The notes: a model not told the origin generated them from the letters alone. 62,793 bases of DNA, filler included, from Atractiella rhizophila (GCA_021432655.1; 3 parts of 3 records of this genome joined end to end with filler, not necessarily neighbours in it); one strand, 5' to 3'; positions 1 to 62,793 are shown, counted from the first letter of the whole stretch. Numbers and translations are program-made.

Positions 1-39
1 CTAAGTTTTGGAAACAGTTCTAATCATGTTTTGTGACAG

Positions 40-3000
40 TGGAAAGAGCACTCAAGTTCCATCCTTTATCCTTGAATCAGACATGTATCTCGGCAAGCAC
101 GTCAAAATTTTATGTACGGAACCAAGAAGAATATCCGCAACCTCCCTAGCGCAGCGGGTCTCTAGAGAACTTGGAGACTCTCCTGGAGCGTGTGGCGGAA
201 GGACTTCGCTCGTTGGGTACTCGATCAGGCTGGAAGCAAGGACGTCTTCTAGTACCCGTTTAATTTATGCGACAACGGTTAGTCTGGAGCTGTCGAAATG
301 ATGGTCTGACTGAAGTTTGTTCCCTCAGGGTATTGTTCTTCGAATGCTGGAAAATGAAGCATCTACAGAAGACATTACACATATTATCATCGATGAAGTC
401 TGTGGCTTGTGTGACAATACTTCAATATGCTCAATTTCCAATAGGTTCACGAACGAAGCATTGAGAGCGATTTCCTGCTCATCATTCTCAAACAGTTGAT
501 GGAGGTCAGGAAGGACTTGAAGGTCATTCTTATGTCTGCCACTCTCGAAGCTGAGAAAATCTCGGAATACATGGGAGGATGCCCAATCATCAATGGTGTG
601 TGTTCCTTACTCTTTTACCTCAATGCGACTGAATCTCGCACCTCAAGTTCCTGGGAGAACATTTCCTGTCACTTCACACTATCTGGAAGATGTTGTGGAG
701 CTATGCCATTATCGCTTGACACCGAATTCTGACTCACCTTATCTCGCTCGAAACTTTAGGAGCAGTGCGTTTCCTTCTTTTTTTGAGGAGAATTTAAATA
801 GGCCTTGTAGAGAACTCATCGCGCCAATGGGAAGAAGAAGAAGCTGGCAATGACGAGGATGATAGGAAGGACGAGAAAGGACTGTCCCTGTCCAACACCT
901 ATTCTTCCTTCACTAAAACAACACTAAGCGTGATGGATCCTTATGTTATAAATTACGAACTGGTAAGCTAATTGAAAAGGCACTGTGAGGCTGAATAAGA
1001 TATTTGGACTAGATTATGTCCCTGTTGGAAACAATATGCATCACGAACCAGTTTTTCGTTTCCAACTACTCTAGAGCAATTCTCATCTTTATGCCGGTCC
1101 GTGTCCTCTATAGTGGCTATCCGTACTTATTCTCGTCGGCGTAGTCCTTAGAAAGTATCCGCCGCTTGACCGAAATGTTGGAAGCACACAAGTTGTTCGG
1201 CAGTAAAGCATTTGTAGTATTCCCGTTGCATTCGACGATCTCCAACGACAATCAAGGCTTGGTCTTCGAAGTTCCGAAGCCGGGTATAAGGTATGGACTC
1301 CCTCTAGAGTGGGCGGCAGTTCACTTTTTGGAAGGAAAATTGTCGTTTCAACCAACATCGCTGAGACAGGCATTACCATTCCAGATATCCAGTGCGTAAT
1401 TGACACTGGGAAACATCGTGAGATGAGGCAAGTAGTTGCAAATGTCAGATACCTCCACCATCTTGCTCAATGTGCCTTCAGGTTCGATGAGAAGAGGCAA
1501 ATCAGCCACTTAGTGGAGACTTTCATCGCTAAGAGCAACGTGGCTCAGCGTCGAGGGCGAGCTGGACGTGTGCAAGAAGGTATTGCATTCCATCTCTTCT
1601 CGAAGGAGCGCTACGAAAATATTGTACGTACCAAGTTCTGATCGTGTTCTTGACTGCTGACCATGCACATAGATGGATGAACATCCTCAGCCAGAGATGA
1701 TGCGATTGTCTCTTCAAGACCTTGCACTTCGTATTAAGATCCTTAAAATCGGTGAAGGAGGGATCGAAGACACTTTGGCCAAAGCTCTTGACCCGCCTAT
1801 TTCATTGAATGTCCAGCGAGCAATCGCTTCTCTCGTGGAGGTGTGTCTTGACTTTGTATGAATGTTCAAATCTGATTGTGCAACAGGTCAAAGCTCTCAC
1901 TCCCAACGAAGATATTACGCCGTTGGGTCGAGTAAGCAAAAATTGCTACATAAATTATTACTCAGTGAGATGCAGCACCTCGTCAAACTCCCACTTGATG
2001 TGCACCTGGCCAAATTCTTGATTTTCAGTTGCCTCTTCCAATGCCTCGACGCAGCCTTGACTATCGCTGTAGGTTCTGTCTTCTTTTCGCAGGCGTGGTA
2101 ACTCCTGACGGGTACTGAAAGGCTGTCCTCAACTCGAAATCTCCCTTCGTGACCCCATTTGGGAGAGAAAACGAGGCGGATACGGTGAAACGGTCCTTCA
2201 AAGTTGAAAATTCCGACTTTTTGGCTTTTTACAAAGCATACGTCATGTGGCGACAAGCATGTCAAAGCAACAGCTTCCGAGAGTTCTGCAGAAAGAACTT
2301 CCTCAGCCATCAAGTGCGTTAGGGATGTGGGTTGCCAAAGTCGTGCTGACGTTAACATGCAGAATCTAATTCAGATCGAAGAGCTTCGCGGTCAATACTT
2401 CAACTACCTTTGTGATGCCGGTTTTATTTCTATCAGCGATCATGAGCGCCGAGCCACGACTTCAATAAGATATGGTCGAGCTCGTTGTCGATTTACGAAA
2501 GTTCCAGCCGAATTAGACACATACTCTGCGGACCCAAAGGCTGTCATGTCCTGTTTGGCCGCATCGATGTATCCAAAACTCATTATGGTTGAACCTGGCA
2601 CCGGCGCGCTCAAAACTGTGTCGAATAACGCCCCGGTACAGATTCATCCCAGCTCAGTCAACTTCGAGAAGGGGAGGAAGGTCGATTTCGGACAAGGTGT
2701 TCGTTTCGTTACATTCTTTACGATTATGCGGTCTACAAAGCTCTGTCAGTTCATCACTGTTTGAGGTTACCTTTACTGAGCCTTCTGCAGATGTATGGGA
2801 ATCCGGTACTGTTGATGAGAGGGCAGTATATCTTTTGTGTGGAGATGCAGACATCAAAGTAGGCGCTTCTTCACCATTTCACCCAATCTTTTAACACGAC
2901 CTTTAGCTGCCAGCCTATTCGCTCACTTTGGATCGCAAGATTCGAACTCGCCTTTCTCCTTCAACTGCGATCTCGTTCAAATTCATGCGCAAAGGTTTCC

Positions 3001-3170
3001 AAAACGCATTCCAAGCAAAGATGTTGAAACCATGGGAACCACTTTCTCCTCAGCTCCAGACATGGTTCGATCTTGTCAAGCAGTCCGTTGTTGGGGAGTT
3101 GGAGGGAACGAAGGAAGAGGATCAGGCGCAAACGAAAGTCACAGTTTCGCTCGCCAAACAATCTTTCTGA
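40..3170 (+). CDS. DEAH-box RNA helicase, DHX29/DHX57-like (multi-exon, 5' end outside window)
   Basis: Exons carry SGKSTQVP (motif I), CTEPRRISA (Ia), IIIDEV|HERS (II, split by intron), LMSAT (III), STNIAETGITIPD (V), QRRGRAGRV (VI), then HA2-like PEMMRLSL...ITPLGR...LPLDVHLAK and OB-like VQIHPSSVN; stop at 3168-3170. Confidence 0.92.
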
Positions 3171-3352
3171 AACTTTGGAAGAGCTCCTTTGAAGGAAAAT
3201 TTCGTCAAGGAGAACGTAAACTACATCTGTATCCCTGCCTCTTTGCTCCAGCTTGCAGGCAGTCCTTCTGAAGTAATACAATTCACCTTTGTACCACGCC
3301 TCCCTCAAAGTGAAAATGAACCTTTTATCACGAAGAGATTAGGACCGGGTAC

Positions 3353-4700
3353 CTAGATTTTGAAACCCCATGCAAAATCGTACGGCCAATAGACGTGTCT
3401 ATGTGGTTCTTGCATTTCTTCCTTCGCCTTTCTGCATAATTCATCCACAAGCACAGGGTCGAGCCCCAACTCGTGTTTCATGCCAGCTGCGAATGAATCG
3501 AAGAGGAGAAGTGAGTTCCGGAGCTGCATCGCTCCAATCTCCTTCATTCGCTCGTCTGGAGTGGCATGGCATAGGCATTTCAGCATTCGTGCCCTGAACA
3601 CGAGAGTGGAACCCGCACCATAATCTACCCAAGGACCTATTGGGATGTCCTTTGTCATCCAATGGATGTCTCTAAATCCACCGACTTCCTCCAACATGCC
3701 TCGAATAAGCTTACCGATTCTCGCACTAGCTCCATGGGCCGGTAGCTGTTCCTTTGGCTTCTTCGCAACTGCACTCGTCCTCAAGTCATAGAATTCCCGC
3801 TTAGAAGGACACAAGGTTCCATTTGGTGAGCGATCTTCTGATAATTCGAGGAGGAGGAGAACACCGCCAGGTCTGAGCGCTTCCAGGCAGTATTTCATGA
3901 CCGTGGGTCGCTCTCGTAGCTGGATAACGGGCTCAGATAGCTGGGGATAATATAAAAGTGATAGAACAAACGCTGGGAAGGAACCGGATCTGTATAAAGT
4001 CGACGCTGGATGGTTCAAAAGGGAGACCGTCGCATACGTTCACTTTGTGCCATGTTGTATTCTCGGGGGCATTACTGCAGCAGATCAGTCTGACTCAAAA
4101 CAAACGAAGAAGAATAAGAGAGGCTCGCACGTCGGTTGAATGTCTGAAATGTCCAATCCGTGAACCTGGGCAGATGGAAATTCTCTCGCAACCTTGGGTT
4201 TAAATCGTCAGCAGGGATTTGTTTCTCTTAGCTTTTGATTGATACCTCTATCGCCCAGAGTCCAGTCCCGCAACCAACATCCACAATGACTTTTGGGTTC
4301 TTCATCGTTCCATCTGGATAATTCTTATCTGTCTCCTCGTCTCGTCAAGTTGTGAGTCTTGTACATGACAGATTCGTGTCACCTCCTAGTAGCATCTTGA
4401 TAAATTTATGTTGAATCTCAAGTCTGCCCACAGTTTCATCAGTAAAGGAGGCATGCAGAAGAGAGAAACCGCAACCCACCTTTCCTGCTCCTCTTCGTCA
4501 TTTGGTAAAATATATCCAACGTTTTTGAACTCATGGAACCGTCTTTGCTTTGCCTCACCGTTCTCAAGTGGAGCAATTCCATTGACATGGACCTCCTTCC
4601 CCGCTGACGCAGGAGATGTCGGAGTGGCAGGCGGAGTTGAATGAGGCGATGTTTTCGAAGCAGAGATAGAGAGACGCTTGAAAAACTTCTTCACCGTCAT
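3353..4700 (-). CDS. SAM-dependent methyltransferase, LaeA/TAM-like fungal family
   Basis: GYILPNDEEEQER in exon 1; VIVDVGCGTGLWAIE SAM-binding motif read on the minus strand at ~4245-4295; ALRPGGVLLLLE and IPIGPW motifs. Confidence 0.85.
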
Positions 4701-5120
4701 ATTGGCTATTCAAAACTTGTCCCGACTTGAGAATGGCAGCACAGCGCTTCTGGAGTACAGACTTTTTATCAGAGAAAGACAGAAAAGCTTCTGTCGGCCG
4801 AAGCGGTAGAAGTATGGCCCATGCTCTGGGTTTGGCAGTTTGGGTACATCGGCCGTTCCCCTCTTCTTGTTGAGCCTCCCCTCTGTCGGGAGGACCAGCT
4901 CGACAGGTTCAAGATGAATGGTAAAGGAGGCATGGGAGCTGTATGTGGCTTCGCGTGTCCCTACATCAAGATGCAGATTGGCTGAGGCAGCCCTGACAGC
5001 AAGGTACGATGAGTTGCGGGGAAACGACTCTATGAGCATTGCTTATCAAGACGAGGAACAAGGGGCATTTACTAGGGCTATTTCTGAGAGATTTTGCCAT
5101 CGGGGGCACAACAAGTCAAA

Positions 5121-7265
5121 TCTGGTCCTTTGCCAGTCATCCCAAATCCTCTCCAAGCCTCAGCAACTCTACACTGACAAAGAGCCTACAGCTTCTGCAC
5201 CCGGACGAGTTGAACACGGTGTGAAATAGAGGATTCAGCATGTTCTTGGAGGTATGACTGGGAGGGCAACGGCACGGCACAAACCAAAAACTACCTCAAT
5301 ACTGTAATTAAGCACGACGCGGATAATTTATCGATGATGTAGTAGTTAACGTTCAGCAGATCTCGCCAGATCGCCAGATTATGGGACATCCTCGCTATGG
5401 TACTCTGGACAAAATGTCACGATACCAATGTGTCAGAGATTTGGCAGTTCTCATCTCCTGGTCCTAGCCAGATGAAGATCTGGTCATTTTGTCTATGTTG
5501 AATGTTCGGAGGAGAAAAAAGGACGGGTCCCAGCCAAGTTGACATACCGAACGCACAACAGTATGCCCTGGAATTTGCTCCAAAGTAGAGACCAGACCGG
5601 ATGAGAGGACGGATGTCCAGCCTCATTCAGCTCTGCCCAACGAGGTCTTTCCCCAATGCCCAGCAGAAAACCAGAAAACGTCAATCCACAATCCATTTGT
5701 CCTCTTACAGTCTTCCCTCACGTGATTCAAGCATCGCTGTCGCATTTCTAATTTTGCCAGCGCGTACCTTTTGCCCTTGTTCCATTATCCCTTGTCCCTT
5801 CTCAGGTTGTATAATAAAACCTGCTACTGTCGCTGGATGTCCCCATAAAGTTCTTGTTTTATTTGGCGTGTGCGTTTACAGGTTTGCTCCTTTCGTCCTC
5901 CGTCAGATGGACCAACAGTTGAACCAAGACTGAGCTTAGAACAATGTCTCGAAAACGCTCATCAGTTGCGTCTATAGCACCAGTACGTTGTTTGATGCGC
6001 ACTACAACCAGCTTTGATCATTCTGTGAAGAGAGTGTCTTACGAAGGAAGGGGTCCTTCCGAAGTTCCTCTTCGTCGTTCATTGCAACACTCTGTGTCTC
6101 CAGCTCACGTTACCAGTCATACTGTCAGCAGCAAGCCAAAGTACACTGGTTCGGGCGGCGCGGACGATCCCATTGACCTCGAGTCTTCCTCTGGCACTTT
6201 GCCAGTCATCCCAAATCCTCTCCAAGCCTCAGCAACTCTACACTGACAAAGAGCCTGCAGCTTCTGCACCCGGACGTGTTGAACATGGCGTGAAATAGAG
6301 GATTCAGCCATGTTCTTGGAGGTATGCCTGGTAGGGCAACGGCACGGCATAAACCAAAAACTACCTCAATACTGTAATTAAGCACGACGCGGACGATTTA
6401 TCGATGATGTAGACGTAGTTAACGTTCCGTAGATCTCGCCAGATTATGGGACATCCTCGCTATGGTACTCTGGACAAAATGTCACGATACCAAGGCGTCA
6501 GAGATTTGGCAGTTCTCATCTGCTGGTCCTAGCCAGATGAAGATCTGGTTATTTTGTCTATGTTGAATGTTCGGAGGAGAAAAAAGGACGGGTCCCAGCC
6601 AAGTTGACATACCAAACGCACAACAATATGCCCTGGAATTTGCTCCAAAGTAGAGACCAGACCGGATGAGAGGACGGATGTCCAGCCTCATTCAGCTCTG
6701 CCCAACGAGCTCTTTCCCAAATGCCCAGCAGAAAACGTCAATCCATTTGTCCTCTTACACATTGGTGGAGTCTTCCCTCACGTGATTCAAGCCTCGTTGT
6801 CGCATTTCTAATTTTGCCGCGCGTACCTTTTGCCTTGTTCCATTCATCCCTTGTCCCTTCTCAGTTTGTATAATAAAAACTGGTGCTGTCATTGAGGTGC
6901 CTTCAACCAACCCCATAAAGGTCTTATTTTATTTGGCGTGTGCGTTTACAGGTTTGCTCCTTTCGTCCTCCGTCAGATGGACGAACAGTTGAACCAAGAC
7001 TGAGTTTAGAACAATGTCTCGAAAACGCTCATCAGTTGCGTCTATAGCACCAGTACGTCGTTTGATGCGCACTACAACCAGCTTTGATCATTCTGTGAAG
7101 AGATTGTCTTACGAAGGAAGGGGTCCTTCCGAAGTTCCTCTTCGTCGTTCATTGCAACACTCTGTGTCTGCAGCTCACGTTACCAGTCATACTGTCAGCA
7201 GCAAGCCAAAGTACACTGGTTCGGGCGGCGCGGACGATCCCATTGACCTCGAGTCTTCCTCTGGC
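5121..7265. repeat. Tandem segmental duplication, two ~1.07-kb diverged copies (about 5121-6190 and 6191-7265)
   Basis: tttgccagtcatcccaaatcctctccaagcc recurs at ~5129 and ~6198; ATGTCTCGAAAACGC at 5944 and 7014 (period 1070); copies differ by substitutions and small indels. Confidence 0.95.
5944..6246 (+). pseudogene. Truncated duplicate of the 5' end of the 7014 gene (first ~84 codons plus a tail read from the duplicated upstream DNA)
   Basis: Near-identical N-terminus MSRKRSSVAS...DPIDLESSSG, then runs across the duplication junction to a stop after 100 aa. Confidence 0.75.
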
Positions 7266-8798
7266 GGCTCAGAGGATGCACATTCACAACCGGATACCGA
7301 ACCGTCCAGCGCGAGTTCGACTGGAGCAGGAGCTGCTTCCTCTGTCGGCCCATCCCGTGTCAGATATTCGAGGACGAAGAGAGACGTCAGTCCTTACTTT
7401 CCACCCTTGCGCACCTCCCCTTCGCTCAATCGACTCGATTACTATCGAGGCGAAGAGCCAGTCTCTCCGGTTCTTGAGATGAGGAAATTGAGGAGAAACA
7501 CGAATGACAGGGAAAATCAGCAGAACATCGATGGTTATTGGAGCTCAAGAATGGATAGAGAGGTGGGGATCGACGACAAGTACCTCCGAACTCCACTTGC
7601 TTCCACAAAGAAAAAGAGGCTGCCTTCTCCAGAGGTATGGAAGCAAATGCGCGACGCATCTCCTGGCGTCTGGGACAGAGCGTTCCCCAAAGCCCCCTGC
7701 CATGCGATGGATGCACTAGGACATGGAAAGAAGAGGGTCTTACTCAAGCGTTGGATCTTTATGATGCATGAGCTTCCTATTGTTTTTTCCCTTTCGTTCG
7801 TCCTTTTCTGCTACATAAACGGACGTGTACGAGCTTATGACTGCGTGCAGGGTTGACAGAGCATCACTATATTCTGATGTCTTCCAGATTTACGATCTCA
7901 CCCTCTCCGCTTCACATTGCTCTTTGTCATGGATCCTCACTCGACGGAAGGGTATGCTTCTACCAGAGCTGGAGGAGCAAACCTATGACTGGGAAATTAT
8001 GTGCGTCTGCCCCACCATCTCTTGACTGGTACTGGTACTGAGCCGAATGTTGCGCAGCGTGATGAGCGACATTCATTCGCGCGGCCAAGACGAGAGAGTT
8101 GCACCGGATGAGGTATTAGAAGACCTGGACAGCGGCTGGAGGCTAAAAGTATACGTCACCTCACCTCAACAGAGAGCGAGACAGCGGATGCGTACGAATA
8201 CGGCGAGTTTGGCTACGCTGGCGATGGAAGTCGATCGGTTCCAGCTGCTGTGAGCTCATTCAGTCCCTTTCTCTGGGCTTTAAGGATTGACTCCTTCACA
8301 TGCACTAATAGACCTACACCAATGTTGGAAGATGGTAGAGCGCAAATGCTACGATCTCTTTCAACGAGTGATCTTCGTGCACCTGTACCTGTACCATCGC
8401 CATCCACCACTCCTCCCAAAGTCACACAGCTCTTCCCTTCTTCTCCGGCGCGCTTTACGCTCCCAACACCTCCTTCAACCTCCCCCCTTCCTAGTTTGAG
8501 AGACCAGATGGAATACGCGGCGCCGCACATCATGCACTCCGTTCTCGCTTCACGTCGCCTCTCCCGTCACGTATCGGCGGGTCAACGGTTAGAGTTGACT
8601 GAAGAGGAAAGGGAGGCCTTCGAGAAGGAACGGAAGAGTGTGAAAGAGTTTGCGCAGGAGAATCTCGTCGGATACCGAGCAAGAGCTGCAGCTGGAGGAT
8701 CGGGCGAAAAGGAGAGGTTGATACTGACTAGGGAGGACAAAGGCGCGGTTTGGAACTTTGTCTATGATCAGTTTCCAGACTGGATTCGCAGAAGGTGA
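7014..8798 (+). CDS. Hypothetical multi-exon protein, low-complexity Ser/Pro/Arg-rich N-terminus
   Basis: Consecutive + strand ORFs 7014-7856, 7825-8025, 8047-8253, 8250-8798 separated by intron-like segments (gtatgc, gtgagc); no recognised domain. Confidence 0.6.
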
Positions 8799-9110
8799 TC
8801 GTGAGCGTGTATTCTGTTTTGTGTGGTGTCATTCATATGCATTATGAAGTGTCGATGTAGATTATGGGTATGTTCAACTATGCAATCAGTTCATCTCGTT
8901 TTCGCTGCAAGTTCCTTTGTTCTGCTCATGACCTCGATGGAAAGCTATATTAGAGCGTGGCTGTAAGTGCAGAAGAAACAATAGTACGATGATGCAATCC
9001 AGGATGTAGAATACATATGTTGTATTGGAACGAAACGCACCTATATCTGCTACCATGCAGCACTGACAACTCAAAGACTGACAAACGACTGAACACCCCA
9101 CAGCCCAGTA

Positions 9111-10360
9111 TCACGAGGAAGACTTGAAAGCATTCTTAACTCCATTCCTCGCATCCGCAACCAACCCACCAATCCCCTGCAAAATCTCCGTCCCCACCTC
9201 CTGAACGACCTCAACCGGACTCGTTCTCTGCCCGCTCGTTTCCTTTCTCGGAGACGCACTCGTCGTCTGAATGACCGGTAGCTCCTCCTCTCCAGATGCC
9301 CTCGTCGTAGCAGAAGCGAGATTGAGAGCCGCAGGTCTCCGTCTCGAGGTCGGAGTCGCGATTGGGGAGGCGGCAGAAAGGTCAGAAATGCTGCTGCTGA
9401 CGCTCGCAGATCCACTCCCTCCTCCATTAAGCGGGATGTCCAAAGCGGGCAGCGAACCCATGCTCCTGCTCATTCGTAGCTGGCCAGAGCTCCCCGAACG
9501 TGGAATCTGTAGCGATCTCTCTCGCTCCCGCTGTCGCTGGCTTTCGACGCTTTGACGGAGAAGAGCTGCCTGTCTCTCTTCCTCAGTTTGGACAACGACG
9601 GCCACGCAGTCCCACATCCTTCTTCTCCACCGTAACATCTCTCTCTCTTCTTCCTCGCTGATCCGTCCGGGACTACGTCCAACCTCGAAATTCTCAAAGC
9701 GATCAAACTTCTCCCTCCAACCTGAACGGCTGGTTAAGCAACGATGATAATTTCGCCGCACAATAAAATGCTCACCTGGTTGCAACGCGACGATTCGTAC
9801 TGTTCGTGTAGGAGATGTGGAGTCATCCACTTCATCCGTCCTGGGATCTTGAGGCAGTCCAGTCCGCTGCATGTTCTCCCTCGTAGCAGATGGTGGAGGG
9901 GCGGAAATGTCGAATACGGTACGAGAGTTCGGAGTGACAGGTTGGAGCATTGCATGCTGTGGAATTGCAGGTGGGGCGGACGGTGTTATGTACTGAGGAC
10001 TGTAGTGAGGGGACTGGGGAGGTTGAGGAGATGGAGGTGAAGTTGGAGACGTGATCCCGAGACCAAAGCTAGCAGCAGTTGGGGAGCGGAAAGGGAAGAG
10101 GGGGAGAGCTCCGAGTCCGAATGGCAAGGAAAGCGTTGCAGGAGTTGGAGGTGTTGGTTGAGGAGGCGGACGACGGGACGGCACGCTTTCGAGGATGTAG
10201 TCGACTTGTTTCCAATGTGTAGACAACGGTGCAGGTTGAGCAGAAGTCGATCCTTCTTCTTCTTCAGCATCGTCATCGAAGAGGATGTCATCTTCCGTCT
10301 GATGTGGGTCGAATTCAAAGATGACATGTACAGTCTTCGTTTTATTATCGTATCTGAGTC
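9111..10360 (-). CDS. Hypothetical Pro/Ser-rich protein, large terminal exon (upstream exons uncertain)
   Basis: 371-aa open frame 9111-10226 that stays open upstream without an ATG, implying a spliced 5' part, possibly from 10630-11506. Confidence 0.55.
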
Positions 10361-11080
10361 GTGCCGGAGGATGTGGAGTGGTCAGACAGGTGTACTTATC
10401 GATCGGCCCAATGGGAGACGGATGTCGTATAGATAAACCAAAGTCTGGAATTCATGTGAGGACTGTATCCAAGGTAGGAAGATAACGAACCCGGCGTGGC
10501 ATCCACAGGTCTGCCAGCAGACGCAGAAGTCAAGTATCCAGACCAGTCAAGGAAAAAGATTTGATTATTTTTTGGATGGAGCAGCGACAGTTGAGGAGTG
10601 AGTTGGGGGCTATTCTTTTCTGTCAGCAAAATCAAATAGTCACTTGCTCAAGACTAACCGCTTTGAGGCGTTGAGAATTAACTGATATCTCCATTAGTAT
10701 TTCTGCGAGACACATTCGTCCCAAGCTCACCGGTGTTCCATCGTCAGTCTTGCAATCTTGAACTTCGAGTACGCGATCCGCAACTCGGTTTCTGTGAGAA
10801 ACATACACTAAGTCAGGGAGACGATCAAGGTAACTACTAATAGGCGGACGAACTGCCAGAGCAGCCAATTTCATTGCCGAAAGGCTGGAAAATCGATGAC
10901 ATCTTGGCGGGTTGAGATGCAACCTAGATTGCATTACCTGGTTCAGAACTTCGCTGAACATCCATACTTTGACGTATTTTTGCATCAGACCAATGTCAAC
11001 CGGCAAGTCCTTTGCTCAGGAGCTGTTGTAAGGAATATGACCAGTCATGTTTCTTAGATTGCTTGACGGTCGCTCTATCA

Positions 11081-11506
11081 CTACTGCAGGGGTCCCTTAC
11101 AATGCTCATGTTGTGGGTAACAGAGTTGCAAGTTGCAACAGAAACGATCTCTCAAAGCAACGCAAAGCCAGCACATCCACACTCCACCTCCTCTCCACTC
11201 CACGGAAATGACGTACCTAAGCACGAAACAGCCTTCAGGCCATCCCAGATGAGCGTAAACACTCCTCGTTGCTCCACCAAGCCCACCCAAACCTGCATTC
11301 CTCAGCGTTCCCCTCCTCCTAGGTCCCAGAGTCCCTCTTCTCCTCACCTCCGCTCCTCCTTGATTGCCAATGCCATTCGCAGTCCCAGCTGCAACGGCAT
11401 GCAGTCCCAGGAGCGGCGGATGAATGGGAGACGTGAGCGTCTCATGGTACGTTGGCAAGTCGCTATCGACCCGATCGAGGGGTGGATGCCTGCTCGGCGT
11501 TGTCAT
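11081..11506 (-). CDS. Possible first exon (MTTPSRHPPLDRVDSDLPTYHETL...) of a hypothetical gene
   Basis: ATG at 11506 after a pyrimidine-rich leader; LPTY motif; gtacgt donor-like site near 11216; may belong to the 9111-10360 gene. Confidence 0.35.
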   Translation of the reverse strand: MTTPSRHPPLDRVDSDLPTYHETLTSPIHPPLLGLHAVAAGTANGIGNQGGAEVRRRGTLGPRRRGTLRNAGLGGLGGATRSVYAHLGWPEGCFVLRYVISVEWRGGGVWMCWLCVALRDRFCCNLQLCYPQHEHCKGPLQ

Positions 11507-12104
11507 CGTAGTTCTGGTAGAGGAGTAGAAATGTTGGGTTGGAGATGGACGAGAAGCTGCAGGAAGGAGAAGGGATTGTAGCGCGCAGCAACAGTTCCTG
11601 CTGTCATATCGATGCACAGGCGTCCCGACCGGAAGTAGAAACAATGGTGAGCAACCAGGCCGGAAGAGTGCTGTTGGTACAGCAAGAATGCATCAGATAT
11701 GCATATCAGGAGGGACAATAAAGTCAAAGGACGAGAAATGGCATAGAGATTCTACAAAATCATTTGCATAATACGAAAATCTTTCAGTGATTGTTGACAG
11801 GTTCAACTTTACGTAATGACCTTGCCAAGTTTCTGTGCTTCACCCAGGCTTCATCAATGCCTCTGCTCTGCTAGACTAGCCTGACCTTGGTTATCGAAGC
11901 GTGCGTTACTGGCTTGAATTTCTTTTCTACCGACAGAAGCGACAGTTTGTGCAGGACAACGTCCAGTGCTTGGCTTTTGATATTTGGAAAGACAGTACTG
12001 AGCAAAAGGAGAGCCACGATTCATTGAAAGAAGCAGGGAAGAATGAGAAAGTGGTTTCACAATGTCGAGTAAAACCGAGGTCAGGGATTTTGGGAGGCAA
12101 AAAG

Positions 12105-12188
12105 CACCCCAACCAGGGATCGAACCTGGAATCTCCCGCTCACTATTCATATAGGAGGCGGACACGTTAACCATTGCGCTATTGGGGC
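12105..12188 (-). tRNA. tRNA-Arg(CCT) with an 11-nt intron
   Basis: Minus strand GCCCCAA-TA-GCGCAATGGTTAACGT-G-TCCGC-CT-CCT-A[tatgaatagtg]A-GCGGG-AGATT-CCAGG-TTCGATC-CCTGG-TTGGGGT-G; all four stems pair; intron after position 37; T5 run follows (Pol III terminator). Confidence 0.93.
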
Positions 12189-12761
12189 TACTTAGTGAAT
12201 AAATAGGTAAGCTTAATTTCATTCCAAACGTAGGCTACAGTTTTGAGAACAAACAATGAATAATGCATTTGATGGAACCATAGGAGGGGTCCCTCTTCCC
12301 ATGACAGCGTATCATGGAATACTAGGGAAGCGAACTTGAATAAGGGAAGGGGGATGAGGGTAATTCATAGTTCATGAATATCAGTTCATCCTCTTTTCGA
12401 CCAGAGCAAAATATCGCCCTTCGCTTTTCGAGCGACAAGCCAACCAGACAAGGGTAAAATGATAGTTCAATCACAACAAATCCCACCTTGCAAATTACAC
12501 TCACATCAAGTTTCCTCCTCCACTTCCCGAGGAATCGACGTCAATAAAAACTGGTATCTCAATAAGACAACTTTTGAGGGCTCATGGATCGCCAGTGGAA
12601 GGGACGTAAGGACAAGGACACAGTCAGCGGCTCTGTTCTTCACTTTCAATAAAATGGATTCAAGAAGCTGAAACTGTTCTTTCGCACTCCTCAAAGTAAA
12701 AAAGAAACAAGCAAAGAAAGAAGATGGATTCGAACGAAAAAAGATCGGACACAATGAGGAT

Positions 12762-14078
12762 CTACACCAAGAAACCTGACGAATTAATCGTGTAATCATC
12801 CTGGCATCCAAATCCCATCAATATCCATCAATATCTCCTAAAGGAAGTATAGACGTACCCAAGCTTCCTCAGTGATTGACTTCCATCCCGCAAAGAGGGC
12901 AACCACAGCCGTTGTCTCCAATAAAGTCGCAAGGAAGCTCCCATCCACCTTCGCGCTTGTTCCCGTACAGATCGTATGCGAGAGGGCCCAATAGGCACCC
13001 TGTGACAGTGCAAAGAGGGCGAGGGTGATGATGAGGATGACTGTTCACAAACATGCCATCGCGCATTTAGCTCTCCAACTCAACTCAAGAGAGCAACAAA
13101 ATGGCGCACTGAGAGGTTTCTTCTCTCTTAGAACTTTGACCACTACTCCGGCGGTGACGATGAAGTAGAAAGCCACGCAGACAAGGGGAAAGACTATGAG
13201 CAGGGTGAATAACCATGCGGAGGTCAAATCTTCCGCTGGCTTCGATTGGAAGAAGTTTGTGACAGTGAATCCGACATCGAGGGCAATATATGACGTGCCG
13301 ACGGTGAGAACGACGAGACCTAGGGTGTAAGGGACGATAGAAGAAAGCGTGCCGTCCTCTACGACTTGGAATTGGAGGAAAGCAATCTGCCGCGCGTCCA
13401 TGCGCTATTAATTCCACGGTAGAAAGGGGTGGGTGAGAGGACCGACCCAAGCTAAACTCCAAAAGAAGCCGACGACGAGTCCTTGATGGATTCCTGACAC
13501 CCAAACTAACGCCGTAGAGCCTTGTCGTAAGAAGGCGCCGGTGTCCACGAGCTGGAAGATGCAAGTAAGGGCGTAGATGACGAAGAGGAGGAGGATCTCG
13601 AGTCGTGCTAATCGATGCATTTCACACCATCAGATAAGGAGGAAACAAGTTGAGGATGGGCTACGGACCTACGGCCGCCATTCGACGTCCTGCTAGAACA
13701 GCGAGTCCCAAAGCGACGATTGTCGAGACGGCACAAAGGACGATATTCGCTTTGTCACACCGTCATGTCATTAACCACATCCCGTGGTAAGGACGGAAGC
13801 AAATGCTCACCAACATTCCCATTGCTATTCGGATCACCTCCTGCACTCCCCATTCTTGGGATCGCACATTCTGGCCTAATTCCTACCCCAGCGTCACCCA
13901 CAGCTCTGTCAAAACCAGTTCTGTTCACGGCGGGGTCCGGAAGTGCTAGAATTTGGAAGGCCGGAGCGGCGATGTTATGAGGATGGTTAAGGAGTTGGCG
14001 GTAGAAGAGGTTGCAGATCGGATAAGAAGGAATTTTTCGACAGATGTAGTCGAAGTCTCCATAATCGAACGCTGGCAT
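12762..14078 (-). CDS. CHS7: Chs7-family chitin synthase export chaperone (multi-pass membrane protein)
   Basis: N-terminal FDYGDFDYICRKIPSYPICNLF, RLEILLLFVIY, IHQGLVVGFFWSL, FQVVEDGTLSS and C-terminal WKSITEEAW|DDY; several hydrophobic helices across exons. Confidence 0.85.
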
Positions 14079-15486
14079 GTTGTCTTCCCAAGAATTGGTC
14101 GTTACTGCCGCCGTTCGAGGGGAGAGGGAGGGAAGAGTCAGTCAGTGTTTGCTTCGAGGGGGTTGTTTGGCTGCACGATGGCGCCAAGTCAATTGAGATA
14201 GAAAGGCGCTAAAAAATCGAAGAATGGCCCGCCAGCTGAGCCGGACTCTTTGTAAAAGAGCGTGAATAAAGGAATGTTGGGATTCTACAACTCAAAGTTG
14301 ACAAGCGAAAAAGGGGATGGCTGTTTTGGTCTGAAACGCGCATTCACACAATCCCGTTTCCAATATTACAAGGACCAAGGCAACGTGAATTAAGAGACAC
14401 TCACCTCTTCGTCCCAAGTCGTTACTCTCAGTTACTTCCTTACTGATAACCTCGCACCAGGTAGTCCCTCAGGGAAAGGTGAAGTGGAGAAGTTCGAAGG
14501 TACAGGTAGATGATGCGCAAATACGCTTTCCGCATTGCATCCGTAGGTGACTCATACTAGACTTCCTCCAAACAAGGGCAGACAAGATAAGGTGCTGACG
14601 TATTTTTATTACCACGGCAACAGCAACAACTATTTGTTGAGATTTCTGTTTTGTTGCTCATCATAATACCAATCCTCCTTCGCTCATGCGATTTCTATCT
14701 CTTCCTTCGAATCAATTTCACTCTAAAGGCATTCAGCGGCGTGTTCAAATTCGGGGGTCTCGGCGGTCCAACGGTTTTCAAGTTGCTGTATTCGTTCGTA
14801 ACGCCCGCTGCGAAGAGCTACGAAAGATAGCTTAACGCCTTGAAAGATACCGCTCTTTGTCGCCGAGCAGTTCCTTGTTCTCTGGCGAAAAGTCGCAAGG
14901 TTGCCAGGAACGAGTTCTCCACTCGTTCGTTTGGGCGGTTGGAAGCTTGATTGTCAGTTGGAGCCTAGCATTTTTGTCAGGCTTCTGGGGGGTTGACAAG
15001 ATCGAAGAGTTGCTTCAAACTCAATGCTCGTATTGCCAGTTCATGAGAAAGTCTCACTAGTAGCACTATGACTCCGAAGAACAAGAAGTTGGTGGGACGC
15101 AATTCAACTCCAAGTTCCACCTTGAATGCATTGACAAAGTGCTAGAGCACTGTCTTCGGTGCTAGAATTTTCTCCTGCCACTGATTGGATCTCGGCAAGG
15201 AAGTAACTTGATTTGATCAAGGAAGTTAGAGACCGTTAGGCGACGTTAAAGACGCTGGATCTATTCCTTCAAGCCAGAAAAATCATGAAGGTACCAACGA
15301 GCACAATCGATCGATCTGTGCAATTTTTGATCTCAGAATCGTTGAGCCGTTCCTGTCGAGAAGGCATCAGTTGCTCAGCACTTCTAGTCATCGAAAGTAG
15401 GCAGTAGCCTGAAATTGTACGAAAGTTTGAGTCTGCTAACCCAGTTCGCTCCCAACGAAATCCAAAACTTAGTCTGTCAGCTAAGT

Positions 15487-15496
15487 CTATAAAAGG
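15487..15496 (+). promoter_or_regulatory. TATA box upstream of the secreted-protein gene
   Basis: TATAAAAG ~125 bp upstream of the ATG at 15614, followed by a CT-rich leader. Confidence 0.55.
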
Positions 15497-15613
15497 GTAT
15501 CTGGGAGGAGGGAGAGAGCAAGAGTCCACTTCCTCTGTTCTCTATTCCAAAAGATCTCTCACTCCTTTGAGACTTCACTCATTTTTCACACTCACATTCT
15601 CTTATTTGACAAA

Positions 15614-16627
15614 ATGGTCGCTCTCCGTTTCCTCTCTCTCGCTTTCGTCGGCATCGCTTCTGGTTCGTCCATTTCTCCCCTCCACTTTGATGGACATATT
15701 ATTAACATGTCGGTTTCTTCAGTGAGCGCCATCTTCGAGCCTCTCGCACCAGTGGATCCCCAGGTTCCCTCCGTCTCCGTCAACACGCCTTCAATCCACC
15801 GCTCCTTCGATGCTGGTGTGCTCGCTCGTCGTGCTGCCCGCATGGGGCCGAATGCATTCTACACGAGCTCATACAACAAGGAGCTCTCCTCCTACGCTAA
15901 TGGATTGAGAGACATCCAAACTCGGGCTGACGCCATTTACAACTCTGTCAAGTCCCACGCGGCGAAGCATGGGAGGCAGGTGCCCGTCCATGCTGATGTT
16001 AATGCTAAGGTCGTTGTGCACGTCAACGAGCTCCTGAAGCAGCTTGAGCTTTTGTTGAAGAAAGCCTTGAAGGAGGTCAAGCAGTGAGTTTTCCGTCTTT
16101 CATCTCCCACGCATCTATTGAGGATGAAACGGAATAGTATCCCTAACTGCCCTCATCCCTCTAACCAGCCTGGTAACCCACCTAGCGTCCCTGGATGCGG
16201 AGGTGCGTTCTGCCCTTTCTGTTCTCTCCTTTTGGAAAGGGTGCTAACTGAACCTTTACAGGCCAACTCTCAGATATCATTTATATCCACATTGGCATCA
16301 TCGTCGAGATCGAGAAACTCGCTAAAAGTTCGTTATACCACCTGATCTTTGTGTTCGCCGAGTATTGAGGCTATTCTGTCACAGTTTCCGCCGACATTGA
16401 AGTCCTCCTGAAATCCTGCTTGGAGGATCTCGATATTTCGATCGTAGCCTTGATCAACGCTTCCGTTGATCTCCTCCCTGGCCTTGACGGATACACTGAG
16501 CGATAGTTCGTCCTTGTTTCATATTGGTCGTGCTTGTACTGATGGCATTGTTTCTAGCACTGATGGTTTCAGCCAAAAGCTGAGAAACATCGGTCTGATT
16601 GAGACTGTCAAGCGTCTTGGCCACTAA
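15614..16627 (+). CDS. Small secreted protein (signal peptide, amphipathic helical C-terminus; loosely SC15-like)
   Basis: MVALRFLSLAFVGIAS|VSA signal peptide, several GT-AG introns, hydrophobic-periodic C-terminal half (IEVLLKSCLEDLDISIVALINASVDLLPG), stop ...RLGH* at 16625-16627. Confidence 0.7.
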
Positions 16628-17075
16628 ATGCTTTCCTTATACTCTGAATTTCGGGCTTCTTGCTGTTTTCTTTCCACGTATCGTCGTTGAGGATTTTACC
16701 ACTTCTAATTCTACTTGCGTATGCTTGTTACGCGATTGATATCAGTGTTTTCGGAATCGTTACCTTCTCTCGCATTCCATCCTTCCTGCCGTTTAATCCC
16801 GCCGTCGCAGACAAAAAAACTCGTTGGATTTGATTTGTCGTCACCTACTTACCTCGTCCTTGTCTTGGTTAGACACATCGTTGCATCATTAAAATCGAAA
16901 TCTACTTCCACCCTTAGATCTTGTGGTTTTGTGCGAGACCTGCGTCAAGCACGTGAATCATTTTGTGGTAACAAAGGACGCGTCGCGACGCAAGAGACAA
17001 AACACAAAGGACAAGGGGCATATAAGCAGTCACAGTCACCAACTAGACAATCTTCCCCTTTGCATTACAACCAGA

Positions 17076-18870
17076 ATGTCGACGCTTTTCACGCTAGCTC
17101 CCTTACCATCTGATGCAGCAGACGACCCATCTTACGGGCTGCCATCAGCGTCTGCCACATCCTTTTATTCCGCACATTCCAGGGTCTTTGAACCTTCTGA
17201 GTCTGCAGGAACAAGGGTGACAGTAAAGGAGGAAGAGGAGGATGTGGACTTTGGTACGTAGTCTTTCTCATTCCTAAAATTGATATGACGTTCCTGGTGA
17301 AGGGAGGACTACGAGGACACCGTCTCCTGCAGATTCCGTCGATTCAGCTCTAACGGCCGTCGATGGATATGGTGAACTCCCTTCCATCTTCTTTGGCCCA
17401 AACTCACTTTGTGCAATCGCATGCGGCTCCAGGCGGACAAGTGTATCGGCCGCGTTCGACACTGGCATCTTCCCAAACGAGCACCAGCAGAGAGAGCGAG
17501 AGAGAGTCGTATGACCGTGCCTTCTCCAAACTCATGCAGCGCATCGACATGTACATCATGAGTGCGTTCTTCTTCCCCAACTTCAGAGGCGCTAGATCAC
17601 AGAGAGACCTTAGATCTGCGAGACAGGCCTGATTCATATGTCTTTCAAAAGGATATGGAGCGTCTTGTGGAGCAGGCGAAGAAGTGTTGTTTCGCATTCG
17701 AAACGATGGCGGTGAACATTAACTACCTCGTATCTCGTGCGCTTGTCCCTTTCCCATCATGGTTGAGAGCAATTCTGATTAAGAACCACTGATGCAGAGG
17801 GGAAGCATGATATCGCGAATCGTCATCTGCTGACGTTGAAGGCTCATGTGTCGAAAGGGAAGGAAGGAAAGGCATGGACAAATCTTCGTCGACACGGAGA
17901 GGGAGGTTCAGTTGTAAAGTCTGGAAAGCAGAAGGCGATAGAACCTGATGCCTTCATTTACAAATATCAGCTGCCGCTTATTCTGAAGGAGAGGAAGGAA
18001 CAAGGGAACCTCTGGTTCTATGTCCAGTCCGTCATCCCCATTCCTTGCATCCTCCACGCCGCTGTTGACCGCAGTAAAGGGGAAAGGAGCTTGTGGCCGG
18101 CACAAGACAGTATGAACTCTTGCTCTGGTACACCTTGGAAGAAGATGGTCTGGGAGGTCTATTGGGGGAACCTCAACAAGTTCAACTTCCAGAGGAGGGT
18201 ATGTTCGACTTCAAGTTCATGTGAGTCAAACAATTCGCTCTTCTACTACGATCAGATCTGACTTTTCAGATAAGAACTGGACGCATGTACCTTGACGCGG
18301 AGGAATCATCACCACCACAATGGAGGCATAATCCTGACCAGAACTTCTCCAATTTTGGACTGCAAGACAGGATCAGGATACGAGTCTACCTCTCTCATCT
18401 GCGTCAACTACATCCTGACCTCCCCGCTGATCGTGTGAGTTGGGGGAGCTCTATCCCACTCTGGGACATTCAAAACTTTCAAGTCTTGTAGTCTTCCCAA
18501 TCCATCACTTGTACTCCTCACTGACAAATCGTCTAGACCCGCACATTCTCTTCGTGAAAGCACAGCAGTTCGTTTACACGAATACTCCCCCTCCACCGAG
18601 GTCAGCATCCAAGCCTATCCGAACACTATCGACAAGAAATTCCCGAGGGAGTGCAGCACAGTGGATCCAGGCATCGATTTTGGATGGAACGACTTGCCGG
18701 AGGAGTACGATGTAAACGAAGACGCGTTGCAGTTCACGGCTCGAGGGCAGATAGCGTTTCAAGAGCGGCAGGCGAGGCTGAAGAAAGCTTCTCAGGCTGC
18801 AAATTCGAGGAGGATGGAGGAGAGTTCGTGGCGGAAACTGGGACCCGGAGGTAGCATGGAACTTCGGTAG
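17076..18870 (+). CDS. Hypothetical multi-exon protein
   Basis: ATG 17076 (MSTLFTLAP...), a chain of + strand ORFs with gtacgt/gtgcgt/gtatgt donors, ending at 18870; no recognised domain. Confidence 0.6.
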
Positions 18871-19075
18871 CATTAGTTCTTGTTCGTTCGCTTTCAATTT
18901 GTGCATATGTACAGTACGACAGGATCTGATGACAGCTGTTTGATACCCTGTGATACCTCTTCATGAACTTTTTCAGTCCTCCCGCACTTCCTATCATTCA
19001 TCAATTGACATCAACTGGTTCATTGCGTTGAGAGTGTTGTAGCATCTGTATCTTGAGTGAAGAGGAAAATCGGAA

Positions 19076-19719
19076 ATGTCCACAAAAAAAGAAGAAAGAC
19101 GAGCTAATACCCACCAAGCTCGACTCACCATTCATCACCTCCTTCTACACGGAAAAGCAGCTATCCGAAAAGGTCAAGTCGCGGGCACGCACTCTCTGCG
19201 CAGAACAGATGCAACGTCTGTCCTCTGTCCCTCCTCCTTCCTCAATTCTCGCTCTCACAACGTCCTGATTCAATATTAACCGCCATTCTGACGTTTGTTT
19301 GCGGTGTGGGACAGGTTTTGTGGAATGCACGAAGGAGAACAACTTCACGGCTCCCTTCCGCCCCAGCTGCAGGGCAGCCCTAAAAGAGGCGAACGAATGT
19401 CTTAGGCGGTAGTGCGTCCCCCTAATCCATCCGAGCCTCAAGCTCACAATGCAACGCTTGATCTCTCCAACCCAACATGTGGTGGAGGAGCGCTCGAGCT
19501 CTACCTCTGACTCCCGTGCGGACAGGCGACTGATGAGTTGTTGGGGACAGTAATACGCCAGAGGAGGTGGACAAGCTCCGTCTTGAGTTTTCACACTCTC
19601 TCTCCCGAAAGGGGAGCGATGTATCGGAAAGTTCAAGTTCAGCTGTTCCTGGTTCATCGACATCGACATCGACATCGACGACAACGCCCATGGGGAGTGG
19701 GAATGAACGAATAGTGTAA
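19076..19719 (+). CDS. CMC1: Twin CX9C mitochondrial intermembrane-space protein, Cmc1-like (apparent +1 frameshift in an A7 run near the start)
   Basis: Spliced reading ...RARTLCAEQMQR|FVECTKENNFTAPFRPSCRAALKEANECLRRY|NTPEEVDKLRLEF...; two C-x9-C motifs; introns ~19216-19313 and ~19412-19550. Confidence 0.75.
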
Positions 19720-19813
19720 TGCAATCTAACTCATCCTAGTACAGTATCCCAATAATAAAAATACACCACCTCCCATCCTCATCTATCCATGAATTATTCC
19801 ACTGTAGGCATTA

Positions 19814-21250
19814 CTATAAACCTTCCTCCTTCCCCGTCCTCGTCTTCGACAGGTCATTCAAATTCTTCTCCACCGCCGCCCTCAACCTCCCCTCCAAGCC
19901 TGCCCTGACGAGTTCTCCCGCCTTGAACGAGCTCCTGACGAGCGGTCCGGAGGCGACGTAGAGGAATCCCATCTCCCTCGCCTTCTCCGCATACTTCTCA
20001 AACACCTCCGGGGCGACGTAGGAATCGACCTTCATGTGTCGCTTTGTCGGTCGCATGTATTGGCCTAAAGTCACTACGTCTACGCCTACGCTTCGAAGGT
20101 CTGAGAAAGCCGAGGGTTAGAGTTAGCCTTGAAAGGTTACGCGAAAGAGAGACGGGGACGGACCACGAAGGGTTTGTATGACCTCTTCTTCCTCCTCTCC
20201 AAGACCAAGCATGATCGAGCTCTTCGTAAGCACTCTTCCTCCCGTAGTCTCCTTCGCCAACTCCAGCGTCCTCAACGACTGTCTATACCCCGCCCTCCGG
20301 TCTCTAACATCCGGAGTAAGTCTCTCCACCGTCTCAACATTATGTGCAAAAACCGATAAACCCGCATTCGCTACCAAACTGACCAGTTCCCTGTTCGCGA
20401 GGAAATCCGGTGTGAGCGCTTCGAGGAGGATGTGTGGAGCGCGAGTCTTCGTCTCCCGAATCGTGCTCGCAAAGTGGGCGGCGCCATAGTCCGGAAGGTC
20501 GTCCCGGTCGACGGAGGTCATTACGATGTACCCCACCCCCCAACGCGAGATGGCAGTCGCGACGTTTGATGGTTCGTTTGGATCGAGCGGTGCTGGTGTA
20601 CGTGAGGTGGAGACGGAACAGAAGCGGCAGGCGCGGGTGCATTCTGAGCCCATGAGCTGGTGGAGTTATTGATTGGTACATCAGAGACGAATGTAAGGGA
20701 GAAGGAGGAGAGAGAAAGACAAACCATGATGGTGGCGGTTGCCTCTCCTTTACTCCCACTCCAACACTGTCCGATGTTGGGACACCGCGCCTCCTCACAC
20801 ACCGTATTTAGACCCAATCCTCTGAGGTCTCGTTTGATGGAATTGTACGACTCCGACACTGGGATTTTCGTCCGCAAGTAATCAGGCAGCCTCATGCTAT
20901 TCCCACACACACCAACGCATTCAGAGTTTTCTTCTTCCCAATCAAAAGCCATAAAGCTATAAAAATGCCACAACGAAGGCAAGACCCAGGAAAAGGTACA
21001 AGTAAAGAAGTAAAGAGACGCACGCAGTGACGTTCCCCATCCGCACCCTCCCACTGACAAACTCATCAAACCCCGGTCCCTGGTCCAAGCGTTCCTTGAA
21101 GGAAGACATCCTACTTGAAGAGTTGGTGTTGGATGGTGCATCTGGTGGAAGGGGAGTGGAGGAGGAAGCGATGGAGGCGGAAGAGGTGGCAACTCCTCGT
21201 GCGAGGTTGAGCAGAGGCAGGGTGCGCTTGGCAGTCGTCGAGAGGGACAT
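19814..21250 (-). CDS. LIP5: Lipoyl synthase, mitochondrial (radical SAM)
   Basis: [17 protein letters not shown] (auxiliary cluster), [10 protein letters not shown] (CxxxCxxC), [39 protein letters not shown]; mitochondrial presequence from ATG 21250. Confidence 0.97.
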
Positions 21251-21445
21251 CCTGATCAAACCACAGCTCCTGCTTGGATTGGTTTTTGAGCGAATCGAGA
21301 GTGGGTTGGTTGGTCAGCCTCGCGCTTCCCTGCGCCATCCCGCGCTGAGCTTCCCGTCTAATCCTCAAATGATTCACTTTGCATCGCAGAGTCCAAGCTG
21401 AGGCAGCTTATAAGACAGCTTTGAGGATAGTTAGAGAGGTGCAAG

Positions 21446-24400
21446 ATGACCACTCTTACGTTAGCTCTTAAGGCTGGGGCCATCCTTACAGGGGTGGAAT
21501 CCACACCTCTTCAACCCGGCGCTTCCAACACTGGCAGACAAGGGAAGGGGCAGGGGAAAGACATGCATCCCATCCTTCGCGCGAGGCTGGACGCCGTTTC
21601 CAACCTACAAATAGATAACATCCCGCCTTTCCCAACTCCAGCTCTCGAGGAGGAAGAAGGCCAACTCGAGTCTGTTTACGGCTCAACAGCACTCAAGATC
21701 CTCGTCCTCATCGCCCGTCTCTCCCCTACCACATCTCCCTCAATACAAAAAAGCACATCTGCATCGCCTCCCACGTTTGGAATCCGCGATGTAAATGTCC
21801 TCCGCCTCCTTACTGGTATCGTCGTCCGCTGGGGATTGAAGGGAGAGGAGGAGTTGGAGGAGTTGATGGCATGCGTCTTCGATTGGGAGAGGAAGAAGGC
21901 TACCGAAGTCGGGGAGTGGGTTTTGAGGGAACACTTATCTGCACTAGTCATTCTAATGGTCAAGTACTCCGAACAGGCAACAGAAAGCTCTGAAGAGTGG
22001 AAGAGACGTCTCGATACGTTAAATTCGTCGTACGTGACCGTTTCTCTTTCTTTTTGATTTCTTTCACTAGAAAGTTGAGATTGATAAAAAGGGAAACAGA
22101 CTGCCCATACGCTCCCTCCTCCCTTCGCTCCTCACAGCCCTCCACGCTCTTCCCTCCTCACACCTCCTCCGCGCACACCTCCGTACCCTCCTCCTCCGTC
22201 CACCTTCTCTCCCCTTCCTCTACGTGCTCCTGTCTCCACCTTCCCCATCCTCATCCACAAATTCTAGCGGAGGGGTCGGCTCAGACTCTACGACAGATCC
22301 TAAACTCCTATCTGCTGTATCTAGCCTCCTATTGGAGGTGTTGCCCACGGACCAGTTCTTGGAAAGACACAGAAACATGATGTCTCCGTCTATGACTCCC
22401 GAAGTTGGAAAGACAGTCTCTTTTGTCCTTCACTCCTTCTTCCTTACCTCAGACGGCAAGGAAGAATGGCGTAAGTTTCTGGCGAATGCACGATCCGCAG
22501 CAAGATCTGGAGCGGGAGAGGGTGGTGAGAAGAGTGGAAAGTTTGGCGGGATCGTGTTGGTCGATCTAAAGGGAAAGGGAAAGGAGGAGGGAATTGACAT
22601 TGATCAGCGTACTCTCCAACTACTCGCCCTCGCTTCTACCTATGCTCCGCCCGACTCTGAGGACTTTGTCGACGCTATTCTTTCCCCTTTCCTCCCGCAA
22701 CTCCTCGTCGTCGCTGCAAAAGCTCTCGAATCAGGAGAAGAGGAGGAAGGAGGGGAAGTGGAAATTATGGAGAATGGACAGAAGCGGCGGGGGAGAGGAA
22801 ACCCAGCACTTGATTGTATAAGTGCTTATATAGGGAAGGTAAAGAGGGAGAAAGTGGAAAATAAGTTGGCCGACATCTTATCCTCTCTCCACGATCGCGA
22901 ACACAACCACTCCAGCTTCTCCATCAATGACAAAGACGAAGAGGACGACTTAACCCATGTAGAAGGCACAGAAGCCAGCACCCTCCTCTCAGCCCTCAAA
23001 TCCGCCTCCCTCTCCCTCCAAAGCGCCAGCTCCCTCCTCATCCGTTGGCTATCCGAAGCGCGCGTTCTCGAAGGCTCATCCGTTCAACCGCACCATGCAC
23101 AGGGCATGGGGATCGGGGTGTTGTGGCGCGTCTCGCTCGTGCAGGCGGTTTTGGAGGTCTTTGGAACGGAGGTGCTGAGGGAGTTGGGGTTGGAGGACCT
23201 CTTGGGGTTTGTGGGGTGGTGTTTGGATCTGGATGAGGGGTTGGAAGGGGGGATGTTGAGTGGAGAGGAACGCGTAGGGTTGGTCGATGGGGATGAGGTA
23301 GATGAGATGGAGGGGGGGATGACGAAGGTTGCTTTGACAGTATTGAGGGAGGTGATGGATTGTATGTCATCTTCACATCTTACTATGCTATCACTGATCT
23401 CATGTCTCTCTCTCCTAATTTGCTTGTGCTGGTATCGCAATCGGGAAAAGCCACCGAATTCTCCGCGACCTCTTTACCCTTACTGAACGCTTTCCTCCCC
23501 CGCCTTTCCACGCTCAAATCTCCAACACTCCGGCCTCTCGCATCTTCCCTCGTCGCATCCATCAACCTCCAACTCTCCTCCCTTCCATCCACTTCCACCT
23601 CCGCTCCTCACCCGCTCACAAAGCCATATACCGACGCACTCGCGCTCCTCAAACATCCCGACCTGCCCATAAGAGCTATGGGCCTCTCTTCCCTCCGCCA
23701 CCTTGTCCGCACCAGCACTTCCTCATCCTTACCCTCATCCTCATCCTCCATGCCTTCCATGCCGGAAGAAATGTTTGAGAGCATATTGGACGTCTTCATG
23801 CTCAATATCCAGGACGAAGACTCTTTCATCTACCTAGCGGGAGTGGATGGACTCGCGTTGATGGCGACGGAGATGGGGAGGGAGAGGGGAGAGAAGACGC
23901 TGAGAACTGCGCTGGAGGTTTATGTGGATGGTGGAGGCGAGAGGGAGCTGGATACTAGGTTGAGGGTTGGAGAAGCGCTGGACAGAGTGGTGGCGAGGAT
24001 GGGAGAGGCTGTCGTCGTTCATCGTACGTTTTTGTTCTCTACCTTGCTCTCATTTCTTAAACATTGGAACGGATGACAGTTCACACGTTGTTACCGCCTC
24101 TTCTGGAGACTCTCAAGTCTTCGAAGCAACCGACGACATTACGGATATCTACACTCAACATCCTATCAACACTCATCATTGCACTCCCACCTTCTTCTCT
24201 CTCATCCAACAACCTCTCACACCACCTCCTCTCCACCGCCCTCGACATTCTCGAACTCGAAACCGTCCTCCTCCGTCCCGAAGACCGTCGGAAGAAGACG
24301 ATACTGATCCAGGAAGTTCGTTCCCCTGAATCAGAATTGGAAGAGGATGAGGAAGAGGAAGAGAGAGCGAAGTGGCGGAGAGAAGAAGATACTCCAAACC

Positions 24401-24747
24401 CGATCTCGACGGATTCGAAACACCCAGCACTTCGACGAGCCGCAATCCACTTCGTCGCTCGCCTCTTCGCCTCCTCTTCCAATGCTCTCAACGAACAGAT
24501 CGCGGAGGCGTTGGAGCCGAAGGAGCTATTACCGAAGATTGAGGAATTGAGACTGGGTACGGAGAGGAAGGAGGTGAGGGTAGATGGGAGGGAGGAGATG
24601 GGGGGGATGGAGTGGAGCTTCCCTAGAGAGTTGCTGGAGAGGACGAGGAGGGTGTTGGGGTTCGTGGAAGAGATGGATAGGGATGAGGTCGTGCGAGGCT
24701 TGGCTGGGGAGGTGCAGAGAGAGATTGAGGGACAGCTTGGTTCATGA
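21446..24747 (+). CDS. RTP1: RNA polymerase II assembly/import factor Rtp1 (TANGO6 family), HEAT/ARM-like
   Basis: C-terminal block ALALLKHPDLPIRAMGLSSLRHL...FMLNIQDEDSFIYLAGVDGL...DTRLRVGEAL matches the recalled Rtp1/TANGO6 C1 pattern; several exons. Confidence 0.8.
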
Positions 24748-24916
24748 GATTACTCTTGTTTTGATGATGTTGCACTGATTACTTCCACCTCCATCATGAT
24801 TTGCCAGTGGCTCCTGAGTTTACTGTAAAGGATTGAACTCCATCCGTCTGTACCACGCTCAAGCATGTTGATTTGGATCACTTGATTGGCTGGCGCTGAG
24901 TTTTACCACAGAGATC

Positions 24917-24925
24917 TTATCTGAT
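24917..24925 (-). promoter_or_regulatory. ATCAGATAA iron-responsive GATA-factor (SreA/Urbs1/Cir1-type) site upstream of hapX
   Basis: Plus strand ttatctgat = ATCAGATAA, matching the ATCWGATAA consensus, ~100 bp upstream of the ATG; CCAAT on the minus strand at 24885-24889. Confidence 0.55.
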
Positions 24926-25027
24926 CGGGCGCCAACCCCATCATGTCCGCTCCGATTTTTCCCCTTCCAAAAACACCCAACGACCTCTACAGTTCCTCCC
25001 TCAGCGTGTGTAGAGCAAGACGACGAA

Positions 25028-26591
25028 ATGCTGGCGATAAAACCTGCCTCACAAGCTTCCTCATCTAGCGCACCTCTGACTCCAGGCACGAGCACCGTTT
25101 GGGAGATACCGCCTCGTCCTAAGCCTGGAAGGAAGCCAAAGAAGGACGAGCCTGAATCTGTACGTCTTTGCTCTGTCTTCGGGTTATCTTGGGTGGGAAT
25201 TCTCGAGGATGTTCGTCCTCACATTTTGCTGGGGTGCGCAGAAACGAAAAGCGCAGAATCGAGAGTCGCAAAGAGCTTTTAGGACGCGAAAGGCGGAATA
25301 TCTCACGTCTTTGGAACAGAGGGTACAAGAGTTTGAGAAACAGGATGGGGAGAAGAGCGTATACTTTCAGGGGATCGCGAAGAGGTTCAAAGAGGAGAAC
25401 GATCGGTTAAAAGAGGAGAACAAGAGCTTGAAGGAGCAAGTGGAGAGACTACAATCGCAGGTTCAAGCTCAACTTTCGAGCCCAGTCGGGAGTTCATCCG
25501 TCCAAGTGGTTCAGGTCTCAGGATCACCCGCTCCATCTCCTCCAGAAGCTACCAATGCAGCCTTCCTCCTTGCTCGCCTCACCTCCACCGACCCTGCCGA
25601 ACCTGAGGTTCCCACACGGCTTCAGATCCCATCGGGAGGGTGTGGGCTTTGCACCTCCCCCGAATCAGGCGACTGTCTCTGTCGCGAAGTTCTCGCGGAT
25701 CAACCTCCCAGTCCGCCGCCTTCCAACTTTGTGAGAGAAGAGCGGCCGACAGTCGTGCCACTCAAAAGACAGAGGCTGTCGAATGGAGCTAGTGTGAAGA
25801 AGGTTTGGGATATCGAGGACCATCGTCCTCGAGAGTGCACAGGGAATCCAAAAGACTGTTCAGCTTGTCAAGGGGACAGGTTCGTCTCTTAGCTCCTACA
25901 TACACACACATGTGAAACAGAGAAGCTAATGAATCGATAAACGACAGCTTCGGCCAACAATTTTGCACCATCTTATCCGACACGATGTGTTCCAACAAGG
26001 ATCTTCGTTGCTCCACCTGTCCCTCAAACCTCAACCACAAATCAAAAGAGGTCCCTCAAGCTCAAGGAGGAGGATGTTGCGGCGACCCCGAATTCTGTAC
26101 GGGCACCCTCCGTTTACCTCCCTGTTCCACATTCAACGCTCCTCCGTCGGATCCCTTGTTACCATCGAACACGAACGCATCTCCAACGCGCACCCTCATG
26201 CCTGCCAACCTGGCATGGGAGCAATTCAAAACGCACCCAAACATCGAATACACCGGTAAGTTCCATCACATCTCTTCTCTTTCCTTCCCCTCCCGTCCAC
26301 TTCTCCTTCACTGACTGATGATAACCTCGTAATCTGCGTATAGATCTGCACATGCTAGCAAACGTCGTCGCCGCGCACGCTCATTGTGAAGTCACAACCA
26401 TCCCTACTCCTCGAACCCCTCCTCTGGGATTCTCAAAGTTTGCACAAGAGGGATTCGAGCCTCCGAAGGAGCTTGTGCCGACCGATCAGCTGAAGAGGAA
26501 GAGGGTGGTGGTGGAGAGAGAGGGGGTGGAGGAGGCGATCAGGTTGTTGGATAAGGGTGCTTTTGGTAGATTGGAGAGCGATGGGTTCTGA
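25028..26591 (+). CDS. hapX: HapX-type iron-sensing bZIP transcription factor
   Basis: Hap4-like WEIPPRPKPGRKP, bZIP KRKAQNRESQRAFRTRKAEYLTSLE, Cys-rich regions CGLCTS..GDCLC, CTGNPKDCSACQGD..FGQQFC and GGCCGDPEFC, C-terminal WEQFKTHPN and VEEAIRLLD. Confidence 0.9.
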
Positions 26592-26853
26592 ATTCTTTGA
26601 TTGACTTGAACCCTTTGTCGAAGTCAAGGACTCAGTGTGTTGTACAATGGATCGCTTTGAGAGTGAAAAAATATGAATTGTAGAGGTAGAGGTGTACAGT
26701 ATCTTATTAAGGAAATGCGAACTCTTTGATCACATAAATGTGTACAGCAAATGTAACGTCGAAAATGGAGGAGGGGATCTCGGGACAGAGAGATCCCGGA
26801 CAGCTACATCTCACACTCAGAGTCGGATAGGAAAGAAGAAATAAAGACCAACC

Positions 26854-29674
26854 TCAATACAAAGAACCTTCCCTATTCCTTGTAAACTGTGGAGTCACCT
26901 CTTCCAACCATCTCGTTATCTCCTCCACCGCCTGCTCTCTCGCTCTCTCTCGTACTAACGGATCGTTAGCCGGCAAACGAAGATCTTCTAAGAAGCGAAG
27001 CATCCTCTTTATATCCTTGCTAAAGATTGCTTCCTCCTCCTCGAGCTTCGCTTTTATGATCCTCTGATTGTCCTTTGCGAGCAAGGCAGCTCGATCAACG
27101 ACCTCGCGGGGTAAATCGAACTCAACCCTTTTCTTCGGCGGACCGTAGAATGAGGCTCGATGGAGTAGGGTACGGATATCGGCTGCACCATTAGGCAGAG
27201 ATCGCATGAGTCGAAAATTGGGGCGTAAGCCCTGTTCGAGGGCGGAACGAACGATTTCTTGAGCCCGAATGGGATCTCTCGCCGAAAGATGAGCATTGTG
27301 GAGCACACTGAGGAAGTCCGCTTCCGCATTTTCTGTCGAAATGTTTGGGTCCGACCTTGCCTGGTCTAAAACGCGCTCGACCTCTTCGATGTTGCCTTCC
27401 AAGGCGTAGGAGGTCGCGAGCGTGACGTAAGGTTGAGGAGTGGTGGGTCGAATCTTGTATCTGGTGATGCTATCGAACAGCTTTCGAGCTCTCTTGGTTT
27501 TATGCACTCGAACCAACGCTGCCATTATGATGTTGTAATGTCCATCATCCACGCGAACTCCGGACTTGGCGGCCTCATCGATGATGGCAAATGATTGGTA
27601 TATTTCTCCCCTCGCACAGTATGCGAAAAGGAGAGATGCGACGTGACCAGGGGATGGGTTGAGGCCTTTGGATAGAACGTGAGCCTCAAGGAAATCGTCG
27701 AGGACTGACAGTGGAATGGAAGGTCGTAAAGCCACCTGATGAGCTAGTCGATTGAAATGAATCTGCGTCGAGAGTCGACTGAAGGAAGAAGAGTGGGAAT
27801 CCAGCGTGCGATCGAAAACTGCATCCATTTTACGGGGACGTTGCCTTAGGTTCTCAGCGTTCGATTTGCTCAAAAGTGTCAGCTCGAAGTGTTGGTCCCC
27901 AAACTCCACACCAGTGTTTTCGAACGCCAGAAGCAGTTTCTTGAGCTCGGAAAGAAATGAGTGATTGATGCTGTCCTTGCGAGAAGCAATGATCCCCTTC
28001 AAAAGTGCAACAATCCTGCTTTCATTTACCCAATCTCCCTTCCTAAGCGTCCCCTTCAACATTCCGATCTCGGATGTAATCGTCCCTCTCTCCGTGACGT
28101 TCCTTATATTCTTTACAGCTATCAGGTTCTTGGGTCCAGGCTGACGCATCTGGATGTCAGAGACAACTTGCAATGTCCCATGGATAGTTCCTCCGTTCAA
28201 GGCTTGGTAATAGAAACGGCGAAGGTCCTGCGTCAGGGGTAATCCAAGATCGATAGCTTCCTGGAAGAGTTTCACTGCCATCTCCTTCCGTCCCAAGTAG
28301 ATGTATACCTTCATGAGCTGAGCGTACGACTCTGCATTCAACTTCGGTTTCGAAGTCACAGAACCCCTTCGAGAGCTGACTCTGGAGCTGTACGTTTCTA
28401 GCCGTAGAACAGGACTACTTTCGATGTCAAAATAGTGAAGGTATTTCATCGTCTTTTTCAAGGAGCGTCTTTCCGCATAGAGACCTATCATGGCGTTGAG
28501 GAAAGCTGGGTCTTGCTGGAGAAACTTCCATTCAGGGTTGGATTTGAAGGAGCGCTCGATTTCGTAGATTTCCGACACGCCACCAGCAGATTTACCCAGA
28601 GAAGTCAAAGCTTTGACGATTACGAGAATAGTTTCCGCGGTTGGGGCAAAATTGTAATCGTTCATGGTGCCCAATACCTGACGTGCAGCAACTAGGTCAC
28701 CTGCATCGATGAGACAACCGATGGCCGTGGAACAGCGGAAGGTCCAGGGTTCAAGGGTGGACGATTCCACGAGACGATTCCAGGCTTGCATGATAGTTTC
28801 GGCCTTGCTCTTCTGTGCTTGTAAGCATTGAAAGTAAATGTGTACCAACTGATTGGAATTCGCCAGATGTCCCGCTGCCATAGTCTGTAGAAAGATCATT
28901 GTGACATTCCAGGATTCTCTCTGTCGCAGCTCCAAAGCTAAGTCGACGCAAAATTGCTCCGTGAGCTGAGGGACCTCACGAATCACTTCGAAGAGAAAGT
29001 CTGCTCCCCGTTTCTGCTGCAAGACACCGGTTCTCCGTCTACTTTTTACGAAACGCCATGCTTCGTCGTCCCACGATACAGCAGTAGCTTTTCGTCGGGC
29101 AGGACCTAAAATGGGATTCGAGATTCGTGAAGTTATGATGCATTTGCAGAAAAGGAACAAGACTGATTCGTTCTGCAGGAGTCCAGAAGTGCGGAGGATA
29201 GGTCGCAGAGCTTGACAGTGCTCAAACGTCAATAGCGAGAGATCACTACTTGCAGTCGTATTGATCATTTCAGCGCTGACGTGCTCGTTTCCCGTCCTAG
29301 TGTAGTTGGCAGAGGCGGCAGATAAATGACGAAGAAGAACCGCCACGATCTGGGCTTGAACGTTTTCTCTGGATATCTGTTGTTCTTCCCCTTCTCTATC
29401 CAGAAGCGCCAAATCCATTTTCAAACGGGCAAAACTGGCGTCCAAACTTTCGCTTGCGACCTGGGAATTTAGAGCCAGGCGTGAACGGGGCAGGAAAAGG
29501 TCTCGCTGTAGTTCACGTGGCTTGCGCTGCCGGACTTCGTTCAGCCGCATCTTAAGCGATTGTTTCTTTGAAAAGGGATCATTGAGTGGAGATTGAGACT
29601 GTATTTTCGAGTCAGCATCTGCGCCTTCCGATGGTTGCGCTGAAAAGGAGTCGTCCAAAGAAAAAGGGGTCGCA
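26854..29674 (-). CDS. Pentatricopeptide-repeat (PPR)-like protein, probably mitochondrial; 5' end cut by contig break
   Basis: 934-aa uninterrupted frame open into the gap; 35-aa PPR-like units such as ESYAQLMKVYIYLGRKEMAVKLFQEAIDLGLPLT and GHYNIIMAALVRVHKTKRARKLFDSITRYKIRPT. Confidence 0.75.
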
Positions 29675-29774
29675 NNNNNNNNNNNNNNNNNNNNNNNNNN
29701 NNNNNNNNNNNNNNNNNNTTAATTAATTAANNNNNNNNNNNNNNNNNNNNNNNNNNNNNNNNNNNNNNNNNNNN
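29675..29774. other. Artificial contig linker N44-TTAATTAATTAA-N44
   Basis: 100-nt spacer with stop codons in all six frames; identical to 59432-59531. Confidence 0.98.
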
Positions 29775-29998
29775 ATATGATATGGTACCGCTGTAAAAGT
29801 GCTTTGATTGTGCTCAATGAGAACTGTTTTGAGATTTTGCAAAATTGTTGATAGAGCAGGCCTGTCAGATCCACATTGTGTACTAGATTAAAAATACCCA
29901 ACTCTTGCAAGAAACCATACAACCAAATTGCCTGTTTGGTTACAACATGAGTACTGCTGTATTTTGCCTCCTCCAATAAACAGAAATCAAAGAGATTA

Positions 29999-32900
29999 CT
30001 ATATTTGCACCACGTGTGGGACAGTACCTACCAATGGGACAAAGTCGAAAACTGAAGATAACTCGTCTGGCAGCAGCGTGATCCCTTTCCAATTGTATAT
30101 ACATAATTTTAAGACATCGACAATGTATATTCTTAAGAAAAAGAAGGGAAATGGACTTTGAAAACTGAGATATTAGCAAAAGATCATTCAACATCCCACT
30201 TTTTCATAGTGTATTCAGCTCATACTGGTCAAATATACTTCGAATTTTGTATACAAACACTTTGAGCATCTGTTCATCTGTTGCCCTTGGTCCGACGCCT
30301 TTCTGACTGGTAGTGATTGAGATCCTGCAATTTCTTGGAAGACCAATTTCCTGATCACGTGTTAGTGCGCAATTCCGCAGTTGTTATCTTTGACGCGTCG
30401 TGCTTCTTTCCATTTGGACACCTTTAACACACATCATGCCTGTCAGAAAGACCCAAAAAAAAGGTGTCAGTGACCAGGAGGTTGAAACCAACATGGCTCA
30501 GGCTATTAAGCTTCGCTTGCAGAACCTACAAGAGGTCCAGCAAAATAAACTGTTAAAGCCATTGTCACTGAGACAGATTGCTGATCAGTTTCCTGGTGTG
30601 TCTAAAAGTGCATTAGACAGGAGGTTAAAGGAGGGGAATTCCAGGAGAGAGAGCCAGGTCATGCTCCGACTTCTGCCACCTGAAAAGGAATTAGTCTTGG
30701 TGGAATGGGCAGAATTCTGGTCATCTCAGGGTCACCCTCTCTCCTTAAGCGGACTTCGTGCAGCAGCTCAAGCAATTGGGCAACTCAAGAAGAGACCGGG
30801 AAAAAAATGGACCAGGCTTTTTATAACGAGACATCCAGAACAACTCAGATTTGGCAAACCAGCTCCACTCGATCCACAGCGTGCTCAGAGTTTCAACAAA
30901 CCAACAGTAATGAAGTATTTTGATTTGTTCATGAAAGTGTGCAGTGAAAATGGGATACTGCTGAAAAATTGTTGGAATATGGATGAAAAAGGTGTGCAGC
31001 TTGGAGGTGGTCGAAAACAAGGCAATCGAAAGGTTGTCGTTTCTGTAAAATCGAAAAACTCATATCGTGCCAAATCGGATGCTCTAGAACTTATTACGGT
31101 CATTGAAGGCGTCTCTGCTGAGGGAGAGTGTCTCAAACCAACCTTTATCTACCCTGGCAAGCAACATAATGCTATTTGGACATCTGAAGTCTTAGAAGAG
31201 GACGGGGGCACATTTGAGTAAGTCAGGCTCGCCTTCTGATACTTCCAGTTCTACTTCTAACATCCTGTACTAGGACCACATACTCAGATAAAGGATGGAC
31301 AGATGATGACGTTGGATTTGAATGGTTCAAGGATGTATTGGTGGAGCATCTTTTAGAAAGTGGAGGCTTAGGGAAAGGAGAGCCATGCCTCTTGATCCTT
31401 GACGGGCATGGCTCCCACACCACCGAACGAATTGCAAGCTATGCATTCGATAATTTCCCTCGACTCCTCCACATTATTGTCCTTCCTGCTCATTGCACAC
31501 ACAAACTCCAGCCTCTCGATGTCGGGATCTTCGGCCCTCTTAACAATGCCTTTCGCAAGATCACTGACAAGCTCATTGACCAAGGAACTGAAGTCACAAA
31601 GAGGAATTTGATTCCACGCTACCTCATCGCCAAAAAGAATGGCATTACAAAAGAAGGCATTCGAAAGTCATTCAACAAATGTGGTATCATGGCAGGTGCA
31701 GATGGCACCAGTGCAATCATCAACAAAAATGTCTTTTCGGACACTGACTACACACCTTCACAACGAACTTCCATCAAATCCGTCTTCCCTCCTTCCCTTA
31801 CCAACATGCTCACTAGGACCTCTCAACAAGACGAGAATGAAGTTGCAATCTCCTTGGAAACTGCAGATACAATTCAGGACCAACTCTCAGACACCAGAGG
31901 GGAAAGTGGCATACCTTGGAGGCGGCTAGGGGTTGTTGTCGAAGGTAGTTCAAGTGAAGATGAGGAAGAGAGTGATGAGGATGATGGTGAAGAGCTGGAT
32001 GGAGTTGGCGAACAACTTGGAGGAGAAGACGTGACAGTGCTTCCAAGGCAGCTTCCATGTGGAAGTCCGACAAGCTTGAGGGACAGGGACAGGGATCAGG
32101 GTCCCGTATCCACAATTCAACAGGACCTTGAAACCCCTCCACACGCTTCTGTTCATCGCTTGCGTCATCCATACTCTGCTGCCAGCCTCTTGACCCCCAT
32201 ATCTCCAGATCAGTTTTACCACCTGCCACCATCCGCCATCAATCGTTTCCGCAACCATGAAGGAACACCTATACCCCTCAACACCGAAACTAATCAGAGG
32301 ACGTTATTTGGAGCATTAGCTGCCTTAGACCGTCAATTGACAGAGGTGGAGCGGGATAACGACTGTCATAATGCTCATATCCGAGTGTTAGTATTGGAGA
32401 ATGAGCGGCAAAAACAGGAACTGGAATCCGTTAAAAAGAGGGGTCGGAAGAGTAAAGACCGGCTATTCACCAGTCAGGCTAGGATCCTCAACAGTATTGA
32501 GGTGATGGATGCACTCAAGGTAGCTCGAGAGGAGAAAACAAGGAAGGAGGAGGAGAAAGCAAACCGAAAGAAAGAACGAGATAGAAAAAGAGCAGAAAAA
32601 GAGGCAGACCCTGAAGGTTATGAGAAACGTCAAAGGGAGGAAAGGAATGCAAAATCCCGACTTAACCGGGCCAAGAAAAAGGAAGAGGAGAGAAAGCGAA
32701 AGGAAGAAGAGGAAAGGGTGGGAAAAGTGCATGAATGTGCGCTGCTTACAACTGATTACTGGCATATCTGATTTGCTTTTTGCAGGGTCTCTTCCTGCTC
32801 CAACACTTCAGTTTGACACCCCTTGGTATCCTGCACACCATTCTAATCAACCTCACACAACTCTACTGTCTCAGAAGAGGACAGAACCCGACTCTGGATT

Positions 32901-33759
32901 TATAGCCATAGGCCTGACACTTCCCCCTGCTCTTCGACAAGGAGCAACTTATCTGCATGTTCCATACTCCCCCACCGCAACAGGCACACACAAGCCAGAC
33001 CCTCATCGGCCTTATCTCTCAGTCAACCTCAATTCCAACCTTCTTCGCCCACTCGGAATCATCAACGAGTCTACTCCTGACCTTGAACACAGACCAAATT
33101 CATGTCTGTCACATTTTGGAGAACCAGAAATCGGGTCCTTTTCCTATTAGAACATATATTTTATCAAAAGAGCATTTAAGACTGGCAAACAAAATGCGAT
33201 GATGCTAGAGCCATCCTACATCCAAAACAAGTTAGACACTGAAAAAGCAGTTGTGATGGTGCTGGATAACATTCCTGAGCTCTGTGGAATGTGGGAGTAT
33301 GGACCTGCATAGACAGGACTTTCAATCATAACAGTCGATGAATGGTAATTGTTGATCAGTTGTAGTGCAGTGAGTCATTCTGACGTAGGGTCTGCATTCC
33401 AAGTAGTAGTGGACCTAGCTCAATCACATGACTTACAACTGCCCGAGGGTAGGTCCAGCTTCTCCGAGTTCGGCTTGAGCTGCTTTCGGTCCCGCAGCTG
33501 TTGCTGCGCTTCGGTCAATCTGTCCGATCGCGACTTGGTGCGCTCCGATGTCCAATTGGTGGGCCAGAATGGCTTTGTCTTTGATGGCTCATATCTCCAA
33601 GAAAAAACTTTTTTTGGTCCTCTGTTATTAATACGAAATGAAGAGGCGAAGTAGATCTTCCTGCCCATACCAGCTTGAAGGTAGGCAGTGTTATCTTTGG
33701 CCACAATCCCGCTTTGAAGGTGATGTTCAAGTTTTGTCCCATTAGTGGTGTAAATATAG
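29999..33759 (+). mobile_element. pogo/Fot1-like (Tc1/mariner superfamily) DNA transposon with TIRs and TA target duplication
   Basis: Left TA|CTATATTTGCACCACGTGTGGGACA (29999-30023); right TGTCCCATTAGTGGTGTAAATATAG|TA (33735-33759); 21/25 complementary; encloses a transposase. Confidence 0.9.
30436..32771 (+). CDS. pogo/CENP-B-type DDD transposase with one intron (~31218-31274) and a long charged C-terminal tail
   Basis: HTH SLRQIADQFPGVSKSALDRRL, CENP-B HTH PGKKWTRLFITRHP, catalytic WNMDEKG / LILDGHGSH / QPLDVGIFGP; splicing gtaagt...tactag restores SDKGWTDDDVGFEWF. Confidence 0.9.
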
Positions 33760-34317
33760 TAGTCTGTCAGCTAAAATGGCAAAAATGCCAAACTGAGATT
33801 AAAGACTAGAAAGTAGTGTAACAAAAGATGCACCAGAGTAGAAATCTGTGGCTGCCAATTAGAGTGGTCATAGACAATGCCATAAGTGGGAGTTCCCTTC
33901 TGATAGTGCAGAATATGATCAGCACCAAGAAAGTGAGTGGGACCAGATTTAACTAAAAGTAGTTATGGCTGTCGTATGAGATTTTTCGGCTGTACAGGCC
34001 GATACATGCTGTTGCACACAGCTGTCCTTGACCTTAACCACTTTGAGAAAGGCTGATATAATACAGATTTGCTTCCCGTCCCATCCATTATGACCCAACT
34101 CTGCACGGATATTGTCTCTTCGGCCAGCTTGGCCATTGATTGAGAGAGCTATTCCTTGTTTCCTGATAATGACGCTTCATTGTACTTGTTAAAACCTCAG
34201 TTTGCATCAGTTGGAGCTGCACTCACCTGCTTCTACGGTGTAATTTTGAGCACATTTGAGAATTAGGTTCAGCTTGACATCTAACCTTTGGGGTTAACAG
34301 TAAAAGGAGGCAATGCA

Positions 34318-34481
34318 TGTTGGATTAGGTGTTATATTTCATTGTGTTGTCTTTGTGTGTTCAGCCACCTTTGCTATGTTTACTCACTTTGTAGTTTTTC
34401 TTCCTCAGGGGCAGTCTTGGTGGTCATCATCTTTGAGCAACAACTGCTGTCCCCTAGCTTCATCAACCTCCATTTCTCTCA
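34318..34481 (+). repeat. copia LTR family A, copy A1 (short 164-bp form), followed by a degenerate PBS and leader to 34584
   Basis: TGTTGGATTAGG...TTCTCTCA then TCGTAGCAAGAG (compare TGGTAGCGAGAG); only one copy of the internal repeat. Confidence 0.85.
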
Positions 34482-34584
34482 TCGTAGCAAGAGCAGTGGC
34501 TAGGGATTGACAGATCAGTTGGAATTGCAATTTTTTAATTCGCTACTAACTTGGTTGAAAATTTTGACCACTCAGCCATCTGTT

Positions 34585-35000
34585 TGTTAGTTGTAGTGTG
34601 TTGTGTTGGTCATCTGCCCCTTATGACTCATATGAGTCATCACTATGTAGTTTAGTTTTGCCTAGGAGTGTTGGTGCTCATTATTGACCACCAACTACTC
34701 CTAGGTATGACTCTCTATAATTCATCAATGTCTCAATTATTGACCACCAACTACTCCTTGTTGGATTAAATGCTAAATTTCATGGTGTTGTCTTTGTGTG
34801 TTCAGCCACCTTTGCTGTGTTTACTCACTTCGTAGTTTTTCTCCCTAGGGGGCAGTATTGGTGGTCATCATCTTTGACCACCAACTCCTGTCCCCTAGGT
34901 ATGTGTTTCCTCATCAATCCTATCATCTTTGACCACCAACTGCTATCCCCTAGCTCCATCCAGCATCTATTCCTCTCACTCCTAGCCTCAGATCCTTTCA
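34585..35000 (+). repeat. copia LTR family B, copy B1, interrupted by solo LTR A2
   Basis: TGTTAGTTGTAG...GATCCTTTCA; homologous to 37276-37469, 46955-47145 and 48205-48395. Confidence 0.88.
34759..34978 (+). repeat. Solo LTR family A, copy A2 (220 bp) with 5-bp TSD CTCCT
   Basis: TG...CA termini; CTCCT at 34754-34758 and 34979-34983. Confidence 0.92.
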
Positions 35001-37275
35001 TCCAGAACCATCCAACAACACCAGATCAACCTCCTCCAGCAGCTTCAACGCCTCCCCCTGTCACCAGGCCTTCAAGAATTTATTCTACGAGTAGAGGACG
35101 ACCTGTTGACAGATTTAGGACCCCAGAAGCGCCTGACAACAACGACGAAGGGTCAACAGACGAGCTTGGGATGTTGGTAAAGGAATGTGACATCCTCACT
35201 GATCCAGAGGCGATGGAATATGGCTATATGCTTGTCACAGAGCATGCCATGAGTGCAGCAACAGGAACAAGGTCCCTCAGTCATATTCAAGAGCGATGGC
35301 AAGCCCTAATGCGAAGGAATGGCACGAAGCAACAGTGAAGGAGATTCAATCTCACTTGGACAACAAGAGTTGGATTCTGGTCAAACCACCTAAAGGAGCA
35401 AAAATCGTTGGTTCTCGATGGGTGTTTGCAGTTAAGAAGAAGTCAGATGGTTCTATCGAGCGCTTCAAGGCCAGATTCGTCATCAAGGGGTTCTCTCAAC
35501 GCCCTGGATTCGACTACTTTGATACTTTCGCATTGACGGTCAAATGGGCGACACTTAGGACGATTCTTTCCCTCGCTTGTGTCTTGGACATGCAGTTGGA
35601 GTCAGTGGACATCTCTACGGCATTCCTTAACAGCGATATGGATGCAGAAGTCTATGCACAACAACCAGAAGGACATCCACAGGGTCCTCCAGAGTACATT
35701 CTCAAGCTAATCAAGGCCATCTATGGCACAAGGCAAGGAGGACATCAATGGCAGAAGAAACTCAATAAGGAACTCGTCGATATGGGATTTAAGAAGATCA
35801 AGAGCGACTCTAGTCTGTGGATTTACTCGAAGGGGGACATCAAAGTACTTGTCCCGGTCTTTGTGGATGATATTACGATTGCTAGCACATCCAAGGGTGC
35901 TGTGGAGAACTTCAAGAGGGAGCTAGGGAAGCGATTCAAGCTCAGAGATCTTGGACCAACGGAATTCCTACTTGGGGTTCGTATTAGGAGGGATAGGAAG
36001 TGAAGAATGATGTGGTTGGATCAAGAACAGTATGTTAAGGAGCTCCTAGAACGCCAACAGATGGACGACTGCAACCATGTCCTCACTCCTCTCAATGTTG
36101 GACATGGTCTCAGCAAGTAGGACTACCCTCAGACAAAGGAAGAACAAGAAGAAATGCGCACAATCCCTTACAGCAACGTTGTTGGCTCCATGATGTACTT
36201 GGCCATATCCATTCGTCCAGATATCGCTCATGCAGTCTCTGTCCTCGGAAAATACCTCTCTAATCCTGGAAAGAAGCACTGGGAAGCGGCCAAGCATCTT
36301 CTACGGTACCTCAAAGGCACTCAGAACTTAGGAATTGAGTATTCTGCAACTGGTTTTGACCTCAAGCAACCTTTTCACGCTTTCTGCGATGCAGATTTTG
36401 CTGGGTGCAAGGATACTGGACGTTCTACGGGAGGCTATCTCCTCAAGATAGGCAACGGAGCAGTCAGTTGGAGCAGCAAACTACAATCCCTCGTTGCTCT
36501 TTCTACTACCGAAGCAGAATATGTCTCAGGAGTCTCAGCAGGTCAAGAAGTTGTCTGGCTAAGGAATCTTCTAGAAGAGATTGGCTTCACTCCTCAAGGT
36601 CCTACACCCCTCTTCACAGACAGCAGCAGCGCTCTCCAGGTATCCAAGAACCCTGAGCACCATGGTCGAATGAAACACCTGGACCTTCGCTTTTATTGGC
36701 TCAGAACAATCCCTCGTTGCTCTTTCTACTACCGAAGCAGAATATGTCTCAGGAGTCTCAGCAGGTCAAGAAGTTGTCTGGCTAAGGAATCTTCTAGAAG
36801 AGATTGGCTTCGCTCCTCAAGGTCCTACAGCTCTCTTCACAGACAGCAGCAGCGCTCTCCAGGTATCCAAGAACCCTGAGCACCATGGTCGAATGAAACA
36901 CCTGGACCTTCGCTTTTATTGGCTCAGAGATGTTGTTGAGATGGGCAAGATCAGTCCAGTCTTCTGTCCGGGTGTCGATATGCCAGCAGACCTCCTCACC
37001 AAGGCACTTCCAGTAGCTAGCATGGATAAGTTTCGACTTATGATGGGTCTGCGCCCCTATCCAAGTGTATGATGCAGTTATGGGGCGCAATAAAAATCCT
37101 TTCCTCCTCTGTGGGGTTATAAGACGCCGCTTTAAGCGGTACAAGGACTTTTCCCCTTCTTTTCATTGCAAAACTAATATGCTTTTTGCATTATGTTGGG
37201 TATACATTGTACTAATTTGGTGGGAGATTCTCTGGATGCGGTGGGAGCGTCAAGAGACAGCTGCCCAGGTGGGAG
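35001..37275 (+). pseudogene. copia (family B) RT-RNase H segment plus 3' UTR/PPT, inactivated
   Basis: KARFVIKGFSQRPG, VDISTAFL, VFVDD, CDADFAGC, ALSTTEAEY, KHLDLRF; frameshift ~35270, stops at 36001 and 36118, internal 223-bp duplication; terminal stop 37070-37072; CAGGTGGGAG abuts LTR B2. Confidence 0.92.
36483..36928 (+). repeat. 223-bp tandem duplication inside RNase H
   Basis: acaatccctcgttgctc...ttttattggctcaga at 36483-36705 and 36706-36928, near-identical. Confidence 0.93.
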
Positions 37276-37469
37276 TGTTAGTTGTAGTGTGTTGTTTTGG
37301 TCATCTGCCTCTTATAACTCATATGAGTCATCACTATGTAGTTTAGTTCTGCCTAGGAGTGTTGGTGCTCATTATTGACCACCAACTAGTCCTAGGTATG
37401 TCTCTCTATACTTCTCTAATGTGCTCATTATTGACCACCACCAACTACTCCTAGCCTTAGATCCTTACA
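37276..37469 (+). repeat. copia LTR family B, copy B2 (3' LTR)
   Basis: Preceded by the PPT; TG...TTACA; right flank CTTCT. Confidence 0.92.
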
Positions 37470-39112
37470 CTTCTGAGTCCAGAATCATTCCCTTCACAAG
37501 TCCTCTCTTCAGCATTCGCTTTATATCTTCAAGATTCAAGTGGGCAAGTCTTCTATGCCACAGGGAAGCGTTCAGGGGGGTGGTGGAGACATATGCAACG
37601 AATTCTGAGGTAATGAGTGTTCTTCCATCAATGATGGCACTCATGCTTCCTCTCCTGTGATCAACTGTCGCTGTAAAACAGAGATTTCCGTCCTTGAGGA
37701 AGCGTACTTTGTTCCCAGTGATGGTAACAGTCATGTTCTTGAATATAGTGAGCTTGAAAACGGATAGGAGATTGCTGCAGAGCTTGGGGACATGAAGGAC
37801 ATTGTGAATGGTGACCTGCTTCGACTTTTTACCCTCCAATTTCGCTTCAATCACCACATCTCCAATCCTAGCGGACCAGACCACCTCTCCATTCGCAACT
37901 CTGATGGCGTGTTTTCGATAGGATTTGAAGAAGTGGGGGTGTGGAGTCATCGATGAAGTTGCTCCTGTATCGATTAGCCAGTCAGTCCCAGCTCTCTGGC
38001 GACTAATGGCATCGTCTACCGTTGCATAGCTGGTCTCCCCAGCAAATTCTCCCCTTCTCCTTCGATTCTGGCTTCCCTAACATCTTCCAACTTCCCAAAC
38101 TTCGCTTTATAACGTTCCAACTCGCTTTTGAAGCCTTCTGAAGATGTTCCAGGGCAGTTGGAAGCGATATGAACCTTCTTGTGGCAGTTGAAGCACTCCA
38201 CAGGTGACCAATCCCTTCTCCCAGATCCCCCACCATTCCTTACACCTCTCCCACGTCCTACAGGACGGCCCCTGTCGCTGCTGGACGCCTGATTCGCCAT
38301 TGTGTTTGAGATGGCTTCCTCTGAGTTCCTGGTGGCCTGGATCGAGAAGAAAGCTTGTTGAATCGATTTGAGATCAGTTGAGGTCATCAGGGTGATGTTT
38401 TGGACAAAACTGGCGTATTCTGGGCCCAGAGAGCGAATGAGAGCGAAGGATTGAAGATCCTCCTTCAAATTATCGAGGGAATAGTCCTTGGACAGGGTAT
38501 TGGTGAAGTCCAGAAGGAGCTGGTCGCTTCTGGCACAGAGGGTGACCAGGGATTGATCCTCTTTCTTCTGGACAGCAAGCAGGGCGCTTAGGGACGAAAA
38601 ACGCGTGGAAGACCTCTTCTGCTGATGGATTTCTTGAAGGGTGGACCAGATCTTGACTGGATCTTGAATGACAGACACCACATGAGCCTTCTGGGTGGAT
38701 TCCAGGCTGAGGAACAGCATTCCTGCCGCTTTAGAGCGCTCCTTTCCCCATTGCTTTCCCTCCTTCAAATTAGCAGGCTTCTTCTCCTCTCCACACACGA
38801 TCTCCCATAGCCCCTTTCCCATTAATTCAGCTTGCATATCGATGCACCAGGTGCCATAGTTCTTCTCTCCAAGGGGGGTGATCAAAATTTTACTTTCTTC
38901 AGACATGGCGATAAAATTCGAGTTTGGATCGTCTGATCTTCGTCGAAATGGGGGGATAGGGCCTTAGGAGGGTCTCGATTATGATCCCAGAGTCTTGAAT
39001 CGATTGGACAAAGGATGGCTGAGTGGTCAAAATTTTCAACCAAGTGGGTGGCAAAATGGAAAATTGCAATTCCAACTGATCTGTCAATCCCTAGCCACTG
39101 CTCTCGCTACCA
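37470..39112 (-). pseudogene. copia family A 5' half (PBS, leader, gag, protease, GAG-pre-integrase), frameshifted and truncated by LTR B2
   Basis: PBS TGGTAGCGAGAG (39101-39112), ATG 38906, zinc knuckle CFNCHKKVHIASNC, WLIDTGATSSM, LWHRRLAH; frameshift ~38040. Confidence 0.92.
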
Positions 39113-39332
39113 TGAGAGAAATAGACGCTGGATGGAGCTAGGGGACAGGAGTTGGTGGTCAAAGATGATGGGATTGATGAGGAAACACATACCTAGGGGA
39201 CAGGAGTTGGTGGTCAAAGATGATGACCACCAATACTGCCCTCTAGGGAGAAAAACTACGAAGTGAGCAAACACAGCAAAGGTGGCTGACCACACAAAGA
39301 CAACACCATGAAATTTAACAGTTAATCCAACA
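39113..39332 (-). repeat. copia LTR family A, copy A3 (5' LTR, 220 bp)
   Basis: Reverse complement of A2-like sequence, adjacent to the PBS. Confidence 0.92.
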
Positions 39333-39971
39333 CAGAACAATCCTTTCACTCACCTGCGTCCTGGATATGGAGTTAGAGTCTGTGGACATCTCCACAGCGT
39401 TCCTAAATGGCGAAATGGATGCAGAAGTCTATGGCCAGCAGCCTGAAGGTCGTCCCCAAGGTCCCCCAGAATATGCTCTCAAACTCCTCAAAGCAATCTA
39501 CGGCACCAGGCAAGGAGGACGTCAGTGGCAGAAGAAATTTGACAAGGAAATCACGTCCTTGGACTTTATCAAGATCAAGAGTGATTCCAGTGTTTTTGGA
39601 TTTATTCAAATAGAGTGGTAAAGGTGATTGTCCCTGTCTGGGTGGATGATATAACGATTGCCAGCACGTCCAAAAGCGCTATCCAAGAGTTCAAGACGGA
39701 GCTGTTGAAGAGATTCAAGCTTAGAGACTTGGGACCAACGGAGTTCCAGCTAGGAGTTCGTATTAGGCGTGATAGGGAGAAGAGGAAGATGTGGTTGGAC
39801 CAAGAACAATACGTTAAGGACCTTCTCTCTCGACAGAAGATGGATAACTGCAAGCCTGTGCTCACCCCCCTCAGTGTAGGCCACAGTTTATCGAAGCAGG
39901 ACTGCCCACAGACCAAGGAAGACGCAGAAGAGATGCGCTCCATCCCTTACAGTCATGTTGTCGGCTCTCTC
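39333..39971 (+). pseudogene. copia RT fragment between two LTRs
   Basis: RTILSL..VLDMELESVDISTAFLNG, VWVDD, ...PYSHVVGSL; frameshift ~39600. Confidence 0.9.
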
Positions 39972-40192
39972 TGAGAGAATCTGATGCTGGATGGAGCTAG
40001 GGGACAGAGATTGGTGGTCAAAGATGATGACATTGATAGGGAGACACATACCTAGGCGACAGAGATTGGTGGTCAAAGATGATGACCGCCTAAACTGCCC
40101 CCTAGGGAGCTAAAACTCCGAAATGAAGCAAACACAACAAAGGTGGCTGACCACACAACACAAGACCACAAAATATAACACCTAATCCAACA
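39972..40192 (-). repeat. copia LTR family A, copy A4 (3' LTR)
   Basis: Followed on the + strand by CTCCCACCTG (PPT reverse complement). Confidence 0.92.
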
Positions 40193-41060
40193 CTCCCACC
40201 TGGACAGCCACCTCTTGAAGCTCCCACCAAATCCAAGAACCATCCAAGATAGCCACCGAACAAAGCTCCCACCGAATAAAGACAGCATGAAATAGCATGG
40301 CAAAAGGAAACATATTAGTTGACTGTCTAAAACCAGTAGAGAGATCCTCGTACCGCTTAAAGCGGCGTCTTATAATCCCCAGAAGGAGGACAGAGTTTTA
40401 TTGCGCCCCATAACTGCCTCATACACTTGGGTAGGGGCGCAGACCCATCATTTCTCGAAATTTTGCAACTCCAGCAACCGGTAAGGCCTTGGTGAGGAGG
40501 TCTGCAGGCATAGACTCGCCAGGGCAGAACACTGGGGTGATGAGTCCAGATTCTACTGTGTCCCTGAGCCAGTAGAAGCGAAGATCCAAGTGCTTCATGC
40601 GTCCATGGTGCTCAGGATTCTTGCTGACTTGCAAAGCGCTGTTGCTGTCCGTGAAAAGTGTTGTCGAACCTTTTGGAGCAAAGCCAATCTCTTGCAGAAG
40701 ACTTCTGAGCCAAACCACCTCTTGCCCTGCTGATACCCCTGAGATGTACTCCGCCTCCGTGGTTGAGAGTGCCACAAGAGACTGCAACTTGCTACTCCAA
40801 CTAACTGCTCCTCCTCCAACGGTTAAGAGGTATCCTCCAGTAGACCGGCCAGTATCCTTGCAACCCGCAAAGTCTGCATCACAATATGCCTTGAATGGTT
40901 GAGAGATATCGAAATCTGAGGCAGAGTACTCGATGCACATGTCCTGAGTGCCCTTGAGATAGCGCATGAGGTGTTTGGCAGCTTCCCAGTGCCTCTTGCC
41001 AGGATTGGACAGGAATTTTCCGAGGACAGAGACAGTGTGGGCAATGTCAGGGCGTGTGGC
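40193..41060 (-). pseudogene. copia family A RNase H and 3' UTR fragment
   Basis: ATRPDIAHTVSVLG...YCDADFAGC...ALSTTEAEY...ADLLTKAL...RPYPSV* (stop at 40419). Confidence 0.92.
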
Positions 41061-41225
41061 TGTTGGATTAGGTGTTATATTTCATGGTCTTGTGTTGTGT
41101 GGTCAGCCACCTTGGTTTGTTTGCTTCACTTCGGAGTTTTAGCCCCCTAGGGGGCAGTTTAGGCGGTCATCATCTTTGACCACCAATCCCTGTCCCCTAG
41201 CTCCATCCAGCATCAGATTCTCTCA
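41061..41225 (+). repeat. copia LTR family A, copy A5 (5' LTR, short 165-bp form)
   Basis: TGTTGGATTAGG...ATTCTCTCA then PBS TGGTAGCGAGAG (41226-41237); lacks the 55-nt GTATGT...AG segment. Confidence 0.93.
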
Positions 41226-41237
41226 TGGTAGCGAGAG
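41226..41237 (+). promoter_or_regulatory. Primer-binding site, probably initiator tRNA-Met
   Basis: TGGTAGCGAGAG, also at 39101-39112 and 47146-47157; TGGTAGCG matches the Ty1 tRNAi-Met PBS start. tRNA identity is inferred. Confidence 0.7.
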
Positions 41238-41412
41238 AGGTGACTAGGGATTGACAGATCAGTTTTGCCACCCACTTGGTTGAAAATTTTGATCACTCAG
41301 CCATCTGTTGTCCAATCGGTTTGAAACTTTGGGATCATAAACGAGACCCCCTTACGCCTATATCCACCCATTTCTACGAAGATCAGACGATCCAAACTCG
41401 AATTTTATCACC

Positions 41413-44400
41413 ATGGCTGAAGAAAGTAAAATTTTGATTACCCCCCTTGGAGAGAAGAACTATGGCATCTGGTGCATTGATATGCAGGCGGAATTGATGC
41501 GAAAGGGGTTATGGGAGATAGTCTCTGGAGTGGAGACAAAACCAGAAGATTTGAAGGAGCAAAAACAGTGGCAAAAGGACAGCTCCAAAGCGGCTGGCAT
41601 CCTGTTCCTTAGCCTAGAAGCGACCCAGAAAGCCCATGTGGTCTCTGTCCTTCAAGATCCAGTCAAGATCTGGTCTACCCTTCAAGAAATCCACCAACAG
41701 AAGCGCTCCTCAACTCGTTTCACTGCCCTCAACACCCTCCTTGCCCTCCAGAAGAAGGAAAGCGAATCTCTGATTACCCTGTGTGCCAGAAGCGACCAGC
41801 TGCTTCTAGACTTCACCAACACGCTCTCCAAGGACTATTCCCTCGATGATTTGAAGGAAGATCTCCAATCCTTCGCCCTCATTCGCTCCTTAGGCCCAGA
41901 ATACGCTAGTTTCGTCCAGAACTTAACCCTGATGACATCCACCGACCTCCAATCGATCAAACAAGCATTCTACTCGATCCAAGCCACCAAGAACTCGGAG
42001 GAAGCCATCTCCAACACTCAAATGGCAAATCAGGCATCCAGCAGCAACAAAGGACGAGGAGGATGGCGTCCCAGAGGTGGTAGGGGCGGAGGAAGAGGTG
42101 GAACTCGCATTTTTTCGCAACCTGAGTGCAACTACTGCCACAGGAAGGGCCACTACGTCTCCCATTGTCCAGAAACCCCCATTGGACGCAATAGGATCGA
42201 ACTAGACAAGTACAGGACGAAGTATGGGAAGCTGGAAGAGGCAAAGGAAGCCAAAGTCGAAGGGGGAAAGCCAGAATTCGCTGGAGAGACCAGTTATGCA
42301 GCGGTAGATGATACCATTAGTCGCCAGAAAGCTGGGACTGACTGGATTATCGATACAGGAGCAACTTCATCAATGACTCCACATTCCCACTTCTTCAAAT
42401 CCTATCAAAAACACGTTGTACCCATCAGAGTTGCGAATGGAGAAGTGATCTGGTCTACTGGGATAGGAGAAGTGGTGATTGAGGCGAAATTGGAGGATAA
42501 AAAGTCGAAGAAGGTCACCATTCAGAATGTCCTACACGTCCCCAAATTGTGCAGCAATCTCCTATCTGTTTTCAAGCTCACAATCTTCGAAGGTGTAACT
42601 GTGACCATCATTGGGAGCAGAGTACGCTTCCTCAAGGCTGGAAATCTCTGCTTCTTAGCGACCATTGACCACAGGAGAGGAAACATGAGTGCCATCATCG
42701 ATGGAAGAACACTCATGACCTCAGAATTCGTTGCACACGCCTCCACTACCCCTCTAAACGCTTCCCTGTGGCACAGGAGACTTGCCCACTTGAATCATGA
42801 AGACGTAAAGCGAATGCTGAAGAAAGGACTCGTGAAAGGAATGATTCTGGACTCAGAGGACGCTCCTGACCCCATCTGTGAGCCCTGCATCGCTGGGAAG
42901 CAGCATAGGATATACAACAAGGCTGCAGAGAATAGGGAGACGGAAATTTTAGGGAGGATCAGCTCAGATCTTCATGGACCGCTCCCAGTTGCTTCAAGAG
43001 AAGGATTTCGCTATTGGGTGACGTTTATAGACGAGGCAACAAGTCACTGGACGATTGCTTTTCTCAGGAAGAAGTCAGAAGCACCTCAACGCTTTAAGGA
43101 GTACAAAGCTATGATGGAGACGTTGACTGGAAGGAAAATCAAGAGATTCAGGGAAGACAAAGAAGGCACCTACTCCTCAACAGAATTCGATGAATATCTT
43201 CGAAATTGTGGCATCCAGCATGAGCAAACGATTAGGAACTCTCCTCATCAAAATGGGAGAGCAGAGAGAGCGAATAGGACGATTCAGGAGGGGATGGTGG
43301 TGATACTGGAGGAATCTGGTTTGCCACTATTCCTCTGGCCTCATCTTGCTTCGGCTGTGGTTCACATCAGGAACAGATCCCCCTCTTCCTCCATCAATCA
43401 CTCCATTCCCCACACGAAATTGACAGGGCAACTGGTCGATATTTCCGGTTTCAGAGTCCTAGGCTCTACTGCCTATGTCCAAGTTCAGAAGGACGAAAGA
43501 AGGCACAATCTGGCATCCCATACACCCAGATGTGCCTTTATAGGTTACTCTACCAGCGCTAAAGGCTGGGATTTCTGGGATCCAGTGTCTAAGAAGGTCT
43601 ACACTCGAGATATTGCGAAATTTGATGAGAGGGAGATGCTTTGCAAAGTCAGGAGGAAGGAGAACGCGTTGGAACCGCCTCAGGGACCACTGGATGAGTG
43701 GAAAGAACGTCAGGATCAGGTGGGAGAAGGAAAGAGACATGCTCCTGCCGTCCTTTTGGATTTTGGTGAAGATGAAGAGGAGGAGGATGCTTTGGAAGAT
43801 CAGGGAGAGCGGGAGAGACTCAGGGTGGAGTCCCCAAATCGTTTTGAAGGATTAAGGGACGAAGGAGAAAATCAGGAAGCGGAGCAAGAGAGGGAAGCAG
43901 CCCCAGAGCGGCCAGTAACACCCCCACTACGTCTTGTTCCTCAGAGAGACCCTTGGACTGGACTAATGATGGTGGGAAGACAGACAAAATCGCCTGATCC
44001 TCTCCAAATGACGCCTCCTCAAGCTATCCCTGCCTCTGCAGCTCCTCCACCAATCGAAAGACGCTATCCTGAACGGCAGAGGAGACCACCAGTCGAGTTC
44101 TGGAAGGCACCCAAGCTGCCCCAACCACAGGAGGAGAGCTCTGAAGAAGAGTTGGCAATGCTAGCTAAGGATTGTTGGATTATTACAGAGCCTGAAGCGT
44201 TGGAGTGTGGTTTTATGGAGGTTACTGAGCATGCCATGGCTGTAGGAACACAGGAACACGGCCCCAAGACATATGCAGAAGCCATGAAGACTCCAGAGGC
44301 GAAACACTGGCATGAGGCGACGGTGAAGGAGGTTCAAGCGCACTTGGACAACAAGAGTTGGGTGCTGGTAAAACCACCAAAGGGAGCAAAAGTCATTGGA

Positions 44401-44607
44401 TCCAGATGGGTGTTTGCTATCAAGAAGAAGTCTGATGGCTCAATTGAGCGTTATAAGGCTAGATTCGTCATCAAGGGCTTCTCCCAGCGTCCTGGATTCG
44501 ACTTCTTCGACACCTTTGCATCCACAGTCAAATGGGCCACTCTCAGAACCATTCTTTCGCTAGCCTGTGTCCTGGACATGGAACTGGAATCAGTTGAGAG
44601 AATCTGA
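41413..44607 (+). CDS. Ty1/copia gag-pol polyprotein, open through gag-PR-IN and truncated in RT by LTR A6
   Basis: 1064 aa: CNYCHRKGHYVSHC, WIIDTGATSSM, WHRRLAH/CEPC, integrase SDLHGP...REDKEG...QNGRAERANRT, RT KARFVIKGFSQ; copia domain order; element sequence stops at 44594. Confidence 0.96.
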   Translation: MAEESKILITPLGEKNYGIWCIDMQAELMRKGLWEIVSGVETKPEDLKEQKQWQKDSSKAAGILFLSLEATQKAHVVSVLQDPVKIWSTLQEIHQQKRSSTRFTALNTLLALQKKESESLITLCARSDQLLLDFTNTLSKDYSLDDLKEDLQSFALIRSLGPEYASFVQNLTLMTSTDLQSIKQAFYSIQATKNSEEAISNTQMANQASSSNKGRGGWRPRGGRGGGRGGTRIFSQPECNYCHRKGHYVSHCPETPIGRNRIELDKYRTKYGKLEEAKEAKVEGGKPEFAGETSYAAVDDTISRQKAGTDWIIDTGATSSMTPHSHFFKSYQKHVVPIRVANGEVIWSTGIGEVVIEAKLEDKKSKKVTIQNVLHVPKLCSNLLSVFKLTIFEGVTVTIIGSRVRFLKAGNLCFLATIDHRRGNMSAIIDGRTLMTSEFVAHASTTPLNASLWHRRLAHLNHEDVKRMLKKGLVKGMILDSEDAPDPICEPCIAGKQHRIYNKAAENRETEILGRISSDLHGPLPVASREGFRYWVTFIDEATSHWTIAFLRKKSEAPQRFKEYKAMMETLTGRKIKRFREDKEGTYSSTEFDEYLRNCGIQHEQTIRNSPHQNGRAERANRTIQEGMVVILEESGLPLFLWPHLASAVVHIRNRSPSSSINHSIPHTKLTGQLVDISGFRVLGSTAYVQVQKDERRHNLASHTPRCAFIGYSTSAKGWDFWDPVSKKVYTRDIAKFDEREMLCKVRRKENALEPPQGPLDEWKERQDQVGEGKRHAPAVLLDFGEDEEEEDALEDQGERERLRVESPNRFEGLRDEGENQEAEQEREAAPERPVTPPLRLVPQRDPWTGLMMVGRQTKSPDPLQMTPPQAIPASAAPPPIERRYPERQRRPPVEFWKAPKLPQPQEESSEEELAMLAKDCWIITEPEALECGFMEVTEHAMAVGTQEHGPKTYAEAMKTPEAKHWHEATVKEVQAHLDNKSWVLVKPPKGAKVIGSRWVFAIKKKSDGSIERYKARFVIKGFSQRPGFDFFDTFASTVKWATLRTILSLACVLDMELESVERI

Positions 44608-44806
44608 TGCTGGCTAGGGGACAGAGATTGGTGGTCAAAGATGATGACATTGATAGGAAACACATACCTAGGGGACAGAGATTGGTGGTCAAAGATGATG
44701 ACCGCCTAAACTGCCCCCTAGGGGGGCTAAAACTCCGAAGTGAAGCAAACAAAACAGAGGTGGCTGACCACACAAACATAACAGAAATATAACACCTAAT
44801 CCAACA
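44595..44806 (-). repeat. copia LTR family A, copy A6 (3' LTR)
   Basis: TGAGAGAATC...AATCCAACA followed by the PPT reverse complement. Confidence 0.92.
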
Positions 44807-46954
44807 CTCCCACCTGGGCAGCCGCCTCTTGAAGCTCCCACCAAATCCGAGAACCATCCAGAATAACCATCCAATGAAGCTCCCACCGAATGAAGGCATC
44901 ATGAAGTGACATCACACAAAGAAAACATATTAGTTAAATGTCTAAAACCAGTAGAGAGATCCTCGTACCGCTTAAAGCGGCGTCTTATAACCCCCAGAAG
45001 GAGGACAGAGTTTTATTGCGCCCCATAACTGCCTCATACACTTGGGTAGGGGCGCAGACCCATCATTTCTCGGAATTTTGTAACACCAGCAACCGGTAAG
45101 GCCTTGGTGAGGAGGTCTGCAGGCATAGACTCGCCAGGGCAGAAGGCTGGGGTGATGAGTCCAGATTCTACTGTGTCCCTGAGCCAGTAGAAGCGAAGAT
45201 CCAAGTGCTTCATGCGTCCATGGTGCTCAGGATTCTTGCTGACTTGCAAAGCGCTGTTGCTGTCCGTGAAAAGTGTTGTCGAACCTTTTGGAGCGAAGCC
45301 AATCTCTTGCAGAAGACTTCTGAGCCAAACCACCTCTTGCCCTGCTGATACCCCTGAGATGTACTCCGCCTCCGTGCCACCAGAGACTGCAACTTCCTCC
45401 GACAGTTAAGAGGTATCCTCCAGTGGACCGGCCAGTATCCTTGCAACCCGCAAAGTCTGCATCACAATATGCCTTGAATGGTTGAGAGATATCAAAATCT
45501 GAGGCAGAGTACTCGATGCACATGTCCTGAGTGCCCTTGAGATAGCGCATGAGGTGTTTGGCAGCTTCCCAGTGCCTCTTGCCAGGATTGGACAAGAATT
45601 TTCCGAGGACAGAGACAGTGTGGGCGATGTCAGGGCGTGTAGCAACTGCAAGGTACATGAGAGAGCCGACGACATGACTGTAGGGAATGGTTCGCATCTC
45701 TTCTTCATCTTCCTTGGTCTGAGGACAGTCTTGCTTCGATAAACTGTGGCCTACACTGAGAGGAGTGAGTACAGGCTTGCAGTTATCCATCTTGTGTCGA
45801 GAGAGAAGGTCCTTAACGTATTGCTCCTGATCCAACCACATCTTCTTCTGCTTCCTATCACGCCTAATCCTCACTCCAAGCAAAAATTCCGTGGCTCCAA
45901 GGTCCCTCAGCTTGAATCTCTTTCCTAACTCCTTCTTGAACTCGTCCACAGCGCTTCTGGACGTGCTAGCAATCGTTATATCGTCCACAAAGACAGGGAC
46001 GATCACCTTGACTTCACCATTCGAGTAGATCCAGAGACTGCTGTCACACTTGACCTTGGTGAAGCCCATGGACACGAGCTCCCTGTCCAGTTTCTTCCGC
46101 CATTGACGTCCTCCTTGCCTGGTGCCATAGATTGCTTTGAGGAGTTTGAGAGCGTATTCTGGAGGACCTTGAGGGTGACCTTCTGGCTGCTTGGCATAGA
46201 CTTCAGCGTCCATTTCTCCGTTCAAAAACGCAGTTGAGATGTCCACTGATTCCAGTTCCATGTCCAGGACACAGGCTAGCGAAAGAATGGTTCTGAGAGT
46301 GGCCCATTTGACTGTGGATGCAAAGGTGTCGAAGAAGTCGAATCCAGGACGCTGGGAGAAGCCCTTGATGACGAATCTAGCCTTATAACGCTCAATTGAG
46401 CCATCAGACTTCTTCTTGATAGCAAACACCCATCTGGATCCAATGACTTTTGCTCCCTTTGGTGGTTTTACCAGCACCCAACTCTTGTTGTCCAAGTGCG
46501 CTTGAACCTCCTTCACCGTCGCCTCATGCCAGTGTTTCGCCTCTGGAGTCTTCATGGCTTCTGCATATGTCTTGGGGCCGTGTTCCTGTGTTCCTACAGC
46601 CATGGCATGCTCAGTAACCTCCATAAAACCACACTCCAACGCTTCAGGCTCTGTAATAATCCAACAATCCTTAGCTAGCATTGCCAACTCTTCTTCAGAG
46701 CTCTCCTCCTGTGGTTGGGGCAGCTTGGGTGCCTTCCAGAACTCGACTGGTGGTCTCCTCTGCCGTTCAGGATAGCGTCTTTCGATTGGTGGAGGAGCTG
46801 CAGAGGCAGGGATAGCTTGAGGAGGCGTCATTTGGAGAGGATCAGGCGATTTTGTGTGTCTTCCCACCATCATTAGTCCAGTCCAAGGGTCTCTCTGAGG
46901 AACAAGAGGTAGCGGGGTTGTTACTGGCTGCTCTGGGGCTGCCTGTGGCCTGTC
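44807..46954 (-). pseudogene. copia family A RT-RNase H and 3' UTR, with two small deletions in RNase H
   Basis: 548-aa frame with a full RT (VFVDD); ~10- and ~22-bp deletions at ~45375-45395 relative to the 40760-40815 copy; stop at 45034. Confidence 0.93.
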
Positions 46955-47145
46955 TGTTAGTTGTAGTGTGTTGTTTTGGTCATCTGCCTCTTATGACTCA
47001 TAAGAGTCATCACTATGTAGTTTAGTTTTGCCTAGGAGTGTTGGTGCTCATTATTGACCACCAACTACTCCTAGGTATGTCTCTCTATACTTCGTCAATG
47101 TGATTATTATTGACCACCAACTACTCCTAGCCTTAGATCCTTACA
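46955..47145 (+). repeat. copia LTR family B, copy B3 (5' LTR) followed by PBS and leader to ~47335
   Basis: TGTTAGTTG...TTACA|TGGTAGCGAGAG. Confidence 0.93.
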
Positions 47146-47335
47146 TGGTAGCGAGAGCTGGTGGCTAGGATTACATTTGGTCACACCTATCACCTTCCCC
47201 CTCCTCCAGACCACAATTTTCACCCTCCCACACTCAAATTTTGCTCAATTTCGATGATCAGAACAGATTTGTGACCCTCAAACGTTCCTTTACCACCTTA
47301 GAAGGTTTCTGGAATCAAGAAATATCGAAATCTAC

Positions 47336-48204
47336 CACCTGATCCTGACGTTCTTTCCACTCATCCAGTGGTCCCTGAGGCGGTTCCAACACGTTTTCCT
47401 TCCTCCTGACTTTGCAGAGCATCTCCCTCTCATCAAATTTCGCAATATCTCGAGTGTAGACCTTCTTAGACACTGGATCCCAGAAATCCCAGCCTTTAGC
47501 GCTGGTAGAGTAACCTATAAAGGCACATCTGCGTGTATGGGGATGCCAGACTGTGCCTTCTTTCGTCCTTCTGAACTTGGACATAGGCAGTAGAGCCTAG
47601 GACTCTGAAACCCAAAATATCGACCAGTTGCCCTGTCAATTTCGTGTGGGGAATGGAGTGATTGATGGAGGAAGAGGGGGATCTGTTCCTGATGTGAACC
47701 ACAGCCGAAGCAAGATGAGGCCAGAGGAATAGTGGCAAACCAGATTCCTCCAGTATCACCACCATCCCCTCCTGAATCGTCCTATTCGCTCTCTCTGCTC
47801 TCCCATTTTGATGAGGAGAGTTCCTAATCGTTTGCTCATGCTGGATGCCACAATTTCGAAGATATTCATCGAATTCTGTTGAGGAGTAGGTGCCTTCTTT
47901 GTCTTCCCTGAATCTCTTGATTTTCCTTCCAGTCAACGTCTCCATCATAGCTTTGTACTCCTTAAAGCGTTGAGGTGCTTCTGACTTCTTCCTGAGAAAA
48001 GCAATCGTCCAGTGGTTTGTTGCCCCGTCTATAAACGTCACCCAATAGCGACATCCTTCTCTTGAAGCAACTGGGAGTGGTCCATGAAGATCTGAGCTGA
48101 TCCTTCGTAAAATTTCCGTCTCCCTATTCTCTGCAGCCTTGTTGTAGATCCTATGTTGCTTCCCAGCTATGCAGGGCTCACAAATAGGGTCAGGAGCGTC
48201 TTCT
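47336..48204 (-). pseudogene. copia family A integrase fragment
   Basis: Near-identical to ~42855-43722 in reverse orientation; frameshift ~47535. Confidence 0.92.
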
Positions 48205-48395
48205 TGTTAGTTGTAGTGTGTTGTTTTGGTCATTTGCCTCTTATGACTCATATGAGTCATCACTATGTAGTTTAGTTCTGCCCAGGAGTGTTTGGTGCTC
48301 ATTATTGACCACCAACTACTCCTAGGTATGTCTCTCTATACTTTTCTAATGTCTCATTATTGACCACTAACTACTCCTAGCCTTAGATCCTTACA
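48205..48395 (+). repeat. copia LTR family B, copy B4
   Basis: TG...TTACA; left flank CTTCT, right flank CAAAG (no matching TSD). Confidence 0.92.
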
Positions 48396-48946
48396 CAAAG
48401 TACGCTTCCTCAAGGATGGAAATCTCTGTTTCACAGTGACAGTTGATCACAGGAGAGAAAGCATGAGTGCCATCATCAATGGAAGGACACAGGCAAGCGA
48501 AAGGATGGTTCTGAGGGTGGCCCATTTAAATGTGGATGCAAAGGTGTTGAAGTCGAATCCAGGACGCTAGGAGAACCCTTTGATAATGAATCTGGCCTTA
48601 TAACGCTCAATTGAGCCATCCAACTTCTTCTTGATAGCAAACACCCATCTGGATCCAATGACCTTTGCTCCCTTTGGTGGCTTTACCACCACCCAACTCT
48701 TGTTGTCCAAGTATGCTTGAACCTCCTTCACTGTCACCTCATGCCAGTGTTTTGCCTCTGGAGTCTTCATGGCTTCTGCATACATCTTGGGGATGTGTTC
48801 CTGTGTTCCTACAGCCATAGCATGCTCAGTGACCTTCATAAAACCATACTCCAACGCTTCAGGCTCCGTAATAATCCAACAATCCTTAGCCAGCATTGCC
48901 AACTTGTCCTCAGAGCTCTCCTCCTGTGGTTGTGGAAGCTTGGGTG
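48396..48946. pseudogene. Fused copia fragments: + strand post-protease piece (48396-48490) and - strand RT N-terminus (48484-48946)
   Basis: KVRFLKDGNLCF...SAIINGRT on + joined through the shared AGGACAC to ...ERYKARFIIKGFS on -. Confidence 0.85.
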
Positions 48947-48949
48947 TCT

Positions 48950-49889
48950 ATCCACCTTTCTCTGAATATGGCATCTTTTTTGTAAAGGTGGTGCGACTCG
49001 GGGTCAAGCTCAGGTACACAAAGCCCTTCTCTTACTACCATGTTGGATTAACCATTGACCTATAATGACTAGTCGTTTAGCTCAATGGTTAATAACAACT
49101 ACAACCCTCTACGGACTTCTTGGAATTCAAGCAGCTCCATCAACACCATCCTCAAACCGATGGTCAAACTGAGCAAGTCAGTCATGGGATTAAGACCTAC
49201 CTTCAGATTTTATCAACTATTGACAGGATGCCTCTGTAGAATGGTCCCCTATTGCAGAGATCTGCCACAACAATTGAGTTTACTCCTCCACTAGTCAGAC
49301 TCCCTTCAGACTTAACACTGATCAGCACCTTCAAATAGGACTTGAAGATTCACCTCCAATACTCAGGGAGTTACCCGATCAATTTTTTTCACTTATAAAG
49401 AAGTCAAATGAAGAAGCACAAGCTGCTTTAGAGAAGGCTGTTCAAGATATGACAAAATACTATGATCAAAACAGGGAACCAGGTCCTACATACAAGGTTA
49501 GAGACCTAGTCTGTCTGGATGCCAGGAACCTTAACTTGCTTTGCCCTGTCAACAAGCTTGATGACAAATGGCTTGGTCCTTTCCCTATTGCCAAGATTGT
49601 CTCTCCTGTTAACGTTTGTCTTACCCTCCCAGCTAGCATGTCTATCCATCTGGTACTTCATGTCTCTCTCATTCAAAAGGCTCCTCCACATATCCATCTT
49701 ACTGATTGACTAGACCCTGACATTATCACTGATAGAGAAGACCCTGAATACAAAGTGGGGAAAATACTTGAATCACAAAAATAATATAATGTTATTTGGG
49801 TCAGAACAATGAAGAAATGGGATGATCTGGAGAATGCTCAGGATGCTATCACACAGTTCTGTGTGAAGAATCCACAAGCACCCAGGTGA
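48950..49889 (+). mobile_element. Degenerate Ty3/gypsy chromovirus integrase-chromodomain relic
   Basis: HPQTDGQTEQV, KLDDKWLGPFPIAKIVS...IHLVLHVSLI (GPF module), chromodomain-like EYKVGKILES...WDDLENAQDAITQF..NPQAPR*. Confidence 0.85.
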
Positions 49890-50095
49890 GAAGATATTCA
49901 TCCTGAGCCTTTCCAACCTACAGACTCAAATCGGCGCCCTCTTAGAGAGAGGGTAAAGTGATGGGGCGCCATAAATCCTAAGAGCAATAAGCAATCCCAA
50001 TGGGCAGTTTGTCCATTCACTTACTAGGCTTTGACATCAACACACATTCTTTACTGCTTTACCTTGTCGGAACTCAGTCTTGAGAGGGTAGATAT

Positions 50096-50385
50096 TGTCA
50101 AGGTTTGCTTCTGAAGCATGACTCATATCCTGCAATATGTAGCAAATGGTCTAGAGGGTTGTGTTGGGCACGTGGCAAAAAGAATTAACAGTAGAATATG
50201 CTAGAATATTCTAGAACTTGTGTGGCTGTCTGTACATAAATATCACTGCCAATGGAGTGAGATATCCAGGTTGGTTCACTTAGGATATCCACTCTACTTG
50301 GCAGGTTAGTATCTCCCTTGTATCATTGTCATAATACTTAGGATATCCACCCCATTTGGCAGCCCCTCTACTTGATAGCCTTACA
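50096..50385 (+). repeat. Probable gypsy-type 3' LTR relic
   Basis: Purine tract TTGAGAGGGTAGA just upstream; termini TGTCAAGG...CCTTACA; no second copy in the window. Confidence 0.4.
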
Positions 50386-51292
50386 GAGTGTCAGCCCTAA
50401 CAGTGTGAACTTGGGACGACTTTGTCAAGTTCTTGCTCTCCAAACCCAATGATGGCATGCTTGTCAAACCTTGTGGCAACTTGAGGAAATTTAATCACTT
50501 TTGAATCAGTTTACCATTATCATAATTCTGGGCCATCAGGAGTGTTATGAAAAACCTGGAGTTGAGTTCTCATGCTCTGCAAGGCAGCTAAAATGCAGAT
50601 TGAGGTCTTTCGCAACATACTTTCCACTTTGTTCACAAAACACGAACTTGGCTTCTGCTGGACAATCTCCCATATTTCTCATTCACCTGAACCTCAATTG
50701 TTGCAAAAATATATGGCTTTCATTTTCATTGGGGCTGGCCATGTAGGTGTTGCCCTTGGGCATTGAAGAAGTTTATTACCATTGTTATATATAGACTTCA
50801 CAAGAAATGCATCCGGCAGAGGGCAGATATACCATATTGGAAATGCAGTACTCCTCAGCTACGACAAAAAGGCTTCTTTTCGGCACAAATTGAGCTAACT
50901 AGATAGATGGACTTGAGTGGTGATTTAGTCTACCTTGTAGGATAAAAGAATGATAATCGGACACACATGCGGAGAAAAAAAAGACCTGTTGACCTGTTAC
51001 ATTGATCCAAAATATCGAATGGATCTTGACAACAAACCTTTAATTAAGGCAACCTTTCATTATTTTCGTTCTAGCCAGTCCAAATATCCTTCCTTATCTT
51101 GCCATATGTCGGGATGGCATTCCAGAGATGTCTCAGTTGTTTCCATGGTGAAAACAGCAGAGGCCCGGTCATCTGCCTTTCCGTGATCCTACATTTGTTA
51201 CTGCTGAAGGATGCTACTTGCGCCATCATCTCACAAATGCTACGAGCCAAAATCGCACTCTCTAGCTGTGGTTACAAAGGCTTCGAGGGCAC

Positions 51293-53423
51293 CTATCCCA
51301 CGAAAGGGGAATACCGAGGGAAATAATCAGACATCTCGTCCAGATCTAAAGACCTTCTGACATCAAGATCTATCCCATTGCGCTCTTCATATTGTCCTTG
51401 CTTAGCTGCACTCGTTTTGTGGACATGTTTGCGGATAGCCTTGCAGGGTGCGATGGATCGGGATCGAGTTTGGCGCCTTCTCTCTAACGTTAGACCGCGT
51501 CTTTTATTCGTACCAATGCTAGTTCGTCCAACAATGTGGGCTTCGCCGTAATTAAGTCCTGCAAGGGAGGGCGAAATGATGGATGGGGCGGAAGAGGAGA
51601 GTGAGATGGTCTCAAATCCACGCGTGAAGGGACTAAGGGTCTGATTCGATCGCGCCAGAGTCGTAAGCTGAGCACACACTTCGCTCTTCTGAGGATTGAG
51701 CGTTATCTCATCCTCTGGCGCAAGTTGGGAATGCTCGGACGGTCGCCGCAATCGAGGACCGTTTAGGGGATGAGCACTGTATGAAAGCGGTGTGCCGCGG
51801 TAGGATGGTCGAGAATGAGGTAGATAAGGTTGAGAGGTGCCAATTGTCGACGAGGTACGCGAGCGTAAGTCGCTCTCCGAAAAGAAAAGCGCCGATTTTG
51901 CCTGATACGGTGTAGATCTCGTGTACAAATCAAGCCCAGGCAAAGACTGGCCTGGCCGATGCTCAGGCGAGTTCCAATACAACGAACTTGTGGAAATCGA
52001 TGTTGTCGAATGGGCCGTGTGAGAAGAACGATGAATAATTCGGGGTTTTGTTATCACGCCACCTCCGACCGCCGGTACTGTATCAAAATAGGTGTAATAG
52101 TCTCTTTCACTTGCCTGAGGCAAGGATCGAGTGGAGGAAAAATCCAAGCCGATGTGATCGGATTCGTCTACTACAAGGTCCTCCAGTCCGATTATGTCAA
52201 AAGGATCTTCTTTGCCTTTCCAGGAAGACCCTTCTTGGCGGTGATCTATGCCCTCTTCCGCATCGTCCTCCTCCTTGAGAACACTTCCCAATCCGCGCCT
52301 TGACTTCTGCCACAATTTCTTGTATGCTTCAAATCGACCATGCGTGGGCAAGCCTTCCGGTCGAAGCCCATATGTGGGGTCGTATTTCGCGATTTGTTCG
52401 GGAACCGACATCTCAGATGCTTGGTATTCCGGAGTTTCTGCGCTGGCAAGGCGGAAAGAAGGGACGAATGGTGATTCAACTGAGGACTTTTGATACGATG
52501 GTGACACTGACTGCGAAACATGATCGTCACGCACGCTAGGAACACTTGTTGAGCGCGCAGACTCGAGAGTAGGTCTAGAAACTTTTGCATGGGAGCCTCG
52601 TGGATGTAGCATTGGCTGAGGGGCCGCAAGCTCGTCCTTCTCCACTGGCACAGTTTCCGCGGGTACTGTCTTACCCGCCGCAATTTCACTTTGAATCCAG
52701 TTTCTACTAAGTTTGTGAATTAGCTCCGGCAGGTCGCCTCTGAACAGCTCCCGCAGCTGGCCTTCAATTTCCCTCTGAATGAAGCCTTTCATCACTTGGA
52801 TGTTGTCGAATGTAGACGAAACTTCGACAGACTGCAAGGGGTCGTTTTTAAAAACCATTGTGATTCCCTTTTGCTTGGAGACGACAAGGACGATCGTAGC
52901 GGATATACGAAGAGACGAGAGTCTAAGGTACATCGGGACCGTGAGAGGAGTGGACGCAAATAAGATGGAGGGCACAGAAGGTAAGTCGACAGTGGGCGGG
53001 CGAGGATGGTTGAGGGGGTTTGCCTGGACTTTAGTTTTGAGGACGATATGTGCATCGCCAGTATAATTAAGCTGAAAGATGCCTCTAAATCTGTCGAGAG
53101 CAATATCACCAATGCTTAGAATACGAAGCTCGGGCGGCTAGGCAGATGTGAGAAAAAAAAAGGAATGCACGCATGCGCACTATAGTACCCATGTTGAGCT
53201 CTTCCACTTCGATCTTGTCTAAGCTACCAGTTAACGCGCCTCTCTAAGAACAGGGAGGCGGCTCACCAGCTATGATGGGTGGCATTGGGCCACGGTTCAA
53301 CCCCTTGAGCAATACTGATCAACCATGGCTCACCAAAATCGAAGCCCTCACCTGGACGAGGATTTCGCTCGCCTTGGCATAAAAGTCGTCGGAAAAAGAC
53401 GGCCATTTGAAGGTGAATGACAT
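51293..53423 (-). CDS. MDM34: ERMES complex subunit Mdm34 (SMP domain)
   Basis: [11 protein letters not shown]..., [79 protein letters not shown]...LPELIHKLS; long disordered tail. Confidence 0.93.
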
Positions 53424-53554
53424 TGTTGACCAGAAGGTTGACTTGACCACATCTCACTCATCCAAGTTCAAGTGGATAGATAGATATCCTTTTCGCCCCT
53501 ACCCCTAGTTAGATCCACCAATATACTTTGTCAATCCTCCCGTATCGTATCCTC

Positions 53555-54626
53555 ATGAGTGGACTAGTCCAGCTTGTCTTACCCCGCCCAAACCGTAGCC
53601 ATAACCGTCTCTCTCCCCAAGGCCTCTCACATCCAGAAGTAATCGATCTTGAAAGTGACCGGGATGTGAACGAGGGCTTGGTCAGAGGAAGTAGGCAGCG
53701 CCGTGATTCAGATATTGTTCTGCTGGAGTCAAGAACTCGTCATGCCACGCGGCGCACGCCAAGTGTACCAATACATTGTGAGTGGGATTTCCTTTGGTCT
53801 TTCTGTCTGAACGTAGGCAGCAGTGGCGTACGAGTTGCGTGACTTTCCCTATGCCGATGTCAACAATAATCTTCATATCCGAGACGAGCCTCCGCTCCAA
53901 AGAGCTACAGCTCAACGTCCGAGAGTTCAAGGAGGACAGGCCAACCGACCCTACCTCACTCGTCTATCTAGTCGATTAGGAACTCGAAGAAGCCTGAGAC
54001 ATAACCCATACGATATCTTTTCAAACGCTCTCGCTGAGCACGACAGTTTTTTTCTCGAAGATGATTTCGTCTCGGATCCTGAACATTTAGGAATGCATAC
54101 TTCCTCGACGGTCGCGAACTCTGGACCTAAAAGAACCACTAGGAAATACAAGGTCTCGTCTAGTCATCCACGTCCCGTCTTGCCAGGCTTTAGTAAGGAC
54201 ATCCCATCTCCGGAGGAAGCCGCAAGTAAGCGGAAGAAGCGAGTGAGGAAGAGACCGAGAGGCCTTGACGTCGACGACCATTCGGATGTGAAATTTCCGG
54301 TGTGCGCATCTTGTCTCTTTAGGCTCTACTTAGAAGAGGCCGATTCAAAGCTCAAGAGCTTTACTTTGAAGTGCGGCCATGTTGTCTGCGGAGTCTGCAT
54401 GGCGGCTGCGAGACGCCGTTGCGAGGACGCGAAGCGAAATACTGGATGGGTGCCATATGGCGGAGGGAGGGGAAAGTCAGGGAAGGGGAAAGGGAGAGAA
54501 ATAGATGATCCTGATGGGGTGGATGAGAATTGGACTGTTTGCCCTGCCAGAGGGTGCCTTGGTGGAACGGATCTTCTGGCGAACGCAAAGGAACCTGAGA
54601 TGGCACCTTGGGAGCTGTTTGTATGA
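53555..54626 (+). CDS. SIM-containing RING-finger protein (Slx5/Slx8/RNF4-like candidate)
   Basis: N-terminal EVIDLES and DIVLLES; C-terminal CASC...LKCGHVVCGVC...CPARGC; one intron from ~53778. Confidence 0.65.
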
Positions 54627-54682
54627 ATTTCATTTCCGTTACTATCCGACTGCTGTTGGATGTACATCAGAGTGTCATATTC

Positions 54683-55436
54683 TCACTTCGGGCTCCGTTT
54701 CTGCTTGACTCGAGACTTTTTCGGGTAATGTGCACGGGTTTTTTGGAGGTCTGTAAACTTGCGACGGGTAAACGCTTGAGCTTGATCATCCTCAAGCAAG
54801 GCATCCACAAATGATTTGCGCTTGACAACCCGAACAGCCGCATTTGACGGTCTTGATTGCTCTGGCAGAATGTGCCCCAGCTAGTTGACCATGAGCGAAA
54901 CTTTCTGAATGGAATACACATTCACGAACAGCAAAGAATTCTCCCACTTCCTCCCTCTGTTCACTCTTGCGATAGTGCCGTTTTGTATCCGTTACTCGAT
55001 GCAATTTCATGGCCAGTAACTCTTTTTCCAGCCACGGTGTTCGAGCTGGGGTTGGTAAATTAAAATGCGAAGGACCAGCTGTTCGCGGCTGCAACTGCGA
55101 AGCATTCTTGAGGACTCTCGTTTTAGGAATTGAATGAAGCACTGACCTCTTTCCACTTCCTCTTACTCAGTCGAACTGGGTGTGATTCCTCGTATTTGAT
55201 GGTGCTTTCGAGCAAACTTACTTCCGAATGTTTGTCGGACGAAATCGAAGTAGCAAGAAGAGGAGGAGCTAGCCTAACGAGAAAACATGACATTTCCTCC
55301 AGCAGGTATAATAATCCCCTTACGAAACGAATGCTTCTTTTTGGATTTCTACGAATGCATCCCCCTGACTATTGTCCGCGTTCCTTTCAGCCTCCCTAGC
55401 TTGCTCCAAAAGACCTTTAAGAGATTCTTCGTCCAT
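54683..55436 (-). CDS. FCF2: Fcf2 pre-rRNA processing protein
   Basis: FNLPTPARTPWLEKELLAMKLHRVTDTKRHYRK...FFA|GHI...VDALLEDDQAQAFTRRKFTDLQ, basic C-terminus. Confidence 0.8.
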
Positions 55437-55584
55437 GTGGATCAGTTTCAAAGAAAACGCCAAATGCAAGCTCTCACTCAATCACCACCAATGCCAGTTA
55501 CTTTTTGATCAGAGTCAAACCTTAGCAGTTCCGCAACGTAGCCTTCATCCAACACAACTTCCATCTAGTCCATATTGCCTCAAG

Positions 55585-56940
55585 ATGCTGGGCAAATTCC
55601 AAAGTGCCGTAAAGAAAGCTCAGATTGAGGTTACAGCGTTAGTCCCCGCACCCCAATAGGGCGATTGTGATGGCGGGAAATAGATTTGGCAAGAAAGTCG
55701 GAGAGGGCCTCGATGATCACGGTAAACAGCTTGGGACGTCCATGAGCACGAATTTTAGCTTAGAAACCGAATGTTCTAAAGCCGCTCAAATACTTCGCTC
55801 TTTTGTTAGTCTTGCGCTTTGGGGTCTACTTCTACTTAACCAAACGGCAGCTCGCCGATCCTTCACATCCTGAATCTGCTCTTAACGCCATCCCAAAGGC
55901 CGTCCTAGCTCGAGCCAAAGGACTGGCCATATTTTCTGGTGCGCCGATGCCCCTTCTGATTCTCATTATCAACTCCGAGTAGTCTACAGTGCTGGCTTTG
56001 TTTGGAGCGGAAAGTGAGTTGAGAGCTGGATCTCTCAGTGTGGCTGACAAACAAACCTGATCAGAATCGGGTGCGTCCATGGGTCAGTCATGGGATTTAA
56101 TTGAATCGACCATCCAGTTCCGGGGTGGTGATTGCACGGTGAGTTATTCTGCTTTTGATGGTATAATTCGCTTATACACTTGCCTAGCTTACCTGACGGT
56201 ACGCAACGTCATTTCATTGCAGCTGCTACGATACCAATCTCACATTAGGAACCTGGTCTGCACCATCTACGATTGCCACTGGTGGCCTCGGTACGTTTCA
56301 CCAATGCTCAGATTTCCAGAATTCAGATTTCAAGGTTCTGTAGGATTCGGTCTTCAGTGCGTATCTGCTGCTTCTTTGAGCCCACTGATCACTCCAGAAA
56401 AGGATCGGTGCACAACTCAGCGAATTCGTTGTCGTTTTGAATTCAGACGACGCTGTGGCTTCCTTCTCGCAAGGTGGTAATGTAAGCCTTGGTGGTAATC
56501 TAGCTTGCGCGATCGGCCCAATTGGAACAGGAGGCGGAGTCAACGCCGCCCTGGTGCATCCTGCTCCCATGTTTTCATATTCAAAGAATAAAGGGCTTTT
56601 TGCTGGGCTATCGTGGGTTCACCTATTGGCCATTCCTGATTATGCTAACTAAATCTTAACAGGTTGGAAGGAACAGTTTTGATCGAGAGGAAGGACACGA
56701 ATCAAAAATTCTATGGGATGCAGATACCTGCTCGCGAACTTCTGTCCGGCAAAGTGCCACCTCCTGAAGCAGCTGCTTCTTTGTATGACCTCATTGGTAC
56801 TGTCCCCTTCATTTTCATTCAGATTAGCCCTGAGAGTTTTTGCAGAAGGGGCTTTGGATATTGATGAATCTGGTTTACCTGATGAAAGCTATGTCCCCCC
56901 TGTGTTTGACGCGGATCGTGATAGTTCAGTTGCAAAGTAA
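55585..56940 (+). CDS. SYLF/Ysc84 (DUF500) domain protein without an SH3 domain
   Basis: Spliced AIPKAVLARAKGLAIFS..AGFVWSGKIGSGVVIARLPDGTWSAPS...GFGLQIGAQLSEFVVVLN...FSYSKNKGLFAGLSLEGTVLIER; stop at 56938-56940. Confidence 0.9.
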
Positions 56941-57040
56941 CTGGAGCACCTGAGCAGCTGGTTGAGCGCAATGAAGTTTGTACAGGCTGTAAATATACAG
57001 ATGTGACAGGAGACCCAAAAACGAATGCGGCATGTGCGGT

Positions 57041-58585
57041 TCAAACCAGAGAAGAAGCCCAAGTACCCAAATCTACGAGTTCTGTCGAAGATGTGAGAAT
57101 CCATTTCGAAGACTAGTCATTGAATCAATCATCTTTCAGAGCGTACGATCCATCATGCTTACCATCAACTCTTTCGGCGTCGGTCGCTTGTCAACTTGTT
57201 TTTGGAGGCATTGGTCGACAAAAGATACTGCATTTTTGGAAAAACTCTCTTGTGGTAAACGTGGCGAAGGTTCACTGTCACAGGATAAGCGAAGAACAAT
57301 TGATGATGACGACGAGAGCACGAACTTCACAATCAGCATCATCATCTCGAACGGAGCGAGACCACCATTCGGCATACCCAATCGTGCAGGACGAAGGGAG
57401 TTGCGTCTCGCTTCAGAAGCAGGTGTAAGGGTACTCTCTGGCGGAGGTTCGTCGGTATAGAAAGGAAATCTAGCCAAACCAATCTCCACCAAAGTAATTC
57501 CTAATGACCATGTGTCCCCTCGAGTTGAATACTTGCTGCCCTGCAATCGCTCTGGTGACATATAAATTTGTGTCTGGGAGGTGGTAAGTAGCAACTCTAG
57601 GAACGAGAATAAAGAACTGACCCCCACAAACGTGTCCACAATGGAATTAAATGCAGCCTCTCCTGATACCCCAAAGTCGCAAAGTTTGATTGCACCAGCA
57701 GAGTTCAGAAGGATATTGGAAGGTTTAACATCTGGAATGTGGTCAGTGTTGTACAAATCAACGGTATCCGAGATAACAAACCACGGTGGATAATTCGATG
57801 TTTTTCGTACAGATATGTGAGTCCTGAACACACGGCAACAGCAACCTTTCCTAAAACTGGCTCCAGAACAGGACCGTTCTTGCGATAGACGTTGTCAAAT
57901 GATCTGAGAAAATAGCTAAACGCTTGGCTAGCGGAGCGCTTCGAACGGCATACCCTTTGTCCATGTATTCCATTACAATAGAAATATGCGGCTCCTGAAT
58001 AAAAGCGCCAAAAAAACCAACCACATACTCCGACGAACACTCGTGCATGATGTGTAATTCGCGAAGGATTTGTCTTCGGACTGGAGGTTTGGTATCGATA
58101 TGGATGACCTAACACCGAACTAAACCGTTAGGACTATATACTAATCCCAGACGATCCTTTACCTTCTTGGCCATTATTCGTTTTGTAGGAATGTGTAGAG
58201 CTTTCGAAACAGTACCACCATTTCCGCTGCCTAGTTCTTCCAGCACCTTCAAATCCTCCCCAATTCTGAGGTCTAGTTTGAACTCGATTCCAATCTCAAG
58301 CGTTGCCATAGATTCTGAAAGTTTGTGTTGAGAAACACTAGAGGCGGAGGAAGGTGCGGACGAGGGACAAGATGACGATGGATCGGATATTGAAGTTTGA
58401 GCGGACGACGAGGAGTCCTCCGACGGTTTGAGCTTCTGGGACGTGATCTGAAAAGTGCCTTTGGAGTCGGTTTGCGTTACAACCACGGCACCTGGTTTTG
58501 CGGTCTGAGGGGACAATTGGAGCTGTTTCATGTTCCTCTTCTTCTTTGGTGGCACTGGAGAGCCAGGTGTAGTTGGTTGCTGCAT
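57041..58585 (-). CDS. STE7: MAP kinase kinase, Ste7/Fuz7/Byr1 type
   Basis: Docking motif KKKRNMKQLQL, ELGSGNGGTVSK, MAKK, QILRELHIMHEC, HR|DVKPSNILLN, LCDFGVSG, S-x3-T loop NSIVDTFVG, YMSPERLQG. Confidence 0.92.
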
Positions 58586-59226
58586 TTTGATGCTCTGTGA
58601 TGAACACACGGTCTCTGAAGTGCGCGGCGTAGCTGGACTGGTGCAGGAAAATCTCTGTCGGGTTTCTTGTATGTGGGTGTGAATCTGACCTTGCACAGAT
58701 TAGCAAAGATCCTACTACGCAAAATATTTCTGACGAGCAATGCAATATCGAAAGAGAATCGTTAGTCCTTGAAGGCGTTCTTACAGCCACACAAAGAAAG
58801 GCTAACATGACATGGCCTAAGTTCTCAACGCCACCACAAAGGGCAGTATGAACAAGACAATAGCATTTGGATGAATTATGAGAGCGGGAGCTGCACGTCA
58901 TGGCATACTCGCACGGTGGTGACGAGTGCCTGCTGGGACAATGAGCAGGTGATGCTGCCTTCGTACAGAGCCTGAAGAGTGAAAGCATCAAATGCGCTAA
59001 GGAATAGAATACTGACCTTGCTCTGGTCGAATCCGCCGCTTGACGATAGTCAACCAATCACTTCTGACTTCTGTTGAGTGTTGGGTGGATCGATCGCAGT
59101 TTACTTCAGTGGTCAAACTGGGTCAGCTGGGTCAAACTTTACAAACAACCTTTATTATCCAGCAGCAATTCTTCGACTTAATAAAATATTAACCTCACCC
59201 ATATTTCTCTTTCGACCACATTCACC

Positions 59227-59431
59227 ATGTTCCGTCATTTCTCACGTCAGGTCCGCATTTTTCGCTGTCGTAACTCAGCAGCATATCTCCGCCAGAGCAT
59301 ACTTTGACTTCCCTTGAGTTAGGTCACCAGGCTACCACGTCGAGGATACGCCAGTTCCGCATCAGTTGGGACGAAGGAAAGCCCATATGATCTTGTAGTC
59401 ATCGGCGGTGGTGGGTGTTTCTTTGCCTAGC
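59227..59431 (+). CDS. 5' fragment of a mitochondrial FAD-dependent disulfide oxidoreductase, probably dihydrolipoamide dehydrogenase
   Basis: MFRHFSRQ|VTRLPRRGYASSASVGTKESPYDLVVIGG(G): presequence plus the start of a Rossmann motif; cut by the linker. Confidence 0.65.
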
Positions 59432-59531
59432 NNNNNNNNNNNNNNNNNNNNNNNNNNNNNNNNNNNNNNNNNNNNTTAATTAATTAANNNNNNNNNNNNN
59501 NNNNNNNNNNNNNNNNNNNNNNNNNNNNNNN
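59432..59531. other. Artificial contig linker N44-TTAATTAATTAA-N44
   Basis: Same 100-nt spacer as 29675-29774. Confidence 0.98.
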
Positions 59532-60120
59532 CAATGTAATTTCTATGGATGCTAGATAGGATAGTGACACATCTACTTGCACAACAGGGCACAGCATAAC
59601 ACTTTCTGGCGAGATGACGAGGTAGAATCACACCTAGAGCGGAAATTGAGCTTATCAGAATTGCCTTCGTCTTCAGGGAGGACGGCACCCTCCTTTTTTG
59701 CGCAACCAAAAGCTCAACTTCCAAATCGATGAAGGCAGTCGTTCCATCGAGTTTCATCCAAAACACGAAGAGCATACAAAGTTGGCAGCAAGAAGTTCTG
59801 CCTGAGCAGAAAGCAAAAGCAACAGGATACCCACTACTCAGTGATGACTTTCAGAACTGTAGCCAGTCACAAGATGTAAAACGACTTAAATGAGCCCAAA
59901 GATATTTCTTGTTGCTGCTCAAATCGTCATGACAGGATGTTGTCGCTCACGTCAAATAGAACAGGTCTGAATGTGGGTAGTTGTCCTCAGGTAACAGCAA
60001 CGGACATCGTCAATAATTTCTCATTATCAACGCGTCGTTCTGGCAATTTGTAAATGCAAGTATACAATTAAATGATGCGTTAACAGAGTATTTCAACAGC
60101 CGAGAATTGATACATCTCCC

Positions 60121-60435
60121 TCAAGCATTAAAGTACAAGTTTTGGAACTCCAGCGGCCACAACGTGATGCAATCACAAAGAAAGGACGCACCAGTCCTCC
60201 TTCTCTTGTTTTCCCTCACATCCAGACCCACTGGTACTTCCACACTCTTCCGTGCTCCCTTCCTCGCTTTATTCCCAGAAATCTCATTATTCATTCCATC
60301 TCTCTCCAATCCCAAGTCTGCTCCAACCACACCCTCTCCCCTTCCTTGCTCAGATTCAGCAGGATGGACAGGGCTGTCGTCCGTCTTTCTCCTCCTCTTC
60401 GCGCGTTCAGCGATGGAGAGATATTTGCTGTCCAT
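60121..60435 (-). CDS. Possible short basic hypothetical ORF/exon (MDSKYLSIAERAKRRRKTDD...)
   Basis: ATG-initiated purine-rich frame with NLS-like clusters; no domain recognised. Confidence 0.25.
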   Translation of the reverse strand: MDSKYLSIAERAKRRRKTDDSPVHPAESEQGRGEGVVGADLGLERDGMNNEISGNKARKGARKSVEVPVGLDVRENKRRRTGASFLCDCITLWPLEFQNLYFNA

Positions 60436-62793
60436 CGGAAGTGCGACTTGCTTGGGTCGCAACAAGCTAGTTCTTCAAGTTGGAAGTAAATACTAGATAT
60501 TGATATTGTCAAGAGATCCAGAGTTGATGATAGTTGGTGCAGGCTACAAAGTCGGAAGCAAAAACACCCGTCGACATACCACATTCGCTATCTATCCACC
60601 TAACTACTACCTATTTCCTAAAATCTTACCTTCAATCATCAATAATCACATACATTTGCGAGTTTCCCTTACAGTATTCTCGCCTTTAGAAGTCAAAAAA
60701 TCAAATGCTGTGCTCCCACCTGTGTGTGGTATGGAGTCTGTCTCGAAGGTGATCTTTGAATCATTAGGATACTTGCACTTCGATTTAGACCCCTGAGGAA
60801 TTCTCCACCTTTGTTATCGTTGTCGTGTAATTTGTCGTGCATAGTTTTGTCGTGCACAACTGTTGAAGTAGTCACAACAAAACGCTGGCACAACTTTCCT
60901 TTACAGCTTTAATTTACGCTCCCTTCAAGTTTCTGAGAGTGAACGGAGGGCACTTTTGTTTGCGTGAGGTCTAGATTGGCAATTTTCGTTTACAAACTGC
61001 AAGATCCTGCGAGCTCAAGTTTTTCTCGACAACATTTGTAGTCTTCACCTTAGCACTTGCAAATTCTCATGCAAAACATGGTTAGAGAATCTTTAAGACC
61101 TAAGTCTAAGAGGAGTGGGTATGCGTGTAAAGTGAATATTTATGATTCTACTAATGACGTGTAGAGACATTCAATAATTCCTTTTATACCACAACATGTC
61201 TTATCACTAAAAGACGTTTTTATATGTGTTATAGGGTTTAGAGAGAACGGGGTTAAGTTCACATTCCAGATAGGTTAGTACAAGGCTTTACAACGACACC
61301 AGTCAGTTGTTGAGCAACCTGCCATTGGACAAACTCACCTAACATCCCTCCTCTGTGCCCACGCGTTTTAGGCGTTTAAACTCAATTTCACGCGTTAAAC
61401 TGTGCCAAAAATCCAGTGCACATTGTTCTTGTGCTTTGAGCCTGGCAGTTACGGCGACGTCAACAAACTTACCGTAACTAACAAAGTCTCGCACTGCACT
61501 GAAAAGAGAAAGAAAAAGTTAAACGAATAGTGAGGGATCGTAGGAGTTGTACGGAGGATTCTTCTTTTTTGGGGGAAGAAATTGGTGGGTTCTCAATCGT
61601 TGGGGTTTTTCCCTTCCTAATACACCTACGACATCTTTAAATAACCCTCCTCCGTTCTCCTCCTATATGTCGAGCATAATTATAGAGGATTTCGAACATT
61701 TACTACCTTTAACCAGTCTCCTACCAACGCTCCGCGAAGCAATCTTAAACCGGGTTTTTCCTTCACGCGCTGGCGAAGTAGTTGTTAGTAGCACTGGCAA
61801 ACTCGTCTGAGTACTAGTAAAACAGGTTTTACTCATGAGGAGTTAGCCTCGCGACACCGACTCATTCCTCTGCACTAAAGCGAGACTCTTGAATGTCCCG
61901 AGATCCCTTCTGGATAATGCTCCAAAGGGCCGAGTAGGCGTGTTCGATCGGTAACATAAGACCCATGTTTTTCTGCGCAACAATTTCTAGATACCATTTT
62001 AAAGTTGGAATCAACAATTTTCTAGGGACTAGGGTGTGTCATGGTGCTAGTGGTTTTGAAGAAGGAGCCTGAACTACGCGTGTTGTAGGTCGCCACACGG
62101 AGGTCAATAAACAATCAACCCCTGCTGATCTTGATGCATATTTGCGTGTTCTTATAGACAGATAAACCTAGCATCGACCTCGACCACGGGAGCGCCCTAT
62201 GTACATAGCGTAGTTGTGGAAGTTTAGAAGGTGTTTAAAGAAGCAAGCGAAGCTGGATAATTGAACGTAATTGGAGAAAGAGTAACGTTACCTTGTAACG
62301 TATGGCAAGCCGATGTAAGGTTTAGTGCTAACAAGGGTTTTCCCTGAAACTGCCATCTCCCATCGTTAAGGTTCAGTAAAGCTTTCACCAGCCATATACA
62401 CTGTAACTATAAGGACAGCCAAAGAGCAAGACCATTCGGTACTTCGTTACCATCATAAAGCCATTAGAAACGAAAACGTAGTCATAAGTGGCACTAGGTA
62501 ACCTTACGACATACGTGAACTCACCCGAGGCCGCTTCCTACCCCCTCTTCCTTGCGGAAGTTAGCTTTTAGCCCTTTTAACGGTCTGCGGTACTTCCTAA
62601 ATCGTTGACTGGAGTCTCCCAATCATACGCCGGATATCCCTTCTGTCTTCTGTTTTGCTGCCATAACACCTTTCGTCAAGTGGTGAGGAGATGTTAAGTG
62701 ACTACAAATGAACAAAGTACGTCCCTGCTGGGCTCGTGCGACAGTACCTTCCTCGTCCTGGGGCTCATTTCCCATCGCTACTGACCGTTAAGT

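Follow-up and report, generated by a model that had tools for sequence, protein, structure and literature searches.

Retroviral leaders carry R-region stem-loops (TAR and the poly(A) hairpin) together with stems that enclose the PBS, and in HTLV-1 the splice donor sits in R. For the origin of introns, the Rogers model reportedly explains intron gain by tandem duplication of a piece of exon containing AG/GT, and an experimental demonstration is said to have followed.

According to the accessible parts of the reports cited here, retroviral leader folds interconvert and in doing so expose or hide the PBS (PMC3362945), and RT deletes direct repeats precisely and often in retroviral LTRs and vectors, the direct repeats of LTRs varying in copy number (PMC3187697). 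Within the same limits, splicing is described in plant Ty1/copia elements (PMC5580714), maize LTR introns have both splice sites inside the LTR, a mean length of 1303 bp and a source in LTR-contained non-coding RNAs (10.64898/2026.05.08.723830), and introner-type transposons, among them copia elements and solo LTRs, serve as introns of host genes (PMC12130899).

The DNA analysed here (the window) is a 62,793-nt stretch of the root-associated fungus Atractiella rhizophila (GCA_021432655.1), in which three record parts are joined with filler. Between 34.3 and 48.4 kb it contains 10 copia LTRs of two families (A and B), and an eleventh copy was found on a metagenome contig (L001). In the long form of these LTRs a 55-nt segment that looks like a host intron lies between two copies of one arm of a predicted hairpin; it may serve in replication, be an intron, or combine the two roles.

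Copia LTRs and elements in the window

All complete LTRs begin with TGTT and finish with CA. The PPT GGTGGGAG directly adjoins three 3' LTRs, and a PBS-like 12-mer, TGGTAGCGAGAG, lies directly 3' of three 5' LTRs; behind LTR A1 it is present in decayed form. TG...CA ends, the PPT and a 5-bp target duplication (CTCCT at the solo LTR A2) are features of Ty1/copia elements. The domain order is also that of Ty1/copia (gag, protease, integrase, reverse transcriptase): Pfam matches on 41341-44607 are, in order, Retrotran_gag_2, Pol_BBD, gag_pre-integrs, rve, SH3_retrovirus and RVT_2, and a full RVT_2 lies at 45227-46990 on the minus strand. The only tRNA in the window is tRNA-Arg, the host initiator tRNA for comparison with the PBS being absent from it.

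The first LTR, A1 (34318..34481, plus strand), is a short form of 164 bp that resembles subfamily A-i, and it is followed on the same strand by a decayed PBS (34482-34493) and a leader arm (34498-34520). The long-form LTR B1 (34585..34758, plus), whose segment (34705-34758, plus) starts with GTATGA, is interrupted within repeat 2 by the solo LTR A2, so that its last 17 nt resume at 34984-35000. A2 itself (34759..34978, plus) is a long form of 220 bp, bounded by the CTCCT duplication at 34754-34758 and 34979-34983, and its 55-nt intron-like segment (34899..34953, plus) consists of a 23-nt spacer and a 32-nt repeat 2. Further downstream, the long-form 3' LTR B2 (37276..37469, plus) has the PPT just before it (37268-37275) and contains a segment of 59 nt (37396..37454, plus), with a 3-nt insertion in repeat 2.

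Two long-form LTRs on the minus strand come next. A3 (39113..39332, 220 bp) is the 5' LTR of a minus-strand element with a gag reading frame (38016..38963, minus; Retrotran_gag_2 and DUF4219). Its 55-nt segment (39138..39192, minus) has identical repeats (32/32), and the PBS-like 12-mer directly follows the LTR (39101..39112, minus). A4 (39972..40192, 221 bp) is a 3' LTR with the PPT at 40193-40200 and a 55-nt segment (39997..40051, minus).

The most intact element is headed by A5 (41061..41225, plus), a short-form 5' LTR of 165 bp from subfamily A-ii, with its PBS at 41226-41237 and its leader arm at 41242-41264 (both plus). Its open frame of 1088 codons (41341..44607, plus) covers gag, a protease-like barrel, integrase and the start of RT, and the element is cut at about 44594/44595 by A6 (44595..44806, minus). 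The latter is a long-form 3' LTR of 212 bp that has lost 6 nt downstream of repeat 2, with the PPT at 44807-44814 and a 54-nt segment (44614..44667, minus) whose repeats are identical. B3 (46955..47145, plus), a long-form 5' LTR of 191 bp, contains a 56-nt segment (47075..47130, plus) made of a 31-nt spacer and a 25-nt repeat 2, and is followed by the PBS-like 12-mer (47146..47157, plus). The last one, B4 (48205..48395, plus), is a long form of 191 bp with rearranged flanks, at which a target duplication was sought and not found; the repeats of its 55-nt segment (48326..48380, plus) differ at one site.

A first-pass annotation of this DNA had taken the two families to be dissimilar apart from the segment. 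It turned out that they are diverged relatives: by blastn the LTRs of A and B share 70-71% identity over 126-128 nt, their internal regions are about 75% identical, and both the PBS 12-mer and the PPT 8-mer are common to them. Since A and B are homologous, the segment that they have in common is inherited rather than convergent, and its presence in both families gives no independent evidence.

The segment and its flanking repeats

All seven segments listed in the first-pass annotation were recovered exactly, each starting with GTATGT, ending with TAG and spanning 54-59 nt, and in each of them the 25-35 nt upstream of the donor (repeat 1) recur at the 3' end of the segment (repeat 2). With two further long copies, an eighth in B1 and a ninth on contig L001, the donor reads GTATGT in 8 of 9 long copies and GTATGA in one. 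The core motif TTGACCACCAACT, allowing at most one mismatch, has 11 occurrences against 0.16 expected, and none of 100 shuffles reaches 11. The repeats are 32-35 nt long in A and 25-31 nt in B, and a spacer of 20-31 nt separates them. GTATGT comes directly after repeat 1; the sequence after repeat 2 is CTCCAT in A and CCTTAG in B. In 8 of 9 copies the segment measures 54-56 nt, although the B repeat is 7 nt shorter and the B spacer 8 nt longer than those of A.

The short LTRs behave as had been claimed, A1 (164 bp) and A5 (165 bp) being without exactly the 55-nt segment, compared with 220-221 bp for A2-A4. The segment has been lost precisely in two subfamilies, in A1 (90% identical to A2) and in A5 (94% identical to A4).

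The two repeats are identical in 5 of the 9 long copies and 1-2 changes apart in the other 4. Family-specific indels are mirrored in both repeats, and at a site that reads C, T or A according to lineage the two repeats agree in 8 of 9 copies. Judging from these sequences, the repeats are homogenised within each lineage and evolve in concert. Besides, no other part of the LTR is as well conserved between A and B as the repeat (72%, vs 44-65% elsewhere).

Predicted hairpin and PBS-enclosing stem

In all 11 LTRs, repeat 1 is the 3' arm of a predicted hairpin of 17-22 bp, with energies of -19.9 to -39.7 kcal/mol and z of -2.5 to -9.1; in larger folding windows the z is -3.4 to -5.1 against dinucleotide shuffles, and the complementary DNA strand folds likewise (z -3.2 to -10.4). 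For instance, the predicted hairpin of A3 (39190..39252, minus; 5' arm, 7-nt loop and repeat 1, including 3-nt flanks) has 21 bp and -32.8 kcal/mol, and that of B3 (47027..47077, plus; 5' arm, 4-nt loop and repeat 1, including flanks) has 19-21 bp and -29.0 kcal/mol. A 4-nt indel between A and B occurs on both hairpin arms and the stem is kept, and a stable hairpin with such a compensating change, as expected of an R-type stem-loop, is thus present in silico. The end of the repeat coincides exactly with the predicted hairpin base, at TAG, and the first 1-3 bases of the donor fall inside the predicted stem. The direct repeat that had been noted earlier does exist, but it is one arm of a conserved predicted hairpin rather than a free-standing repeat.

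The 45 nt downstream of the PBS show complementarity to the repeat that adjoins the LTR tail, with duplex energies of -17.1 to -29.6 kcal/mol in five copies and z of -2.4 to -6.5 in 5 of 5. None of 500 shuffles matched the duplex in four of these copies, and 10 of 500 did in A5, the weakest (z -2.4). The leader arm of A3 (39072..39096, minus) is predicted to pair with repeat 2 and to enclose the tail and the PBS, and that of B3 (47163..47183, plus) to form a stem with repeat 2 and the first part of the tail. In whole-leader MFE folds of the long A3 and B3, the hairpin and the PBS stem appear together (z -4.7 and -5.2); in the fold of the short A5, the single repeat is used for the hairpin only. 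Folded by themselves, small leader windows are no more stable than shuffles (z -0.35 to -1.9), and the register of the leader-arm pairing differs between A and B. The predictions suggest that repeat 2 pairs with the leader just past the PBS and encloses it, a bracketing by U5-leader pairing that is purely in silico.

A structured leader as the preferred explanation

The explanation that we prefer, tentatively and at somewhat less than an even chance, is that the segment belongs to a conserved, structured R-U5-PBS leader with a duplicated stem arm, which RT template switching would keep uniform and sometimes collapse. The LTR would carry a long hairpin (5' arm, loop and repeat 1), and the second copy of the hairpin 3' arm, repeat 2, which lies 20-31 nt downstream, would pair with the leader arm beyond the PBS. 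As repeat 2 is free to pair with the leader when repeat 1 is in the hairpin, both stems can coexist in the long LTR, where they would form together and be joined by a single-stranded spacer opening with GTATGT. The structures would form in RNA or cDNA, and the module of hairpin and repeats would lie in R/U5. RT copy-choice may be the homogenising process: switching between identical copies would keep them identical, and it would occasionally collapse them into precise 165-bp short LTRs. The likeness to introns would then be incidental or secondary; splicing would give the same short product and would be unneeded for this anatomy.

Several observations count against this explanation. It leaves unexplained both the invariant host-consensus donor at the start of the spacer and the steady length of 54-56 nt. 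If copy-choice homogenises the repeats, forms with three of them should arise now and then, but there are none among the 11 LTRs, a small sample in which two precise one-copy LTRs are present. The differing leader-arm register, the weak pairing in A5 and the shuffle-like folding of small leader windows also speak against it.

Likeness to host introns

We mapped 15 host introns in the window, with lengths of 44-68 nt (median 49), GTNNGT donors (G at +5 in all 15, T at +6 in 12) and CAG (6 of 15), TAG (6 of 15) or AAG (3 of 15) acceptors. The segments, at 54-59 nt, do have the host-like intron length ascribed to them, and their donor and acceptor (GTATGT...TAG) are also of the host type. TTGAC is found 17-21 nt before the AG of the segment, and host introns have mostly CTGAC, CTAAC or CTGAT, as judged by eye in the 15 introns. 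The acceptor of the segment is part of the repeat, and its conservation is not separable from that of the repeat.

This likeness raises the possibility, which we rank second and consider rather unlikely, that the 5' leader derived from the LTR contains a true spliceosomal mini-intron. Its removal would serve expression, with the unspliced RNA as replication template; the short LTRs would be retrotransposed spliced RNAs, and the duplicated hairpin arm would have given the branch site and the acceptor. Besides the fit in length, donor, branch-like motif and acceptor, the donor hexamer is invariant over three lineages, the short LTRs equal the exact spliced product, and introns inside maize LTRs are reported in the accessible part of a 2026 preprint (10.64898/2026.05.08.723830). 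The long form is kept in all three lineages even though a short LTR has no way back to it, which speaks for the segment being useful. However, loose intron-like patterns are common, at 0.98 per kb per strand in the window, so that about 0.2 would be expected per LTR strand. All 6 donor positions are the same in A-i, A-ii and B, but with 11-13 of 17 positions (about 65-76%) conserved in the rest of the aligned spacer this is not significant (p about 0.1, by hand arithmetic). What's more, the first donor bases lie in the predicted hairpin stem, the branch-like motif and acceptor would be buried in the predicted PBS stem, and a mini-intron alone does not explain the identity of the repeats.

Less probable explanations

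The first-pass annotation had proposed a cycle that regenerates the intron, which we regard as improbable. The 5' copy would be spliced, and the 3' copy would retain the segment, as polyadenylation would precede the acceptor; an early jump of cDNA copied from the spliced leader, from repeat 1 to repeat 2 of the 3' end, would rebuild the intron, and late jumps would give short LTRs. There is similarly little chance that the LTR holds a real mini-intron whose 3' half copies the exon end, with spliced-leader cDNA re-registering on the unspliced 3' copy and so rebuilding it. If this were the case, the element could be expressed from spliced mRNA and the intron still handed to progeny, and the hairpin would be a pause site favouring the early jump.

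Under the cycle, the sequence of repeat 1 should replace that of repeat 2 each time, and concerted evolution is seen; the cycle also predicts a repeat boundary that is sharp on the 3' side, at the splice sites, and fuzzier on the 5' side, in line with repeat lengths of 25-31 nt (B) and 32-35 nt (A), as well as short LTRs as by-products, and the segment resembles host introns in length, donor, branch-like motif and acceptor. But duplication of a hairpin arm with ordinary RT copy-choice also accounts for whatever the cycle explains, and the sharp boundary at TAG doubles as the base of the conserved predicted hairpin. Four conditions would have to hold jointly: the TSS would have to lie upstream, splicing to take place, polyadenylation to occur within the segment and the early jump to be favoured. 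A strong-stop cDNA copied in full from a spliced leader would lead to short LTRs every time. In the predicted folds, repeat 2, with the branch-like motif and the acceptor, pairs with leader sequence on the far side of the PBS. As described in the accessible part of PMC3187697, direct-repeat deletion by RT yields the same precise loss without splicing. Since the families are homologous, there was one origin and not two, which also argues against the cycle.

About as improbable is a neutral origin, in which the repeat would be left over from a single ancient RT slippage, with splice-like signals by chance and short forms from later slippage. Chance intron-like patterns are indeed common, and direct repeats in LTRs are unstable, according to the accessible part of PMC3187697. 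However, a neutral duplicate should diverge, yet the repeats share lineage-specific changes and exceed all other LTR regions in conservation between A and B. Moreover, three lineages that differ by about 30% still have the long form despite one-way deletion.

The least probable suggestion, by analogy with retroviral poly(A) hairpins, is that the hairpin and the UAUGU-containing spacer are a 3'-end formation module, with the cleavage site in the spacer, repeat 2 as U5 and the hairpin bringing upstream signals near the cleavage site; the location, 15-25 nt from the LTR end and directly behind a stable predicted stem, and a conserved block just upstream of the hairpin 5' arm fit it, but short LTRs are without the spacer and yet the short A5 heads the most intact element.

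Comparison with known systems

Under the structured-leader explanation, the locus would resemble retroviral leaders in having a stable hairpin near R/U5, a PBS within a long-range U5-leader stem and a short form with alternative pairings. Unlike in retroviral leaders, one arm of 25-35 nt is doubled here as a direct repeat and would serve both stems, and the element is a fungal Ty1/copia element whose structures are predicted.

The precise loss of one repeat with the intervening sequence, the presence of one- and two-copy LTRs in one family and the proposed template switching driven by homology are like the RT direct-repeat deletion and variation in the accessible part of PMC3187697. Unlike the repeats described there, those found here are short (25-35 nt), have a unique spacer between them and lie beside U5/PBS rather than in an enhancer, and the form with two copies seems to have been retained across long divergence.

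As for introns, the candidate donor would lie near the 5' end of the LTR-driven transcript, as in known LTR-retroelement introns so far as the accessible sources describe them. The maize LTR introns, on the same basis, likewise have both splice sites inside the LTR but differ in length and source from the candidate, which is a 55-nt intron of fungal size, at most 80 nt from the LTR end and flanked by a repeat of the exon end. Like introns from tandem duplication, the candidate repeats the upstream exon end at its 3' end, and splicing would restore the unduplicated sequence. Unlike them, it has copies set apart by 20-31 nt of unique spacer, and the base after repeat 2 is C, where GT would be expected; an origin by tandem AG/GT duplication was rejected, as the copies are non-contiguous and different sequences follow each. 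Finally, LTR sequences are tied to splice signals both here and in introners as described in the accessible part of PMC12130899, but there an entire element or solo LTR makes up the intron of a host gene, whereas here the candidate intron lies within the LTR.

LTRs of two copia families

Between 34.3 and 48.4 kb of the window, Ty1/copia elements form a jumbled nest; their gag, protease-like barrel, integrase and RVT_2 domains (Pfam) follow the expected order. Ten LTRs of two families were delimited in the window by blastn and MAFFT. Family A comprises A1 (34318-34481; 164 bp, short form), A2 (34759-34978), A3 (39113-39332, minus strand), A4 (39972-40192, minus strand), A5 (41061-41225; 165 bp, short form) and A6 (44595-44806, minus strand), and family B comprises B1 (34585-34758, resuming at 34984-35000), B2 (37276-37469), B3 (46955-47145) and B4 (48205-48395). 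A2 is a solo LTR with a 5-bp target duplication (CTCCT), and it splits B1. We also scanned metagenome and viral contigs with an LTR DNA pattern, and it turned out that one metagenome contig, L001, holds a further B copy in the long form and that no viral contig matched, giving 11 LTRs in total. With the gag-pol protein, there were 78 pattern matches in the metagenome contigs and 6 in the viral contigs, with no relative among them.

The two families had been described as otherwise dissimilar, but their LTRs align at 70-71% identity over 126-128 nt. They also have a PBS-like 12-mer and a PPT 8-mer in common, and identity across the internal regions is about 75%. A and B are diverged sister families, so the segment found in both has one origin. 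Family A contains two subfamilies, A-i (A1-A3) and A-ii (A4-A6). A single short LTR occurs in each, namely A1, which shares 90% identity with A2, and A5, which shares 94% with A4. Since B and both A subfamilies hold long forms, two independent losses of the segment, in A1 and A5, are the most economical history.

Several rearrangements were seen in the nest. Inverted copies of an A-type internal region (42855-44597 versus 48204-46242), interrupted by B-type LTR fragments, share 97.5-99.1% identity, which suggests recent activity and rearrangement. A 223-bp tandem duplication (36483-36928; 98.7% identical) lies within the RNase H-coding part of a B-type element. L001 (1-1129) has the order pol 3' end, PPT, one LTR, PBS and leader, as could be seen with tandem elements that have an LTR in common, a one-LTR circle, or two LTRs collapsed in assembly. 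Besides, the U3 of family B contains an 18-nt palindrome of two inverted TGACTCA motifs (34623-34640, 46993-47010 and 48243-48260), which resembles AP-1/Gcn4 sites; in L001 the corresponding stretch is at about 330-360 and has an extra copy of the motif. The nest is flanked by other mobile-element remains, namely a DDE_1 transposase frame and a Tf2-type integrase SH3 fragment (30394-32771 and 49278-49706).

The intron-like segment and host introns

The seven segments quoted in the first-pass annotation are correct to the base: they run from GTATGT to TAG over 54-59 nt, and each repeats at its 3' end (repeat 2) the 25-35 nt preceding its donor (repeat 1). A1 and A5 lack exactly this segment, as had been noted. 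An eighth copy was found in B1 with the donor GTATGA. The core 13-mer occurs 11 times against 0.16 expected, a count matched by none of 100 shuffles. The segment measures 54-56 nt in 8 of the 9 long copies, despite opposite length changes in the repeat and in the spacer that precedes repeat 2.

Two host proteins were mapped back onto the window, resolving 15 introns; one P0121 junction (90-nt gap) and a one-codon indel in P0001 were left out of this set. These introns are 44-68 nt long (median 49), with G at donor position +5 in all 15 and T at +6 in 12, and their acceptors are CAG (6), TAG (6) and AAG (3). The length, donor and acceptor of the LTR segment all fall within this pattern, in agreement with the description of its length as host-like. 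A loose form of the host pattern (GTNNGT, branch-like pentamer, YAG) has 0.98 starts per kb on each strand of the window, so finding it once in a 200-nt LTR is unremarkable and weight can come only from conservation. The donor hexamer does not vary between lineages A-i, A-ii and B, and 11-13 of 17 other aligned spacer positions are conserved; by our own arithmetic, six invariant donor positions correspond to p of about 0.1, and the acceptor is inseparable from the repeat. A second upstream intron, with a conserved GTAGTT as donor and the TAG of the first repeat as acceptor, was rejected, for this donor is without the +5 G of all 15 host donors and reads GGAGTT in subfamily A-ii.

The best matches of two host genes are named Atractiella rhizophila, with identities of 99% and 98%. 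Host genes at 19817-20952 and 26-3167 are 97-99%, and so not fully, identical to proteins of that name, and the window may stem from another strain or haplotype. Other genes of the window are typically fungal, such as Chs7 and a HapX-type bZIP, and a 1.07-kb unit occurs twice head-to-tail at 5121-7265 (92% identical).

Predicted hairpin and PBS-enclosing stem

All RNA and DNA structures described here are predictions. Repeat 1 serves as the 3' arm of a long hairpin, with the 5' arm immediately before it, and this hairpin is predicted in all 11 LTRs, including both short ones (17-22 bp; -19.9 to -39.7 kcal/mol). It folds better than dinucleotide shuffles (z -3.4 to -5.1), and the complementary DNA strand folds too. 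Both arms are 4 nt shorter in B than in A, and because this deletion sits on both arms, the stem has been kept. Base pairs were taken from single-sequence folds, since the MAFFT alignment puts the inner stem of B three columns off. The base of the stem is the exact end of the repeat, and in B the first three donor bases lie inside the stem. In subfamily A-ii (40049-40111, 41141-41203 and 44665-44727) a C·A mismatch interrupts the hairpin in RNA sense and becomes a G·T pair on the complementary DNA strand, so the stem in cDNA is no worse than in RNA. Against Rfam, B hairpins gave three mir-4766 matches below threshold (E 0.28-0.41; 25 bits versus a gathering score of 72), which we read as mere hairpin likeness, and there was no other match.

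The leader just past the PBS is complementary to the repeat copy adjoining the tail, the LTR end that follows repeat 2. Duplex energies range from -17.1 to -29.6 kcal/mol, and the duplex was matched by none of 500 shuffles in A1, A3, B3 and L001 and by 10 of 500 in A5. When the whole leader of the long A3 or B3 is folded, the hairpin and the PBS stem are predicted together (z -4.7 and -5.2): repeat 2 pairs with the leader arm, enclosing tail and PBS, and the spacer becomes a single-stranded link between the two stems. In the short A5, the single repeat is used in the hairpin. Small leader windows alone did not fold better than shuffles (z -0.35 to -1.9), so the case for the PBS stem comes from the duplex test and from the finding of the stem in both families.

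Concerted evolution of the two repeats

Repeats 1 and 2 are identical in 5 of the 9 long copies (A3, A6, B1, B3 and L001), and in the other four, which are older, they are one or two changes apart. A 3-nt indel, a 4-nt indel and several substitutions separate the repeat of one lineage from that of another, and these states match between both repeats within each lineage. For instance, one site is C in A3, T in A4 and A6, and A in the five B copies, and in 8 of 9 copies it is the same in the two repeats. Some of the lineage changes fall in an internal loop of the hairpin, so they cannot be put down to selection for pairing alone; some copying process keeps the repeats alike. A G common to the single repeat of A1 and repeat 2 of A2 was considered as a sign of slippage over splicing and set aside, as the site takes all four bases across lineages. 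The idea that the spacer had been copied from the tail was also dropped (by eye, weak similarity in A and none in B).

Alternative explanations

We rank first, at somewhat under even chances, an R-U5-PBS leader with a duplicated stem arm shaped by reverse transcriptase copy-choice, because template switching, the hairpin base and the two stems would together cover the repeats, the short LTRs, the TAG end and the persistence of the long form. Template switching between the direct repeats would homogenise them and could also yield the two precise short LTRs with splicing not required; such switching is described as precise and frequent, and direct repeats of LTRs as varying in copy number, in the accessible part of PMC3187697. 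The hairpin base would set where the repeat ends, at TAG, and the two stems would give repeat 2 a plausible role and the long form a reason to persist, although collapse to one copy is irreversible. This model leaves the invariant consensus donor and the near-constant length of 54-56 nt (8 of 9 copies) unexplained.

Both of these features would be accounted for if the segment were a true intron in the LTR, and the short LTRs would then be exactly the spliced product. Elements replicating via RNA are expected to lose introns, and intron-dependent expression occurs in some basidiomycetes. The branch-like motif and the acceptor are, however, predicted to be paired, and we consider a true intron rather unlikely. 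It is not exclusive of the structured leader, and some splicing of the segment may be visible in RNA data, with the balance leaning modestly against it. Intron gain by tandem duplication is a known model, which fails here as the copies are not contiguous and no GT follows repeat 2.

The first-pass annotation further proposed that the 5' copy is spliced and that strong-stop cDNA jumps from repeat 1 to repeat 2, rebuilding the intron in each cycle. This correctly predicted the homogenisation of the repeats, but it requires four conditions simultaneously, and full-length strong-stop cDNA on a spliced leader would give short LTRs only, and we consider the cycle improbable. A neutral relic is slightly more doubtful still, and a 3'-end formation module is the least credible of these.

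Comparison with known systems

The LTR hairpin can be compared with the TAR and poly(A) hairpins, and HTLV-1 has a splice donor in R; how the leader RNA of fungal copia elements folds is, to our knowledge, little known. The lineage described here is a compact test case: within about 200 bp it has a duplicated stem arm, whose two copies have plainly been homogenised, with candidates for every host splice signal in the stretch that separates them. If splicing occurs, the lineage would show how expression that depends on an intron can be combined with replication in a retroelement; if not, the LTRs would be a clear natural example of copy-choice by reverse transcriptase shaping and maintaining LTR structure.

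In the literature searched, no LTR intron was described as being rebuilt by strand transfer, the wordings "intron within the LTR" and "intron inside the LTR" did not occur, and "intron in the LTR" occurred in a paper on lentiviral vectors. Host-gene introns can be copia elements or solo LTRs, as the available text of PMC12130899 states, and alternative folds of retroviral leaders expose or hide the PBS, according to the accessible part of PMC3362945. A 2026 maize preprint (10.64898/2026.05.08.723830) in its available part reports introns inside LTRs and describes itself as the first such evidence; those introns differ from the segment described here in averaging 1303 bp and in belonging to LTR-contained non-coding RNAs.
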